This document shows, piece after piece, positions 1 through 64,000 of a stretch of DNA of 64,000 nucleotides. Made by a program: the position numbers and the translations under genes. This stretch comes from Bacteroidota bacterium (GTDB lineage Bacteria; Bacteroidota; Bacteroidia; Chitinophagales; Chitinophagaceae), in assembly GCA_003175935.1 (NCBI GenBank), contig PSRI01000064.1, forward strand, positions 10,831 through 74,830, read 5' to 3'. The first letter of the stretch is position 1; each line of letters begins with the position of its first letter. Under the pieces are notes generated by a model. It saw nothing but the letters and a program-made list of their open reading frames with translations. It ran no database searches and was not told where the DNA came from.

Positions 1-1356
1 AACGCTAACTATATTCGTTTGAATGGATCTGTCCTTACTTCTATTTATCACATTTATGAATACTGAATTTTCGGTTTTGGAGTACACAGCAGTAACATCA
101 AGATAAGGTATGCCGCTATTCAATTGTGTATTGAATGTGTCACAGTCTATATAAGTATCAATAGAATTGCCCAGACAATTATTGGAGAATAATTTAAAGG
201 TGTAAAATAATGGCGACTTAAAAGTGCCCTTTTTAGGATCGGATGACAATAGCGAAGTAGCCAAAGTGAAATTTGCCATCTTTACTACATCAGCATGCCG
301 AATAAAGGAATTGAGACATTGAGCTATCGGTAAAACCCCCATAAAATTTCTGCTGAAAGTGCCCCACTCATCCACTGAAAGGTAAACAGGATTCTTAAAT
401 CCAAATTGTGCTTTCGAAGTTTGAATTTGTGCCGCTACAATCTTGATTTTGTCATCAAAATCAATCGCACCGTTTCCGATGTATGAATAATAATCGTTGG
501 GAGAACCACCTTCCCAATATCGGTGTATAGAGAGGTAGTCTATTTTATCTCCTATACCATCCAGAACCTTTCTGTTCCATTCCACCCATTTACCGCTCGG
601 TTCATAATAGGAAGAACCTGATGCCACCAATTTGATGTTATGGTCAACAGCTTTCATAGCTTTTGAAGCTTCCCTGGCGATTTCAACATATTCATCTGCG
701 GTCTTATGTCCTAGTTCCCACGGAAGTCCATCCACTTCATTACCCAAATCCCAGATTTTCACATTGAATGGTTGCGCATTTCCATTCTTTGCACGTAAAT
801 CCGAATAATAAGTACCAGCTTTGTAATTACAATATTCCACCCAATAGGTTGCGTCCCGAATGGTACCAAGGCCGAGGTTTACTGCAACTACATTTTCACT
901 TCCTATTGCTTTATTTAGTTTAATCCATTCATCTGTCCCCACATGATTATTGTCGGTGCTACCCCATGCAAGATTTATTCGTACGGGCCTTTTGTCTTTG
1001 GGACCTATGCCGTCTTTCCAATCGTACCCCATTAGAAAATTCCCACCGGGCCAGCGCATATTTGTTACTTTCAATTCCTTCAATGCGTCTATATAATCTT
1101 TGCGAAAACCATCTTCATTTGCCAATGGCGAAGAAGGATCATAAAGATTCCCATATAACGTATTGAAATCGGTCGTATCAGGCAATCCTAACCTGGCACC
1201 GTTAAAATGAATCGGCTCCATAAACACGCCGTAAATCTTTGGATCTATTTCTGCAATGGTTCTCTTATAATCAATCTTAATAGTTGCAGTTTGTCCAAAA
1301 GGTTTTAAAGGCAAAAGGAGCAATAAGGCAAGAACTAACTTTCTAATTGGAGTCAT
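1..1356 (-). CDS. GH51-type alpha-L-arabinofuranosidase, N-terminal part only (C-terminus lies beyond the window start)
   Basis: Absent from the ORF track because it runs off the window. My reverse-strand translation from the ATG at 1354-1356 stays open to position 1. It reads MTPIRKLVLALLLLLPLKPFGQ (signal peptide) ... IYGVFMEPIHFNG ... VTNMRWPGGNFLMGYDWKDGIGPKDKRP ... KIWDLGNEVDG, which matches the GH51 PGGNF and GNE (acid/base) blocks as I remember them. Confidence 0.8.
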   Translation of the reverse strand, partial: MTPIRKLVLALLLLLPLKPFGQTATIKIDYKRTIAEIDPKIYGVFMEPIHFNGARLGLPDTTDFNTLYGNLYDPSSPLANEDGFRKDYIDALKELKVTNMRWPGGNFLMGYDWKDGIGPKDKRPVRINLAWGSTDNNHVGTDEWIKLNKAIGSENVVAVNLGLGTIRDATYWVEYCNYKAGTYYSDLRAKNGNAQPFNVKIWDLGNEVDGLPWELGHKTADEYVEIAREASKAMKAVDHNIKLVASGSSYYEPSGKWVEWNRKVLDGIGDKIDYLSIHRYWEGGSPNDYYSYIGNGAIDFDDKIKIVAAQIQTSKAQFGFKNPVYLSVDEWGTFSRNFMGVLPIAQCLNSFIRHADVVKMANFTLATSLLSSDPKKGTFKSPLFYTFKLFSNNCLGNSIDTYIDCDTFNTQLNSGIPYLDVTAVYSKTENSVFINVINRSKDRSIQTNIVSV

Positions 1357-1508
1357 CGTTTATTTTGATTTAGAATAACGAATCGAATTCTTTGAATCAG
1401 GCATCAATTTCACTCCATACATAACATCCACGAGAATCAACATTGAAGCACTTCGTAATTGTATTTAACCAATGAGACTTCAATCTCATTGTCCGATTAC
1501 AAATCATT

Positions 1509-4049
1509 TTATTTTTCAGAAACCAATGATGCTGCGGCTGACGCAAGGAAAATATAATCAGCACATCCACCCACAGTAACTTCGTTTTCACCCCATAGAA
1601 ATGGCCAGTCTTCTTTATTTTCAGGGAAATCGGGCTTCAGTATTAAAATACCAGGTACTATACCACCTGCGATAAAACTGAAATTAGCCCTGTTGTTTCC
1701 GTAAGTAATTTTCTTTGATTTTGTTCCTACACCTGAGACGAATGAAATATTTGAATAAGGATGGCAGCCAAAAATATAATCCAATCCCTTTAATACATAT
1801 CCTGCATCCATCACATCTGGATAAAATTTGTGAACATAATAATTGGTTGCAGCGAAATTTACTACAATACTGCTTCCGCCCCACCCACCGGTTGCAATAG
1901 GAACGCCGTATGGATTTTGTTTACTTATATCATCGCAATATGTTTTGTATTTTATCACATAGTCTCGCAGTTTCCTTTTATAATCATCATCCATGTAGGG
2001 TACAGCCTGCAAAGCCACTTTCATTCCAAAATTAATAGAGCGGTCAAGTGCTTGCCAGATAGCATTTTTAAAAACAGTTGCATAGCTTTCATCTTTAGTC
2101 GTTATGTATAGCTGGAGTGCAGCCGACAATTTTAAAGAGCTTCCAAACATTCTACTGAATCTTGAGGTATCCTTAGCGCTGATGCTATCATCTTCGTTCC
2201 AAAGTTGCCGGGCATAGAATAAACTCTGCTGCGACAGGCTATCATCAAAACCTTTTAATACACGGCTCGCACATGCGAGAGCGGCTGCAGTATAATAATC
2301 GAGGAAAGTGGTTCTTTCGGTAAAGGCCCAGCGGTCATCAAGTGTACCGCTATATTTGCCGTCTGTCTGATAAGGTTTCAGATCAGGGTTATAAAGCAAA
2401 TTATCAGTTTCATTAATTGCATCTCCCAGGTGATGGTATTGGTGCAGGTTTGGCACAACAATTCCTCTCACGGGATGGCCAATGTTTTTAACCTGGGCCA
2501 CTATGTTCAAAGTGCCATGTTTTATTTGCTGCAAAATATCCGGCAGCCCATCCGGCCGATGGATATCTACATACCTGGTTGGGTAATCAATAAAAGTTTC
2601 ATCGCGTTTGGGATGAAATTTTTCCCAGGTATCAGCCAAACTCAAAACCGCATCACAATGTGATCCTGTTTGAATATCAAAATCGCCTGCGTCAAACCAG
2701 CCTCCAACGGCCAGACCGGGAATATGCTCCAGGGGTTTATATTTTGTTTGCGTAGAAGCACCCATACTGTAACCATCAAAGTGGATATGATTGGTTGGAG
2801 CCTGCAATGCATCATCCAAAAATGGAGCTCCGTGCCATACACGGTACGCTTCATTCACTTCCATATGATCCATTTGAACAGGGAACCATACATCCAAAGT
2901 CGGATGCCATGTATCGGCATATACATCCGCATTAATCGGAAATACATTTGTTTTTTCATCCCCATACTGGATGAAATAAATGCCCTGATCTTTTACAGAA
3001 CTAAAATCAAATTTTGCATAATTAAAGCGAAAAAATCTACCCCAAACCTGTACATCGCCTTTAAATTTCTCAACAATTTTACCATCAGAATTTATTTGGA
3101 ACAGAATGGCAGTTTTCAGGGGAGTATCGTTTTTGTCAAGCTCAATTACTGCAGATTTATTTTGAGAAGCATTATATCCTACCTGTGAAAATCCAATTAC
3201 AGGTTTGCGTTTCCAATTTTGAATAATATTAGGTTCCACCAACCAGGTTAATACTTTTCCAGTTTTTTTGGCAGGTAATAGGCTACGCACAACAAACCAA
3301 CCGTTTTGTGCAACATTTCTGCCATCGTATAACATCAGGGGAATACCCAAAGTTTCAGAACTAATCTTCACGCGGTACTCGGGGCTTTCAGGAGCCAACA
3401 CAAAAGTTTTGGCACTGTCTAAAGCAGATGGTACAATGAATTCGCCTCTGCCCCGATCATCAAAAGTTGTATGCCCTGCGAATTGCTGAATTTTATTGCT
3501 GATGGGTTCGATAGTTGTTAAACTGGCGGGATATAATGGAAATTGCCCGGGTTTACCATCGGCAAGAAATGTCTTTTCAAAATAAGTTGCCGGAAGAAAT
3601 TCTAAATTAAAACCAGCTTTACCCAAAAGTTTTTCGGGGACGGGTTTGTCGAGATAAACTGTAATTTCAAAACCCTCACCTTTAGCCTTAACCGAAACTC
3701 TTGAATTAAAGTCAAATTGCTCATATCGCATTTCAACTTCAATACTATTTGTTGCTTTATCAACTTTCCTGCTGATCATTTTCGGTATCTGATCCCATTG
3801 CTCAGGCGTGTTTTGTAAACGCACTGCACCACCAGTAACAGTTCTAACTCCATGATGTATCATTTCAATACCTGAAGTTTTTTCGTCGAAAAACATACCA
3901 TTGTACTCACTATTAAAAACCAGCAGATTTACGCCCCGGTTTTCAAAATAGCCTGAATCATTGATCTGTAAATTTTGACTCATCGAATGGTAAGAATTAC
4001 AGACCAAATAAAATACCGTAAGTGTTTTGACAAAATAATTCGCCTTCAT
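1509..4049 (-). CDS. glycoside hydrolase family 9 (endoglucanase-like) with N-terminal Ig-like domain, secreted
   Basis: 846-aa ORF with an N-terminal hydrophobic signal. It carries GGWFDAGDFDIQTG (the GH9 DAGD signature) and a C-terminal NEVTVGG block. Confidence 0.8.
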   Translation of the reverse strand: MKANYFVKTLTVFYLVCNSYHSMSQNLQINDSGYFENRGVNLLVFNSEYNGMFFDEKTSGIEMIHHGVRTVTGGAVRLQNTPEQWDQIPKMISRKVDKATNSIEVEMRYEQFDFNSRVSVKAKGEGFEITVYLDKPVPEKLLGKAGFNLEFLPATYFEKTFLADGKPGQFPLYPASLTTIEPISNKIQQFAGHTTFDDRGRGEFIVPSALDSAKTFVLAPESPEYRVKISSETLGIPLMLYDGRNVAQNGWFVVRSLLPAKKTGKVLTWLVEPNIIQNWKRKPVIGFSQVGYNASQNKSAVIELDKNDTPLKTAILFQINSDGKIVEKFKGDVQVWGRFFRFNYAKFDFSSVKDQGIYFIQYGDEKTNVFPINADVYADTWHPTLDVWFPVQMDHMEVNEAYRVWHGAPFLDDALQAPTNHIHFDGYSMGASTQTKYKPLEHIPGLAVGGWFDAGDFDIQTGSHCDAVLSLADTWEKFHPKRDETFIDYPTRYVDIHRPDGLPDILQQIKHGTLNIVAQVKNIGHPVRGIVVPNLHQYHHLGDAINETDNLLYNPDLKPYQTDGKYSGTLDDRWAFTERTTFLDYYTAAALACASRVLKGFDDSLSQQSLFYARQLWNEDDSISAKDTSRFSRMFGSSLKLSAALQLYITTKDESYATVFKNAIWQALDRSINFGMKVALQAVPYMDDDYKRKLRDYVIKYKTYCDDISKQNPYGVPIATGGWGGSSIVVNFAATNYYVHKFYPDVMDAGYVLKGLDYIFGCHPYSNISFVSGVGTKSKKITYGNNRANFSFIAGGIVPGILILKPDFPENKEDWPFLWGENEVTVGGCADYIFLASAAASLVSEK

Positions 4050-4136
4050 ACCTAATCAATTTATTTTATAATACTTACAATTTTTTGTGCTTCTTTTGTT
4101 AAAAACTCAGATCAAATATTCAATCTTAATACTGCA

Positions 4137-6005
4137 TTAATTTATTTTAAAAACCCGGAAAGAATGCGGTTTTACCGTGACTGAAAAAACATTCCTGGAA
4201 CCTGAGTTCCGTTCTATATAGCTAAAACCAGGTTTTCTCAATTCACCATTGAATTGCTCACTGCTGTTAATATCAGTTATAGAATGTGAGGATACGGGGG
4301 TAACAATTTTTACAATAGTTTCTGTATCGAGAAAAGATTCAACAATGAAGGTGTTATTATCATACAGAAATAGACTGATTTTACCAGGACCTTCAATTTG
4401 TATATTCAGCCCGGAACTCAAAACCTGTCGTATTTTATTGAGCACTTCTACAGGTAGGTTGTATAAATCCGAAAAATTATCGGGAATCGTAAGCACATAC
4501 AAATGACCTTTGGAGTATCCTGCATCATGCAGGATAGGCCAGCCATTGTCACCCTGAATTGCCGATACGAGTTCCCAGGAATCGTTTGTGATATATTCGA
4601 TTTGAGGAATCAGGATGGCTTTGTCGATATGAATTAATTGAAAAGTTCCAGCTGTAAAATCCTGCACTATAGCTTTTCTGTCGGTATATTTTATGACAGA
4701 GATGTCTGCAACCTTATCCTGTATTGCACGAAGCAGTCCAGAAGTAATGACCACTTTTTTTCCCTCCGTTAATTGCTTTTTTATTTTTTCAACAATTTTA
4801 GTGTCGTATTTAGCTTCTTCGGTGAGTAAAATCAGGCTGTCTGCTGCAGGAAATTCAGGTACCATATTCATTGGCAGGCCAATCATTCCCAGGTAATTTT
4901 GTAAAAAATCTTCTCCTGAAGATTGGTAGGGTTTGTAACTTTTTATTCCAATGGGGTTTCCGAGAGAATTTAAAAAGCTGTCCACTTTTTCAAATGTAAA
5001 TCCTGCAACTCTTGCAACAGAAGTTGGTCTCACTGGTGAACCTCCATTATAATTCTGAGGCTTCATCATGGCATCGTAATCGAAACTGGTATTTTGACCC
5101 TGCCATGGCGAACGATCTTTTCCCTGGATAGGTATTGTCAGACTTCGAAAATCAAACAAGGTTTGTTCGCGTGCTTTTGCAAATAAGGTAATCCAAAGTT
5201 GTTCTGCGTATCGATCCGAATAATTACTACCAAATGGATCAACCCAGCCGCCGCCGTTTCTGCCGGGTGCGATATTTTCAAAATATCGAATGATGTTGTA
5301 GCCCAAATAAGGTTGAAGATGTTGTGCCGACAAAACTGCATCTCTGGTTTCTGTGCCCGTGTAAATGCCATCGAAGATTTTAGGTTCTGTTTCCAGGTTG
5401 AAACCCATGCCCGGAAAATGATCGTACCAGTTAGGATACTTCACCACTACTTTTACTTTAGGATTGACAGCTTTTGCCGGTCCTACGATGAGCGTCCTGG
5501 CGGCTTCAGTCATTAAAGCCAGCCGGTAGTCGGTCCAACTTTTATCACCTTTTTCTTTAATTGCACTGTCATCTTTACAATTGGTAAAAAAGAAATCATC
5601 TAAAATAAATTCATTAAAATTTTTCGCTGTGTACTCACTCAGCTCCTTCACTCTTTTTCGATCGTCGGGATTCGAATAGCAAAAAGTTTGAAAACGGTTA
5701 GGCTCGCTAATGGTTAAAGTAATTCCGCCAGCTATTTCAATACCTCTGTCTTTGAAGAATTTTTTTGCAATGTTCAGCGTGTCCTGGTTTACTACAATCA
5801 GATCACGATGAGTTTCCAGATAGATCTTGTCAACCTTCAATTGCCGGGATATTTCGTCCCAACGAGGCTTCAAATAATTATTAGTATCACCCATTTGCCT
5901 CACTTCATAGGCACGGCAGTAAACTGAAACTTTAAAATTCCTGTAATGCTGGCTAAAACAGCTGAGAGTCATTAGCAGGAAAAAAATCGACAAGCCAGAT
6001 CGCAT
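4137..6005 (-). CDS. secreted hypothetical protein, possibly a glycoside-hydrolase-like TIM-barrel protein
   Basis: 622-aa ORF with signal peptide MRSGLSIFFLLMTLSCFSQ. It is embedded in the xylan cluster. I recognise no diagnostic motif. Confidence 0.6.
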   Translation of the reverse strand: MRSGLSIFFLLMTLSCFSQHYRNFKVSVYCRAYEVRQMGDTNNYLKPRWDEISRQLKVDKIYLETHRDLIVVNQDTLNIAKKFFKDRGIEIAGGITLTISEPNRFQTFCYSNPDDRKRVKELSEYTAKNFNEFILDDFFFTNCKDDSAIKEKGDKSWTDYRLALMTEAARTLIVGPAKAVNPKVKVVVKYPNWYDHFPGMGFNLETEPKIFDGIYTGTETRDAVLSAQHLQPYLGYNIIRYFENIAPGRNGGGWVDPFGSNYSDRYAEQLWITLFAKAREQTLFDFRSLTIPIQGKDRSPWQGQNTSFDYDAMMKPQNYNGGSPVRPTSVARVAGFTFEKVDSFLNSLGNPIGIKSYKPYQSSGEDFLQNYLGMIGLPMNMVPEFPAADSLILLTEEAKYDTKIVEKIKKQLTEGKKVVITSGLLRAIQDKVADISVIKYTDRKAIVQDFTAGTFQLIHIDKAILIPQIEYITNDSWELVSAIQGDNGWPILHDAGYSKGHLYVLTIPDNFSDLYNLPVEVLNKIRQVLSSGLNIQIEGPGKISLFLYDNNTFIVESFLDTETIVKIVTPVSSHSITDINSSEQFNGELRKPGFSYIERNSGSRNVFSVTVKPHSFRVFKIN

Positions 6006-6092
6006 GCAGCTATAGTTAATTAATCATGAGGGTTTTGAAAATATGAGTTTCGTATCCAGAATCGGGCAAAGAAAGTAAAAATAAATAATTTA

Positions 6093-6106
6093 TGCAATCG
6101 GTTGCA
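6093..6106. promoter_or_regulatory. LacI/CcpA-type operator-like palindrome TGCAATCGGTTGCA
   Basis: Matches TGnAAnCGnTTnCA at every constrained position. It lies in the divergent intergenic region between the 4137-6005 (-) gene and the GH10 gene (+). Confidence 0.55.
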
Positions 6107-6175
6107 ATTATTTTATTACTTTGCCTTGGTGAATAAATAATACTGATTTTTAAAATTACCTCCCGTCATTTGGCC

Positions 6176-6189
6176 TGAAACCGATTGCA
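6176..6189. promoter_or_regulatory. second LacI/CcpA-type operator-like palindrome TGAAACCGATTGCA
   Basis: Also matches TGnAAnCGnTTnCA. It lies 83 bp from the first site and about 70 bp upstream of the GH10 start. Confidence 0.55.
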
Positions 6190-6256
6190 AATGATTGTGA
6201 AAATAGAACCTGTTCAACGAGCCAGTGTAGGGTAAACCAAACCTTAATTGTAACGC

Positions 6257-7378
6257 ATGACAAGCAAGCTTCTACTGCGATTCACTTCCTACCTTATAGC
6301 TGGGGCCGTTTCACTGTTTAATTTTCAAGCATCGGAATCGCAGACCCTGCCTTCATTAAAAGATACTTTTAAAAACAATTTTCTGATTGGGGCGGCCATA
6401 AACACGCAGCAGTTTCAAGGTAAAGACACCGCGGCTAACAGGGTTATTGCTCAACAATTCAATGCTGTCACTCCCGAAAATATCATGAAGGCCGAAATAA
6501 TCCATCCAAAATGGGATGTGTACCAATTTGATTTGGCTGATGAACTAGTGGCCTATGCTAAAAAGAATAACCTGAAAATAAATGCCCATACCCTTATCTG
6601 GCACAGTCAGCTTCCCGCTTTCATGCAACATATGCAGGACCCTGATTCTGTAAAAAAGTATTTTGCAAATCACATCAACACTATCGCCAGCCGTTATGAT
6701 GGCAAAGTGTATTCATGGGATGTGGTAAATGAAGCGCTGAACGAAGATGGCACTCTGCGCAATACCATTTTCCTGCAAAAACTTGGTGGCAATTATATAG
6801 TCGATGCTTTCCGGCTTGCTCAGGCTGCAGCACCTCAAACTAAACTATACTATAACGATTATAATATTGAGCAACCCAAAAAAAGAGCAGGTGCCATTGC
6901 TATCATCAAAAGCATTCAATCTGCAGGCGTACGCATTGACGGTGTAGGCATCCAGGGTCATTGGCGCGCCGACAATGTACCCCTGAATGATATTGAAGAA
7001 AGTATAAAAGAATTTTCTGCACTTGGAATAGAAGTAATGTTTACAGAACTGGATCTTGGAGTTTTAAAAAATCCCTGGGATAATAATACCGCCGATGTAA
7101 ATGCAAAGGCAGAAGCAAACGCAAATATGAATCCCTATACTGCGGGCCTGCCAGATTCTGTTCAGAAAGTGCAGTCGAAGGCTTATGAGGATTTATTCAG
7201 ACTGTTTCTCAAATATGATAAGAGTGTGAGCAGGGTAACATTTTGGGGCGTGAATGACGGACAGTCATGGCTGAACAATTGGCCAATAAGAGGAAGAACT
7301 AATTATCCATTATTATTCGACAGACATTTTCAACCAAAAGACTCGTTTTACAGAGTGATTGCGACTAAAGGAAAATAA
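6257..7378 (+). CDS. GH10 endo-1,4-beta-xylanase, secreted
   Basis: 373-aa ORF. WDVVNEAL (acid/base Glu block) and MFTELDL (nucleophile Glu block) are typical of GH10. Confidence 0.9.
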   Translation: MTSKLLLRFTSYLIAGAVSLFNFQASESQTLPSLKDTFKNNFLIGAAINTQQFQGKDTAANRVIAQQFNAVTPENIMKAEIIHPKWDVYQFDLADELVAYAKKNNLKINAHTLIWHSQLPAFMQHMQDPDSVKKYFANHINTIASRYDGKVYSWDVVNEALNEDGTLRNTIFLQKLGGNYIVDAFRLAQAAAPQTKLYYNDYNIEQPKKRAGAIAIIKSIQSAGVRIDGVGIQGHWRADNVPLNDIEESIKEFSALGIEVMFTELDLGVLKNPWDNNTADVNAKAEANANMNPYTAGLPDSVQKVQSKAYEDLFRLFLKYDKSVSRVTFWGVNDGQSWLNNWPIRGRTNYPLLFDRHFQPKDSFYRVIATKGK

Positions 7379-7416
7379 ATCAAAACTTAAACTTGCTTAG
7401 CCCTAAAAAAAGTAAC

Positions 7417-8916
7417 ATGGATGTAAAAGAATTGTCTGCACCAGGAGAAAAAATAAATCCTGATGCCCCGATAGTTAAAATGCCTTCCCACAAATTATCT
7501 GTGATTGAAAAGGCCGGATATAGTTTGGGAGATTTCGCTGCGAACCTGGTATTTCAAACTTTGGTCACCTACCTGGCATACTTCTACACGGATATTTTTG
7601 GATTAAAACCCGAACATGCATCAATATTAATTCTCACAGTGGGATTAATAGCCGCTTTTGGTTTCAATCCATTAATTGGTGCCATGGCAGACAGGACTAA
7701 TTCCCGTTGGGGTAAGTTCAGGCCCTGGATCCTGATCACCGCAGTTCCATTGGGAGTTGTTGCCCTGCTTGCATTTAGCACGCCACATTTTTCTTACTCC
7801 GGAAAAGTTATATATGCAGTTATCACCTATACATTGCTGTTATTACTTTATGCTGCAAACAATCTGCCTTATTCGGCGCTAAGTGGGGTTATTACCGGAG
7901 ATATGGGAGAAAGAAACAGTCTTTCATCTTACCGCTTTGTTGCGGTGATGTTTGCCCAATTCTTTGTTCAGGTCTTTATGCTGGCAATCGTTGAATCTGC
8001 AGGGCATGGAGATAAATCTGCAGGAATTGAAAAAGTAATGACCTGGCTCGCGATCATTGGTACTATAATGCTGCTCATAACTTTTTTCACCACTAAGGAA
8101 AGAATTATTCCGAAACCTGAAGAAAGATCGAGTTTGAAGCAGGACCTGCAAGACCTGTTTAAAAACAAACCATGGTTAATTATGCTGGGCCTAACCACAC
8201 TGGTATTTGTCACGCTTGCTATGAAAGGTGGATCCTATGTTTATTATTTCCAAAATTATGTTGACAGGGAAAGTCTGACCAGCTTTATAAATCCAATTGT
8301 TCATTCTCTTTCCAGGATCGGACTCAATTTTTTTGGTGAAGATCCGGTATCCGCTGGCTTTGGTCTATTTAATGCAGGAGGCATTATTTTCATGATAGTG
8401 GGAATTACTTTGTCGAAAAGATTTGCAGATAAATATGGTAAACGGGATGTTTTTGGAATCTGTCTTTTCATCTCTACCCTTTTCATTTTGGCTTTTATAT
8501 TGTACCCACCGAAAGCAGTTGGACTGATGTTCGCCTCTCAAATTCTCCATGGATTTTTTTATGGATTAACGATTCCTTTGTTATGGGCAATGATAGCAGA
8601 TGTTGCCGATTATAGTGAATGGAGAAATAATCGTCGGGCCACTGCAATAATTTTTTCTGCAATGATGGTAGGATTAAAAGCGGGGCTCAGTCTGGGAAGC
8701 GCAATTATTACGGGCATATTAGGCATTTATGGTTATGTACCCAACAGTGCAGTGCAATCATCAAAGGCAGTTCAGGGAACCAAAATGCTGGTAAGCGTTT
8801 ATCCTGCTATTCCATTTTTAATCGGGGCAGGATTATTATTTTTTTATGTGATCAATAAAAAAATGGAAACCCGTATAGAAGCCGATCTGAAAGAAAAAAG
8901 AAATAAAATACTTTAA
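7417..8916 (+). CDS. glycoside-pentoside-hexuronide (GPH)/MFS sugar:cation symporter
   Basis: About 12 hydrophobic segments. The LSVIEKAGYSLGDFAANLVFQ N-terminus and the RWGKFRPW motif are typical of the MelB/XynP/YicJ family. The track ORF begins at a TTG (7393). I place the start at the first ATG (7417, MDVKEL). The gene begins about 39 nt after the GH10 stop. Confidence 0.85.
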   Translation: MDVKELSAPGEKINPDAPIVKMPSHKLSVIEKAGYSLGDFAANLVFQTLVTYLAYFYTDIFGLKPEHASILILTVGLIAAFGFNPLIGAMADRTNSRWGKFRPWILITAVPLGVVALLAFSTPHFSYSGKVIYAVITYTLLLLLYAANNLPYSALSGVITGDMGERNSLSSYRFVAVMFAQFFVQVFMLAIVESAGHGDKSAGIEKVMTWLAIIGTIMLLITFFTTKERIIPKPEERSSLKQDLQDLFKNKPWLIMLGLTTLVFVTLAMKGGSYVYYFQNYVDRESLTSFINPIVHSLSRIGLNFFGEDPVSAGFGLFNAGGIIFMIVGITLSKRFADKYGKRDVFGICLFISTLFILAFILYPPKAVGLMFASQILHGFFYGLTIPLLWAMIADVADYSEWRNNRRATAIIFSAMMVGLKAGLSLGSAIITGILGIYGYVPNSAVQSSKAVQGTKMLVSVYPAIPFLIGAGLLFFYVINKKMETRIEADLKEKRNKIL

Positions 8917-9044
8917 TAAAAGAAACTCCTTAGGCATGTTCATTTGAGGAGGTTCATGCCTGGTTGTATCACTTCCCGGTGCTTTAAAAGGCCCGGGAGG
9001 TTTGATTCAACCTATTAACTATATCTAAATAAAAAATTAACAAG

Positions 9045-10097
9045 ATGCCGGAAGCAAATATTGACCATATCAGTTTTGCTGATCTAAAAAAAAATGCAAT
9101 TTCAAAAGTCCTGATCAGCCACATTTATACCGCCGATCCTTCGGCACATGTTTTTCAAAATAAAATATACATCTATCCTTCCCACGATATAGATGCAGGA
9201 GAAGCCTTCGATGATTTAGGCAGTCATTTTGCAATGGAAGATTACCATGTTATTTCAATGGATACTCCCGGTAGTGAAGCAATAGATCACGGAATTGCAT
9301 TGCATGTGAACGATGTACCATGGGCCGAAAAACAAATGTGGGCTCCTGATGCGGCTGAAAAAGATGGTAAATATTTTCTTTTCTTCCCGGCAAAGGATCA
9401 TGAAGGTATTTTCAGAATTGGTGTTGCGATTGCTGATTCTCCTACCGGCCCATTTAAACCGCAGGCATCTGCAATTAAGGACAGCTTTTCCATTGACCCC
9501 GCCGTTTTCAAAGATGATGACGGAAGTTATTACATGTATTTTGGTGGTATTTGGGGCGGACAATTGCAACGATGGCAAACTGGCAAATTCAATGCAGCCA
9601 ACCCTCAGAGTCCATTCGCACATTTGCCTGCCGATAATGAGCCTGCCTTATGCGCCAAAGTAGCAAAACTTACAGACGACTTGTTACAATTCGCCGAAAA
9701 ACCTGTTGATGTTGTGATCCTTGATGAAAATGGAAACGCATTGCTGCAGGGCGATACTAACAGGAGATTTTTTGAAGCTTCGTGGGTATATAAATACAAT
9801 GACAAATATTATTTTACTTATTCTACGGGCGATACACATTTTATTTGCTATGCTATTGGAGACAATCCTTACGGTCCGTTTAAGTACGCAGGTAGAATTC
9901 TAAATCCTGTTGTGGGTTGGACAACACATCATTCCATTATTGAATTCAATGGTGAATGGTATTTATTTTATCACGATAGTAGCTTAAGCGAAGGAATCAC
10001 TCATTTGCGTAGCATAAAAGTTACTAAACTAACTCACGATAAAAATGGTTTAATTAAAACGATAGATCCTTACGGAGAATTGAAAGTATCAGAATAG
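9045..10097 (+). CDS. GH43 beta-xylosidase/alpha-L-arabinofuranosidase
   Basis: 350-aa ORF. ADPSAHVF..IYIYPSHD, the WAPDA block and FEASWVYKYNDKYYF are GH43-like five-bladed propeller motifs. Confidence 0.85.
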   Translation: MPEANIDHISFADLKKNAISKVLISHIYTADPSAHVFQNKIYIYPSHDIDAGEAFDDLGSHFAMEDYHVISMDTPGSEAIDHGIALHVNDVPWAEKQMWAPDAAEKDGKYFLFFPAKDHEGIFRIGVAIADSPTGPFKPQASAIKDSFSIDPAVFKDDDGSYYMYFGGIWGGQLQRWQTGKFNAANPQSPFAHLPADNEPALCAKVAKLTDDLLQFAEKPVDVVILDENGNALLQGDTNRRFFEASWVYKYNDKYYFTYSTGDTHFICYAIGDNPYGPFKYAGRILNPVVGWTTHHSIIEFNGEWYLFYHDSSLSEGITHLRSIKVTKLTHDKNGLIKTIDPYGELKVSE

Positions 10098-10105
10098 TGA
10101 TCATT

Positions 10106-11191
10106 ATGAAAAAATATAGTTTGGTTTTCTTATTCGTATCACTGGCTGCTGCTGCCATTTGTCAATCAAAAGAAATCACAATTCCCGGTTCTCAAAAAAG
10201 AGTTTTTACTTCTGATATTGTAAAAGGACAGGAATATGTTTTGCAAATAGGGCTGCCCGCAGGATATGATAAAAGCAATAAAAAATATCCGGTGGTTTAT
10301 TTAATGGATTCCCAATGGGATTTCCCACTGGTAACTGCATTGTATGGTCAGCAATATTTTGATGGATTTATTCCGGAATTGATAATAGTAGGTATAACCT
10401 GGGGAGGCAGTAATCCAAAACCCGATAGTTTACGCGTGCGGGACTATACTCCAACCCGTGATATAAGAACTCCACAAAGTGGAGGCGCAGACAATTTCTT
10501 AGCTGTATTAAAAAAAGAAGTCTTTCCTCTTATTGAAGCCAATTACAGGGTTGATTCATCGGATAGAACTTTAATGGGATGTTCACTCGGGGGATTGTTC
10601 ACAATATATTCGCTGTTTACACATCCTGAAATGTTTAATCGATTTGTGGCGGCAAGTCCCGCATTCATGTGGGACAACCAGGCTTTGAACAAATATGAAG
10701 AGCAATATTTTGCAGGCAGGCCGACAAAGCCCGCTAAATTATTTATGTGTGTTGGTGGAGTTGAGACCTCGGCGCCAGCTTTTGAAAAACTCGCTTCGTT
10801 TATAGGTGGCCGTAACTATTCAAATCTGCAAATAGAAAGCAGGGTTCTTGAAAATACAGGACATTCAGGAACTAAAGGGGAAGGTTTTGCAAGGGGTTTG
10901 CAGTTTATATTTAAACGCCCCTCTCTTAAGCTTTCCGCTTCGATATTGGAGAAATATTCTGGCTCTTACAAACTAAATGGTGGAATGATCGTAAATATGA
11001 AAGTGGAACATGATTCTTTAACAGCGAGTGCAGGGAATTTCACTATCAAATTACTGGCAGCATCTGAAACGGATTTTTACGCCACTTCTTCATTTCTAAA
11101 AATTCATTTTTTGTTTGACAATAAAGGAAATGTTTCGGGATTTCAGTTAAACCAATACGGCTCCAGTGAATCAGCAGAAAAAGTTAAATGA
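10106..11191 (+). CDS. alpha/beta-hydrolase esterase (putative esterase/CE1-like, possible feruloyl or acetyl-xylan esterase), secreted
   Basis: Signal peptide MKKYSLVFLFVSLAAAAICQ and the nucleophile elbow GCSLGG. It abuts the GH43 stop. The track start (10097) is a GTG, and the ATG at 10106 is more plausible. Confidence 0.75.
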   Translation: MKKYSLVFLFVSLAAAAICQSKEITIPGSQKRVFTSDIVKGQEYVLQIGLPAGYDKSNKKYPVVYLMDSQWDFPLVTALYGQQYFDGFIPELIIVGITWGGSNPKPDSLRVRDYTPTRDIRTPQSGGADNFLAVLKKEVFPLIEANYRVDSSDRTLMGCSLGGLFTIYSLFTHPEMFNRFVAASPAFMWDNQALNKYEEQYFAGRPTKPAKLFMCVGGVETSAPAFEKLASFIGGRNYSNLQIESRVLENTGHSGTKGEGFARGLQFIFKRPSLKLSASILEKYSGSYKLNGGMIVNMKVEHDSLTASAGNFTIKLLAASETDFYATSSFLKIHFLFDNKGNVSGFQLNQYGSSESAEKVK

Positions 11192-11531
11192 ATTGTTGTC
11201 CTGAATCAACTATCGTTACAATAATTTGATAATAGATCTTCGGCTTATTAATGTGCAGGATATAGTGACTTCATCATACTCATGGCCTCAGTTCCAGTTC
11301 TACCGCTGGCTACCATTGCTTCAAAATCTTCAATGTATTTTTTGACTTCAGCGAACAATGTAATATCTGTTTGTTTCCCGCGCCTGGGCATATTTTTGGA
11401 TTTTGTTTACTTAGATCCGTTTTAAAGATGTTTCAAAAGTGACATTGCCTGCGGTTGTGTACAGCATACTTAGATTACAATTGTGATTTACTTTTCCTTT
11501 TGTATAACCTCATTTGTTTCCATATATTTTT

Positions 11532-12185
11532 ATGATTAAGTTTCTACACCTGTTCCTGGTGTTTCTAATTTCATCCTGCTGCCTGGCGCACAAAACGCAA
11601 AAGCCGATAATCCTCTTTAACGGGAAAAACCTGGATTCATGGGAAGGAGATACCTCCCTTTGGAGGATAGAACAAGGATGGATACTGGCTGCGGGTGACG
11701 TAAGTGTCCGCCACAGTCAGAATGATTTTCTTTGCACCCGAAAGGACTATAAAAATTACATTTTGGACCTAGACTTTAAATTAGAAGGGGACACTGGTTT
11801 TGTCAATTCCGGTGTGCAGGTGCATTCGCAAAGGAATAAGGTATCTCCATTAAATGAGATGGTTGGTTACCAGGTAGACATGGGCAGAGGTTATTGGGCC
11901 AGTATTTACGATGAGACGCGACGTAATTCTATAATTGCAAAGGCAGACCAGGATATTGTAAAGACCATCTTACACGAAGGTGACTGGAATCACTATCAAA
12001 TCATCTGTAGCGGCCGGAGAATCAGAATTCTGTTGAATGGTGTACAAACGGTAGACTATACCGAACCTCCGAATGAGTATGCGTCTCAAGGTAAGATTGG
12101 ATTACAAATTCATGGCGGATCCAGGATGAAGGTGTCTTTTAAAAATATTATTTTGACGCCTTTAAAACCAAAGCACCACGCTTAA
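11532..12185 (+). CDS. DUF1080 (3-keto-disaccharide hydrolase-like) domain protein, secreted
   Basis: WNHYQIICSGRRIRILLNGVQ and GKIGLQIHGG are typical of the DUF1080 jelly-roll. The signal peptide starts at the ATG at 11532 (the track used the TTG at 11514). Confidence 0.7.
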   Translation: MIKFLHLFLVFLISSCCLAHKTQKPIILFNGKNLDSWEGDTSLWRIEQGWILAAGDVSVRHSQNDFLCTRKDYKNYILDLDFKLEGDTGFVNSGVQVHSQRNKVSPLNEMVGYQVDMGRGYWASIYDETRRNSIIAKADQDIVKTILHEGDWNHYQIICSGRRIRILLNGVQTVDYTEPPNEYASQGKIGLQIHGGSRMKVSFKNIILTPLKPKHHA

Positions 12186-12227
12186 GGTTTAAGTATTCAT
12201 CTCAGATAAAAATGTTCAACTCATCTC

Positions 12228-13391
12228 ATGAAACAGCAAGAAATCACCATTAGTTTTAATCCTCGTTACCCTTCAGTCAGCGATCTCCGGAGAAAAGCGA
12301 AAAAAAGGATACCGAGATTTGCCTTTGAATACCTGGACGGAGGGTGTAATGACGACGTCAACCTCAACCGAAATACCGAGGATTTACAGGCGCTTCAGCT
12401 AATGCCTTATTATCTGCGAAAATTCAAAGAGCCGATCATGCGTACAGAACTATTTGGGCATACTTATGAGGCTCCGTTTGGAATAGCGCCGATTGGTCTG
12501 CAGGGATTGATTTGGCCCAATGCCCCTGAAATACTTGCAAAAGCTGCTTTAAAGCATAATATACCTTTTATACTTAGCACAGTGTCTTCCGCTAGCATTG
12601 AAAGGATTGCTGAAGTCTCCGAAGGTAGCGCCTGGTTTCAACTTTATCATCCCAAAAGCGAACAAATGCGCAAGGACATAATAGAAAGGGCAAATTCTGC
12701 AGGCATGCGCGTTTTAGTAGTATTGGTTGATGTACCTTCTTTTGGCTTTCGCCCGAGGGACATCAGAAACGGGTTGGCTATGCCTCCTAAAATGAACTGG
12801 CAAAATATTTTCCAAATGATTAGTAAGCCAACATGGGGCATACGTACCCTGCAGGCCGGTGGCCCGTCTTTCAAAACACTTAAACCCTATATGCCGAAGG
12901 GATTAAGCATGGCAAAATTAGGTCAGTTCATGAATGATACCTTTTCAGGCCGCATGGATCTCGAGCGGATAAAACCTATCCGGGATCTATGGAAAGGACC
13001 ATTGGTTTTAAAAGGAATTGTGAACCCTCAGGACCTTGAAGAAGCGCTTTCATTAGGCATAGATGGCATCATTGTCTCAAATCACGGAGGCCGCCAAATT
13101 GATGCAGGTGAATCGTCCATCCGGTCGTTGCAAAATCTTGTAAAAACACACAAAGGCAAAACACACCTGATGATGGATAGTGGATTGAGATCGGGTACAG
13201 ATATCGCACGGTCTTTAGCCTGTGGCGCTAACTTTACCTTCTTAGGACGACCCTTTATGTATGGCGTTGGTGCTCTCGGCACAAAAGGTGGGGATCATAT
13301 CATCAGTGTTTTAAAGGCACAGCTCAAGCAAGTTATGGAGCAAATAGGCTGCAGTGAAACTGATCGCTTTGAAGAATTTTTAATTAGGTGA
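12228..13391 (+). CDS. FMN-dependent alpha-hydroxy-acid dehydrogenase/oxidase (L-lactate dehydrogenase or glycolate oxidase family)
   Basis: 387-aa ORF with FEYLDGG at the N-terminus and the SNHGGRQID active-site block. Confidence 0.85.
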   Translation: MKQQEITISFNPRYPSVSDLRRKAKKRIPRFAFEYLDGGCNDDVNLNRNTEDLQALQLMPYYLRKFKEPIMRTELFGHTYEAPFGIAPIGLQGLIWPNAPEILAKAALKHNIPFILSTVSSASIERIAEVSEGSAWFQLYHPKSEQMRKDIIERANSAGMRVLVVLVDVPSFGFRPRDIRNGLAMPPKMNWQNIFQMISKPTWGIRTLQAGGPSFKTLKPYMPKGLSMAKLGQFMNDTFSGRMDLERIKPIRDLWKGPLVLKGIVNPQDLEEALSLGIDGIIVSNHGGRQIDAGESSIRSLQNLVKTHKGKTHLMMDSGLRSGTDIARSLACGANFTFLGRPFMYGVGALGTKGGDHIISVLKAQLKQVMEQIGCSETDRFEEFLIR

Positions 13392-13658
13392 AAAACTAAT
13401 TTTATGTTTATGTGGAACAGGCAGCCGGTTTAATTGCAGATAATGAATTTTTTGATCTTGTATGTAATCCTTGTCAACACCTCTTTTAGGAATTCATCCT
13501 GTTCTTTGACCAATTGCCAATACATTTTCTCAATTATTAGACGAGGGCTTGAAGAACGTACAATCTCCATTTTTCTATTGTTCTTTGCATCGTAATAAGA
13601 TTGATTGCCTTTCTCACTCGTTACGTTTTTAATTCTTTTTAATATTTTTTGAAGTCGC

Positions 13659-16600
13659 TCACTTTACGACGTCTGAGATATTCATGCTTACAGTATTTTC
13701 CCGCATTTTGCGAAGTATTGAGTATCCCGTCTCCATTTTTTCCTTTAAATCAATATTCGGAATTTCAGAGGCATTTAGAATCGACATGCCCTTTGTAAAC
13801 CATTCTTCAGAGTCTTTAAAGAAGCCCAGATTAGCATAACTGTAAGCAAGACTCAAAATTGAAATGGCATCCTTCGGATCAAGTTCGAGCGCCTTCCTTA
13901 AATTTACCACAGCCTTATCGTATTGTCCCGTCTTATACAGAAGTGCCCCCAGATTACTATACACCTGCATGTAGTCCGGCTTAATATTTATTGCCTGGGT
14001 ATATGCATCACTGGCCTCCACATATTTATTCACATAGCCAAGCGAATTGCCAAGGTTATAAAATCCGAGTGCATAATGTGGGTCGAGCGTGGTTGTTAAC
14101 CTATGTGCTTTAATTGCATCTTCATACTTTTTCTGAGCGTTAAAAGAATTTCCGAGGTTATTCACCGCCCCGACTAAACTCCTTCTCGTCTTAACGCTTT
14201 CAATTTTTAATCCCGATGCAGTCTTCAATGCCTCCCAGGATTCAGACAATTGGCCCGCCTCACAAAGACAGATTCCGTACTCAATCAGCGCCGGCGCATT
14301 TTTCGGATTTATTTTCAATGCTCGCTTTAATGATTCGATCGCATCCGGAAAATTATTGCCGTGCCTCAGTACTCGCCCCAACTCATAATACGCATCAAAA
14401 TTTTTTTTATTCATTTTGATTGCCTCCGCCAAATAATTGACGGCCTCTTCCAGTCTCCCCTCAATATGCAGCGCCTTTCCATAAACCGTGAAGGCTTCGT
14501 CCATCCGGTCCGCTTCTTTTAGAACCTCCACTACTGTATAATATACATCCAAATTCTCCGGCAGGGCCTCAAGAACCTGGTAACATAATTTCACCGCTTC
14601 ACGGTACTCTCTTTTTCCCCTCAGCAAAATGATCAGATTATTAAAAGCATTTCCATAATCCGGTTCAAGCTCGACAGCTTTTCTGTAGGCCTCGATTGCT
14701 TTTTTTGAATTCCCTGCGTCCTGGTATGCGACTCCCATATTGTAATAAGCCGGGGCATAATTCGCATTCATCCGGATCGCCTCTGAATACGCGTTAATGG
14801 CTTCATCAAATTTCCCGCTTGCATCCAGTGAATTGGCCAGGTGAACATATAAGAATGGTGATTTTTTTATTTTAATCGCTTTTTGGTACGCGTCGATCGC
14901 ATCCTCATATTTCCTGGCGTAGTACATGGAGATGCCGTAATGCTCCAGTAATTCAGGATCGTGACTGTTTAACTCAAGACCAGTTTTGTACGCCGCGACA
15001 GCTTCCTCACTTCTTCCCATCTTTCTCAACACTAAACCCATTCTATCATAAATTTCAAACTTTCTTTCAAGCGGACATATAGACAAAATCTTTTCAAGTA
15101 AATCCAAAGACTCTTTTAGAGAACCATTTTCAAAAAGTTCGATTGAACGATTAGTGAGGACTACATAATTTTCAACTTCATACTTTTGAATCCCCGGATT
15201 GTTTTTCCATTTTTCCGAATTAATGAATTCTGAAATTTCGTTCGTCGTCATGTTGATCGGAAGTTCATCTTTGATCAGGAACAAATTCTTATCGTCTTTC
15301 CACACGTATTCGATCATGGGTGTGCAGACAATGGGAATGATCCATTTGATATCACCCGGTACGACATGATTTTTCCCGGAAGGATGTGTTGCCAGATAGG
15401 CTGCTGTCCTGTGGGCCTGCCCCGCCCACTCTTCCAAACTCCGCAATCTCTGTCGGGCATGGTTAAACGAAAAAGACTGATCTGTACTCTTCGCCCGGTG
15501 CGATTTACATTCGATGAGAAAAGCCGTATCTTCTTTCTGTACGACGACATCGGCCTCACCTACTACGATCCCGTTCTCCTTAAATGACCGCTCCATCGAT
15601 GAAATCACTTTTATCTCCTTGTCATTTGATGAAATAAAATCCCGGACCTGGTTTTCAAATATGAACCCCTTTTTCTCAAGCCCTGCTGATGAAAGTTCAA
15701 GTGCATTGGCCAGTGAAGAAAAAAATGCGGGAATCATGGCCATATCAATAAGAAGTTTATCATCGGCTCTGAAAAGAAATGGAACCAGCATTTCATCTGC
15801 TGAGTTTTCCTGTGAAGATTCAGCATCGCTCTTTTTTTCTTTTATTTTTTCCGGGAGCGCGAACCTTGACAAAAACCGTCTTACAATTTGCGAAGGATCA
15901 GAAATATTTTCCTTTCCGCAAATCTCTTTCATTGCATAAGATAAATTGGCACTCACATATGACTCGGCATCTAACGTCTCCATTGAGATGACAGCCTTGG
16001 TCTCCATCTCATATCTGAAAATCGCCTCACCACTCTCAAATAAAATCTTTTGTGCAAAGTGGGCCAGCATAAATGTAACCGAGACAATTTCATCGGCCGG
16101 AACGCCCCAGGTATATTCAATTGGTTCACTAAAGAATTTTAAAATGTCCTTGATTTTTCTGATATCTACTAATGCAAACGTATACAGCCTCACATCAGAT
16201 ACCAGTTCGTATTGGGGGGCATCGGAAGGATCGTTCCAATAAAACCTGGAAGGAAATGTCAAAAAAAATCCTCGATCATCATTTGTCGGTAGAGCGTCTG
16301 TCCTGGGATTAATAAACGGCAGAGAAAATCCTACCCTGGAAAAGATACCTGAACCGCCGCGTGCCCTGTCTAAAAAAATCTTCAGTCTGTGTTCCTCATG
16401 GGCGGGCAGCATAATTCGTGGAAACGCATTTTCGTCAAAGGTTACAAATCCCCCATACAAACACTTTCTCCGGCTGTTCAAAGACCTCTCCTTTAAGAGA
16501 CAAAGTGAACGGATTACGTGCATATCTACTGCAAACTCATCTGTAATTTCGAAATTGTAAGTACCAAGCTCATCCGGGAGAACGGTATTGTCATCGATTG

Positions 16601-17012
16601 CGTATGCTGCAACGGCCCGGTTAAATCTGATATGCAGCTGGTGAGATAAAATTAAATACTCAGGTTCTGTTTCAGCGAAAATATTACATGCAATGTCGCG
16701 ATGGTAGTGAAGAACCAGTGCATCGGTTGAGTATCTCTTGCAGTACAGCTCAAGCCTCTCTTCTAAACCCCGGGCGATCTCAGTAAAAAATAAAAATGCT
16801 TTTTCGCCCGTAAGCTCAGGGATTCCGATGGACGCATCATTAATAATCATTTTCTCAATGACTGATATGCCCCCCAGTTTTTTCTCCGCTTCCCCGACAA
16901 TTGCTCTTGCTTCTTTTTGAAGTGCATTCTTTGCGCGATCTCTTGTGCGGGCCCATACCACGTAATATGCTTCCGCATTCTGGTTCACAATATTTGGCTC
17001 ATCGCGGTTCAT
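13659..17012 (-). CDS. large multidomain protein: unknown N-terminal region (~440 aa), PD-(D/E)xK/NERD-like nuclease core, C-terminal TPR array
   Basis: 1117-aa ORF. Residues ~448-505 (nt ~15498-15671) read GFIFENQV...GEADVVVQKEDTAFLIECKSHR, an E...D...ExK restriction-endonuclease-like pattern. Residues ~640-1100 are repeated TPR units (AIxAYxKALELxPxxAxAyyNLG pattern). I saw no Walker A motif. Confidence 0.75.
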   Translation of the reverse strand: MNRDEPNIVNQNAEAYYVVWARTRDRAKNALQKEARAIVGEAEKKLGGISVIEKMIINDASIGIPELTGEKAFLFFTEIARGLEERLELYCKRYSTDALVLHYHRDIACNIFAETEPEYLILSHQLHIRFNRAVAAYAIDDNTVLPDELGTYNFEITDEFAVDMHVIRSLCLLKERSLNSRRKCLYGGFVTFDENAFPRIMLPAHEEHRLKIFLDRARGGSGIFSRVGFSLPFINPRTDALPTNDDRGFFLTFPSRFYWNDPSDAPQYELVSDVRLYTFALVDIRKIKDILKFFSEPIEYTWGVPADEIVSVTFMLAHFAQKILFESGEAIFRYEMETKAVISMETLDAESYVSANLSYAMKEICGKENISDPSQIVRRFLSRFALPEKIKEKKSDAESSQENSADEMLVPFLFRADDKLLIDMAMIPAFFSSLANALELSSAGLEKKGFIFENQVRDFISSNDKEIKVISSMERSFKENGIVVGEADVVVQKEDTAFLIECKSHRAKSTDQSFSFNHARQRLRSLEEWAGQAHRTAAYLATHPSGKNHVVPGDIKWIIPIVCTPMIEYVWKDDKNLFLIKDELPINMTTNEISEFINSEKWKNNPGIQKYEVENYVVLTNRSIELFENGSLKESLDLLEKILSICPLERKFEIYDRMGLVLRKMGRSEEAVAAYKTGLELNSHDPELLEHYGISMYYARKYEDAIDAYQKAIKIKKSPFLYVHLANSLDASGKFDEAINAYSEAIRMNANYAPAYYNMGVAYQDAGNSKKAIEAYRKAVELEPDYGNAFNNLIILLRGKREYREAVKLCYQVLEALPENLDVYYTVVEVLKEADRMDEAFTVYGKALHIEGRLEEAVNYLAEAIKMNKKNFDAYYELGRVLRHGNNFPDAIESLKRALKINPKNAPALIEYGICLCEAGQLSESWEALKTASGLKIESVKTRRSLVGAVNNLGNSFNAQKKYEDAIKAHRLTTTLDPHYALGFYNLGNSLGYVNKYVEASDAYTQAINIKPDYMQVYSNLGALLYKTGQYDKAVVNLRKALELDPKDAISILSLAYSYANLGFFKDSEEWFTKGMSILNASEIPNIDLKEKMETGYSILRKMRENTVSMNISDVVK

Positions 17013-17872
17013 GACTCCTCATTTTTTTCGGGCCATCTAATGATATCTGAAGGGATCCCCGCTTTTTCCAATTCTTTCTGAATCTTCTTCTGCGCGCTGT
17101 CACTTGTTAAGTAGTGCAAATCAAAACGAGGCTTATTGCCCCTTTTTGTTGAAGGGTCAAGAAACCATCGCAGTGCATTCAGATGCGCATAAATAATCAG
17201 GAGGCGGTCCCATCTGGTATCGGATTCTTTTGCCTCAATATCTTTGAAAAGCTTTTCCAGATTATCAAACCACTTTGCAAAATCTTTGTCTTTATCAAAC
17301 CTGGAAACAAATTCTGCATATCCCATCACGTACCTGATTCCTTCCTCCTTCAAAACGACAATATCTCCGATGCCTGTGAGAATACTCCTGTACACCGTAA
17401 AAATCTCCTTTTTTGATCCATCCTCCTGAAAATAATATGTGCTCGTAAATGCTTTGAAGACGGTATTCAAACGTATATTAAATATCCTTGTCTGGTTGGT
17501 TGTATCATAATTAAGAAATGAGACTTCTTCCTCCAGCACTCTCACCCACCCGAGGAACCGTGCAAAGCTGTAAAGTGTACTTAGTCTGTATTGCTGGTCA
17601 TCTGAAAAATTAAAATTCTCATGCTTTACTCCCCACAAGAAGTTAATAATTCTACCCTGCAAAGAATCAGCAGAACGAATAAGAGGTAGCGTATATTTAT
17701 TTACGACCTTTTTAATAACACGACGTTCCCGAAGTTTTGGATTGACGACTTCCTCAAAAAAAGATTTGATGGCTGCGCCTACTATACCTCCGATAACCCC
17801 CGAAATCAGCAGCCAAATAATGCTGTCTTTCTTAAAAGAGTCAGTTAGCCAGTTCAGCAGAATAACCCTCAT
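17009..17872 (-). CDS. membrane-anchored hypothetical protein, partner of the TPR/nuclease-like protein
   Basis: 287-aa ORF with one N-terminal TM helix (IIWLLISGVIGGIVGAAIKSFF). Its stop overlaps the downstream start as ATGA (plus-strand TCAT at 17009-17012). Confidence 0.75.
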   Translation of the reverse strand: MRVILLNWLTDSFKKDSIIWLLISGVIGGIVGAAIKSFFEEVVNPKLRERRVIKKVVNKYTLPLIRSADSLQGRIINFLWGVKHENFNFSDDQQYRLSTLYSFARFLGWVRVLEEEVSFLNYDTTNQTRIFNIRLNTVFKAFTSTYYFQEDGSKKEIFTVYRSILTGIGDIVVLKEEGIRYVMGYAEFVSRFDKDKDFAKWFDNLEKLFKDIEAKESDTRWDRLLIIYAHLNALRWFLDPSTKRGNKPRFDLHYLTSDSAQKKIQKELEKAGIPSDIIRWPEKNEES

Positions 17873-18212
17873 CTTTGGATGAATTAGAGGTTAGGTATTT
17901 CGACGAAATCTTTCAGCACTTTGTAAACCAGAGGTGAGACAATGGGTAAGAATCGGGTTCGGAGAATTGTCAATGTAAGTTACAAAAGCTTTTTAAGTAG
18001 ATAGAAAATGGTTATGTAAATCTTACGTAACAAACAATTTTTATTATGAGCTGGCTCTTTAGTCTTTCTCGGTTGTCTTTATCTGTTAGTATGGCCATAG
18101 AAACCTCTGCACTTAGGGCCCCCACGTCCAAATCTCTCCAGGAAATCCTTTTTTGCCCGTTCGAGCTCGTTTCGTCTTTGGCCTGTGGAGACTTCATCTC
18201 TCCAGCAAGCGT

Positions 18213-19772
18213 TCATCTCTTTGAATGGCCCTTTTCTCTATATTCTTTATAACGTTGAAGCGCCTGATAAGACCTATAATACACGTAAATATTGCTCACA
18301 TACTGGACTGTTTCTCTTCCAATATGATGGGCCGCTAATATTTCTACGTTATCAAACCAAATATTTGGGTTCAACCCTCTTTCAATGGCCTCTCTTCTTA
18401 ATTTCCTCACATTTCCCGGTCCGCAATTATAAGCTGCGAGAGCAATAAGTTGTTCATTCAACGAATCCATTTGATCTTTTGCATTATATTGATCCAATAG
18501 ATATCGCATATATTTTACACCCGCATGAATATTATTATCAGCAGTTCTAATATTTGAAATGTTTATTGGGGGCTGTGCGGCTGTAGAAGGTAGCAATTGC
18601 ATTACACCGACTGCGCCCTTATGACTCACTGTTTGCTGGTTTAATTGTGACTCTTGAAATGCCTGGGCAGACAACAATAACCAGTCAATAGAGAAAGCCT
18701 TACCGTAATGCTGAAAGGAAGCTTTATATCTATTTAGATTCGCCAATGCTTCTTTGCTTTGCGCATTTTTTAAACGCGCAGTGTTTTTTAGATATTTATT
18801 ATAGATCATATTTCCAGCCAATGTTCCCTTACTTATCGTGCTGATGAATTTATTGATCACGGCTTTTAATTGCGGGGAATTTTTCCTAACTGCCCATCCG
18901 TAAGAGACGTTACTATCGACAGCAATTTCTGGATACACCTTGAGATTGGTATATACACTGTTCCAAAGTTTTCCAAGATCATCAGAAACAACTGTGAAAG
19001 GCATCATTCCCTCATTTACCATTTCAAGAATATCTTCTGATTCAAAATAGGGGTCCGATAAGTCAATATGCATAGGTTTGCGACCAGCTTTTTCTAAAAT
19101 TTTATTAAGTCTAATAAGGGAAGCCTGGTTACTTGTGTTTTCGCGTACACATACATGTTGACCAGCGAGATCGTAAACTGAATGAATGGGCGGCGAATTG
19201 GGACCGCCAACAAGAATATCTTTTGTGCCGGTAACCGTTGGTATTGAAAAGTCGATTTTCTCTTCTCTTTCCGGAGTTATCGCATATCCGGATGCAATCA
19301 TGTCTGCATGCCCACTCGTTAATAATTCCAAAATGTGTACGCGACTCACCGGGATGAAAATGACACGAATCTTTGGAGGATTATACCCTAATATTTTGTT
19401 CAGTTCTTTCTCAAAAAGACTGACCAATTCATAAGCCAGGCCATATCTTTTCATTCCTTCAACGTAGTAATATGTTTTTGAGTAGGGAACAAGCACCCGA
19501 ATATATCCTCGTTTTACTATGCTATCCAGATCGCCAAATGCCGTATTTGCTATTCCAGTAATTTCATCATTAGCGGCCCAATGTAAGTAAGCCACACTGT
19601 CGCCTTTTACATTGATTGTATATGACTCAACGCTGTCTTGGTACTCCTCAATGGTGGGATTGGGTTTGGTGCTGGCGATTGTGTTGGCATTAGGTTTACT
19701 GCTTTCATGTCCGCATGAAATCTGACAGACTATTAATATCAGGAACAATTGAAGATGAATAAAGTGTCTCAT
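18213..19772 (-). CDS. mltF: membrane-bound lytic murein transglycosylase F-like (SBP_bac_3 domain + SLT domain)
   Basis: 519-aa ORF. The N-terminal half resembles a solute-binding-protein family 3 fold. The C-terminal half carries the SLT motif FQESQLNQQTVSHKGAVGVMQLLPSTA. Confidence 0.8.
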   Translation of the reverse strand: MRHFIHLQLFLILIVCQISCGHESSKPNANTIASTKPNPTIEEYQDSVESYTINVKGDSVAYLHWAANDEITGIANTAFGDLDSIVKRGYIRVLVPYSKTYYYVEGMKRYGLAYELVSLFEKELNKILGYNPPKIRVIFIPVSRVHILELLTSGHADMIASGYAITPEREEKIDFSIPTVTGTKDILVGGPNSPPIHSVYDLAGQHVCVRENTSNQASLIRLNKILEKAGRKPMHIDLSDPYFESEDILEMVNEGMMPFTVVSDDLGKLWNSVYTNLKVYPEIAVDSNVSYGWAVRKNSPQLKAVINKFISTISKGTLAGNMIYNKYLKNTARLKNAQSKEALANLNRYKASFQHYGKAFSIDWLLLSAQAFQESQLNQQTVSHKGAVGVMQLLPSTAAQPPINISNIRTADNNIHAGVKYMRYLLDQYNAKDQMDSLNEQLIALAAYNCGPGNVRKLRREAIERGLNPNIWFDNVEILAAHHIGRETVQYVSNIYVYYRSYQALQRYKEYREKGHSKR

Positions 19773-20127
19773 AGTATGTGTGCACGTTTATTATAATGAA
19801 AGTTCTTTAGTTGAACATTTCCAATATTTACCTGATTTCTTTTGATTTCAATAATAAAGCCATCCGGCACCACATTCTAAGTGTGTAGAAGTTACAACGA
19901 AATAAATTAAAAAAATATAATGAGGTAAAAATTTGCAAGTTGCCTGAAATGCGCTTCCTTATTGATTTGCAAAAGAGTTCAATTTCATCATTTATTTCAT
20001 TACAAATATTGTTTGATTATTTTGTCTCTTTCCAGACAAAATATAGGAATGAAGTTTCAGGTACGAAAGCACTTTGAAAAAAAACAAATGACAACAAAAT
20101 CAAAGCAATCAAAATAATGAGGCACTA

Positions 20128-21408
20128 TTAATCCTGAATTAGTTTTCCGATCTCCGCGATTGCTTTCTTTAATTTACTGATGTAAATAGGTGTCTGAAAT
20201 TTATAAACTTCACCATTCTTAAGAGTTATTTCTACTTTGTTAAATGATGTAAATGCAGGATTAGAACCTTTGGCCAGTTCAAAACCCGTATCATATAATC
20301 CGTCTGCGGTTACGGAGCGAATATCCGATATCTTAAATACTCTTTTTTCCCGAAACCTTTTAAGTATACTTCCACTGCGATATTCCACTGCATCCTTATA
20401 TACAATGATTTCATCTGAACCTGTGACCAAAAAAGCCAATATGCCAAAAGCTGCAACAATGATTGAGACGACAGGATTTTCCGGATAATGATATAATGCA
20501 TAAGCTGCTACCGAAAGAAAGGCAATTTTTAATATGGAGACCAGAATGACTTGCAATACTGAAAAAGTTCTGTATACAGGCATAGTGCAATATATCCAAA
20601 ATGGACTCAAAAAACGAAGCGTCTTAAATAAGAGATTACTGTTTGCTGGATTGGGCTTTTGATATTCTTTCACAATGCCCAGGATTTTAGATTTGGGGAC
20701 GAGGCCAAAAACTCTGGAATCCATCGCATCCGAAAATTTATCCCCAATGCAGAAAAAATAATTTTCACTTACTACATAAGCATCCGATGCTATGGGCATA
20801 TAATGATTAATGAGCGCCTGGTTGTCGGCGGTCAGGGTGTCTCCAATTTTAGGTAGAAATATGGGACCAAAATAATAGTGATTGAATCCCTTTGAAGTAT
20901 TAGTTCTTATAATTTCCCGATAAGCATATGTAGAATCAAAACCCAGCTCATGAATGGAATCAGTCAGGTGCTGATTTAATATTTGTTGCAACTGGTCTTT
21001 AGTTACATAAACCATCCAATAATGATCATTATAAATTTTATGTTCATATGCGCTCAGCAAATTCAAACGCGTAGAGTCCTTACAATAAGCGGAATACAAA
21101 GTCTTGCCTGAGGCAGGCCGATCAAACCGATGATTATTTATGAAAATAACACCCTTATTAATTTCTATTTTATCTCCAGGAATTCCAACGACGCGTCTGC
21201 ATGTTATCTCAGAAGCCGCTGGTAAATAAAATGCGATGAGGTCATTGCGACTAATTTGCGCTTTCGGTTCTATGCTTAATCGTGTTCCTTTTGTTATAGT
21301 AGTTTCCATGGAACTGTCTGGCATGATTAAAAAACCAGGAGGCTTCGAACAGGAAAGGCAAAGGAGGCCAAACAATATTGAGGACTTTAAAAATTTCATG
21401 CTTTTCAT
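20128..21408 (-). CDS. signal-peptidase-I (S26)-like domain fused to a C-terminal two-TM, PH-like membrane module; lipoprotein-type signal
   Basis: S26 blocks are present: PDSSMETTI (Ser box), DLIAFYLP, CRRVVGIPGDKIEI and CIGDKFSDAMDSRVFGLVP. The C-terminal ~165 aa has two hydrophobic helices followed by a soluble domain resembling bacterial PH (DUF304/bPH_2) modules. Confidence 0.7.
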   Translation of the reverse strand: MKSMKFLKSSILFGLLCLSCSKPPGFLIMPDSSMETTITKGTRLSIEPKAQISRNDLIAFYLPAASEITCRRVVGIPGDKIEINKGVIFINNHRFDRPASGKTLYSAYCKDSTRLNLLSAYEHKIYNDHYWMVYVTKDQLQQILNQHLTDSIHELGFDSTYAYREIIRTNTSKGFNHYYFGPIFLPKIGDTLTADNQALINHYMPIASDAYVVSENYFFCIGDKFSDAMDSRVFGLVPKSKILGIVKEYQKPNPANSNLLFKTLRFLSPFWIYCTMPVYRTFSVLQVILVSILKIAFLSVAAYALYHYPENPVVSIIVAAFGILAFLVTGSDEIIVYKDAVEYRSGSILKRFREKRVFKISDIRSVTADGLYDTGFELAKGSNPAFTSFNKVEITLKNGEVYKFQTPIYISKLKKAIAEIGKLIQD

Positions 21409-21454
21409 TTATGATAAAAAAATAACCAAATCATCACTTTGTTTTGTCATAAAA

Positions 21455-21495
21455 TTAAAGAACCCTTTGGAGGCTTCAGCCTCACAAAGGGTTTT
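21455..21495 (-). terminator. rho-independent terminator downstream of Rhs-A
   Basis: Hairpin CCCTTTGGAGGC-TTCA-GCCTCACAAAGGG (21463-21491). On the minus strand it is followed by a T-rich run (plus-strand AAAATTAAAG at 21451-21460). Confidence 0.6.
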
Positions 21496-21510
21496 CTTTA
21501 TCATATTTTC

Positions 21511-22361
21511 TTACCGGTTGAAATTATTGCTCGGGGCCACATAAGTTTTGTCAACGGCCGGCTTGGGTTGATAATTCAGAATATCGGTTCCCTGCTTAAC
21601 ATAAGGCTTATTGTTATTTTCAAAGAGGAACAATAGAGCGCCAATCGTTCGCATTTTCAATTCATCCGTCCTTTGTTCTTTAATCTCATCAAAATGATAT
21701 TCCGGGGCAGAGTTTGCGAAGGTCATTGTTAGCGTCATTGTAAAGGGCTTGCTCAATAAGAAGGTAGCAACCGGTGCAAACGACGGAAGTTTTTTGCCAA
21801 TATAGGGCAGCGCTTTTTTAACTAATACTTCTGCGATATCCTTGGCAACACCCAGATCATCTTTTTCCAAAAGATGACCCACTATCGAGGAACCCGGAGC
21901 AATATTCTCCACCATCGGCAGTTTCTTGGTTATTTCATTGTATTTATCTGCATATTCAATAACCGTGGTCGCTGTCTTGATGGCTTTCTTAATCTCATCA
22001 ATTTTTTCTTTATTACCCAGCAAACTATAATTGAAATCGTAGACTTCAGTATAAGTATCTGTAACTGTATTGGGATTGAAATCACGAGTACGCGTTTTGT
22101 TTGCACTAACCTTTACGATAAACTCACTTACAGTTTGCTCAATGATCTCCCTTTTTTCTTTGACAGTAAGTTCCCCACAAGTACCAAATTCTACAACGCT
22201 CATTGGTTCCTTCGGTCTTTTCAAGTCTTCCAGTTGCAACAATGAAAGGATTGCATTGACGGCATCATTGCGGGATTTCATCTGATCAAAAACGCTTACT
22301 GCTGTTTGCGGACAGTTAGTCGGCTTGGTTTCCGAGCTGGAGACCATGATCATTACTTTTT
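21511..22361 (-). other. Rhs-A C-terminal variable (toxin) tail, ~285 aa, family not recognised
   Basis: This is the sequence after the DIDGMEE core boundary. It is visibly more AT-rich than the shell region and I recognise no catalytic motif. Confidence 0.6.
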
Positions 22362-25300
22362 CTTCCATGCCATCAATATCGATAGCCATGATCGGTTTAT
22401 CCCCGGCAAATTGATAAGGCGTATACCAGGGATAGGCTTTTGCGAGAGGATCTGTGCTCAGGAATTTTCCTAAAACTGGATTATAGATCCTGAATCCGTA
22501 ATCGTATTCGGTGAGGCTGCTGGCATTCTTGTCCTTTTCCTTTCCATTAAATCCGTAACGGTAATCATTACCCGAAGTGAAATTGCGGCCCGGCATTATC
22601 ATACCAAATGGGTAATAGTCCGATGCCGTCATGATATCCGCCGCATATGAATCCACAGTCGTCCCCCCTGCGCTTATCTGCACACGGCGGTCACTCACTG
22701 TCACCAAAACATTGCCCAGGTGATTGCTTAACTCAAAGATTTTTTCCTCCCTTGTAAATACCGCTCTGATGGCCTTTCCGAAAGTTCCACCCAGGAATAA
22801 GGTGTCGGTGGTAGCGACATGTTGGAGAGACATACCTATCCGTTTACCACCATATATATCAATTTCACTCTGCACCAGCGATCCACCTGCAGGTTTAACA
22901 TAAACGCTCATGACATTGCCGGAAGCGTCGCGCACATAAATCGTGGTGTCTGCAGCAGTCTGTTTCATAATCCGATTGCCCAATTCATCATATACGTAGC
23001 GGATTACTGCCCCCGATTTGGTGATACTGCTGATCTTTCCTGCAACAGTCCAGCTGATATTGGTGATGCCTTCACTATTATCAACGATCAGGTTTCCCAT
23101 GGGATCATACTGATAGTTCGCGCCTGCCTGACCTTGTTTCAAATCATTATACAGCGGATAATTCCCCGCGCTGGCGTCCGCAGCCACATCTACTACTTTG
23201 TCGAGTTGATTGGTAGCAGGTTTATAGGTATACGTCAGATTATCCATCGCCGTTCGAGAAGCGTCTCCGTTTCTTGAATAAGAAAGAATATTTCCATTCG
23301 CATCATAGGCTACACGTTCCTGATAATCCGTCACTGACGCCGGAGTAAAAGTTCCTGCAGCAGGTACCAGGCCATTGTATACATCCATCGCCACCATCCT
23401 GTTCAACTGGTCATAATGATAATTATACAATTTTGTAGTGCCTAGTTTGGGAAGGTTCACACCCATAGCTGCGATATTTCCATTATACAACGGTGCAGCA
23501 TTAGCGCCTAAAGCAGCCATTATACTGGTCGTTTGAGGCGGCAGACCAATGGCCCGGTAATCATTTTTATAATAATTTAAACTGTAGCCAAACACGTCGG
23601 CAGCCACTGGAAATCCTTCGCTTGTGTCTGTGCCGTTTGTCAGCGTTCCCCCCATCGCAGGGTTCACACCTTTGATCCATCCCTGAAGAGTGTAGGCATA
23701 ATCGATACCCTGCAACCGCAATTGACCAAGATCATTGCGCGCTAACCAGCCATGCTTATAATAGGTATAATGTGCTTCACGCTCTGTAAATAATAGAAGC
23801 ATCACACTATCCCTTCCACTATAAACATCAGTCAGGCGGTTCTCCGCATCGTAGAGATATCGTTGGTAGTAAGCATCAGGTTGACCAGGCTGGTAAGACA
23901 TTGAATTTACTTTTCCACTAATCAGATCATAACAATAGGCAATCGTTTTGAAGCGGTCGTTGCCAAGATTCATTGCATTAATAACGCCTGCCCTGTTTCC
24001 AAAATCTTTAAGAACAGTATCGATGTTTCCATGAATATCATAATTGTAATACGTTGCACTGGCCGGATAAACATCAGCCGCATTATTAAATTGTTGGGTA
24101 TAGCTTACGCGACTGCGCACATTCGATTGACCCAAAGCCACTCCGTTAGTTGGACCGTAAGCTGTGTCGTAAACTGTGACTGTGATTTGAGATCTTGAAG
24201 CAGTTGCGTTAGTGAACCAGGTCAACAGATTCGCATCATTTTTAGCTGTTGCATCCGACATCGCAGTTCCTCCTGTAATTTGTCCAACCTGTGTCATTCT
24301 GCCAAGGGAGTCATACATCGTGTAGCTATAGACGTTACCCAAAACAGCCTGCTTTGCATTCTGACTTGCAACGATCCGTCCCAACCTGTCATACCATAAT
24401 TTCACGGTTCCTCCGTCTGGAGATTTTTGAATGATAATTTGATTAAGGCTGTTATAACAATAGCGCGTCACTAAACTGTGCGATGGCGTGAGTGTCAATC
24501 CGGCATTTTTGAAATTTTCAACACTGTCTATAAAGCTTTGTCGGTAGATCGGATTGACTCCCTTGGGAGAGACGGTCTTGACAAGATTCCCAGCCTGGTC
24601 ATAATAATAAAGAGTATAATGGTATTCTTTTACCGTATCCGTCACTTTGAAAATCTCTGCTGCCGATAAACATTTGGATACATAAGCTGCTTTAAAATCC
24701 GCTATGAGTTGTTGATTAATGGCATCGAACATGACCGCAGCTTTCACAGTTGCCCTGTTTCTGACCACCTGACAAGGCGCCTGCGCTTGCACGAGACCGG
24801 TAGTATCGTTCAACGGAATTGTATTCATACAAACTGACAATCCACTTCCCGTTCCTGTAATGCCACCGATGGGACAACCATAGGTATTAAATCTATCACT
24901 GTAGAATTGCCAGTTATGTTGAAGACCCGTTTTGTAGTTGACAAATTTTGCGAAGAGGTCATTATATGCCAGCACCGTATCATTGGTTATGGTTCCTGTA
25001 AATACAGGATGTCTTCCGAATATTGAAAAGAACGCTGTATCATAGCTTTTGAAGCTTGTGCAATTATAACAACTGTAACTACTATCACTGAATCCACAGG
25101 TAAGGTACTGCGGTAGTGGTTGCGGACTTACCAGGGGTGCGATGGAAAGTTGCTGACAGGTGGTAAAATAGCACATATGTGTACCTGTCTTGTCTGTACA
25201 AATTGCTGAATCCGGGTGGCAGCCATAATTAAAGGCCACATAACATTGCTGTAAGCCTGCGTACAATACTGCAGTAATCGTATCCTGATACATTGTGCGC

Positions 25301-28300
25301 AAATACTGATTAATACTAGGCAAAGAATAAGCATTATAACCAGCATTAGTTATTTTCTGTTGAAGGATGCTAAACTGGGAACAAGTGCAACTGTCAACAC
25401 CGGCCACATACTGTTTAGTCACCACTGGATTTTTGCCATATGGTTTTGGAAAGTCGACCACATAGGAATTACAAAATTGATCTCTCGGTATCAGCAAGCT
25501 GTCCAAGACTTTATTAATTACCTGTTCAAAGCTCGTATATGTATTACCACTGTAAGCCGGAGCTACTGTAGAAGAACCAAACGGATTTGCACCATCAGTT
25601 CCAAATGCGCATACCAAAGCCATTCTTGCTGTAATGGTGGCGATCACCGCTTCCCTGGTTGTCGAATCCGGAATTTTTGTAGCAAATGCAGGGCACTGTA
25701 GCAGCGTGAGTCTCCATCCATTAATATAGCTGTCGCAATGACTACTGTATTTAGTCACTGAATCTTTCAATCCAACAGTAGGATAGACTCCAGACTGGTT
25801 GGGATACCAGGTTGTAAACTGACTATTGCTGGCCTGCTGTACATTATCATACGGGAAATAAATCCGGTATCCCTGATTGATCAGGTTTCTATTGTCCAGC
25901 GTATCGGTGTGCAAACAAATATATCTGTTGACCATGTCTTCACGCGCCTGAGTATAAGAGCTCTTAAATAGATTCCAGGCTTGAAGTTGCATTGCAGCCG
26001 TCAATGGCACTGCACCTGTTCCGGGATTAATAGAAGTTCCAGTGACTACAAAGGTTTTCGGCATTGCGTTATAACAGGGAACCCTAGACGCAGAATCCGG
26101 ATAAGTTTTACAACCGAAAACATCACCATAAGCAATCTGCCACATGCTGAAACCACCCTGCCAGCTGGTATCGGTAAATTTTTTCATCGCATTTTTATCA
26201 GTTGTCGTAGAGACTACAGTGAAAAATGGATCAGAAGCATTGGGACTGAAAGCCAGGCTCACGGATTGGTTCACGCTATCCATAAAATTGTAGCTGTTTT
26301 GCAAATTGGCAACTGCGTAATTGAGTTTGGCAAATTCAGGATGATAAGGCAAGAGCGAACTTGCCCAAGAATTCACAAACTGCGATTCAAAATTTGCCCC
26401 GGTTACCCCTGTTAAAATGGAGGGCAATACTGTAGAATCAATCCTTCCATAAGCATCGTAATAAAAGTCTGCCACACCAGCCTGATTGCGCGGTGTTTTA
26501 TAGAAAGGTTGTGGATAAGAAGAACCGCTCAAAGAAAAAATATTGTACTTGTTATACATCGTTCCCGAGCCCACATCTTTAGCATATTGCCCACTATAGG
26601 GAGCCATATCTCCCAACATTTGCAAGCGTATATTGTCCAGCGTATGAGAGGTATTCATGTTAAGCGATTGACAAAAAGTGGAATCATTCACAAATTGATT
26701 TCGAATATCGTTGAGTTGTGAACTGTTCAGTTGACCGACAGTCAGGCCTAAGGTTGTGGCGTAATTGTTCAGGTAGGTAGTATAGGTTCCGAGAGTAGCC
26801 AGGCAACTGCTGCAAGTCAGTTGCGATGCAGCAATTCCACATCCGGATGCTGAGGAATCTGCAGCCGCCAGTGAATCAATTAGAAATTGCTGTGTCCTAC
26901 AGAGACCCACATTAATCGTATCATATTTCTGCAGGAATTTTGTAAGCGAGTCCTGATTAATGGTGAGTGTCTTGCGAACGTTGTAAGAACCCGGTGGAAG
27001 TAAGATTGCATTGGTCCAATTGATGGTGTCAATGCCAGCGAAATTGTAAACAAAAGCACTTGTATCACCACTTTCATCACTAATCGAAATCTGAAGATCA
27101 AATTTGCAGTTGTATGAAACCGTGCCCGAACAGGTGGGCATAGTGAGAATTTGTTTGGGAAGATTATATGTGAAACTGTAAAGTGTTTTATAAGGAACCA
27201 GAATGGTATTGACCGACTCGATCGAATTGCCTTTTAGAACGTTCGAACCTTTGTCAATTAAATTGCGCGTCATCACTTTTCCCGCCTGATTTTTATATAG
27301 CGAAGTATCTGCAATATTCAGTGCCTGTAATGCATTAGGTCCCTGCCCGGCCAGTGCCGTTGCTACCTTTCGTCCGTGCATGTCTGTATAGCTCACACTC
27401 ATTTGCCCGTTGGCATCCAGGATCATATTTTTAAAATAGTGTGTATAGTTGCCGACCTCTGTACCAAAGAGTGCGTCAAGCTCTTCCTGGGCCGCTGTTC
27501 CATAATAGTAACGAGTAGCATGTGCACTTCCGAGCTGCAACGAATCGCCCACCCCGCCCTGCATCAGGATTCTGCCAGTGCCGTCCGGAGTAAAGCGCGT
27601 TGCCGCATAGGCGTAACCGTTAGCGTCCGGAATGTTTTTATTAAAAGCAGTAGTCGATTTCTCGGGGTTCGCACCACTGAAGTAGAGACTTGCTCCACGC
27701 ATAGTATCCAAAGGAGATGTTGCATATTTACCTGAGGTACTTGTGGTAAAATCAAAATAATCGAGGGGATTGGTGTTATCGGGCTGGGTGTTAAACTTAT
27801 TGAAGTTTTTGGTATACGCAATAATGTTTTTCATTCCGGGTGCAGGCAATACCTGGATCGCTGCCCTTCCTTGCGCATCATAAAAGCTTTCCGCAACAAT
27901 GGTGGTCTGAGTATAGTTATCCTTAGTCACGGTCTGTCGCGAGCGTAGAGAGCCATCATAATACTGGATTATCGTTTTGCGCTTGCCCTCTTCTGCAAAT
28001 GCAGTATGCATCTGCCAGTTCAAACTATCATTGTGTCCGTTAAATGCAAAAGTTTGTACCCCGGACCAGGGGCCATCACTCCTGCTACCGGATGGCATAA
28101 TACTCACCCCTCTGACTCTGAAAAATAATTTCCCAATTCCAGCATAGACTAACGGTATAGCGTAACTTCCAGCAGCAGCACCCCCGGGAATATCAATTCT
28201 GGAAGCACCACTCTTGAACAACAGGGCTGTGTCAAAAACGCTTCCATTGATATAAGTACCTGCCAATTCGTTTTCCAGCCATGTCCACTCAAGTTGCGTT

Positions 28301-30516
28301 GCATTGTTATTGGTATGAATCGGATGAACCCAGTTTACAGATAGCGCATCGGGTACTGTTCCACCGGATGGAGTCGTATAACTCAGCACCGGTTTTTTGT
28401 TGTCCGCCAAAGCGTAAAATCTGGTACCCATTAATGAATTCGTCAGCAATAAAACCTGCTTGGTATCAAAAGAGACAGAATTTACAGTAGTTGGTGCATT
28501 AACGCGTAGCACAGTCACCCGGGTAAACTCGGCATTATTAAAATTGAGATAATGAATCGCATTATATTTATTACCGGCATTCTTTGTATACGTTACTGTT
28601 AGTTGTGTAGAATCTACCTGGAAAATATCGGAAGCTGAGTGACCATATTCTATTTTCACCACAACATATGCCGTGAAATCCCCCGGAATGAATTTATTAG
28701 TTTCTTCAATCACTCGCAAAGCGATCACATTTCGAATGGTGTGCGCCTGAGAATACAAAGTGTCCTGGGTAAACTGAGTGGTCTTCACTGTATTTTGAAC
28801 CAGGGAGATCGTATCAGTAATAATGGGGTCATCAATTCCTTTACCAAGTTTCATAATCTGGGAAGACAGTGGGATAACAGTCATGCCTAACTGCTGCGAT
28901 GAAGTGCCGCAGGCATTGGTTAGCGTGTATGTGATCGTGGCCGTACCTGTTGCCACGCCGGTAATCACACCATTGGCATCCGTTTTGGCAATTCCTGCAT
29001 TGTTGCTGCTCCAGGTGCCGCCTCCCACTGCATCAACAAGCTGGGTCGTGGAGTTTAACACTACATTGGTATTACCCGTGATGGCTGCAGCATTCGGACT
29101 ATTGAGGGTGACAATCGCCACATTATTGCTGTTGGGTGAAAAGCCGTAAGTAGTGTATGAAACGGCATAGTAAGTACCTGCAACCGTTGTGGCGTAAGTT
29201 GTGCCCGTTGCTAAGAGTGTATTACTTGCATTGTACCATCTATAGCTGCCGCTGCCTCCCGATGCTGTGAGCGTTGCCGTAGCGCCATTACACAATGTTG
29301 TGGCATTGCTACTAATTGAAGGAGCAGAAGGAATGGTAATACTGACCACATTGCTATTAGCTGTATTGCCTTGCGAACTTACAGCCACATAATATAAAGT
29401 CGTAGCGGTAATCACGCCGGTAGTATACGTTGACGTTGTTACACCGCTGAGTAGAGTATAAGTGCTTCCTCCATTCGTGGAGTAATACCAGGCATAAGTA
29501 TAGGTACCATCTCCTCCGCTGGGTGAAACACTCAAACTATTGATCGAGCCACTACCACTTGGAGTGGTGTTGGTGACGCTCAATACCCCCGATGGAAGCG
29601 TAGTCACCGTAACAGTTGCGGTATTACTCGTGACAGTGGCTGAATTGCTGGTGACATTGAGTCGATACCAGGTTGAAGTAGTCATGACACCAGGACTGTA
29701 AGTAGAAGCCACCGCTCCGGAAATATTCGTCCAATTGCCTCCGCCGGGTGGAGAACTTTGCCATTGATAGGTGTAAGTTCCATTACCTCCGCTCACACTT
29801 GAAGTCAGCTGGGCAGAGCTCTGGCCGCTGATCAAATTCTGCGTGGCAGGACTGATGGTATTGGTGATTTGCGGATAAACATTCACCCATACGGCATTGG
29901 AATAAGCAGTTTGGCCAGACGTATTTTCTAAAACCCTTCTTTGATAATAAGTCAGACTGGTCAGGGAACCCGAAGTATAGTTTTGGGTATTGCTCGAGGG
30001 TATATCAGTATAATTGGTGCCATCGGGTGAAGTCATCCAGGTATAAGTATAACTGGGTGACGTAGCTCCCCCTGTAGGTAAGGTGCCGGTAATGGTAGCA
30101 GTGTTGCCATAATTAATAGTTTGTGATTGCGGAGAAAGCGATCCTGGGGTCAATTGTGGCGTTGCAGTAATGTTAATTGTCTTACTCCCCAGGCTAATCA
30201 CAATATTCAAACTTCCAGTAGGTGAATTCCAGGTCACACTCACGGGAATTGAATACAGAACATTACTACATACACCAGACTTCACTGTATTCTGTGTGCC
30301 CGTCACTACTCCACCAGTAATTGTCCATGTGTAATTTCCATTATAAACGACCGTACCCGAACCATTATACAGAACGTTGTAAGTATACGAAGTTCCCTGC
30401 GTACAGGCAGTCGGACCAGATATGCTTACCTGGCTCCATCCATTACTAACGGTCAGGCATAGGGCAAGAATAGCGATGCCATAGATTCTAAAAATTTGCC
30501 GTTTTGTTTGTAGCAT
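21511..30516 (-). CDS. Rhs-A: giant secreted polymorphic toxin (Ig-like repeats + Big_2-like domain + DUF6443-like region + Cys-rich insert + YD/RHS shell + variable C-terminal tail)
   Basis: ~3000-aa ORF. The ATG at 30516 gives signal peptide MLQTKRQIFRIYGIAILALCLTVSNGWSQ. Ig-like repeats carry GG.G.Y.Y.W. A Big_2-like segment spans ~28873-29091. YD repeats (YxYDxxGRL type) run from ~24630. The RHS core end is RIYNPVLGKFLSTDPLAKAYPWYTPYQFAGDKPIMAIDIDGMEE at ~22362-22500. Confidence 0.9.
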   Translation of the reverse strand: MLQTKRQIFRIYGIAILALCLTVSNGWSQVSISGPTACTQGTSYTYNVLYNGSGTVVYNGNYTWTITGGVVTGTQNTVKSGVCSNVLYSIPVSVTWNSPTGSLNIVISLGSKTINITATPQLTPGSLSPQSQTINYGNTATITGTLPTGGATSPSYTYTWMTSPDGTNYTDIPSSNTQNYTSGSLTSLTYYQRRVLENTSGQTAYSNAVWVNVYPQITNTISPATQNLISGQSSAQLTSSVSGGNGTYTYQWQSSPPGGGNWTNISGAVASTYSPGVMTTSTWYRLNVTSNSATVTSNTATVTVTTLPSGVLSVTNTTPSGSGSINSLSVSPSGGDGTYTYAWYYSTNGGSTYTLLSGVTTSTYTTGVITATTLYYVAVSSQGNTANSNVVSITIPSAPSISSNATTLCNGATATLTASGGSGSYRWYNASNTLLATGTTYATTVAGTYYAVSYTTYGFSPNSNNVAIVTLNSPNAAAITGNTNVVLNSTTQLVDAVGGGTWSSNNAGIAKTDANGVITGVATGTATITYTLTNACGTSSQQLGMTVIPLSSQIMKLGKGIDDPIITDTISLVQNTVKTTQFTQDTLYSQAHTIRNVIALRVIEETNKFIPGDFTAYVVVKIEYGHSASDIFQVDSTQLTVTYTKNAGNKYNAIHYLNFNNAEFTRVTVLRVNAPTTVNSVSFDTKQVLLLTNSLMGTRFYALADNKKPVLSYTTPSGGTVPDALSVNWVHPIHTNNNATQLEWTWLENELAGTYINGSVFDTALLFKSGASRIDIPGGAAAGSYAIPLVYAGIGKLFFRVRGVSIMPSGSRSDGPWSGVQTFAFNGHNDSLNWQMHTAFAEEGKRKTIIQYYDGSLRSRQTVTKDNYTQTTIVAESFYDAQGRAAIQVLPAPGMKNIIAYTKNFNKFNTQPDNTNPLDYFDFTTSTSGKYATSPLDTMRGASLYFSGANPEKSTTAFNKNIPDANGYAYAATRFTPDGTGRILMQGGVGDSLQLGSAHATRYYYGTAAQEELDALFGTEVGNYTHYFKNMILDANGQMSVSYTDMHGRKVATALAGQGPNALQALNIADTSLYKNQAGKVMTRNLIDKGSNVLKGNSIESVNTILVPYKTLYSFTYNLPKQILTMPTCSGTVSYNCKFDLQISISDESGDTSAFVYNFAGIDTINWTNAILLPPGSYNVRKTLTINQDSLTKFLQKYDTINVGLCRTQQFLIDSLAAADSSASGCGIAASQLTCSSCLATLGTYTTYLNNYATTLGLTVGQLNSSQLNDIRNQFVNDSTFCQSLNMNTSHTLDNIRLQMLGDMAPYSGQYAKDVGSGTMYNKYNIFSLSGSSYPQPFYKTPRNQAGVADFYYDAYGRIDSTVLPSILTGVTGANFESQFVNSWASSLLPYHPEFAKLNYAVANLQNSYNFMDSVNQSVSLAFSPNASDPFFTVVSTTTDKNAMKKFTDTSWQGGFSMWQIAYGDVFGCKTYPDSASRVPCYNAMPKTFVVTGTSINPGTGAVPLTAAMQLQAWNLFKSSYTQAREDMVNRYICLHTDTLDNRNLINQGYRIYFPYDNVQQASNSQFTTWYPNQSGVYPTVGLKDSVTKYSSHCDSYINGWRLTLLQCPAFATKIPDSTTREAVIATITARMALVCAFGTDGANPFGSSTVAPAYSGNTYTSFEQVINKVLDSLLIPRDQFCNSYVVDFPKPYGKNPVVTKQYVAGVDSCTCSQFSILQQKITNAGYNAYSLPSINQYLRTMYQDTITAVLYAGLQQCYVAFNYGCHPDSAICTDKTGTHMCYFTTCQQLSIAPLVSPQPLPQYLTCGFSDSSYSCYNCTSFKSYDTAFFSIFGRHPVFTGTITNDTVLAYNDLFAKFVNYKTGLQHNWQFYSDRFNTYGCPIGGITGTGSGLSVCMNTIPLNDTTGLVQAQAPCQVVRNRATVKAAVMFDAINQQLIADFKAAYVSKCLSAAEIFKVTDTVKEYHYTLYYYDQAGNLVKTVSPKGVNPIYRQSFIDSVENFKNAGLTLTPSHSLVTRYCYNSLNQIIIQKSPDGGTVKLWYDRLGRIVASQNAKQAVLGNVYSYTMYDSLGRMTQVGQITGGTAMSDATAKNDANLLTWFTNATASRSQITVTVYDTAYGPTNGVALGQSNVRSRVSYTQQFNNAADVYPASATYYNYDIHGNIDTVLKDFGNRAGVINAMNLGNDRFKTIAYCYDLISGKVNSMSYQPGQPDAYYQRYLYDAENRLTDVYSGRDSVMLLLFTEREAHYTYYKHGWLARNDLGQLRLQGIDYAYTLQGWIKGVNPAMGGTLTNGTDTSEGFPVAADVFGYSLNYYKNDYRAIGLPPQTTSIMAALGANAAPLYNGNIAAMGVNLPKLGTTKLYNYHYDQLNRMVAMDVYNGLVPAAGTFTPASVTDYQERVAYDANGNILSYSRNGDASRTAMDNLTYTYKPATNQLDKVVDVAADASAGNYPLYNDLKQGQAGANYQYDPMGNLIVDNSEGITNISWTVAGKISSITKSGAVIRYVYDELGNRIMKQTAADTTIYVRDASGNVMSVYVKPAGGSLVQSEIDIYGGKRIGMSLQHVATTDTLFLGGTFGKAIRAVFTREEKIFELSNHLGNVLVTVSDRRVQISAGGTTVDSYAADIMTASDYYPFGMIMPGRNFTSGNDYRYGFNGKEKDKNASSLTEYDYGFRIYNPVLGKFLSTDPLAKAYPWYTPYQFAGDKPIMAIDIDGMEEKVMIMVSSSETKPTNCPQTAVSVFDQMKSRNDAVNAILSLLQLEDLKRPKEPMSVVEFGTCGELTVKEKREIIEQTVSEFIVKVSANKTRTRDFNPNTVTDTYTEVYDFNYSLLGNKEKIDEIKKAIKTATTVIEYADKYNEITKKLPMVENIAPGSSIVGHLLEKDDLGVAKDIAEVLVKKALPYIGKKLPSFAPVATFLLSKPFTMTLTMTFANSAPEYHFDEIKEQRTDELKMRTIGALLFLFENNNKPYVKQGTDILNYQPKPAVDKTYVAPSNNFNR

Positions 30517-30676
30517 GGTCAATCATTCTTTTTAGGTTGATCTTCTCCCAGCTGGATCTCTCTGCTTCGGAAATGGGGTTCTTTATTCTGGAAATATTCC
30601 CTGGAAACGGATTTTTTTACTTTAGTCTATCCTCGACAAGCTTGCGCCAAAAAAATGCAATGCTTTCGTTTTTGCT

Positions 30677-39547: not shown

Positions 39548-41932
39548 TTAAAATGTTTTGAAATAAGTTAATCGCCCAACTTTGCTATCCACCAATTGTC
39601 GGTTGTATCCGGGAAGAAAGCCTTTGTCCATCATAAACTGTATTTCACCCAGCTTCGGAAACCGAAAACTGAGATTGCCAGAATAACCCCACTGAATGTT
39701 GTGATAAAAACTATTGGTGATATGTTTGATGCCACCACCAATACTCAAAAACTTATTGATGGTGAACTGATCATTATTTTCGATGGTAACTATCCTGTAG
39801 TCTGCATTATCACTTACTGATCCATTTAGTGTGAAAGACATATTGCGGACAAAGGCGGTCTGACTTACCAAAAAATTCCTGGAGTTGAAATAGGCAAATC
39901 CTGAATCACTGGCCTGGTTATAAAACTGACTGTATACGAAATAAGTGGAGAACTGTATTTTAAATAGCTGGTAGTGATGCGATAGGTTTCCGATCAGAGT
40001 ATAATACCTGGTTTCGGAATAACTGTCAGCACCTACTTTGGTGAGCTGATAACTCGGATAATATCCCAGAGAAAGCGAAGGCCATTTTTTTAAACGCAGC
40101 ATTGCCTGTATACTCGCAAGAACAGAAGAGCTTTTATATGTTGCAGTTGCAAAAGGATTATCATAATCATTTTGCTGAACAGACGCAATGATGGTTAATT
40201 TTCTCTTAAAGAAAGGCTGCTCTACCCGTCCCATCCACTTCATTTGTGCTGCGCCGGTAGTAAATGTGCTGTAAGACTGAAAATTAGCACCCAGGTACCG
40301 GAAATTGCCATCGAAGCGCGTATGGGTTTTAGGCAAATAAGAAGTTAACCTGATGGAATAAGCTTCATTACTGTGGTCACCGAAACGAGCAAAAGATGAA
40401 AACCAGTTTTTGGTATGCAGACTGTCCAGGCTGTAATAGGGAATAGTGGATTTGGCAATTTCACCGGCAACAAAAGTATTTTTGGTGAGACGGTATTGTC
40501 CTTCAATAGCAATTCCCGCGATATGGTATTCTGGGATTTGCAGATTCGGTTGCACCGCTACGGCCGAATTATAAAATTGCCTCTTACCCGTATAATAGGA
40601 GAAATATAAATGGTTACCATTCTTCATGCCTTTCCCTACTCTGACTAATGCTACATATTGATGCGGGCTGGAATAACTCGGTGCTAAATAATCGCGGAAA
40701 CGATAATCTACTTTTCCTAATGCAACGGCATAATAAAACCCAGGATTATACTCAGCCTGCAATCCGGTAATGCTTACATTTTTCACGGACAGTTCAGAAT
40801 AGTTCGCGATGCTTCTACCTATACTGAATGACTGAATTGAATAGAGTGTCTTATATCCTTTTGGAAGTACACTGTCCGGAACATGCAATTCCTGCAAACG
40901 CTGACTGAGTGCCTTGGGATCTTTGACCTGGTCAAGATCCGATTTCCATGTATTTAATTTTCCATGTTCAAATGATTCAGCATTCTTCAATAATTTTTCA
41001 GCATGTTCCAATGATATGAGTAGACTGTCTATTTTTTTTTCAGTTGATTCCAGTGTATCTTTTGCCGAAGTGATTTTTCGAATGGGATTGTTCGCATTTT
41101 TCTTTAGACTATCTGGTTGTACAGCGTAATTCAAATCCTTTTTCAATTTGTTTTCTCCAACTGTCATCCAGTCGTTCTGCAATATGTCAGTATTCAAAAC
41201 CGTTGGCTGATTTTGCGGGCGCTGTGAAGAATAAAGTTTGCGTTCACGCTCCTCCACCTGTCTCTGAATTAAGCCAGGGCCTTCGGTAAATTGCTTAAGC
41301 GAAGCGATTGCGTTTTGATACTGCGCAATAAGTTGGCGGAGTGAATCCATTTCTCCCAATTGATTACGTAAGTAATGCTCTACGGCTTCGCTCACCCGCT
41401 TTTTAACGATACGGGCAAAATCAGACTGGATATATTGAAAATTGAGATCTGTATATTTTCTGAGCCATGGTGAATTACTAAAATGGGTGGTGAGAAATAA
41501 TCTAAATGGATATTTTTCTTTATAAAGAAAATTCAGACGTGTCTGTAGCGTATGCTGGTAAATATTATTTTCCGTAAATGGCGTGTCTACGCGAGATCGG
41601 TAGTTGACATCATACATTATATTTCCAGAAACCTGTAGTAGCCTGACATGATTTTCAGATGGTGTACCCGGAGAAAGTGGTTGCCGCTTCAAAGAAATAA
41701 TAGGTAACAGCAAAGGGTACACGAAACTATAACCTTTACAAATATTTCTAACAGAAAATGTTTTTGCACCGGAAAATTCTAAAGAGGTGTCCACCCAAAG
41801 CATCTGGAGTGAATCATTATTTCTGAGTGACCTGGAACTGTTGGAAGGTAATTCACCCTGAGAACGACCCTGACCATTCGTCTTATAGCCAATAACTGTA
41901 CAAAGACATAATATGGCTATTAGTTTAAGCAA
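39548..41932 (-). CDS. outer-membrane beta-barrel protein with central coiled-coil region (locus A)
   Basis: 794-aa ORF with an N-terminal signal. It has a charged heptad-like stretch (~residues 180-330) and alternating aromatic/polar beta-strand patterns. The C-terminus is ...GRLTYFKTF (terminal Phe, typical of OMP barrels). Confidence 0.7.
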   Translation of the reverse strand: MLKLIAILCLCTVIGYKTNGQGRSQGELPSNSSRSLRNNDSLQMLWVDTSLEFSGAKTFSVRNICKGYSFVYPLLLPIISLKRQPLSPGTPSENHVRLLQVSGNIMYDVNYRSRVDTPFTENNIYQHTLQTRLNFLYKEKYPFRLFLTTHFSNSPWLRKYTDLNFQYIQSDFARIVKKRVSEAVEHYLRNQLGEMDSLRQLIAQYQNAIASLKQFTEGPGLIQRQVEERERKLYSSQRPQNQPTVLNTDILQNDWMTVGENKLKKDLNYAVQPDSLKKNANNPIRKITSAKDTLESTEKKIDSLLISLEHAEKLLKNAESFEHGKLNTWKSDLDQVKDPKALSQRLQELHVPDSVLPKGYKTLYSIQSFSIGRSIANYSELSVKNVSITGLQAEYNPGFYYAVALGKVDYRFRDYLAPSYSSPHQYVALVRVGKGMKNGNHLYFSYYTGKRQFYNSAVAVQPNLQIPEYHIAGIAIEGQYRLTKNTFVAGEIAKSTIPYYSLDSLHTKNWFSSFARFGDHSNEAYSIRLTSYLPKTHTRFDGNFRYLGANFQSYSTFTTGAAQMKWMGRVEQPFFKRKLTIIASVQQNDYDNPFATATYKSSSVLASIQAMLRLKKWPSLSLGYYPSYQLTKVGADSYSETRYYTLIGNLSHHYQLFKIQFSTYFVYSQFYNQASDSGFAYFNSRNFLVSQTAFVRNMSFTLNGSVSDNADYRIVTIENNDQFTINKFLSIGGGIKHITNSFYHNIQWGYSGNLSFRFPKLGEIQFMMDKGFLPGYNRQLVDSKVGRLTYFKTF

Positions 41933-42220
41933 AATATTGTCTCGTTTAAGGTTGAAGAATTTTTATTTGGATAAGGGTAATATTGTAACCCTAAAGGATG
42001 GTAATAAGAGTGACCTCGTGTTGAATGCAGGCCGTTTTGCAAATAGCAGGAAAGCTTAGAACAGAGTTGACGGCATATGATCAGAAATCTGTATTGGGGA
42101 ATTAACAACAAGACTCGCCCAGGGGCGAAAGACAATCGTCTGCCCATAGCAATTTAGGTTTTGGTGTTTAGAGACCTGGTACTTAATAAATTTAGTGACT
42201 GAGCCATCAGAAGTACTTGT

Positions 42221-42258
42221 GGAAAACCGGAAATCTTGTTACGGTTTTCCGCATTTTT
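42221..42258 (+). terminator. terminator-like hairpin in the leader of the response-regulator gene
   Basis: Perfect 9-bp stem GGAAAACCG/CGGTTTTCC (42221-42229 and 42242-42250) followed by GCATTTTTC. No plus-strand gene lies upstream. Confidence 0.4.
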
Positions 42259-42319
42259 CAAACAAATACTTATATTGAGATAGAACTGACCGCCTAACCA
42301 AACTAAACGCCTGCCAACC

Positions 42320-42979
42320 TTGACGATTCATAACGTGCGAATTGCCCTCGCAGAGGATCATGTCCTTGTTAGAAAAGCATTAAAGCATTTCTTATCCCAA
42401 CATCCCAATTTCGAAGTGGTATTGGATGTGGAAGATGGCACAGCTGTATTAACCGAGATCGAAGAAAAAAAAATTAATGTGGATGTACTGCTCCTCGACC
42501 AGTTTACTCCGAGAACCATCACCAGAGATATCATCAAACAAATCAGGCTGCATTTTCCCTTGATAAAGATTCTCATTATATCCATGTATGTGGACTATGC
42601 CATTATTAGTGATTTATTAGAGCTTGGTATTCTGGGATTCGTATCTAAAGCGGCAGAGCCATCTGAATTATATGCCGCTATATTGTCTGCTGCAACCGGA
42701 CAATTATTTCGAAACAGGATTACCACTTCTGCGCTTTACTGGAAACAATCAGAAAATAATCAACCAGGCTCCATTCATTTCACAGAGATGCAAAGGAAAA
42801 TATTACAACTATTGTGGTTGGAAAAAAGCACCCAGGAAATTGCAGATGAAATTTGTTTAAGTGTTAGTGCCATCGAAAAAATTAAGCATCAGCTCAAAGA
42901 AAAAATTGGCGTACACTCAACTGTGGGTATGATCAGATTTGCGATTGAAAAAGGAATCATTGTTGTGGGTGCTTATTAA
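42320..42979 (+). CDS. NarL/FixJ (LuxR-type HTH) family response regulator
   Basis: REC features are present (ALAEDH acidic pair, VDVLLLDQ phospho-acceptor region, GFVSK). The C-terminal LuxR HTH reads STQEIADEICLSVSAIEKIKHQLKEKIGV. The true start may be the GTG at 42335 (VRIALAEDH). No cognate kinase is adjacent. Confidence 0.85.
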   Translation: MTIHNVRIALAEDHVLVRKALKHFLSQHPNFEVVLDVEDGTAVLTEIEEKKINVDVLLLDQFTPRTITRDIIKQIRLHFPLIKILIISMYVDYAIISDLLELGILGFVSKAAEPSELYAAILSAATGQLFRNRITTSALYWKQSENNQPGSIHFTEMQRKILQLLWLEKSTQEIADEICLSVSAIEKIKHQLKEKIGVHSTVGMIRFAIEKGIIVVGAY

Positions 42980-43072
42980 TTATTATTTGAAATAACAGAA
43001 TGGTTTGTCATAGCCGTTATTTTTTACAGTTAATAATGGCGGTAAGAAGATCGGTAAAATCAAATAAAAAAA

Positions 43073-43148
43073 CTACTTCCCAATACAAAAAGTAATATCT
43101 AATGAAGGTAAGCGTGTTATGATTTTGAGGTACAAATTAGGTACAATT
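43073..43148 (-). repeat. decayed copy 1 of the mnmE 3' end (att-like)
   Basis: The minus strand reads ...LYLKIITRLPSLDITFCIGK-TAG. Compare the MnmE C-terminus [27 protein letters not shown]. It shares a ~75-bp alignment with copy 2 (CCAATACAAAAAGTAATA...GGTACAAAT.AGGTACAATT). Confidence 0.6.
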
Positions 43149-43389
43149 ATTACCTATTTTATCTTTCAATCTTGTCTAGGCAAACATTTTTAAACTTATC
43201 AAGTATAAGCTTTTCTTTCGTTTCAGGTTCCACTATTGAAAAAAAAGATAATGGACAAAGTTTGCAATTCATTTATTGACAACAGGACCAGTTATTTTGT
43301 TTTCCCTTTGTTTGAAATTGAAATATCTTTTTTGGCCTTTGAGAGCTTCTTCAATGTTCTATTTGCAAAGAGGTTAAATTTTTTTACTG

Positions 43390-43737
43390 CTATTTTCTCT
43401 TATCCAGAACAAAATAGCTGAAATAATTAGCCTCCACATTGAGATCAACATCGTCCTTATATATTTCACAAAGACTATAATATATTCGATGTATATCTGA
43501 CAATTCGAATTCCCTCAATATCCGAAGTGTTTTCGCCAGTTGCATGAACTCAAGCAATTTTGCAACGAGCAATGGATTAACCGGGTATTTTTTATTTGCT
43601 TCCACTAAACTTTTAAAAGTATCCTCTTCAGACAATTCTCCATTTGCAAACTTTTCCATGTTATCCCTAATATTTGACAGGACAAATTTGAATTTCGAAA
43701 TTTGGTTCGCTACTAAATCAATTTTTTTTATGCTCAT
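43390..43737 (-). CDS. hypothetical protein, putative orphan immunity protein
   Basis: 115-aa ORF, AT-rich. Its ATG overlaps (TAATG) the stop of an upstream start-less 48-codon reading frame. Confidence 0.6.
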   Translation of the reverse strand: MSIKKIDLVANQISKFKFVLSNIRDNMEKFANGELSEEDTFKSLVEANKKYPVNPLLVAKLLEFMQLAKTLRILREFELSDIHRIYYSLCEIYKDDVDLNVEANYFSYFVLDKRK

Positions 43738-43883
43738 TACCTATCTTTTTGTTTTTGCTTCTCCAAAAGTCGCTTGGCATTCTGATAAATTTTCTTCATG
43801 GGTCCGGCTGCTTTTGCAACCTTGTCAGTACCTTTTGCAAGTTCTTCTATTTCGGCTGGAGTTTTATTTTCTAACCCGTCACC
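43737..43883 (-). pseudogene. possible remnant of a toxin C-terminal tail (start-less 48-codon frame)
   Basis: The minus-strand frame reads GDGLENKTPAEIEELAKGTDKVAKAAGPMKKIYQNAKRLLEKQKQKDR-stop and is bounded upstream by a TGA. Neighbouring frames look like frameshifted continuations. The TAATG coupling to the next ORF mimics toxin-immunity junctions. Confidence 0.3.
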
Positions 43884-44014
43884 TCAATTTTTTTGCTTCT
43901 TCAACACCAGGGATCTAAATCATCTAGCGTTTTTTTCGATTGCACAGCTACAGCTGCCGGAGCTGAAGCATTTGAATAAATGGTAGCAATTCAAATGTAT
44001 CTGCTGACATCACC

Positions 44015-44440
44015 CTATCTATTTAATTTGATTTTTTGCAGAATGTTTTCTTTACAACCAAAGTCAATCTTCTTAGTAAATGAATTCCCTCCTTTTCTTT
44101 TTACCATAATTTCAATTTGATTTTTGGGCTTATAAATGGCGTCGTCCACTATTATTGATAAATAGGAATTAGATGTGTCATTTACAAGATTTAAGGTTAT
44201 GAGTTTGGCCGAATCGATATTTTTAATTATAACTGTTGGATAAGAATGTTGCATTGAATCAAAATATTTCGCTATGACAACTCCGTTTAGCTCAAGTTTA
44301 CTGAATTCTAAGTATTCATTACATGCACCTTCTTCCATTGACGGCAGCGCCAGATATATGTATAGGAAAAACAGAGAAACTACAAGAATCCCTATTATAA
44401 ATTTCAATTTTCTATATGGAAGTTTGATCAAATAACTCAA
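44015..44440 (-). CDS. small membrane-anchored hypothetical protein (possible immunity protein)
   Basis: 141-aa ORF with an N-terminal TM helix (FIIGILVVSLFFLYIYLALP). Confidence 0.6.
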   Translation of the reverse strand: MSYLIKLPYRKLKFIIGILVVSLFFLYIYLALPSMEEGACNEYLEFSKLELNGVVIAKYFDSMQHSYPTVIIKNIDSAKLITLNLVNDTSNSYLSIIVDDAIYKPKNQIEIMVKRKGGNSFTKKIDFGCKENILQKIKLNR

Positions 44441-44462
44441 GACAACTCTAAAAATTCTAGTA

Positions 44463-44804
44463 CTAGTCCAAATCTATCCATTTACCCGCTAATACTACCC
44501 TCTCCAAATCACCAAGTGTTAAATCCTTTGTTTCTTTTTGGCCATTCTTAGTTCCTTTTAATCTTAACATTAGTTTACTTAACCCTAGGAAATCGAAGTA
44601 TTCAACTCCAAAATAATTACTTGGATCAAACGAAGAATAATCAATGTTGAACTCTTTAAAAAATGCTAACATGAATTCATCTGCCTCGTCGCCAGTAATT
44701 CCCAAATCTCTTTCTAAGGTTGTAGAACGAGAAAGCTTCTTTTTATATTTCCACCTTTGCTTTTCAACAAAATTTACGATTCGATCAAAAGGGTTATGGC
44801 CCAT
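44463..44804 (-). CDS. DUF1493-like small protein (common in polymorphic-toxin immunity loci)
   Basis: 113-aa ORF. The pattern LERDLGITGDEADEFMLAFFKEFNIDYSSFDPSNYF resembles the DUF1493 family as I recall it. Confidence 0.55.
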   Translation of the reverse strand: MGHNPFDRIVNFVEKQRWKYKKKLSRSTTLERDLGITGDEADEFMLAFFKEFNIDYSSFDPSNYFGVEYFDFLGLSKLMLRLKGTKNGQKETKDLTLGDLERVVLAGKWIDLD

Positions 44805-44813
44805 ATTTAATTT

Positions 44814-45287
44814 TTAGGAAAGTAGCTCTATTGTTTTTTCTATAAAATGAAGCTTGCTATTTTCGCCCGTTTCCAATTCGGTCTGCAAAGGCGCCTTACA
44901 TTTTTCCAAAAATTCCAATGCAGCAAGCTTAGTGCTTTCAGGAATTCTATTCGCATATTGTTGAACAATGCCATAAGCAATCAACCTTGACTCATACTCC
45001 TGTCTACAAATCATTTGGACAATTGAAAATATGTGATCTTTAACATCTAAGTTTTCTAGTGCATATACTAAGGACCCATTGTTTCCTAATAATTCTTTCT
45101 GATTAATTTTCTCTATAATATATGGAACAGCTTTTTGAAACTTTAAATCAGAAAAAATGAAAGCAATTTGGTTTATTAATAATGTGTTCATAGACAAATT
45201 AAAAAGCAGCAGAAGCTCTTCTTTATCTGAATCATCTAACTCTTCAATATTGATATTCTTCATTACTTGATACAATATGTTGCTCAT
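44814..45287 (-). CDS. putative immunity protein for the orphan Rhs tail (alpha-helical, HEAT-like)
   Basis: 157-aa ORF starting 35 nt after the stop of the orphan Rhs cassette, on the same strand. Confidence 0.6.
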   Translation of the reverse strand: MSNILYQVMKNINIEELDDSDKEELLLLFNLSMNTLLINQIAFIFSDLKFQKAVPYIIEKINQKELLGNNGSLVYALENLDVKDHIFSIVQMICRQEYESRLIAYGIVQQYANRIPESTKLAALEFLEKCKAPLQTELETGENSKLHFIEKTIELLS

Positions 45288-45321
45288 GACATAATTTTAT
45301 TTAAAGAGATTCAAAAGATTA

Positions 45322-45873
45322 TTATGGTGTTTCAACTGCCAGCACTAGAGACGCACCTCCAGTTTCCGGAGCTAACAAAACGGCTCCAGTCCACTTTATT
45401 CCTTCCCAAATTCCAATTAAAATGGCGGTTCCCGTAATACTATTTCTAACCTTTGGATAACCCAAGTCAATCCACTCCTGGTAAATTTCTTCTAACTCAG
45501 ATGGCGTTGCGTCTTGGCCTGGACGCACCTTAGGCTTATATTCACGATGATACCATCTTTGAAAATCTTGTGGATATTGCTTAATATCTTTATCTCTATC
45601 TTTTTGTTTTCCGCCTTTTAACTTATCGTCATCCGATTTTTTTGATTTATCTCCGCTTCCATCTCCTGGTCCGCCTATTGTTGTATTGTCTGATACGGCT
45701 TTTACTTTCCCATCGGATTCATCATCGCCCTTCTTTGACGATTCATCATCGTTTTTCTTTGACGATTCATCATTTTTTTCATTTTTTACATCATCTTTGA
45801 GCATGGTCGATCGCAGCTCTTTAAATATATTAACAGCATCGTCTCCAGTATATGTAATCCGATCTGCGCTTTC
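45322..45873 (-). other. orphan cassette toxin tail (~183 aa): charged low-complexity linker plus C-terminal hydrophobic Gly-rich segment
   Basis: This is the sequence after DADGMDVV. It contains [21 protein letters not shown], encoded by ~24-bp imperfect tandem repeats at 45715-45780. It ends in [38 protein letters not shown]. Confidence 0.55.
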
Positions 45874-47541
45874 TACAACATCCATTCCATCAGCATCAAT
45901 AAATCTGATCGGGTTATCAAATGCATAATTATACGGTGAGTGCCTTCTCATTTTCTCACTGAGTGGATCTATTACATTCCATCTTCCCAACTGTTGATCA
46001 TACATCCTGGCACCATAGTCATAAAGTTCCATTCCGGTTCCGTCACTAAATTCCTGGTTCTGCAGTTCCTTACCATTGTATTTAGTTTTATTATTGCCTC
46101 CAAACGAGAGTGCTTTGGAACTGATGGCAGAGATTGCAAGACCATAAGGATAGTAATGCGTTTCTTCCAGCATTCTTCCCCTTTTTTGGGATACCTGCAG
46201 GTTGTCAAAGAACACATCCATCGGGCTCTCGTTGGAGAGATATACATAAAGGTAACCATTGGTGCCGATGGTTTGGGTGTAGGTGCCGATCGTTGCAGCG
46301 GCTGCATCTGCGGTTACATTGATCTGTCGGGTACCACTGCCCGATGCTACCATTTGCATTTGTTCGTTAAACAATATCCAGTTGATATAGGCTTTCGGTT
46401 TACCCGAGTTGATATTCGGATCACTGCTTTTTAAATTATCAATGCCGGGATAAGCACCGGTTGTAAACGTACCCAGGTTTCTTTGACCGATCGTAAACTT
46501 ACCAGTCGGATCGAGCGCCGAAGAGTTACCACCGAACGCAGCAATGAGGGCCGTGATCATTTCAGAAGCCACACTGCTGTTGCTTGTATTCTGGCTGAGT
46601 GATTTGTAAAATCCTTTAGCTGTTATCACTACTGTATCGGTAGCCATTACTTTCAAGAGGATATCGCCACCCACTCTTCTGGCAGGATCAGAGTAATTTA
46701 ATTTCACCACCTTGTTATTGGTGCCATCTGTATCAAAGCCCGTAGGTTTAGCAGACTCAACGGTACTCAAAGGGTTGGGGCCGTAATAAAGTTGTTCATT
46801 CGTGCGATTGGCATCTTCCATCGTCAGCGCGGGATACTGATCCGTCTTCGCTTCTTCGGTTAACACCATTCTCACGTTACCTAAATGGTCTTTAATAAAA
46901 TAATCATATTCATAGTGGGCAGCAGTGGCTCCCTGCACATCAACGAACCGCACTCTTCCTTCCTCAGTTGCCATAAACTGCAATACATCGGTGTAATCCG
47001 GCCTGGTACTATCCGTTGGTGTCGTTATCCTGCTCTCATATACGGAAGGCCCGAGATAAGTTGTCGTCGTAGTGATCGTCTTACCCGATGTAATATTATC
47101 TGTCGTTGTTTTAGAAAGTTTTGCTCCGGTAGCATCATAGAGATAAGCGACACTGCCCTTAGCCGTTACCGTTACCTGTTGCACCAGGTTTAAATAATTA
47201 TAGGTAATTGCTGAGATCGCTTTATTATTATCGCTGTTACGAGGTACAAATGGGGTATAATTAACGACCGCATTTATTTCACTCTCGTTTCTATTGTTCT
47301 TTTTGTCTTCTTCATATATCCATTCATCATTTCTACCGGCTCGCCATGCTCTCCATCCATATTGTAAATTGAAAAGGTCGTTAATGCCCGGGTCAAGTTT
47401 AGTAATATCTTCTAAACACACAAACATTGAGTCGTCCAAATTTGGATCGACACTCGTGTGAAATTGCCAGTTTCCATCAATGTTATGATACGCGTGAAGT
47501 ATTGCGTCACCATTAAAAGTTTGTTTCGTAGTGAAAACCAC
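45322..47541 (-). pseudogene. orphan Rhs C-terminal cassette (5'-truncated rhs fragment with its own toxin tail) fused to an unrelated N-terminal segment
   Basis: Residues from [18 protein letters not shown] to the core end [31 protein letters not shown] align along their length with the last ~430 shell residues of Rhs-B. Shared strings include [39 protein letters not shown] and [16 protein letters not shown]. There is no signal peptide and no N-terminal Rhs part. The frame is open without an ATG up to 47751. Confidence 0.75.
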
Positions 47542-47878
47542 TAAGGTGCGATCTTCATAAAACTTAAAGTCAATATTCCTGGCAAGAAGCGGTTGTCTAA
47601 ATTTCCAATCCTGATTAAATTCAATCTCCCAAGGAAAATTATGTTGCTTGTCAGGCCAAACCAGCTGAATTAAAGGAAAGTCAAAAGTGCTGTAATACCA
47701 TCCGGTATACCCAACATAGTCCTTATAATGCTCATTCGCAAAGTAAGTATGTCAATTTTCGATTGACCCTTAAAAAATATAATCGAAAATTCTTTGCGTT
47801 GCAGATTTCTCGCCTAAAGGACTCGAAATGACAAAAAAGAATGAACCCTGAATTCTGAACTTTAAACTTTGAACTAAA

Positions 47879-47954
47879 TTATTTGCCAATACAAAAAGTA
47901 ATAACGAATGAGGATGAGAGAGATATAATATTAGGGTACAAATGAGGTACAATT
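47879..47954 (-). repeat. decayed copy 2 of the mnmE 3' end (att-like)
   Basis: TTATTTGCCAATACAAAA encodes FCIGK-TAA on the minus strand. It aligns over ~75 bp with copy 1. Confidence 0.55.
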
Positions 47955-48233
47955 AAGCAACGGATCAATTATGTTTGTTTTTATATGTGCCTCAAGTTTC
48001 AAAGCGGCGGCCGCACAAAAGAATTCATGAATAATGCACCCTTCGATGAGTAAAGTAACTTCGGACATATCATAAAATCACCTTTGTTGAATTAAACATA
48101 CGTCTAAACATGTTTAATCGCATAAAAAATATAGACCACTGAATTCTAAAATGAATATTTATTAAGAAAATCATTAGTACTAGTTGAGTATCTTAATAAA
48201 AGTAAAAAACATGCTAAATAAGACTTACATAAA

Positions 48234-48737
48234 TCAATTAAGGCGTTTCAATAGTAGTTCTGTTGACTGAAAAGGAGCATGCCCTACATATGAAGATTTT
48301 ATTTTTACTCCTTTTTCTAGAATCGGCTTATATTTTAGGCAAATCTTATTGTTAAAATTGAGTGTAAGAACCTGTTTTGAACGATTGAAGTTCCAAAGAA
48401 AATTTCCTTTTTTTCTGATTATTGACCATGATTCTACAATTACTGCACTTGGTTGAAACTCATTCGCATTATTGAAAAAAATAAACATGAAATCTTTGTT
48501 ACCATAAAAACCTGCTAAATCCATAGAATCACTGTTTGTTGGTGACACATCATTATCAAGTCTTAATAGTCGTACAGTATCGGACTTAAAAAATAAACTA
48601 TCATGGTTGACAGTTGCCCATCTTGTATATTCAAAATTCTGCTTTAAATATTTTATTTGAGATTGAGCAATTTGCCAATTGGAAAAGAGCAACACGACTA
48701 AAATATATATTCTGGTAGAAATTGAAAATTGAAGCAT
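48234..48737 (-). CDS. secreted hypothetical protein
   Basis: 167-aa ORF with a hydrophobic N-terminus (IYILVVLLFSNWQIAQSQ). It is AT-rich and lies between mnmE-end copies 2 and 3. Confidence 0.55.
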   Translation of the reverse strand: MLQFSISTRIYILVVLLFSNWQIAQSQIKYLKQNFEYTRWATVNHDSLFFKSDTVRLLRLDNDVSPTNSDSMDLAGFYGNKDFMFIFFNNANEFQPSAVIVESWSIIRKKGNFLWNFNRSKQVLTLNFNNKICLKYKPILEKGVKIKSSYVGHAPFQSTELLLKRLN

Positions 48738-48878
48738 TATTGTTTACTTTTTAAGTTTTAAGAAATCAGTATATGGCACACTTAAGATTACTCCCGCACC
48801 ATTGTAAAAATTAACTTGGGTTTTCCCGTAAGTATCTACTTGGACGGCGGTTTCTGAGGTAAGGTGAGATCAAGAGGG

Positions 48879-48921
48879 CTACTTCCCAATACAAAATCTT
48901 ACATGTTATGAAAATGAAGGA
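48879..48921 (-). repeat. decayed copy 3 of the mnmE 3' end (att-like)
   Basis: CTACTTCCCAATACAAAA is identical to copy 1 over 18 nt and encodes FCIGK-TAG on the minus strand. Confidence 0.55.
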
Positions 48922-48941
48922 GTACTTAAGACTGCTAATAG

Positions 48942-49107
48942 CCTCCACCTTTCTTTGCATCAACGATTACGCTTTGTAAGGGCGTTCCAATGGAAAGTGT
49001 TTCAAAAATGCTCGGCCATAGAAATCTTCGCACCACGCAACACTATGCGAAAATATTAGATCAGAAAATTGCCAATGATATGCGAAGTATACAAGAAAAA
49101 TATGTTT
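48942..49107 (+). pseudogene. C-terminal fragment of a tyrosine site-specific recombinase (integrase)
   Basis: My translation is PPPFFASTITLCKGVPMESVSKMLGHRNLRTTQHYAKILDQKIANDMRSIQEKYV-stop. The GVP.E.VSKMLGH...TTQ.Y motif (catalytic Tyr box) is typical of Bacteroidota phage-type integrases. An in-frame TAG lies immediately upstream, so only ~55 codons remain. Confidence 0.7.
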
Positions 49108-49519
49108 AACATTATATCCTTGTACATATTGATTTCAATCTCATTTGTTCAAGATTTTTTTAATTCAATCAGCTTTGTGATGGTAGATTATTTAATAAAG
49201 CAAATTTTAATATGATTATTGAAAATATTGAACAAGCGAAACCAGTCTCTGCGGTTTACAAAAAATGCATCCAACTTTCGCCCAATGATTTTCGAATTTA
49301 AACATGATAGTCTTCAATTGGAAAAATTACCCAATTCGCCAAATAAAACTTAAATATTACAATGCAAGATTTGAATCCATATATTTTAGGCAAATTAATT
49401 TTTGATTCGGAGAAGTCTTTATAAGTTTCACTCTTCTATACGAATTTGCATACTAACCACTATTTCTAACAATAAATCTTTAGACACTTGACATTCTTTA
49501 AATTTTTGGGCTTATTGCC

Positions 49520-50038
49520 TTAATCATATTTCCATTCGACTAATTTTATTTTCTGTGTGGTTTCGTCAAGCCAAATGATAAGAAAATAATAGGTATATAC
49601 CATGGAAATTTCAGCCAAGATTGGGTCTCCTTTTTCGAACCATTCTTTACTAATTAAGTAAAATTCACTTACAGTTTCGTGTACTATAAATTGCTTAAAT
49701 TTATTCCAGATCTTAACAAAATCTGCATGGTCTTTGCCCCAGTTAGTTTCAGATTGGTATTCATTAAAGAAATCTATAAGTTCAACCTTTTTTATCTTTC
49801 GAAAATATTCTAAATTTATCAGTTTATCATCGAAAGCATGACCTGCAAACAAATTATTGTTTGTCTTATTTGCTTGGCTTGCGCTTATATTACAATCCTC
49901 TCTGTAATATTTGGAGTTTAGAAAAGTATCAATCAATTCGTTGCCATAATCGTCGGCCCCGACAATTGAAAATTCATACATATATTTTGATTGTTCGCCT
50001 TGAATCTCTATGGTTGAGTTTATTAAATTAAATTCCAT
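49520..50038 (-). CDS. putative cognate immunity protein of Rhs-B
   Basis: 172-aa ORF. Its ATG lies 2 nt after the Rhs-B stop, on the same strand. It is AT-rich and has no signal peptide. Confidence 0.7.
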   Translation of the reverse strand: MEFNLINSTIEIQGEQSKYMYEFSIVGADDYGNELIDTFLNSKYYREDCNISASQANKTNNNLFAGHAFDDKLINLEYFRKIKKVELIDFFNEYQSETNWGKDHADFVKIWNKFKQFIVHETVSEFYLISKEWFEKGDPILAEISMVYTYYFLIIWLDETTQKIKLVEWKYD

Positions 50039-50040
50039 TT

Positions 50041-50706
50041 TTAAGGATTTATTCTAAGTTTATAAATTACATCTCCCGTATTTATTTGAATGGATTCTCC
50101 ATTTGCAAACGATTTATAAAATTTCACAAATGTACCGTCACTCAATTTATATAAAGATTGACCAACTTCAGTCGCGTTTTGTGACACTTGTGTTTCTAAT
50201 GCCGCATAATCCGCAGTTGCTTCTCCATGTACTTCGCCATGTTTAAGCATCCCTTCTTCAAACTTCAAATCTTCTAGTTGTCCCATTAAATCTTCGGCTG
50301 ATCCTATGGTCGCATCGGCTGCACCAGTTGCAAGCTCTTCCTCTGAAACTGAGTTAACTTCTTCTCCTTCAATAGCAACATCCAACAATTCTCCTCCTAC
50401 TTCAGACAAGGCAATAATTAGAAAGGTTTTGTACAAATGTGCATCACTCTTCCAATATCCACTCATTTTCCTTCTGTATCGAATAGCTTCGGCGGATGTA
50501 GCATTGTTTAATTGCTTTCTTGCATTATCAGATAACAATTTATTTTGAAATGCCCATCTGCGTATAGCGTCAGGTGAATGCTGGCGAGCTAATTCGAAGT
50601 CAACCCATGCGCTTATGGTCTCGTAATTTGCGCGATTTAGCACATCAGTGGGGCTTCCTTTTTTAGGAACTTTTATTACAATTGGCGACAGAGTAATTGT
50701 GTCTGT
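50041..50706 (-). other. Rhs-B C-terminal variable (toxin) tail, ~221 aa, family not recognised
   Basis: This is the sequence after DPLGLKA. It is unrelated to the tails of Rhs-A and of the orphan cassette. Confidence 0.6.
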
Positions 50707-53700
50707 CGCCTTAAGTCCCAAAGGATCATTAAATCTGATTGGATTGTTGTTTGCAAATGAATAAGCTGAAATCGAGTTAATAATGTCAGCCAATCTGTCG
50801 ATTTGCACAAATCTTCCAATCTGAGGGTCATATGATCTAAATTTAGCGTCATACATGTCGAATCCAGACCCATCAGAAAATTCGTTGCTCTGCAATTCAT
50901 TGCCATTATTGAATCCCAATAATATTCTTGACTTCCCAAAAACCAAGGATTTTGCTGAAATTCCCGCAATTGATAGTCCAAAAGGATAGTAGTGATTCTC
51001 CTCCAATAATTTACCTCTGTGATGATTCACCTGGAAATTCTCAAAGTAAACATCCATGGGGCTTTCGTTTGAAAGGTATACATATAAATAACCATTGGTG
51101 CCCATCACATGTCCCAATTCAATCAGGGAATCTTTAGTATCCGCGCTTGACGAAATTTGCCTTGTACCGCTACTGCTATTTACCAAATTAAACTGTTCAT
51201 CAAATAATATCCAGTTTAAATATGCCTTGGGTTTCCCAGCATTTTGATTCGGATCGGTATTTTTCAAATCATCAATATTGGGATACCCGCTGGTATTGAA
51301 TGTCGCTAAATTCCGATCTCCAATGCTGAAGTGACCTGAAGGATCTAATGCCGTGGAAGTACCGCCAAATGCGACAATCAAACCTGCAACCATTTCTGAA
51401 ACAATATGGCTGTTACTGTTATTTTGAGTGGAGGCCTGGTAGAACACATTTGTTTTCATATCCACCGTATCCGTAGCCATTACTTTTAGCAAAATGCTTG
51501 GACCGATTCTTCGAGCAGGATCAGAATAATTCAGTTTCACCATATAATGGTTGCTCGTATCTGAATCATATCCGTTAGGTTTGGCTCCTTGAATGGAAGA
51601 AAGAGGGTTCGGATTATAATACAGTTGCTCGGTAGCACGATTTACAGTCTCCATCGTTAGAGCAGGATATTTGTCTGTCTGACTTTCCTCCGTCAATACC
51701 ATACGCACGTTACCTAAATGATCTTTGATGAAGTAATCCCACGAGTAGTGAACTGGATTTGTTCCCTGCGCCAATACATATCTCAATCTTCCTTCTTCAT
51801 GCAAAATGATTTGCAGGGTATCATTATCATAAATGTAAGCTCCTGTGTAACTAGTCGTAGTTGTCTTCACTCCAGAAGTGCTGTCCACCACAATCTTCTT
51901 TAATTTATTTCCTGCAGCATCGTATACATAGTTAATCGTTCCTTTTCCGTTTATTGAAATCTGTTGAGGCAGATTCAGGAAATTGTAACTGATGTTTGAA
52001 ATTTTCTTGTTATTATCTAGCACTAAATTGCCATTGCCATCATAGACATAATCATCTCCGGAATTCAAGCCATCTTTAAAGTCTCCCAATGGTGCAGTGA
52101 TCCCACTAGCATCAGCGACCTTCGCAAGTTTATTTGTCCAAGCACCTGAACCTTGATAAGAATAGGTCAAGCGATCTATGTATGCAGAAGTATTTAATAA
52201 GAGCCCCTTTTGATTCATGGACAGAATATTCCCATTGGCATCGTAGCTTAAACTATCCACACTAAAATTTACATTCGCATCAGTCGCATAGCCGCCACCG
52301 CTATTTTGGGTGTAATCCGCTTTCAGAATTCTGTTCGTGTTGTCATATCCAAATCCATAGGCCCGTCCGATGGGATTGCCACGGCTCTTCCAGGCGGTTC
52401 CAGCAATATTTCCGTTTAGCTGGTTCAGTGTAAATCCAAAATCGTATGCCAGATCCATTCCGAAGAAATTACTCGTGCTGACACCCGTTACATAGTCGCG
52501 GTTGATTCCTTTCAACCATCCGCGAATATTATAATCATAGGCCAGTGACTCGACCGGTTGATTGCCCAGTGATTTATTCTTCAAGCGGCCTAAAACATCA
52601 TAAGTGTTGGTAGCAATTGCTTCAGGAGATGTAGAACCATTCAGATACTTATTAACTGTTGTCACCCGCCCTTGGGCGTCATAGTTAAATGCGGTAACCA
52701 GTTTATTATATTTGACCGGAGCTACAGAAGAAATGATACTATGTGTAGCGCAGGTACTCAATGCTTTTCCTGCAAAATCATACTGCGTTGTAGTCGTATC
52801 CCAGGCTCCCGTCAGGTTTAGTGATTGTTGTTGAATGGGCCTGTTGAATTCATCATAGAAATTAATTCCGAGTTCATATAAATTATTGTTTAGTGGATCC
52901 AGCACTTTGATTCTTGAACCCGTTTGCATGCCACGAGTTTGCGCACTTGAAGAAGGTGTTTGCGTATAGGCGCCTGACAATATAACTGGCAAATCGTTGG
53001 TGTTATTAAAAGCAGTTGTGAAACTGTGATTGATATTGATATCGCTCCTGGATTGCCAGTTTTGATCATCATAAAAACTTTCCGTCAAGATCGAATATGT
53101 ACCACTTAACGTTGGATAGCTGATGCTGGATTGAGAAGATGTCTGATGGGTTGCGCGATCAGAACCATTGTTCCAAAGAGTAGTGCTGATGGTTCGATTC
53201 AGGCTATCAAATGTGGAAACCAACCATTGACTGTTTTGCCTCAGGACAGAATCTCTTGACATAACCATTCTGTCTCTTGCGTCATATACCATTTCCACAA
53301 CTCCTGCACCCGGAACTTTTTTGGTAATCAACCTTCCTTCCTGGTCGTAATTGTAAGAGAAGCATAATTCATCCCCGACGCCTGCACTCAAAGTCCAAGC
53401 ATTCTGATTTGCATATTGAACAGCTTTGGGCGGAATGACATAGCGTAGCCGGTCCAAATTATCATACACATAATAGGTAGCTAACCAACCTGAATAACCG
53501 TTAAACAAAGTATCAGACAACTGTACTTTTTTCAAAATGGTTTTTCCGTCTTTATCTTTGAATTCAATGACTTTATTATCATGTTCGTCCGTGGTGATAA
53601 TCTCCGCGAGCGCTCCCGCTACATAACTTGATGAAGTTTGTGGAATATCTGAAATTAAGTTTCCAATTGTCCAAATTCGAACTGAATCCAGATCGCCATT

Positions 53701-56700
53701 AAAAGTGTAATCTGTTCTTGCCCCGATATTATTCCCCGTCCAGCTATTGCCCGGTGCCGTTGCTTTGATGATCCGATTTTCAGGTGATGCTTCATAAATG
53801 GAATTACTATAATAAAATCCTTCTTTATTATTGAATAAAGAATTATAAAAGCCAGGTTGCCTGCTATTGGCATCAGTTCTGAAATTCCCGCTTGATGCCG
53901 AATCCGTGTAAGGCAGATATTGCTGTGCCACCCGACCCAGTATATCATAATTTTTTACAGTGATTAAGTCAGCGCTGCTTGGGTTTGCCTGTTTGGCTAC
54001 TGTCTGTACATCTCTTCCCAAATCATCAAAATAAGTGGTCGATTGCATGGCATCACTGGGCGAAGTCAAAGCTTTTGCTGCACTTACAGTGTTGATGGCA
54101 TTCTTATTGACATCCCAACTTCTGATGAAATTAATTTTGGAATTCGAAATACTTAAAAGTGTTACCGGTGCAATTGACGCAGGAGTAATTCCAGGATCGG
54201 CTACACTTTGCGTAGTTGTAGTTGGCAAATTCGTTCCTGTAGAACCTGGTCTCACTTTCACTCTCACTACATTTAGAAATCCCGACACGAAAGAATACCC
54301 GTTTTGTGGCCCATTGGTCACATACCTTCTATAATAAGTGGTCCTTGATAAGGCACTGGAACTGTAATTCTGAGAAGTTCCGCCAGAAATATTTTTCCAG
54401 TTTACTTCATCATCTGATTGCTGCCACTGGTATGAATAGGACGCAACTGTTCCACCATTGGCTTGTGTTCCCGAAAGTGAGACACTTTGACCGGAATTGA
54501 TCACTAAAGTATTTGGAGAAATGGTTCCTGGATCAAAGTGTACAATCTTTACCAGAACTTGCAGCGTATTAGAATACCGCGAGGTCACAGCATTCGTTGC
54601 TTTCCTTCGGTAAAATACACTGGTGGCAAGTGGGTCTGTCGGCTGAAAATCGATTCCAGTCCCACTATTGGTAAGTGGATAAAAGTCCAAATTGTTGAGT
54701 GAATATTCCCACTGATATGTATAAACGCTATCCAGCCCTCCGGTTGGCAAACTTCCAGTCATTACTGCTGGAACCGTATTCCAACCAATGGAATCTGTAT
54801 TCGATAAACTGATTGTACCCGGATTAAAGTAAGGGAATACTAAAACATAACTGGTATCCGTAAACGCAGAATCAGATCCGCAAATCACCTTCCGTCGGTA
54901 ATAACCACTAATTGTTGTTGGATCAACTATACTGCGACTCGTTTGGCCTGAGATCGGTAAATAATGGATGGAATCCGTAGACTTTTGCCACTGGTAAGTA
55001 AAAGAACCTCCACAAGTTCCACCTGTAGCTGAGTCCGGACTTGAATCTATCGTAATAGAACTACCATTTTCCAGAGTTTGGTAAGGTTTTCCAATAATGC
55101 CTGGTGAAAGAGGAGAATTATGGACATTCACTTTGAGTGTCACAAAAACACCACCGCTGTCCAAAGTCACAGTCTGTTGACCAATGCCCGTCCAATGGAT
55201 GTATGCTTCAGGAACGTGTGACGCACCGCCTACAACTGTTCCGCCACTGGTTGCACTCCAATTATAAATGCTGGAATTGCCGGTGTTATAGTGATATAGA
55301 GCGGTTTGTCCAACCCAGCAATCTGTAGGTCCTGCAAGTCGACTGATTTCCGTATCTATTGTATCAATGATACTATATGCTGTTTCACCACCCACAGAGA
55401 TTTTCATCCGGTAATAGGTCTTGGTAGCAGGATTGAAATAGCCTGGATTGTATGTCAGTAATATGGCACCTGTAATATCTGACCATGATGTTCCGTTGGC
55501 CGATTGTTGCCATTGATAAGCGTAGCATCCCTCTCCAGGGCATGCACCGCCGGAGGCAAGCCCGCATTTCAAATTAATGGGCATGTTGGTATAGGAGTTG
55601 GCTAACTGGTAGGTTGGCCAGGTATTTCCAGAAACCAAAGGCGGGAAATGCACTGAAATCGTATTGGTATAAACGGTTTCTGACCTGTTAACAGTTTTCA
55701 AACGGTAATAGGTAGCCGAAGTAAGATTCCCCGGACTCAGTGTCAAACTTCCTGCGGTACCTGTGTTGGTCCAATTCACATTATCAGTGGACTGTTGCCA
55801 TTGATAGGCATAACTACTAGTAATACCTCCGCTGGAGGTTGTTGCTGTAAGGGTGCCAGGATCGCCATTGTAAGCTATCGTTACGTTGGATGGCGATGCG
55901 GTGCCAGCAGACAAATGCGGGTGTACAATCACCTGCACATCATTTGAGTTCGCTGTCTGGGTGGAGCAGGTGGCTACACGACGAAAATAAGTTGATGTCG
56001 TTAAAGGGCCTGGCGTATAACTGGCACTCGTGGCGCCACTTATGGGTCCAGTAAAGTTTGTGCCATCCGTAGAAGAATACCATTTGTAAGTATAAGATCC
56101 ACTACATCCACCACCCGATGCGGCAGTTCCGGAAATGGTAGCTGGCTGCACACTTACGAAAGTATCCTGCGTAGCCGGTGAAAGCGTTCCGCCTAATAAC
56201 TGCGGGTATACGTTAGCGGTATAGACATTAGTATAGGCAGTCACTCCATTGCAGCTTACGGCTCTCCTGTAATAAGTTGTTGAAGTAAGCGAAGGAGGCT
56301 GATAGTTTTGTCCTGTGGCTGTTGAAATATTGGTAAAAGTCGAATTGTCCGGGCTTGACTGCCACTGATAAGCATAAGACCCACCACAATTTCCACCCGT
56401 GGCAACTGATGCCGTAAGTTGTGCGGGTGCGGTACCATACAATAAATTGGCTGTAGTTGGAGATATGGTTAAGCTACCTCCTGTTAACGGTGGAATTGGA
56501 CTGATTGTCACATTCAGAGTGGCTACAACAACACCTGTATTGTCCTTGATCTTTACAAACCCACTTGTAACATCTGGGAACCAAGTAACATCAACACTGC
56601 TATTTGTCGCAGAGGAAGCGGAACCAGATCCAATGAACCAGGTATAGTTCGATGGCTTTGATGGTGATACGGTATAGGTATATCGATTTGTCTCAATAAC

Positions 56701-56832
56701 AGAAGCCGGTCCCGAAATAACGTAGTCTATTACTAACGGATTTATAGTTTGAGCTGAAGCATTAATTGCAAAGGTGAACGACAAAATCGTTCCCAATAAG
56801 ATTTGTGTTTTACGAAGGATAGCCAGTTTCAT
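50041..56832 (-). CDS. Rhs-B: giant secreted polymorphic toxin (two head modules + seven Ig-like repeats + DUF6443-like region + YD/RHS shell + variable tail)
   Basis: 2263-aa ORF with signal peptide MKLAILRKTQILLGTILSFTFAINASAQ. It has seven GG.C.GSY.YQWQ-type repeats. A DUF6443-like block reads TTYFDDLGRDVQTVAKQ (~54010). It has many YD repeats. The RHS core end is RSYDPQIGRFVQIDRLADIINSISAYSFANNNPIRFNDPLGLKA (~50709-50840). Confidence 0.9.
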   Translation of the reverse strand: MKLAILRKTQILLGTILSFTFAINASAQTINPLVIDYVISGPASVIETNRYTYTVSPSKPSNYTWFIGSGSASSATNSSVDVTWFPDVTSGFVKIKDNTGVVVATLNVTISPIPPLTGGSLTISPTTANLLYGTAPAQLTASVATGGNCGGSYAYQWQSSPDNSTFTNISTATGQNYQPPSLTSTTYYRRAVSCNGVTAYTNVYTANVYPQLLGGTLSPATQDTFVSVQPATISGTAASGGGCSGSYTYKWYSSTDGTNFTGPISGATSASYTPGPLTTSTYFRRVATCSTQTANSNDVQVIVHPHLSAGTASPSNVTIAYNGDPGTLTATTSSGGITSSYAYQWQQSTDNVNWTNTGTAGSLTLSPGNLTSATYYRLKTVNRSETVYTNTISVHFPPLVSGNTWPTYQLANSYTNMPINLKCGLASGGACPGEGCYAYQWQQSANGTSWSDITGAILLTYNPGYFNPATKTYYRMKISVGGETAYSIIDTIDTEISRLAGPTDCWVGQTALYHYNTGNSSIYNWSATSGGTVVGGASHVPEAYIHWTGIGQQTVTLDSGGVFVTLKVNVHNSPLSPGIIGKPYQTLENGSSITIDSSPDSATGGTCGGSFTYQWQKSTDSIHYLPISGQTSRSIVDPTTISGYYRRKVICGSDSAFTDTSYVLVFPYFNPGTISLSNTDSIGWNTVPAVMTGSLPTGGLDSVYTYQWEYSLNNLDFYPLTNSGTGIDFQPTDPLATSVFYRRKATNAVTSRYSNTLQVLVKIVHFDPGTISPNTLVINSGQSVSLSGTQANGGTVASYSYQWQQSDDEVNWKNISGGTSQNYSSSALSRTTYYRRYVTNGPQNGYSFVSGFLNVVRVKVRPGSTGTNLPTTTTQSVADPGITPASIAPVTLLSISNSKINFIRSWDVNKNAINTVSAAKALTSPSDAMQSTTYFDDLGRDVQTVAKQANPSSADLITVKNYDILGRVAQQYLPYTDSASSGNFRTDANSRQPGFYNSLFNNKEGFYYSNSIYEASPENRIIKATAPGNSWTGNNIGARTDYTFNGDLDSVRIWTIGNLISDIPQTSSSYVAGALAEIITTDEHDNKVIEFKDKDGKTILKKVQLSDTLFNGYSGWLATYYVYDNLDRLRYVIPPKAVQYANQNAWTLSAGVGDELCFSYNYDQEGRLITKKVPGAGVVEMVYDARDRMVMSRDSVLRQNSQWLVSTFDSLNRTISTTLWNNGSDRATHQTSSQSSISYPTLSGTYSILTESFYDDQNWQSRSDININHSFTTAFNNTNDLPVILSGAYTQTPSSSAQTRGMQTGSRIKVLDPLNNNLYELGINFYDEFNRPIQQQSLNLTGAWDTTTTQYDFAGKALSTCATHSIISSVAPVKYNKLVTAFNYDAQGRVTTVNKYLNGSTSPEAIATNTYDVLGRLKNKSLGNQPVESLAYDYNIRGWLKGINRDYVTGVSTSNFFGMDLAYDFGFTLNQLNGNIAGTAWKSRGNPIGRAYGFGYDNTNRILKADYTQNSGGGYATDANVNFSVDSLSYDANGNILSMNQKGLLLNTSAYIDRLTYSYQGSGAWTNKLAKVADASGITAPLGDFKDGLNSGDDYVYDGNGNLVLDNNKKISNISYNFLNLPQQISINGKGTINYVYDAAGNKLKKIVVDSTSGVKTTTTSYTGAYIYDNDTLQIILHEEGRLRYVLAQGTNPVHYSWDYFIKDHLGNVRMVLTEESQTDKYPALTMETVNRATEQLYYNPNPLSSIQGAKPNGYDSDTSNHYMVKLNYSDPARRIGPSILLKVMATDTVDMKTNVFYQASTQNNSNSHIVSEMVAGLIVAFGGTSTALDPSGHFSIGDRNLATFNTSGYPNIDDLKNTDPNQNAGKPKAYLNWILFDEQFNLVNSSSGTRQISSSADTKDSLIELGHVMGTNGYLYVYLSNESPMDVYFENFQVNHHRGKLLEENHYYPFGLSIAGISAKSLVFGKSRILLGFNNGNELQSNEFSDGSGFDMYDAKFRSYDPQIGRFVQIDRLADIINSISAYSFANNNPIRFNDPLGLKATDTITLSPIVIKVPKKGSPTDVLNRANYETISAWVDFELARQHSPDAIRRWAFQNKLLSDNARKQLNNATSAEAIRYRRKMSGYWKSDAHLYKTFLIIALSEVGGELLDVAIEGEEVNSVSEEELATGAADATIGSAEDLMGQLEDLKFEEGMLKHGEVHGEATADYAALETQVSQNATEVGQSLYKLSDGTFVKFYKSFANGESIQINTGDVIYKLRINP

Positions 56833-56887
56833 ATGCAGTGTTAGAGGGTAGTTGAATCTTTGTTTTTCTCAGAATTGTCCTTATGAA

Positions 56888-59800
56888 TTATCTCGAAAGC
56901 TCTCCATAGTTATATTCAAACACTTTGCGAATGTTTCCATATTGATCTTTGATGTCCAACAGTCTGTTGAAAGAATCATAGTCGTAATAACAAATGGTTC
57001 CGTTCACACTCACAATCGCTATTAACCTCATCAACGAATCATAGGTGTAGGTGCTCATCTGGGCATTGGCTGGATATAGGGATACTTCATCTATATTGCC
57101 ACTGCCCGATACCGTTATGGTTGTTGCCCCGGTCACTGCAACTTCATTATACTGGTATCCATTCACTGTTCTTCCGGTTATTGCATTGCTCGTAGTTCCT
57201 CCCGAGATAGAAACTGACGATCCACTTTTTTTCCAATAAGAAACGATATAGGATTTTCCTGATGTCAGACTTGATTTACTGAGTGAGGAAGAACTGAGCG
57301 AAATCGCTTTTGCTCCCGTAGGCGCTGTGGCATCTGATACAACTGCAGAAGCAGTGTAATTCCAATTTCCTTTTTCTGGACTTTCAAAACTATTGAAGGC
57401 GACATCCTGGAATGTTGCATTATCCACCTGCGCCAATGGCAAATTCAAATTGTTATCCCAAATGATGGCCTGGTTTTTATCGTTCACCAGTTTCTGATCT
57501 GTGATTTTACCCGTGCTGCCGTTAACATTGAAATTGGCTTTTTCAACGAAATAACTGCTCGGCAGTAAGGTCGTATACTTGGAACTAAATCCTACATTTT
57601 CCCCAACCTGGGTCTGCGTCAATGGCACCGTGGTTTCTAGTGCATAAATCTTCACCGGGTTAATAAATGTATCCACACCACTTGTCGCAAAGTCTTTATA
57701 CTGTGTAATCGTTCCACCGATAAGTTGATTGTTTTTCCAAACCCTTGTCGCAATGGGAAGCAGCATATTGCGACTCGACATTTTCGCAAAGACACTATCA
57801 GAGGATGCCGTATTGGTATAGTCAAAGGAGTAATAATTCTTGCTGATCATCACATCACCTACACTATTAGTAGTAGTATCACTGGTCCTCAGTGAATGCG
57901 CATCGTTTTCATACCCGTAGGTATGCGTTGTGACCATGGATTTGGAATCCTTATAATCGGTTATTATAGTGGAAACCAGATGCGAAATTCCCGTCCTCAG
58001 CTTATAAAAAGTCATTGCATCATCATAAAGTGCTGTCTGATTCTGATGTCGGAATAATTTGAAGCCACGGATCGAGTAATCTTCATGGTATTTTTCACTA
58101 AAAACATTTCTGACCTTACGCAAAAGCACACCCGAAGAATCATAAGTGTCTTCTCCAAGTTGTTGCCCTCTCCTGAAATCCAGTTGATCTGGAGCCGCCG
58201 GATATAAATCCGGAAGAAGGCCTCCAAAATAATATTCCAGGTATTGTGGTAAGGTGTCATTGAAATGACCATTCCCAAAATATCCAGTTACAGGACCATA
58301 ATCAGACTGAACCGTAGTATAACCCGTGTAGTTATACATGCTCAGGCGGGATGTATTATTGAAGAACTGATCGGCCATATAGGAATACATTTTATATCCT
58401 CCTTCTCCACTGGGTCCAAATGTTTCCTTTACGAACGGATAACCAATTGGATTACCCTGGAAGTCTTGAAGTGGTACCACACTTTGCGATTCCCTGACTG
58501 CGCATCTTAAATAGACGGGACCAAATCCGTATCCCTGGTAGCTGACCGTTGGCCCTGAGAACAACCAATTAATCGTATAATAAAATTCATTTTGAGGAAA
58601 AAGCAAATATTGAGGCGTGTGATACAAAACACCGCCTCTGCCATAATCAAAACTGCGTACCTGTACATTACTGGTGAGACTATCCTGCGTGGTTATCTTT
58701 TTAATCCGTAGCCCTCCTACGAATTGGAAAGGACTGCCTTGCGTTGAAGTATGCGCTTCAAAATCTAATGTAGTAGTAACCCCTAATGGGTCTTTAATCG
58801 TGCGAATGGTAAAGGATTTCATTGAAAGGGTATCGGCATTTCGGTTGGCGGCTTCACCGTTGGTATTTAAGCAAATTTGATTGTATACATGTGGTGTAAA
58901 CCGCTTGTTACTGTTGCCTGAATAATTATTACTATAGCCCCAATGGTCCTGGTCGTAACTCATCCTGCGGGGTAATTGTTTATTTTCCAAATAGGTAAAA
59001 GAATATGGAGGCTTTGTGGACAACCCATCTCCGGAAATCTCTCTCACAGAAAGTAATTTCAGTCTCTTCGTATCCGATGTATCTCCACCCATATAGCCCG
59101 CTGCTCCTGTAGGTAAATTTGCCGCCGTAGTTGATTTAAAATAGGAATAGCTGAGCAGGTATTGTTTGATGCATTGATTCTGGGCATTGAATATTTTAAC
59201 AGAATCTAACTGATTGGAGGATCCGACTAAATCCTGCCGTGCTGTGTTTGCAATGAATTTGATATTAAAATTCCTGGATGTAATGTTGTTTAATTTCAAT
59301 CCAGTCACAGTGGTTTTATAAATCGTCATGGGCGGATCTATAATGGTACAGGCCTGAGTCATATTTACATCACCCGATCCTCCGAAAATTTTAGTTTCCT
59401 GACCGAGGTCATAGTACGAGAATGCCTCCGTTGTATAGTTGAAATAAACTGTATCCTTGGTATTGGGATAGATGATGCGTGTCAGAAACCAGCTGGATGG
59501 TTTTTGCGTATTGAAATCCGTCGTAGTTTGATTCGAAGTGACTGCAGTGACCTCATGCATATTGTTCTCACCGAAATAATAGCGGGTACCATCAGGCGTC
59601 GTAATAAGCCATGAAGTGAAATTGCTTCCATCATACGCAACGGAAATTTTTACGTCTTCTTCTGTAATCATTCGGGGCGTTCTGGATTCATCAAAAACAA
59701 ATTTTCCTGTATAACCATTGAAATTAAAAGTGAACAAATCCGGTTCTGTGTCCATTTTTCCTGCACTGAGTTGTTGCTTGAAATATTCAAACTGCGGCGT

Positions 59801-60250
59801 GAGATTTACCATGACGCCGCTGGAATTGGGATAATTCAACATCGGCATTTTTCTAATGCCAGAGTCCTGGTAATAACCACTCGGACTTCCACCTGGCGCG
59901 GCAATGCCTTCATCCGGGCCGCCTCTTACCGTACGGGCAATCATTCCACCGGCATTCAGTGCCCAACCCAGTCCCACCCAACTCGCCAACTCAGAAACTC
60001 TAATTCCACTCGCGTGGTAACTGAGCGAGACAGAAAGTTTCGCAGCACCATCCTGCAAATTGTAAAGAGGAATACTAATGTTGGGTGTTCCTGTGTAATA
60101 ACTCACCGGGTAATCCGCATACTTACCGAGTGCACCTACATTGGGTGCCGGTTGCGTATAATTTCCTAAATACTTATAAGGAGGTGTAGTTTGAGATTGG
60201 CCAAGGCTAACAATTACAAAACAAGAGAGGGCCAGGATGATTTTTTTCAT
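56888..60250 (-). CDS. secreted protein with TcB/SpvB-N-like motif and terminal YD repeats (locus B; shorter paralogue of 31536-38414)
   Basis: Signal peptide MKKIILALSCFVIVSLGQSQ from the ATG at 60250 (the track used the TTG at 60268). YYTGTPNISIPLYNLQDGAAKLSVSLSYHASGIRVSELASWVGLGWALNAGGMIARTVRGGPDE parallels the locus A protein. KRLKLLSVREISGDG...PPYSFTY is also present. The C-terminal YTYDSLMRLIAIVSVNGTICYYDYDSFNRLLDIKDQYGN is YD-like. Confidence 0.85.
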   Translation of the reverse strand: MKKIILALSCFVIVSLGQSQTTPPYKYLGNYTQPAPNVGALGKYADYPVSYYTGTPNISIPLYNLQDGAAKLSVSLSYHASGIRVSELASWVGLGWALNAGGMIARTVRGGPDEGIAAPGGSPSGYYQDSGIRKMPMLNYPNSSGVMVNLTPQFEYFKQQLSAGKMDTEPDLFTFNFNGYTGKFVFDESRTPRMITEEDVKISVAYDGSNFTSWLITTPDGTRYYFGENNMHEVTAVTSNQTTTDFNTQKPSSWFLTRIIYPNTKDTVYFNYTTEAFSYYDLGQETKIFGGSGDVNMTQACTIIDPPMTIYKTTVTGLKLNNITSRNFNIKFIANTARQDLVGSSNQLDSVKIFNAQNQCIKQYLLSYSYFKSTTAANLPTGAAGYMGGDTSDTKRLKLLSVREISGDGLSTKPPYSFTYLENKQLPRRMSYDQDHWGYSNNYSGNSNKRFTPHVYNQICLNTNGEAANRNADTLSMKSFTIRTIKDPLGVTTTLDFEAHTSTQGSPFQFVGGLRIKKITTQDSLTSNVQVRSFDYGRGGVLYHTPQYLLFPQNEFYYTINWLFSGPTVSYQGYGFGPVYLRCAVRESQSVVPLQDFQGNPIGYPFVKETFGPSGEGGYKMYSYMADQFFNNTSRLSMYNYTGYTTVQSDYGPVTGYFGNGHFNDTLPQYLEYYFGGLLPDLYPAAPDQLDFRRGQQLGEDTYDSSGVLLRKVRNVFSEKYHEDYSIRGFKLFRHQNQTALYDDAMTFYKLRTGISHLVSTIITDYKDSKSMVTTHTYGYENDAHSLRTSDTTTNSVGDVMISKNYYSFDYTNTASSDSVFAKMSSRNMLLPIATRVWKNNQLIGGTITQYKDFATSGVDTFINPVKIYALETTVPLTQTQVGENVGFSSKYTTLLPSSYFVEKANFNVNGSTGKITDQKLVNDKNQAIIWDNNLNLPLAQVDNATFQDVAFNSFESPEKGNWNYTASAVVSDATAPTGAKAISLSSSSLSKSSLTSGKSYIVSYWKKSGSSVSISGGTTSNAITGRTVNGYQYNEVAVTGATTITVSGSGNIDEVSLYPANAQMSTYTYDSLMRLIAIVSVNGTICYYDYDSFNRLLDIKDQYGNIRKVFEYNYGELSR

Positions 60251-60274
60251 AGATGAATATGCAGTCAAATAATT

Positions 60275-61723
60275 TTAGAAATTATAACCCACCCTAAAAA
60301 TGAATGGATTGGTTCTGGGCACATGTCTCGTGGCTAAAAAATCGTAGAGTGCCTGCGCATTCCCTTTGAATTTTTTACCGAGACTGTATTTTTTACTAAA
60401 CCCCAGCAAAGCACTTTGCTGCCAGAGTGTATAGTTTTTGAAAATCTGCAAACTGGAAATACGTTTCATGTAATTCATTTCTGCACCTCCACTCAGCCAC
60501 CAGCCTCCTTTCACTTTCCAATCGATAAAAGATCGTAGACTTAATCCTTCTGCAGAAATGTGCATATGGTTCCAGTCTTTACCCCAACCCATCTTGTAAG
60601 AGCCACCAATGCCGATAATACTTTTCTGATTGATTTTATATCCTAGGGAAAAACCAAAATCAGAGGTCACAGGAAAATATCCATTCCCCCGGGATGATTG
60701 AAGGTTCATACCATATTCAAGCCTGTGCCAAAAAGATTTGGTCTTTTGCTGATTGGGCGTAAATGAAGGAGTATTCATCTCGCCATCTGAAGCACCCCCG
60801 AGTTGGTTAAGTTTACTCTTGAGTTGATTCAACTGATCCTTCGCCTGATCAAATTGCTGGTTGATCACTTGTTGTCCGTTAGGTCCGCCTGCCAATGCTC
60901 TTTGTTGAACGAGCTGTTGCACCTGTGTTCGCGTTTGAAGAGCAGGATTCACAGAGGCATTGGACCCTAATCCCGATGGAGCAAACAAAGAAGCAAGCAT
61001 GGAGTTTTTCGAAATGAAATCCTGAAATGCGGGAACATGATTTAAAACTTCAAGTAGTTTTTGTTCCACTTTGGATGGATCATTCAGAGTTTGTCTGAGC
61101 TCTTTTATCTGCTGACTATAATAGTAAACATCTTGCTGATATTTCCCGAAACACTTACTGATATTTTTGGGGAGGTTGGTGTATTTGGAAAGCAGGTTTT
61201 TAATTTGCTGTTGTCGTTCGAGTAATTGTATTTTGATGGCTTCTGTCTGATTGAGTTTATCTTTTAATTGTCGTACTTCCTCTAATGATTTGGCTATCCG
61301 ATCCTGCACTTCTTTACTTTCTGACAGTAGCGCTTTGCCTTGAGACAGGAATGATAACGATCCTTCTAAAGAATCCAAATATGGCATGTAGGGTCCAGAA
61401 AGAATCTTTGAAACTTTTTCTGACTTGGTATTCATCTTTGAAGCAAGCTTTTCATATCTGGCTGTAACATTTCCTAGAGCTTTTGCAGCCGAAGAATCAT
61501 ACTTTGAAATTTTGGAAGAAAGTTTTTGTTCCTGCCTGGATAAATTATTGAGGTATTGTGAGGTTTCGCAGGTAATCTTATGATCCAGCCCGGAAATTTT
61601 AGAATCAATTTGGTCAAAGTATTTCGAAGGAAGAGATGATAAATTCTGAAAACTGGAATCCTGCGCCCTGGTTAGTCCGTAAGCAAGGAGGCATAGCAAA
61701 AATAAAAAATAATACTTCTGCAA
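60275..61723 (-). CDS. outer-membrane protein: N-terminal coiled-coil region + C-terminal small beta-barrel (locus B)
   Basis: 482-aa ORF with signal peptide (M)QKYYFLFLLCLLAYGLTRAQ. It has ~300 aa of heptad-like Q/K/E/L-rich sequence. The C-terminal ~150 aa has alternating beta-strand patterns ending FIFRVGYNF. It lies 6 nt upstream of the SpvB-N-like gene stop-to-start junction region. Confidence 0.7.
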   Translation of the reverse strand: MQKYYFLFLLCLLAYGLTRAQDSSFQNLSSLPSKYFDQIDSKISGLDHKITCETSQYLNNLSRQEQKLSSKISKYDSSAAKALGNVTARYEKLASKMNTKSEKVSKILSGPYMPYLDSLEGSLSFLSQGKALLSESKEVQDRIAKSLEEVRQLKDKLNQTEAIKIQLLERQQQIKNLLSKYTNLPKNISKCFGKYQQDVYYYSQQIKELRQTLNDPSKVEQKLLEVLNHVPAFQDFISKNSMLASLFAPSGLGSNASVNPALQTRTQVQQLVQQRALAGGPNGQQVINQQFDQAKDQLNQLKSKLNQLGGASDGEMNTPSFTPNQQKTKSFWHRLEYGMNLQSSRGNGYFPVTSDFGFSLGYKINQKSIIGIGGSYKMGWGKDWNHMHISAEGLSLRSFIDWKVKGGWWLSGGAEMNYMKRISSLQIFKNYTLWQQSALLGFSKKYSLGKKFKGNAQALYDFLATRHVPRTNPFIFRVGYNF

Positions 61724-62101
61724 GGTTAGCGAGTTAGTTTGGTGTTAGTCAATCTTGGATCACAAAAATGTGGAATTGACGCAAATCAAAAAATATTTTT
61801 TTGTTAACGTAAAGGTTAACTCTTAACGTTTTCGTTTATACTATAACGTTAGTTTATTATAATCATTTTTAATTTTGTGATTTTAATAATATTCAATTCT
61901 CATTTCAATAATAAAATAGATTGAATAAATTTTATGAATTAAAATTTTTTTACACTTGTCTATCCTTATCTTTTCTAAATTCCAGTTCCATGAGATCTAT
62001 GATTTGGGACATATATCACAAAATTCTATTCTATTTCACAACTTCTTCAAGGGTTACGAAGAAAAAGATTTTTAAAATGGAATAAGAAGAAGGAAGGTGG
62101 G

Positions 62102-63502
62102 TTATTTCCCAATACAAAACTTACTAAATATGAAATCCAGCCGGTCTTCGTTTGTAATCTCACCTGTGATCTCTCCTAAATAATGCAAACACCTTCTGAT
62201 ATCAAGAGACAGGAGGTCCCCGGAGATCCGTGCATCCAGGCCCTTCCGTATGTCAGCCAATGATTTCGCTACCTCCTGGAGTGCAGCATAATGACGCGCA
62301 TTGGTAACAATAGTATGCTCAGTGTTAACCTGACCTTCGACCAAAACACCTGTGAGTTTGTCGCGCAATTCAGAAATATGACCGTGCTTTTTTGCTGAGA
62401 TAAAAATGATTTCTTCATTGTTGAATTTAGCTATGAGTTTTTTCTCTTCGCTTAAATCCATTTTGTTTCCGACGAGTATATAAGTCTGGTTAATGCCATC
62501 CATTTTGTTTATCTCTGCTTCTAAACCTTCTCTTGTTTCCTCATTAGCGTCGAACACATACATCACGATATCTGCAAGACGCATTTTCTCTAAACTCTTC
62601 TCCACACCTATTACTTCAATCTTATCACCACTGTCACGTATACCTGCAGTATCAATCAGTCGAAACAGAATTCCGTTGATGTTCAGAACTTCTTCAATGG
62701 TATCACGCGTAGTACCGGCAATTTCACTTACGATGGCCCTGTTTTCATTCAGCAAAGTATTCAGCAATGTACTTTTGCCGGCATTGGGCTTTCCTACGAT
62801 CGCTACATTTACGCCGTTCTTAATGACATTCCCTAACTTGAAAGAATCCATCAATTCCTGCGTGGAATTAGTGAGTTCTTCAATAAGTTGGTAGAATTCT
62901 TTTCTGTCAGCAAACTCCACATCTTCCGTTGCAAAATCCAGTTCCAGTTCTATAAGCGCTGAAAACCGAATCAGCTTTTCCCTGAGCTCATGAAGATTTT
63001 CAGAAAATCCTCCGCGAATATTTTTCAATGCAGTCTGGTGTGATGCCCGGGTATTGGAAGCAATTAAATCTGCAACAGCCTCTGCCTGCGTTAGATCAAG
63101 CTTTCCTTTCAAAAACGCTCGTTGGGTAAATTCTCCCGGCTTTGCAAGGCGGGCTCCCCTTTCAATCGTTGCATTGATAATTTGTTCCTGCACATAGGGT
63201 GAACCATGCGAAGAAATTTCCAACACGTCTTCGCCTGTGTATGACCGTGGGGAACGATATATGGATACAACCACTTCGTCGAGGGTTGTGATTCCATTTT
63301 TCAAAAGACCCACATGTAATGTATGAGTTGATTGTTTGGAGAGATCCTTTGAAGGGAACATCTCATTTACAATATCAAGTGCTTTTGCTCCGCTCAAACG
63401 AATCACTCCAATTGCGCCTATGCCTGGTGGTGTTGATAGGGCAACAATAGTATCATCCCAGCCTCCTAATTTTCCTAGCATTATGCAAAAATAAGGTTTC
63501 AC
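62102..63502 (-). CDS. mnmE: tRNA modification GTPase MnmE (TrmE)
   Basis: DTIVALSTPPGIGAIGVIRLSG N-terminus, G1 GKPNAGKSTLLN, G3 DTAGIR, G4 GNKMD and the invariant C-terminal FCIGK. The start may be the internal ATG at 63481. Confidence 0.95.
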   Translation of the reverse strand: MKPYFCIMLGKLGGWDDTIVALSTPPGIGAIGVIRLSGAKALDIVNEMFPSKDLSKQSTHTLHVGLLKNGITTLDEVVVSIYRSPRSYTGEDVLEISSHGSPYVQEQIINATIERGARLAKPGEFTQRAFLKGKLDLTQAEAVADLIASNTRASHQTALKNIRGGFSENLHELREKLIRFSALIELELDFATEDVEFADRKEFYQLIEELTNSTQELMDSFKLGNVIKNGVNVAIVGKPNAGKSTLLNTLLNENRAIVSEIAGTTRDTIEEVLNINGILFRLIDTAGIRDSGDKIEVIGVEKSLEKMRLADIVMYVFDANEETREGLEAEINKMDGINQTYILVGNKMDLSEEKKLIAKFNNEEIIFISAKKHGHISELRDKLTGVLVEGQVNTEHTIVTNARHYAALQEVAKSLADIRKGLDARISGDLLSLDIRRCLHYLGEITGEITNEDRLDFIFSKFCIGK

Positions 63503-63609
63503 GCTAAGACGCTAAGTTGCGCAAAGCCGCAGATTAAAGTATCGAGTACCTAGTATCTAGACGAATCAATAAACCAAAATCCACAAACAACAAACTACAA
63601 ACCACTAAA

Positions 63610-63641
63610 AACAAAAAAATCCCCGCATTGCTGCAGGGATT
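63610..63641 (-). terminator. rho-independent terminator after the TonB-C-like gene
   Basis: Hairpin ATCCCCGCA-TTGC-TGCAGGGAT (63619-63640). On the minus strand it is followed by TTTTTTTGTTTTT. Confidence 0.6.
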
Positions 63642-63664
63642 TATTATTTGAGTTTTCCTTTTTC

Positions 63665-64000
63665 TTATTGTTCTTCGATTTGGAAAGTTACCGGTTGTTT
63701 GCGGTAAGCTTTTACCTTGCGACCGTTTTGTTCGGCAGCAGTCCATTTCGGACCTTTCTTAATCGCGTTCACACAAATCTCAGCAAGTTTTGTTCCTTTC
63801 ATGCTCAGCGCTTCAACATCAGAGATATTACCTTCTTTGTCCACGATAAACTGTACAACGCAGGTTCCGCTTTGTCCGGATTCCTGAAGTTCATCAATGT
63901 ACTTTTCAATTTCTCTTTTGATGTATTTGTTCCATGCGCCTTCGCCACCAGGGAACTGTGCTTCAATTTCCACCTTCTGGAAGACCTTATCTTCATCTTC
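63665..64000 (-). CDS. TonB C-terminal-domain protein (N-terminus beyond the window end)
   Basis: AQFPGGEGAWNKYI...GTCVVQFIVDKEGNISDVEAL...WTAAEQNGRKVKAYRKQPVTF is a TonB_C-type fold pattern. The frame stays open to position 64000 (EDEDKVFQKVEIE...). Confidence 0.75.
   Translation of the reverse strand, partial: EDEDKVFQKVEIEAQFPGGEGAWNKYIKREIEKYIDELQESGQSGTCVVQFIVDKEGNISDVEALSMKGTKLAEICVNAIKKGPKWTAAEQNGRKVKAYRKQPVTFQIEEQ

Follow-up and report, generated by a model that had tools for sequence, protein, structure and literature searches.

Toxins with Rhs/YD shells are known from several systems. The T6SS effectors RhsA, Tse5 and RhsP combine a shell, a core autoproteolysis motif and a polymorphic C-terminus with immunity genes, orphan modules and a small dedicated gene (Eag/EagR) directly upstream of rhs. 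The TcB-TcC cocoon of the Tc (ABC) toxins pairs a large Rhs/YD protein, which has an Rhs core and ends in a variable toxin domain, with a second very large protein, encoded directly upstream and ending in YD repeats. In CDI/two-partner secretion (CdiB-CdiA-CdiI) an outer-membrane (OM) barrel gene comes first and is followed by genes for giant Sec-dependent surface proteins, which have a variable region for receptor binding and a polymorphic toxin at the C-terminus, and by immunity. Bacterial teneurin-like proteins and WapA of B. subtilis are YD-shell toxins with a signal peptide and are presumed to be surface-displayed; teneurin-like toxins have been reported in Myxococcota, Firmicutes and other phyla, the word "Bacteroidota" appearing nowhere in the main text of that report, and no delivery machinery is known for Sec-dependent YD-shell toxins (PMC13018210). 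In the sections of the survey by Zhang et al. (2012; PMC3482391) considered here, signal-peptide RHS polymorphic toxins are already listed in Bacteroidetes, "T2SS" in effect designates, in our reading of the table, toxins that start with a signal peptide, and linked OMP, giant or LolA3 genes are not mentioned; the TcdB/TcaC class of the same sections requires SpvB and an integrin-like propeller in the toxin.

The gene cluster analysed here, locus A, lies in a 64-kb window (the whole stretch of DNA examined) and shares the features listed above for the T6SS effectors, with a LolA3-like gene in the position of Eag/EagR; its Rhs protein, however, has a Sec signal peptide instead of PAAR/prePAAR, together with Ig-like repeats, DUF6443 and a Cys-rich insert, and there is no VgrG, PAAR or T6SS gene in the 64 kb. 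It also shares the gene arrangement of the Tc cocoon, but its giant protein fails the SpvB/TcB tests, TcA is missing from the window, all components carry Sec signals, and the cluster further encodes an OM barrel, a beta-sandwich protein and a LolA3-like protein; SpvB and the integrin-like propeller of the TcdB/TcaC class, as that class is defined in the sections cited, are likewise missing. Compared with CdiB-CdiA-CdiI, which it resembles in the order and kind of its proteins, it lacks a POTRA/ShlB-type transporter, a TPS domain and FHA repeats, and its barrel has ~26 strands rather than 16. Teneurin-like toxins and WapA, in turn, are characterised by TTR, FN-plug and NHL domains, and genes for an OMP, a giant or LolA3 are not linked to them. 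We found no published description of the five-gene module in the literature.

Table 1. Features of locus A and locus B, with positions in the 64-kb window.
Feature	Positions	Strand	Description
Gene 1, OMP	39548-41932	-	794 aa; modelled parts: signal peptide; 4 strands aa 99-168; hairpin aa 169-365; 22 strands aa 366-793
Gene 1, helical (coiled-coil) hairpin	40838-41428	-	aa 169-365, after barrel strand 4
Gene 2	38443-39537	-	364 aa
Gene 3, giant	31536-38414	-	2292 aa
Giant, N motif	37905-38159	-	aa 86-170; ...FTGDFSYNIPL...ASWVGLGWNLNPGNISRNMRGVPDDF
Giant, beta-strand region	36915-37907	-	aa 170-500; AF2 secondary structure, low-medium confidence
Giant, core	35403-36245	-	aa 724-1004; homologous to locus B partner aa 257-507
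Giant, variable region	31995-32717	-	about aa 1900-2140
Giant, C-terminal YD-repeat motif	31605-31751	-	aa 2222-2270; common to locus B partner
Gene 4, LolA3-like	30677-31561	-	294 aa from GTG; 282 aa from ATG at 31525
Gene 5, Rhs	21511-30522	-	3003 aa
Rhs, N-terminal Ig-like repeats	28843-30435	-	about aa 30-560
Rhs, DUF6443 domain	27706-27993	-	aa 844-939; common to A-type and B-type Rhs
Rhs, Cys-rich insert	24670-27132	-	28 of 37 Cys within aa 1131-1951
Rhs-associated core	22366-22617	-	aa 2636-2719; TIGR03696 positions 1-76 of 76; ends ...DKPIMAIDIDGMEE
Rhs, polymorphic C-terminal domain	21514-22341	-	aa 2728-3003; presumed toxin
Locus B 482-aa protein	60275-61723	-	signal peptide, long coiled coil, beta-rich C-terminus ...FRVGYNF
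Locus B partner	56888-60268	-	1126 aa; compact homolog of the giant
Locus B Rhs	50041-56832	-	2263 aa; DUF6443 at E 3e-37
Candidate immunity gene after locus B Rhs	49520-50038		172 aa

The five co-directional open reading frames of the original prediction were confirmed at matching coordinates, all on the minus strand (21511-41932). Sec-type signal peptides, claimed for all five products, were also recognised: read from the sequence by inspection, each N-terminus has a basic stretch followed by a hydrophobic one, as in signal peptidase I substrates. Genes 1-2, 2-3 and 4-5 are separated by 10, 28 and 154 nt, respectively, and the giant gene and gene 4 overlap by 26 nt with the GTG start of the latter or are 10 nt apart with its ATG start, which is the likely one.

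The order OMP, 364-aa protein, giant of ~2,300 aa, ~290-aa protein and Rhs is conserved. In a GTDB species set comprising 78 loci with the giant, and counting in each case the loci with enough flanking DNA, the 364-aa gene was found upstream in 66/67 loci and the OMP additionally in 56/67, whereas the LolA3-like gene was present in 53/56 and the Rhs in 55/56. Conserved co-occurrence had been proposed as the check for a functional unit, and all five genes were indeed carried by 44 of the 53 loci having both flanks. Searching metagenomes from the Rhs side, we found the giant upstream in 48 of 49 loci and the LolA3-like gene in 46; from the OMP side, a ~365-aa gene and the start of the giant came next in both loci checked, and the only one with enough downstream DNA (L167) had the full five-gene order. 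The five-gene block is far beyond chance, and the same order recurs from the giant, OMP and Rhs starting points, supporting a conserved unit built around an Rhs toxin of the Sec type. Hundreds of soil and freshwater Bacteroidota have the conserved cluster, which is widespread in Chitinophagaceae and present also in other Bacteroidota.

Gene 5 encodes a genuine Rhs polymorphic toxin, which scores 46.2 bits against TIGR03696 (Rhs_assc_core; cutoff 32.5) and 28.2 bits against DUF6443 (cutoff 27.8), and is matched at E~2e-5 by the Rhs shells 8h8a and 8cp6 in the PDB. Its Ig-like region (Big_2 at aa 475-535, E 9e-4; Ig/Fn3-like matches in the PDB) contains repeats 35% identical to the N-terminal repeats of the locus B Rhs, and DUF6443 was found in the Rhs neighbours of L001, L082, L083, L164 and L165. 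The Cys-rich insert, missing from the locus B Rhs, lies in a region that aligns with a Niastella ortholog and would fit an oxidising (extracytoplasmic) location of the protein. From the known behaviour of Rhs cores, self-cleavage is expected, and the core end ...DKPIMAIDIDGMEE is the putative autoproteolytic boundary. Shell and core are conserved across loci and the C-terminal domain is hypervariable: the protein shares 51% identity with its Niastella ortholog as far as aa 2727 and no similarity beyond, and 43 Rhs C-termini formed 41 unrelated BLAST groups, that of the window being a singleton with no Pfam family above cutoff. Most related loci have a small same-strand immunity-like ORF directly abutting the Rhs stop, together with orphan core+CT modules; in the window, locus A lacks an obvious immunity gene and is followed by a gene for an S26-like lipoprotein. 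This last observation, together with a toxin domain type outside the Pfam families, the soil Chitinophagaceae as hosts and the PA14 and CBM modules of the giant family, which bind glycans that could be eukaryotic, would agree with a role other than interbacterial antagonism, directed at fungi, protists or nematodes or consisting in teneurin-like cell-cell recognition, with the C-terminal domain as effector or signal. We regard such a role as improbable, because the immunity-like ORFs and orphan modules of most related loci are the signature of anti-kin toxin-immunity arrays and the diversity of the Rhs C-termini is extreme.

The giant represents a very large uncharacterised family, with >2,900 homologs and, for its N-terminal half, 5,014, 3,936 and 2,546 clusters at 50% identity with E<=1e-3, 1e-10 and 1e-30, respectively. 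It matches no solved fold or known family: the 2292-aa protein gave no sequence match in Pfam, NCBIfam or PDB, and an AF2 model of aa 1-1200, about half of the protein and of only moderate confidence (pLDDT 64), retrieved nothing from the PDB by Foldseek at E<=1e-3. Its original description as TcB/SpvB-N-like failed every test and was rejected. No match to SpvB, TcdB_toxin_midN/midC, FG-GAP or RHS_repeat was obtained for the window giant at E<=10 or for 20 family members at E<=0.05, no TcB or SpvB chain in the PDB was matched by full-length or N-motif profiles at E<=10, and no Tc, Rhs or teneurin chain was among the Foldseek matches listed, nor any at E<=1e-3.

The N motif is the element of the giant best conserved relative to the locus B partner (42% identity over 66 aa, E 8e-9, BLASTP). 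The region following it (aa 170-500), missing from the partner, has ~13 long (10-16 residue) Gly/Ser-rich amphipathic beta-strands, and Foldseek gave a weak likeness to secretins and small transmembrane barrels (E 4e-3 to 0.5, probability <=0.7); as a lead, this region may be a membrane-embedded or pore-like beta-structure. The core aligns with that of the partner at an hhalign probability of 97.3% (E 2.7e-11, 240 columns). In the variable region the consensus is lost in two alignments; relatives carry there PA14 (in 2 of 20, best E 5.3e-14), CBM_4_9 (in 4 of 20) or beta-sandwich modules. A Por_Secre_tail-like match occurred in 2 of the 20, and the window giant has only a weak internal TIGR04183 match (aa 2023-2074, E 0.048). 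The C-terminal motif matches the partner by BLASTP (E 5e-5), and in the profile of the B partner the corresponding stretch hits YD repeats from two Rhs shells, Tse5 (8cp6_B, E 2.5e-4) and 7q97; judged by these alignments, the giant ends in true YD repeats. Such repeats could extend the Rhs beta-spiral in a Tc-like binary complex, in which giant and Rhs would take the roles of TcB and TcC in one cocoon released by lysis or in vesicles, with no TcA injector. The giant is always encoded directly upstream of the Rhs, and its N motif is reminiscent of the start of TcB/SpvB. We give this possibility little credence, considering the negative SpvB/TcB searches, the apparently complete shell of the Rhs itself, the lack of TcA in the window and the Sec signals on all locus A proteins, unlike Tc subunits.

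Locus B had been proposed to repeat the same core. This proved correct for its partner protein, homologous to the giant by the profile alignment above, and for DUF6443, present in both Rhs proteins, but not for the 482-aa "OMP", which was rejected as a gene 1 homolog (BLASTP E 0.56; nothing by iterative HMM) and whose sequence suggests a putative barrel of its own. Upstream of the partner, L164 (61% identity) and L165 (36%) have an ortholog, and L082 and L083 have none; conservation of the protein is confined to a subclade of B-type loci. There is no counterpart of the 364-aa protein or LolA3 in locus B, the two loci having only the core of partner and Rhs in common. The partner family gave about 2,000 matches, some named "YD repeat-containing protein" and some with PF05593 or PF19404. 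As B-type loci keep the pair of partner and DUF6443-Rhs while OMP, 364-aa protein and LolA3 are missing, these three are either not universally needed or act in trans.

AF2 modelling supported the claim that the first gene encodes an OMP barrel with a coiled coil: gene 1 is predicted as a large OM beta-barrel of ~26 strands (mean pLDDT 78.5, pTM 0.66), with the C-terminus ...TYFKTF. Homologs were found in 61 loci by iterative HMM, and there was no sequence match in Pfam, NCBIfam or PDB. Foldseek against the PDB retrieved TonB-dependent transporters at E~1e-7, the ushers FimD/PapC with the best TM-scores (TMq 0.30-0.36, TMt up to 0.45) and the SlpA complex (8agd, 7zgx). The hairpin helices (aa 169-237 and 283-365 in the model), whose profile gave coiled-coil noise only against the PDB, are probably periplasmic because an even number of strands precedes them. 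Monomeric OM barrels of 24-26 strands with adjoining periplasmic beta-sandwich or carrier genes are typical of chaperone-usher and large-barrel translocons (FimD/PapC, LptD), but no usher, PapD or pilin families were detected in locus A, and the ~200-residue helical hairpin is unique to its barrel. A barrel with a periplasmic coiled coil also resembles OM-tethering proteins such as the SlpA complex, which would suit a surface structure built or tethered by the OMP, the 364-aa protein, the giant and LolA3, on which the Rhs is merely displayed after passing the OM through general machinery encoded elsewhere (BAM, T9SS, T2SS). Lectin-type and Ig-like modules, the lack of the OMP in B-type loci, and the presence in some B-type partners of DUF5977, a stalk domain of fibrillar adhesins (10.1101/2020.12.07.414375), point the same way. 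We hold this to be unlikely: neither Rhs nor giant has a C-terminal T9SS sorting domain, the former ending in a polymorphic toxin and the latter in the conserved YD motif, and the near-obligate five-gene linkage favours dedicated over general machinery.

The gene 2 product is probably a secreted or periplasmic protein with tandem beta-sandwich (Ig-like) domains; the window copy gave no family match, and the 29 family members showed scattered Ig-like or fn3 matches and, in 7 of them, DUF928 (best E 1.5e-6). Gene 4 had been listed as an accessory secreted protein, of which the secreted or envelope nature stands; the protein is not anonymous, however, since sequence models assign it to the periplasmic carrier-like LolA3 family. 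LolA3_fam matches 23 of the 24 proteins at the gene 4 position (best E 1.4e-42), 13 of the 24 at E<=1e-21, and the slot holds an ORF in 58/61 loci, all 58 linked by iterative HMM. The window copy, at 27 bits (E 2.4e-6) below the 83-bit cutoff of NF053579, is a divergent member of the family. LolA3 of Flavobacterium johnsoniae (Fjoh_0605) is described as an orphan periplasmic carrier with no known role, its genomic context unstated, and deletion of lolA3 caused no phenotype in the assays used, which did not include competition (PMC11885536). Unlike the orphan of F. johnsoniae, gene 4 and the orthologs in its position, which fit the NCBIfam model for LolA3, are the fourth gene of an Rhs module.

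As originally stated, no ORF in the 64-kb window matches T6SS, TcA, TpsB/POTRA or a C-terminal T9SS sorting domain, and PAAR and VgrG genes are missing from it. We favour, with a probability of about 0.5, a reading in which the five genes of locus A form an envelope module that is dedicated to an Rhs toxin exported by Sec and acts by the mechanism proposed here; the linkage and the predicted location of the proteins strongly suggest that export or display is its dedicated function. Signal peptides, the OMP barrel model, LolA3 membership and the 28 Cys in one Rhs insert all point to the envelope. All five proteins would reach the periplasm via Sec, where the LolA3-like and 364-aa beta-sandwich proteins, whose genes adjoin the Rhs and giant genes, respectively, would serve as chaperones or adaptors for hydrophobic or unfolded segments. 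The barrel would be the OM conduit or anchor, with its hairpin extending into the periplasm. The giant would be surface-exposed and bind target-cell glycans through its variable module, as the PA14 and CBM_4_9 modules suggest, and would hold the Rhs through its C-terminal YD repeats and/or the conserved N motif, possibly against DUF6443; a contact of this kind is suggested by the YD repeat itself and by the persistence of the partner and DUF6443-Rhs pair in B-type loci. The Rhs core would then cleave itself and the C-terminal toxin would be released into a neighbouring cell. This pathway would use neither T6SS, because of the Sec signals and the lack of PAAR or VgrG, nor T9SS, because there is no C-terminal sorting domain.

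A folded Rhs shell could not fit through a monomeric 26-strand barrel, so that export would need threading of the unfolded chain or an oligomeric pore. The same size difference would suit a toxin that remains periplasmic until outer-membrane vesicles or cell lysis deliver it, with the remaining four proteins loading, stabilising or targeting the vesicles; all five proteins are periplasm-directed, and vesicles typically contain LolA-like carriers and OM proteins. We consider this very unlikely, as the N-terminal Ig-like repeats of the Rhs and the lectin modules of the giant better suit surface exposure. As a dedicated envelope module, locus A would link an Rhs toxin exported by Sec with four envelope proteins that are dedicated to it and almost entirely uncharacterised, and it is a strong candidate for an undescribed route for exporting or displaying Rhs toxins.

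The five-gene block described in the original prediction was confirmed: the OMP gene, the 364-aa gene, the giant, gene 4 and the Rhs gene follow one another in this order, and a basic stretch followed by a hydrophobic one, of the signal-peptidase-I type, could be read by eye at the N-terminus of all five proteins. The spacing in gene order is 10 nt, 28 nt, a 26-nt overlap (a 10-nt gap if gene 4 starts at its ATG) and 154 nt. The interpretation placed on this observation, namely a novel Rhs delivery system with a SpvB-N-like giant, was borne out only in part.

Positions of locus A, locus B and neighbouring features in the window
Feature	Coordinates	Strand	Remarks
Gene 1, OMP	39548-41932	(-)	ORF, 794 aa
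Gene 2	38443-39537	(-)	ORF, 364 aa
Gene 3, giant	31536-38414	(-)	ORF, 2292 aa
Gene 4	30677-31561	(-)	294 aa from GTG, 282 aa from ATG at 31525
Gene 5, Rhs	21511-30522	(-)	ORF, 3003 aa
Cys-rich insert of Rhs	24670-27132	(-)	~830 aa
Locus A, deposited annotation			locus tags C5B52_05050 and neighbours
S26 peptidase-like gene	20128-21408	(-)	426 aa, next gene after Rhs
LuxR-type regulator	42320-42979	(+)	divergent, upstream of OMP
Locus B	50041-61723	(-)	482-aa protein, 1126-aa partner, 2263-aa Rhs
Cassette array downstream of locus B	44015-48737	(-)	holds the orphan Rhs fragment
Orphan Rhs fragment	45322-47541		739 aa
Glycan-degradation cluster	1509-13391		left part of the window

The linkage of these five genes around the Rhs toxin is real and nearly obligate. 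A scan for relatives of the giant, with one genome per GTDB species, returned at least 528 encoding stretches, and 78 loci were fetched and analyzed ORF by ORF with BLAST and iterative HMM searches, taking as denominators the loci with sufficient flanking DNA. The 364-aa gene was present in 66/67 loci and accompanied by the OMP gene in 56/67, gene 4 was found in 53/56 and the Rhs gene in 55/56; all five genes stood in order in 44 of 53 loci. Searches that started from other members gave the same picture, since the giant was found in 48 of the 49 metagenome loci with upstream DNA collected through the DUF6443 region of Rhs (gene 4 in 46/49), and both newly met OMP homologs were followed by a ~365-aa gene and the start of a giant (2/2), with the full five-gene order at L167, the OMP-first locus with enough downstream DNA. 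The relatives belong to Chitinophagaceae. Carriers of the module include the genera Niastella, Terrimonas, Puia, Ferruginibacter, Filimonas, Chitinophaga, Agriterribacter, Paraflavitalea, Sediminibacterium and Ilyomonas, as well as metagenome-assembled genomes (MAGs) of Saprospiraceae, Flavobacteriales, Bacteroidales and Chryseosolibacter, and some genomes hold two copies (L018/L072, L024/L049, L026/L053).

Natural variants were also met. The gene 4 counterpart is missing between giant and Rhs in six loci (L015, L026, L047, L118, L128, L152), and in the last of these an ORF of the same family lies upstream of the giant. Four distant loci (L061, L063, L065, L077; positions about 8000-9900) carry an extra 170-205-aa ORF between the 364-aa gene and the giant, and in the OMP position a ~780-aa ORF too diverged for the reach of our HMM. 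A complete Bacteroidota-type module (L065, CALRLQ020000002.1) lies on a contig of 538 kb from a MAG that bears the label 'Rhizobium sp. Q54', which probably reflects mis-binning or mislabelling of the contig, not transfer to Alphaproteobacteria. The divergent LuxR-type regulator (Response_reg plus GerE) was rejected as a member of the module: it was found in just 3/54 loci, being arranged as in the window also at L004 and L167, with a weaker relative at L023, and is probably concerned with local regulation. Promoter and terminator scans gave uninformative counts at chance level, and the sigma-70 consensus is inapplicable to Bacteroidota. The glycan-degradation cluster on the left, comprising a GH9 with CelD_N domain, a GH10, an MFS sugar transporter, a GH43, an esterase, a 3-keto-disaccharide hydrolase and an FMN dehydrogenase, is unrelated to the Rhs module.

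Gene 5 encodes a genuine Rhs polymorphic toxin. The Rhs-associated core TIGR03696 matched over the full model length near the C-terminus (aa 2636-2719, 46.2 bits against a cutoff of 32.5), DUF6443 lies at aa 844-939, and the protein matched solved T6SS Rhs shells in the PDB (E~2e-5); the repeat HMMs responded weakly (PF05593, E 0.62; TIGR01643, E 0.32), and inspection of the sequence shows YD motifs. Identity to the Niastella ortholog is 51% over aa 467-2727 and stops exactly at the end of ...DKPIMAIDIDGMEE, beyond which the two proteins are unrelated. Comparing the C-termini of 42 complete metagenome relatives and the window copy, we obtained 41 BLAST groups from 43 domains. The C-terminal domain of the window copy matched no known toxin family in Pfam, and the C-terminal domains and immunity candidates as a whole fell into no Pfam family that would tell the toxin type. 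The window protein begins with Ig-like repeats. An insert with 28 of its 37 Cys residues separates the first YD repeats from the main shell. The insert matched no family, is kept in A-type orthologs (those resembling locus A) and is missing from the locus-B Rhs; it would be compatible with an oxidising compartment.

A role other than an antibacterial one has to be weighed here, as no obvious immunity gene was seen downstream of Rhs at locus A in the window; on the other side, in most of the related loci a small same-strand ORF adjoins the Rhs stop, and several of them carry orphan modules made of core and C-terminal domain. The expected immunity-gene position is occupied in the window by a gene for a 426-aa lipoprotein-like protein. 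This protein combines an S26 signal-peptidase-I domain (TIGR02227, 73.8 bits) with, further towards the C-terminus, two predicted transmembrane helices and a small terminal domain. Compared with E. coli LepB, Arg appears to stand in place of the catalytic Lys in its ...CRRVVGIPGD motif. This gene was rejected as a conserved part of the module, an unrelated gene being found there in Niastella.

Gene 1, which had been described as a barrel OMP with a coiled coil, gave no Pfam, NCBIfam or PDB-sequence match, and its AlphaFold2 model (54 homologs, pLDDT 78.5) agreed with that description. Four strands at aa 99-168 are followed by a helical hairpin (aa 169-365) and 22 strands that run to the C-terminus, making a barrel of ~26 strands, most of them at pLDDT around 90 or higher; the sequence ends in an aromatic residue (...KTF), and the signal peptide was read by eye. 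Foldseek returned 229 PDB matches at E<=1e-3, of which the top 50 listed are outer-membrane barrels; among these matches listed, TonB-dependent transporters had the best E-values, and the highest TM-scores (TMq 0.30-0.36, TMt up to 0.45) went to the 24-strand ushers FimD/PapC. The model thus identifies gene 1 as a predicted outer-membrane beta-barrel protein, and the even number of strands before the hairpin suggests that the latter should point into the periplasm. The resemblance to ushers is one of generic fold, and PF00577 and the PapD-like chaperone families are absent from locus A by Pfam.

Profile matches indicate that gene 4 probably belongs to the LolA3 family. The window copy scored 27 bits against the LolA3 model NF053579 (E 2.4e-6), below the curated cutoff of 83 bits; 23 of 24 proteins from the same slot matched it (best E 1.4e-42, 13 at E<=1e-21), and all 58 slot ORFs were linked to the window gene 4 by iterative HMM. 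LolA3 (Fjoh_0605) was named in F. johnsoniae, where gliding and the T9SS were unaffected when it was deleted; its authors suggested a role for some species only and did not note the genomic context (PMC11885536), and the neighbours of Fjoh_0605 are nowhere mentioned in the literature searched. A lipoprotein Rhs or giant as LolA3 client was rejected for lack of a conserved lipobox Cys at their N-termini across loci, which makes an acyl chain on either protein an unlikely cargo. The window copy of gene 2 gave no match; among 29 relatives, 7 matched DUF928 (best E 1.5e-6) and there were weak matches to several Ig-like families, suggesting that gene 2 probably encodes a tandem beta-sandwich protein. 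Neither the 364-aa nor the LolA3-like family profile gave a significant match to PDB sequences.

The giant had been likened to TcB and to the N-terminal domain of SpvB, and this likeness was not upheld by any of the searches. The window protein gave nothing relevant in Pfam (E<=10, SpvB PF03534 included) or NCBIfam, and 20 relatives, down to 32% identity, gave no SpvB, TcdB_toxin_mid, FG-GAP or RHS_repeat match at E<=0.05. A 61-sequence profile matched no PDB chain, and a profile of the N motif (aa 86-170) found no TcB at E<=10. The AlphaFold2 model of aa 1-1200 (pLDDT 64, about 80 over aa 600-1200) gave no PDB match at E<=1e-3 in Foldseek and nothing meaningful among viral structures, with no Tc or Rhs chain among the matches listed. 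By these searches the giant is not a protein of the SpvB or TcB kind. Its highly conserved N motif, which ends in ASWVGLGW.LN.G.I.R..RG.PDD, resembles the start of SpvB, a likeness that we treat as a lead and not as a test.

A Tc-like binary cocoon, in which the giant would partner the Rhs shell, can nevertheless point to a conserved YD motif at the C-terminus of the giant and to the equivalent segment of the locus-B family, which matches the YD repeats of Tse5 and of another Rhs shell. Unlike a Tc toxin, locus A comes with no TcA injector gene among the window ORFs, and unlike TcB the giant showed no TcdB_toxin_midN/midC, beta-propeller or shell-forming RHS region in Pfam, PDB profile or Foldseek (aa 1-1200) searches.

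The giant has other features as well. Its N-terminal hydrophobic helix is unusually conserved, the pattern MIxxLAxxYxKxIA...FYxS..LP in the first ~30 codons being kept down to 32% overall identity, far beyond an ordinary signal peptide. This segment may act as an anchor that is retained, or as a signal specific to the pathway. In the AlphaFold2 model aa 170-500 form ~13 long Gly/Ser-rich amphipathic strands, with secretins and small membrane barrels as weak structural neighbours only. The variable region carries PA14 or CBM_4_9 modules in relatives, and these would suit the rival explanation of a pure adhesin or anchor with export left to general machinery; in the literature searched, DUF5977 is mentioned only in a survey of fibrillar adhesins, and DUF6443 not at all.

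As to known machinery, the absence of T6SS, TcA, TpsB and T9SS sorting domains noted earlier held in family searches of the ORFs of the 64-kb window, which gave no match to T6SS, PAAR/VgrG, TcA, TpsB/POTRA, usher or secretin families. Unlike T6SS Rhs effectors, the Rhs protein has no PAAR, VgrG or DUF1795 match, and across the loci the N-termini of Rhs resemble those of signal peptidase I substrates. Two-partner secretion and CDI differ in that locus A has no TpsB (POTRA plus ShlB barrel) and no TPS domain by Pfam and NCBIfam, the OMP model having ~26 strands and no POTRA. The T9SS recognises a C-terminal domain of its cargo. No such sorting domain (TIGR04183, PF18962, PF13585) was found at the C-terminus of Rhs or of the giant, which shows a weak internal match (aa 2023-2074, E 0.048); as the C-terminus of Rhs is a polymorphic toxin and that of the giant a conserved YD motif, the T9SS route is unlikely. 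The TTR, FN-plug and NHL propeller of bacterial teneurin-like proteins were not detected in either Rhs of the window. The relevant passages of Zhang et al. (2012; PMC3482391) already list signal-peptide RHS toxins of Bacteroidetes under 'T2SS' and define a 'TcdB/TcaC' class by SpvB plus propeller; as far as these passages go, the toxin class is known and the linked machinery is not. No description of the module turned up in literature searches on Rhs together with Bacteroidota, T9SS, LolA or outer-membrane terms.

The claim that the core architecture recurs in locus B stood for the partner and the DUF6443-Rhs and failed for the OMP. The giant has a homolog in the 1126-aa protein (hhalign probability 97.3% over 240 columns, with N and C motifs aligned too), and the locus-B Rhs has a strong DUF6443. 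The 482-aa protein, with a coiled coil and a beta-rich C-terminus, was rejected as a homolog of the 794-aa OMP, BLASTP and iterative HMM searches finding no similarity; it is kept in L164 and L165, and L082 and L083 have unrelated genes in its place. No counterpart of the 364-aa protein or of LolA3 was found at locus B. The pair of partner and DUF6443-Rhs recurs in Chitinophaga nivalis and three metagenome loci. On sequence comparison, locus B is thus a reduced relative of locus A, not the same architecture repeated; the universal core is the partner with DUF6443-Rhs, and locus A its elaborated five-gene form. The region downstream of locus B is a typical array of spare toxin-immunity cassettes, in which the orphan Rhs fragment has an Rhs core (aa 463-553) and a 186-aa C-terminal domain, with small ORFs of 113-167 aa around it, one with DUF1493. 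In Chitinophaga nivalis (L082, 22656-24374), two thiol-activated cytolysin (PF01289) genes lie ~4 kb downstream of the B-type pair.

Taken together, locus A encodes an Rhs polymorphic toxin system whose accessory module is large, conserved and undescribed. In the most likely mechanism that we infer, all five proteins would be exported by Sec, the LolA3-like and beta-sandwich proteins would work in the periplasm as chaperones or adaptors, the barrel, its hairpin pointing into the periplasm, would serve as conduit or anchor, the giant on the surface would be the targeting and docking subunit, and the Rhs core would cleave itself, releasing the toxin into a neighbour cell. Against this scheme, a monomeric barrel of 26 strands is too narrow for a folded Rhs shell to pass, and loading into vesicles is a rival that has to be set beside the scheme at this step; three of the locus A components are missing from B-type loci, and the window locus lacks an obvious immunity gene. 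We put at roughly one in three (about 0.35) the probability that the module is a new pathway, specific to Bacteroidota, by which Rhs toxin cocoons are secreted across the outer membrane and delivered without T6SS or T9SS, with the ~26-strand barrel and its periplasmic coiled coil as translocon, LolA3 as its dedicated periplasmic chaperone, the giant as surface receptor-binding and docking subunit, and its amphipathic beta-hairpin region possibly as part of the pore.

The route that takes Sec-dependent Rhs/YD-shell toxins across the outer membrane and on to their targets is an open question in the field, and a 2026 study of teneurin-like toxins states that their delivery machinery is not known (PMC13018210). 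The module supplies testable candidates, namely a large dedicated barrel with a predicted periplasmic coiled coil, a carrier of the LolA type and a ~2,300-aa partner with no solved structure matching its N-terminal half. Their genes are almost obligately linked to that of the toxin in hundreds of species, of which several can be cultured. The module also gives LolA3, left without a role by F. johnsoniae genetics, a genomic context and hence a hypothesis, and if the new pathway is true this orphan would gain a function. The giant family (5,014, 3,936 and 2,546 50%-identity clusters at E<=1e-3, 1e-10 and 1e-30, by HMMER with the first 1200 residues), among the larger uncharacterised ones of soil Bacteroidota, belongs to a toxin system.

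What the first reader, a model, noticed from the sequence alone, without database searches (positions are those of the whole stretch)
49520..61723. Locus B: compact four-gene version (OMP, SpvB-N-like protein, Ig-Rhs toxin, immunity) located on the mnmE-proximal island
The gene order and strand match locus A, but the two small accessory genes are missing and the OMP and SpvB-N-like proteins are much shorter. This defines the minimal conserved set as OMP + SpvB-N-like + Rhs. The immunity ORF starts 2 nt after the toxin stop. Because the locus lies between mnmE and att-like copy 3, the whole system appears to be horizontally mobile as a unit.
Basis: partly seen in the sequence, partly recalled or inferred. 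Interest (0 to 1): 0.75.

Follow-up and report, generated by a model that had tools for sequence, protein, structure and literature searches.

The report
Bacteroidota two-part Rhs toxin island
Locus B is a real four-gene Rhs toxin operon whose conserved core is a TcB-like protein paired with a DUF6443-Rhs toxin, a module common in Bacteroidota but never studied experimentally, and here it sits on a decayed island inserted at the end of mnmE.

Summary
The four ORFs exist exactly as described, all on the minus strand with gaps of 6, 55 and 2 nt. The Rhs protein carries a signal peptide, Ig-like repeats, DUF6443, YD repeats, an Rhs core ending in DPLGL, and a 223-aa C-terminal toxin region. An AlphaFold model of the 1126-aa middle protein (pLDDT 85) most resembles the TcB subunits of Tc toxins, although no SpvB match is detectable by sequence.

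In 85 related loci the middle protein is followed by a DUF6443-Rhs gene in 53 of 57 evaluable cases. In nine further loci the two are fused into one polypeptide. The conserved core is therefore this pair, not the triad.

The 482-aa "OMP" (helical region plus an 8-stranded barrel) lies upstream in only 24 of 62 loci. It is not demonstrably homologous to the 794-aa locus A protein.

The immunity role is inferred from position only.

The island reading holds. Four copies of the mnmE 3' end (FCIGK-stop) occur where none is expected by chance, and an integrase C-terminal remnant abuts copy 3. No intact integrase is present. Relatives occur on plasmids and beside conjugation genes.

Verdict: a new variant of Tc-BC/Rhs polymorphic toxins whose export route is unknown.

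The parts
62102..63502 (-). mnmE (tRNA modification GTPase). Its last codons (FCIGK-stop, 62102-62119) form the proximal att-like site.
   Evidence: Pfam MnmE_helical 3.1e-53, TrmE_N 2.6e-39; pattern match.
60275..61723 (-). OMP_B, 482 aa. It has a signal peptide, a ~280-aa helical/coiled-coil region (aa 30-310, nt 60794-61636) and a C-terminal 8-stranded beta-barrel (aa 335-482, nt 60278-60721) ending in ..VGYNF.
   Evidence: AF2 model pLDDT 71 with 8 strands. The weak Foldseek matches of the C-terminal part are all outer-membrane barrels (Ail, OprF-N TMt 0.47, OmpA). The family has 1132 hits. It lies immediately upstream of the middle protein in 24/62 loci and in 2 of 3 reciprocal look-ups.
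56888..60268 (-). TcB-like middle protein, 1126 aa (probable start at 60250). It has a signal peptide, a conserved N-terminal motif (aa 55-120, nt 59909-60106), a long beta-rich shell-like body, a beta-sandwich insert (aa ~960-1066, nt 57071-57391) and terminal YD hairpins (aa 1067-1126, nt 56891-57070).
   Evidence: AF2 pLDDT 84.8, pTM 0.85. Foldseek best hits are TcdB2-TccC3 (1.3e-21) and YenB (1.8e-20, TMq 0.43). About 2000 homologues and at least 505 hits in species-representative genomes. The YD repeats match Rhs structures.
54223..56745 (-). Rhs_B N-terminal display region (aa 30-870), made of two PKD-like modules and seven ~94-aa repeats (Y-x-W-Q-x-S ... Y-Y-R-R).
   Evidence: Repeat spacings of 93-96 aa. 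Homologous to the locus A Rhs N-terminus, 35% identity, 7e-38. No Pfam hit here; locus A gives a weak Big_2 hit. This region is absent from the fused relatives.
53704..54087 (-). DUF6443 domain of Rhs_B (aa 916-1043).
   Evidence: Pfam PF20041, 3e-37. It marks the junction point in the natural Mid-Rhs fusions.
50713..53535 (-). YD-repeat shell and Rhs-associated core of Rhs_B (aa ~1100-2040), ending in NNPIRFNDPLGL.
   Evidence: TIGR03696 9.2e-12 and TIGR01643 2.4e-7; motif position.
50044..50712 (-). C-terminal toxin region (223 aa). The first ~115 aa are shared with another Rhs and include the hydrophobic stretch LYKTFLIIALSEVGG. The last ~100 aa are unique and of unknown activity.
   Evidence: 32% identity, 6e-17, to the L020 Rhs over aa 1-116 only. 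No Pfam family.
49520..50038 (-). Candidate immunity protein (172 aa, no signal peptide).
   Evidence: Starts 2 nt after the toxin stop. Only 3 homologues exist, none beside a related toxin. The role is inferred.
48942..49109 (+). C-terminal remnant (~55 codons) of a tyrosine recombinase: ..FFASTITLCKGVPMESVSKMLGHRNLRTTQHYAKILDQ..
   Evidence: Pfam Phage_integrase positions 137-171 of 172, E 1.2e-5. Stop codons lie immediately upstream.
48879..48912 (-). Att-like copy 3 (a displaced mnmE 3' end, FCIGK-stop), the distal boundary of the locus B island.
47879..47912 (-). Att-like copy 2. It is followed by a degenerate integrase remnant (VSKRRPHKRI) and shares 80 nt at 80% identity with the flank of copy 1.
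45322..47541 (-). Orphan Rhs C-terminal fragment with a different toxin tail, lying in the oldest mini-island. It is followed by small ORFs 44814-45287, 44463-44804 (DUF1493) and 44015-44440.
   Evidence: 55% identity to Rhs_B aa 1606-2047, diverging right after the cleavage motif. DUF1493 1.1e-10.
43073..43106 (-). Att-like copy 1, the outermost displaced mnmE 3' end.

Best explanation
Locus B is a Sec-dependent polymorphic Rhs toxin operon of a Bacteroidota-wide type, and no T6SS or TcA component was found with it. Its functional core is two proteins that act as one unit. The first is a TcB-like protein (1126 aa). The second is a DUF6443-Rhs protein (2263 aa) that plays the TcC role.

Shown: both carry signal peptides. 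The pair is almost always adjacent, and in nine relatives it is a single polypeptide joined at the Mid C-terminus and DUF6443. The Rhs part has the canonical core and a DPLGL cleavage motif, followed by a variable tail.

Inferred: after Sec export the two halves assemble into a BC-type beta-cocoon. The cocoon encloses the C-terminal toxin, which is cleaved off autoproteolytically. The Ig-like repeats of the Rhs protein and the beta-sandwich of the middle protein bind target cells. The conserved first half of the tail, with its hydrophobic stretch, helps entry into the target. The unique last ~100 aa is the toxin, and the cytoplasmic 172-aa protein neutralises it in the producer. The 482-aa protein, with a periplasm-length helical region on a small outer-membrane barrel, is a lineage-specific accessory (mainly Chitinophagaceae) that tethers or helps export the complex at the outer membrane. 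It is not part of the universal core.

The whole four-gene unit arrived as cargo of a small integrase-dependent island that targets the 3' end of mnmE. It is the most recent of three such insertions, and its integrase has since been deleted down to a stub.
For: ORFs, spacing and signal-peptide-like N-termini. Rhs features: DUF6443 3e-37, Rhs core 9e-12 and YD 2e-7, DPLGL at aa 2036. Middle protein fold: AF2 pLDDT 84.8; the thirteen best Foldseek hits are TcB-containing chains or entries (E 1e-21 to 6e-17, TMq 0.21-0.43, eleven of them 0.34-0.43), ahead of T6SS Rhs cores (E 1e-16 and weaker, TMq at most 0.15). Pair conservation: DUF6443/Rhs lies directly downstream in 53/57 loci, with a median gap of 37 nt. 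Nine fusion proteins hold the full middle protein joined to DUF6443, Rhs core and CT, including one on the Runella slithyformis conjugative plasmid that is followed by an annotated Imm9 immunity gene. Polymorphic tail: divergence after the core versus L020 and versus the in-window orphan. OMP: model and barrel matches, and linkage in 24/62 loci plus L092 and L093. Island: 4 att-like copies vs 0 expected and an integrase remnant. None of the 85 related loci is next to mnmE, and the closest relatives sit in a different context. Relatives occur beside relaxase/T4CP genes and on 13 plasmids. The concept has precedent in the 'TcdB/TcaC' class of polymorphic toxins, which includes bacteroidetes (PMC3482391).
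Against: TM-scores to TcB are below 0.5, so only partial fold equivalence is shown. No SpvB or TcB signal appears at sequence level. No complex was modelled, so the joint cocoon is an inference. The Rhs part alone (~940 aa) is about the size of a self-sufficient T6SS Rhs shell. The toxin activity is unknown. The 172-aa ORF has no supporting co-occurrence. No route across the outer membrane is evident, because an 8-stranded barrel is too small to pass a cocoon. The OMP is absent from most loci. There is no intact integrase, no parent element was found, and no empty site was examined.
Confidence: 0.68

Rival explanations
1. The locus is an anti-eukaryotic Tc-like toxin active against amoebae, nematodes, fungi or insects. 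In this reading the BC-like pair docks onto a TcA-like translocator encoded elsewhere, and the small downstream ORF is not an immunity gene.
For: The best structural matches are insecticidal Tc BC components. The downstream ORF has no immunity-family match and almost no relatives. The locus A Rhs has no obvious immunity gene at all.
Against: Pfam and NCBIfam scans of the window's larger ORFs reported no TcA family. In the 85 related loci the upstream partners fall into the OMP_B family, a second secreted family and singletons, not one large conserved protein. All components carry Sec signal peptides, unlike Tc subunits. Orphan CT cassettes and an Imm9 gene after a fused relative are hallmarks of interbacterial polymorphic toxins. 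A survey of Tc loci found them almost only in Proteobacteria and Firmicutes (PMC7861908).
Confidence: 0.1
2. Only Rhs + immunity form the toxin system, exported by some general pathway. The middle protein is an independent YD-repeat surface or adhesin protein, and the 482-aa protein is an unrelated neighbour.
For: The Rhs part is large enough to form its own shell. The middle protein has its own signal peptide. The OMP gene is absent from 38 of 62 loci, and one homologue stands alone.
Against: 93% adjacency and nine in-frame fusions of the complete middle protein to DUF6443 are hard to explain without a joint function.
Confidence: 0.12
3. Locus B was not brought in as a unit by an mnmE-targeting element. 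The mnmE-end copies belong only to the small downstream remnants, and locus B was inserted or rearranged between them by homologous recombination, for example Rhs-driven.
For: There is no intact integrase, and the parent element was not found. Rhs sequences in the orphan and in Rhs_B share 55% identity and could recombine. GC content gives no sharp boundary.
Against: The interval between the genuine mnmE end and copy 3 contains nothing but the four genes and the integrase stub. The stub abuts copy 3 as expected for an int-attR arrangement. Related triads are found next to conjugation genes and on plasmids.
Confidence: 0.15

Closest known systems
Tc (ABC) toxin BC sub-complex (TcdB2-TccC3 of Photorhabdus, YenB-YenC of Yersinia entomophaga)
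   Same: Two adjacent genes. The first has a TcB-like fold. The second is an Rhs protein with a core domain, an autoproteolysis motif and a hypervariable C-terminal toxin. Natural fusions of the two exist.
   Different: No TcA was found. All parts have Sec signal peptides. No Pfam SpvB domain is detected. The Rhs partner has DUF6443 and often a long Ig-like N-terminal extension. A candidate immunity gene and orphan cassettes are present. The phylum is Bacteroidota, which is not mentioned in a Tc survey that places TcC 96.4% in Proteobacteria and 3.2% in Firmicutes.
'TcdB/TcaC-type' polymorphic toxins defined by comparative genomics (Zhang, Aravind et al. 2012, PMC3482391)
   Same: A signal peptide, a SpvB-like N-terminal module, RHS repeats, a variable toxin and an immunity gene. 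Bacteroidetes are listed among the lineages.
   Different: That class is defined by recognisable SpvB plus integrin-like propeller domains, and neither is detectable by sequence here. The split two-gene form, DUF6443 and the OMP partner are not mentioned in the passages I searched.
T6SS-delivered Rhs effectors (RhsA, Tse5, RhsP, Tse15)
   Same: A YD-repeat cocoon, a core domain, DPxGL cleavage, a C-terminal toxin with immunity, and orphan cassettes.
   Different: No PAAR, VgrG or prePAAR module and no T6SS genes were found in the window. A signal peptide is present. Structural similarity of the middle protein to these is much weaker (TMq at most 0.15).
Bacterial teneurin-like proteins (TLP; PMC13018210)
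   Same: Sec-dependent YD-shell polymorphic toxins with N-terminal adhesion modules, immunity genes and no known delivery machinery.
   Different: TLPs are single polypeptides with an FN-plug, NHL propeller and YD-shell, reported in six phyla that do not include Bacteroidota. Here the shell is split over two genes and the structural match to TLP is weaker (E 2.8e-12, TMq 0.10).
CdiB/CdiA contact-dependent inhibition (two-partner secretion)
   Same: An outer-membrane protein gene precedes a very large polymorphic toxin gene and an immunity gene. The C-terminal tail is bipartite, with a conserved entry part and a variable toxin.
   Different: OMP_B is an 8-stranded barrel with a helical N-terminal region. 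It is not a 16-stranded Omp85/TpsB with POTRA domains. No TPS domain or filamentous haemagglutinin repeats are present.
Integrative elements that target the 3' end of trmE/mnmE (e.g. SGI1-type islands of Proteobacteria; from my own knowledge)
   Same: Insertion at the 3' end of mnmE with duplication of the gene's last codons, and tandem accretion.
   Different: The phylum and integrase are different and unrelated. The element here is reduced to its cargo plus an integrase stub.

Membership tests
Rhs / YD-repeat polymorphic toxins | YD repeats and the Rhs-associated core domain | tested here: met
   TIGR01643 2.4e-7 and TIGR03696 9.2e-12 in the 2263-aa protein.
Rhs / YD-repeat polymorphic toxins | PxxxxDPxGL autoproteolysis motif followed by a variable C-terminal domain | tested here: met
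   NNPIRFNDPLGL at aa 2029-2040. Similarity to the orphan copy and to the L020 Rhs stops at or shortly after this motif.
Rhs / YD-repeat polymorphic toxins | Cognate immunity gene immediately downstream | tested here: inconclusive
   A 172-aa ORF lies 2 nt downstream and has no signal peptide. It matches no immunity family, and its 3 homologues are not next to related toxins. A fused relative is followed by an annotated Imm9 gene.
Tc (ABC) toxin complex | TcB subunit: SpvB N-terminal domain recognisable by sequence | tested here: not met
   No Pfam SpvB hit at E up to 10 on the N-terminal 300 aa. Profile searches of PDB sequences find no TcB.
Tc (ABC) toxin complex | TcB subunit: overall fold | tested here: inconclusive
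   TcB chains are the best Foldseek hits (E 1e-21 to 6e-17), but TMq is at most 0.43. A beta-propeller gate could not be verified.
Tc (ABC) toxin complex | TcA translocator encoded with B and C | tested here: not met
   Pfam and NCBIfam scans of the window's larger ORFs reported no TcA family. No large conserved upstream partner was seen in the 85 related loci. The rest of the genome was not searched.
Tc (ABC) toxin complex | Subunits lack signal peptides and are released by a lysis or T10SS cassette | tested here: not met
   All three large proteins begin with signal-peptide-like sequences, judged by eye without a predictor.
T6SS Rhs effectors | N-terminal PAAR/VgrG/prePAAR module or linkage to T6SS genes | tested here: not met
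   No such Pfam or NCBIfam hits in the locus B or locus A proteins, and no T6SS family among the hits returned for the other window ORFs scanned.
Teneurin-like proteins | FN-plug + NHL propeller + YD-shell in one polypeptide | tested here: not met
   No NHL hit. The shell is split over two genes. The structural match to TLP 9ifo is weak (TMq 0.10).
Two-partner secretion / CDI | Omp85-type TpsB transporter with POTRA domains, and a TPS domain in the toxin | tested here: not met
   OMP_B has no Pfam hit apart from coiled-coil noise, and its model has 8 strands.
Type V autotransporters (the name some sources give OMP_B homologues) | 12-stranded autotransporter beta-domain | tested here: not met
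   No Pfam Autotransporter hit. The model has 8 strands. The best barrel matches are Ail, OprF-N and OmpA.
Site-specific integrative island | Direct repeats of the target (att) flanking the element | tested here: met
   The FCIGK-stop core occurs at 62102 and 48879, plus two further copies, against 0 expected.
Site-specific integrative island | Functional integrase and excision | tested here: not met
   Only a 55-codon C-terminal stub remains (Phage_integrase E 1.2e-5). Excision is not testable here.

The most novel reading that the evidence does not exclude
The OMP / TcB-like / DUF6443-Rhs triad is a self-contained, previously unrecognised outer-membrane delivery apparatus of Bacteroidota. 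In this reading Sec-exported halves of a BC-type cocoon assemble in the periplasm. The coiled-coil/barrel protein then displays them on the surface or releases them (for example into vesicles). The result would be an Rhs toxin route independent of T6SS, T9SS and TcA.
Probability: 0.2. Interest if true: 0.8.

Novelty: new variant of a known kind. Interest (0 to 1): 0.6.

Why it matters
Rhs/YD cocoon toxins are understood only when they ride on a T6SS spike or dock on a TcA injector. How Sec-exported YD-shell toxins reach their targets is an open question, stated explicitly for bacterial teneurin-like proteins (PMC13018210). The module defined here is found in at least 505 matched stretches of a species-representative genome collection (one genome per species), across most orders of Bacteroidota. 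It splits the cocoon like Tc toxins do, yet it has no TcA. In Chitinophagaceae it carries a dedicated outer-membrane partner. That gives a concrete, genetically compact system (three or four genes, present in cultivable Niastella, Chitinophaga and Runella) in which the delivery question can be tested. It also shows that such toxin operons can travel as cargo of minimal integrative islands and plasmids.

Tried and rejected
1. Sequence-level link of the middle protein to SpvB/TcB. Pfam scans of the N-terminal, middle and C-terminal thirds at E up to 10, and full and N-terminal profiles against PDB sequences, found nothing apart from the terminal YD repeats.

2. Homology of the 482-aa and 794-aa 'OMPs'. 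BLASTP, jackhmmer, an HMM of each family run on 85 loci, and hhalign of two 50-sequence alignments gave only a 72-column coiled-coil match at 53% probability.

3. Toxin identification. Pfam, NCBIfam and PDB searches of the C-terminal tail gave no family.

4. Immunity validation by co-occurrence. Only three homologues exist: one between transposases, one in an acidobacterial metabolic context, and one after an unrelated ORF.

5. Parent island. 80 metagenomic loci carry integrases 64-76% identical to the stub. None is next to mnmE, the att core or the middle protein.

6. mnmE linkage in relatives: none in 85 loci.

7. Anti-phage defence reading: PADLOC returned only coiled-coil noise.

8. Promoter and terminator scans were at chance level.

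9. Literature. No paper in the library mentions DUF6443, and searches for Bacteroidota TcB/Rhs systems found nothing specific.

10. A look-up of the source contig beyond the window failed because the exact mnmE product is not on record.

Full report
OBSERVATION

The four ORFs are present at exactly the reported coordinates, all on the minus strand:
- 60275-61723: 482 aa.
- 56888-60268: 1126 aa. The NCBI model of the identical MAG protein starts at the ATG at 60250.
- 50041-56832: 2263 aa.
- 49520-50038: 172 aa.

The intergenic gaps are 6 nt (24 nt with the ATG start), 55 nt and 2 nt. This spacing fits a single operon downstream of mnmE (62102-63502; Pfam MnmE_helical 3e-53). Locus A (21511-41932) has the same order and strand, with two extra ORFs and longer proteins. 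The source is a soil-type Bacteroidetes MAG.

THE RHS PROTEIN

The Rhs protein opens with a signal-peptide-like N-terminus. It continues with two PKD-like modules and seven ~94-aa repeats (aa 30-870). DUF6443 follows (aa 916-1043, 3e-37). After that come YD repeats and the Rhs-associated core (TIGR01643 2e-7, TIGR03696 9e-12), which ends in NNPIRFNDPLGL at aa 2029-2040.

The 223-aa tail is bipartite. Its first ~115 aa, including the hydrophobic stretch LYKTFLIIALSEVGG, are 32% identical to the tail of a Sediminibacterium Rhs (6e-17). The last ~100 aa are unique and match no family.

A 739-codon ORF further downstream (45322-47541) is 55% identical to Rhs_B aa 1606-2047. It diverges precisely after the cleavage motif, which makes it a classical orphan Rhs-CT cassette.

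THE MIDDLE PROTEIN

Pfam, NCBIfam and PDB sequence searches recognise nothing in the middle protein except its last ~50 aa, which are YD hairpins. An AlphaFold2 model built on 47 homologues is confident (pLDDT 84.8, pTM 0.85).

The thirteen best Foldseek matches of that model in the PDB are all TcB-containing chains or entries. Examples are TcdB2-TccC3 (E 1.3e-21) and YenB (E 1.8e-20, TMq 0.43). T6SS Rhs cores rank lower (E 3e-16 and weaker, TMq at most 0.15), as do teneurins.

I therefore call the protein TcB-like in fold. The TM-scores are below 0.5 and no SpvB domain is detectable by sequence, so it fails a strict membership test for TcB.

CONSERVATION ELSEWHERE

The middle-protein family has about 2000 hits in the 5.8-billion-protein set. 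It also gives at least 505 confirmed stretches in the one-genome-per-species collection. These span Chitinophagales, Sphingobacteriales, Cytophagales, Saprospiraceae, Marinilabiliales, Bacteroidales and Flavobacterium.

I called ORFs in 85 fetched loci and labelled them with iterated profile searches. The results were:
- A DUF6443/Rhs gene directly follows the middle gene in 53 of 57 evaluable loci, with a median gap of 37 nt.
- In nine further loci (Saprospiraceae, Runella and others) one ORF of 1900-2570 aa contains the complete middle protein (HMM positions ~4-1133). It is joined directly to DUF6443, the Rhs core and a toxin tail. The junction corresponds to Rhs_B residue ~900-930, so the Ig-like region is skipped.

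These fusions are the strongest evidence that the two proteins work as one entity, exactly as TcB and TcC do. One such fusion lies on the conjugative plasmid pRUNSL03 of Runella slithyformis and is followed by an annotated Imm9 immunity gene. That ties the family to interbacterial polymorphic toxins.

THE 'OMP'

The 482-aa protein has a signal peptide. Its model (pLDDT 71) shows helices over aa 30-310 and eight beta-strands over aa 335-481, ending in ..VGYNF. Foldseek gives only weak hits, but every hit on the C-terminal part is an outer-membrane barrel (Ail, OprF N-domain TMt 0.47, OmpA).

The family (1132 hits) lies immediately upstream of the middle gene in 24 of 62 evaluable loci, nearly all of them Chitinophagaceae with a few Cytophagales. 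In a reciprocal test, two of three homologues chosen only for contig length sit upstream of a middle gene followed by a DUF6443-Rhs gene. The third stands alone. Twelve other loci carry a different secreted protein family upstream, and the rest carry singletons.

The 794-aa locus A protein belongs to a separate family of 490 clusters. It could not be linked to the 482-aa family. BLASTP gave E 0.54, jackhmmer and HMM searches gave no cross-hits, and hhalign gave 53% probability over 72 coiled-coil columns.

The OMP is therefore a real, lineage-specific accessory. It is not part of the minimal set, and the two OMPs in this window are at best analogues of each other.

THE IMMUNITY GENE

The 172-aa ORF starts 2 nt after the toxin stop and has no signal peptide, which fits a cytoplasmic immunity protein. 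It has only three homologues in the whole collection, and none of them is next to a related toxin. The role is inferred from position, not shown.

THE ISLAND

The last 18 nt of mnmE (TTTTGTATTGGGAAATAA, encoding FCIGK-stop) recur at 48879, 47879 and 43073 on the same strand with synonymous differences. That is four matches against 0.00 expected.

A 55-codon remnant of a tyrosine recombinase C-terminus begins about 30 nt to the right of copy 3 on the plus strand (48942-49109)..VSKMLGHRNLRTTQHYAK... It matches Pfam Phage_integrase positions 137-171 of 172 (E 1.2e-5), and stop codons cut it off upstream. A more degraded version lies next to copy 2. Copies 1 and 2 also share an 80-nt flank.

The simplest reading is three successive integrations at the mnmE 3' end. 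Each insertion restored the gene and displaced the previous end outward:
- An old Rhs island, now reduced to an orphan Rhs-CT and small ORFs (43107-47878).
- A 1-kb remnant (47913-48878).
- Most recently, a 13.2-kb element that consists of an integrase plus the four locus B genes and nothing else (48913-62101).

Independent support for mobility comes from several observations:
- None of the 85 related loci is next to mnmE.
- The closest relatives (68-69% identity) lie after gltB/amt genes.
- One triad lies directly after MobC/relaxase/coupling-protein genes.
- Relatives occur on 13 Bacteroidota plasmids.

Limits on the island reading are as follows. The ORFs scanned in the window include no intact integrase. 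A search of metagenomes for the parent element found only generic relatives of the integrase C-terminus. No empty site could be examined.

MECHANISM

Shown by the analyses above:
- The operon structure.
- The signal-peptide-like N-termini, judged by eye.
- The Rhs core and cleavage motif.
- The TcB-like model.
- The obligate pairing and the fusions.
- The polymorphic tail.
- The barrel-plus-helix accessory.

Inferred:
- After Sec export the two halves assemble into a BC-type cocoon that encloses the autoproteolytically released tail.
- The Ig-like repeats, and a beta-sandwich insert near the Mid C-terminus, bind targets.
- The conserved half of the tail mediates entry, and the unique half is the toxin.
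- The 172-aa protein protects the producer.
- The 482-aa protein tethers or helps expose the complex at the outer membrane.

The step across the outer membrane is unexplained. An 8-stranded barrel cannot pass such a particle. No T9SS C-terminal signal, T6SS module or TcA was found.

COMPARISON WITH KNOWN SYSTEMS AND NOVELTY

The system works most like the BC part of Tc toxins. It also fits the 'TcdB/TcaC-type' class of polymorphic toxins that Zhang et al. proposed from genomics in 2012, which includes bacteroidetes.

It differs from Tc toxins in having signal peptides, no TcA, DUF6443, a candidate immunity gene and orphan cassettes. It differs from T6SS Rhs effectors in lacking PAAR/VgrG modules. 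It differs from bacterial teneurin-like proteins in being split over two genes and in phylum.

A genome-wide Tc survey places TcC 96.4% in Proteobacteria and 3.2% in Firmicutes and does not mention Bacteroidetes. No paper in the library mentions DUF6443. I rate this a new variant of a known kind, with moderately high interest. It is widespread, uncharacterised and compact, and it offers a handle on the open question of how Sec-exported YD-shell toxins are delivered.

Noticed in passing
window 43073-48912: There are two further decayed mini-islands in tandem between locus B and the core genome, each closed by an FCIGK-stop pseudo-end of mnmE. The outer one holds an orphan Rhs C-terminal cassette (45322-47541) with a different toxin tail, plus three small ORFs, one of them DUF1493 (44463-44804). 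The orphan cassettes here are separated from the main rhs gene by att-like sites. This points to serial site-specific insertion rather than the usual displacement by homologous recombination.
   Followed up: partly
window 20128-30522: The locus A Rhs (3003 aa) ends with a variant core motif (..AIDIDGM..) and a ~300-aa tail. The next gene, 102 nt downstream, is an S26 signal peptidase homologue (Pfam 9e-21). No obvious immunity gene follows this toxin.
   Followed up: partly
window 30677-31561 and 38443-39537: These are the two locus A accessory ORFs. The 294-aa one has weak similarity to the LolA3 family (NCBIfam 2.8e-6, below the cutoff). The 364-aa one matches nothing. Some other loci (L030, L035, L041, L049, L055) also have a 170-190-aa ORF between the middle gene and the Rhs gene.
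   Followed up: no
L001 8789-9976, L005 8637-9782 and 10 other loci: A second, unrelated family of upstream partner genes appears in 12 loci. These are secreted 280-540-aa proteins (one of 1638 aa), many with a GNVGIGT-type N-terminal motif and a C-terminal coiled coil. They have no Pfam match and replace the OMP_B gene in these loci. L001 still keeps a 102-aa fragment of an OMP_B-type gene.
   Followed up: partly
window 47287-47541: The first ~85 codons of the orphan Rhs ORF are not Rhs sequence (..[18 protein letters not shown]..). They may be the remains of an earlier immunity gene fused in frame. No Pfam hit.
   Followed up: partly
L092 4940-8564: In one metagenomic genome the OMP / middle / DUF6443-Rhs triad lies immediately after MobC, relaxase and type IV coupling protein genes. 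It is therefore apparently cargo of a conjugative or mobilisable element.
   Followed up: no
window 1-13400: The left part of the window is a plant-polysaccharide utilisation cluster (GH9 with CelD_N, GH10, GH43, an MFS sugar transporter, an esterase and a 3-keto-disaccharide hydrolase). It is unrelated to the toxin loci.
   Followed up: no
window 48234-48737: A 167-aa ORF with a signal-peptide-like N-terminus is the only gene in the middle 1-kb mini-island. It has no family match.
   Followed up: no
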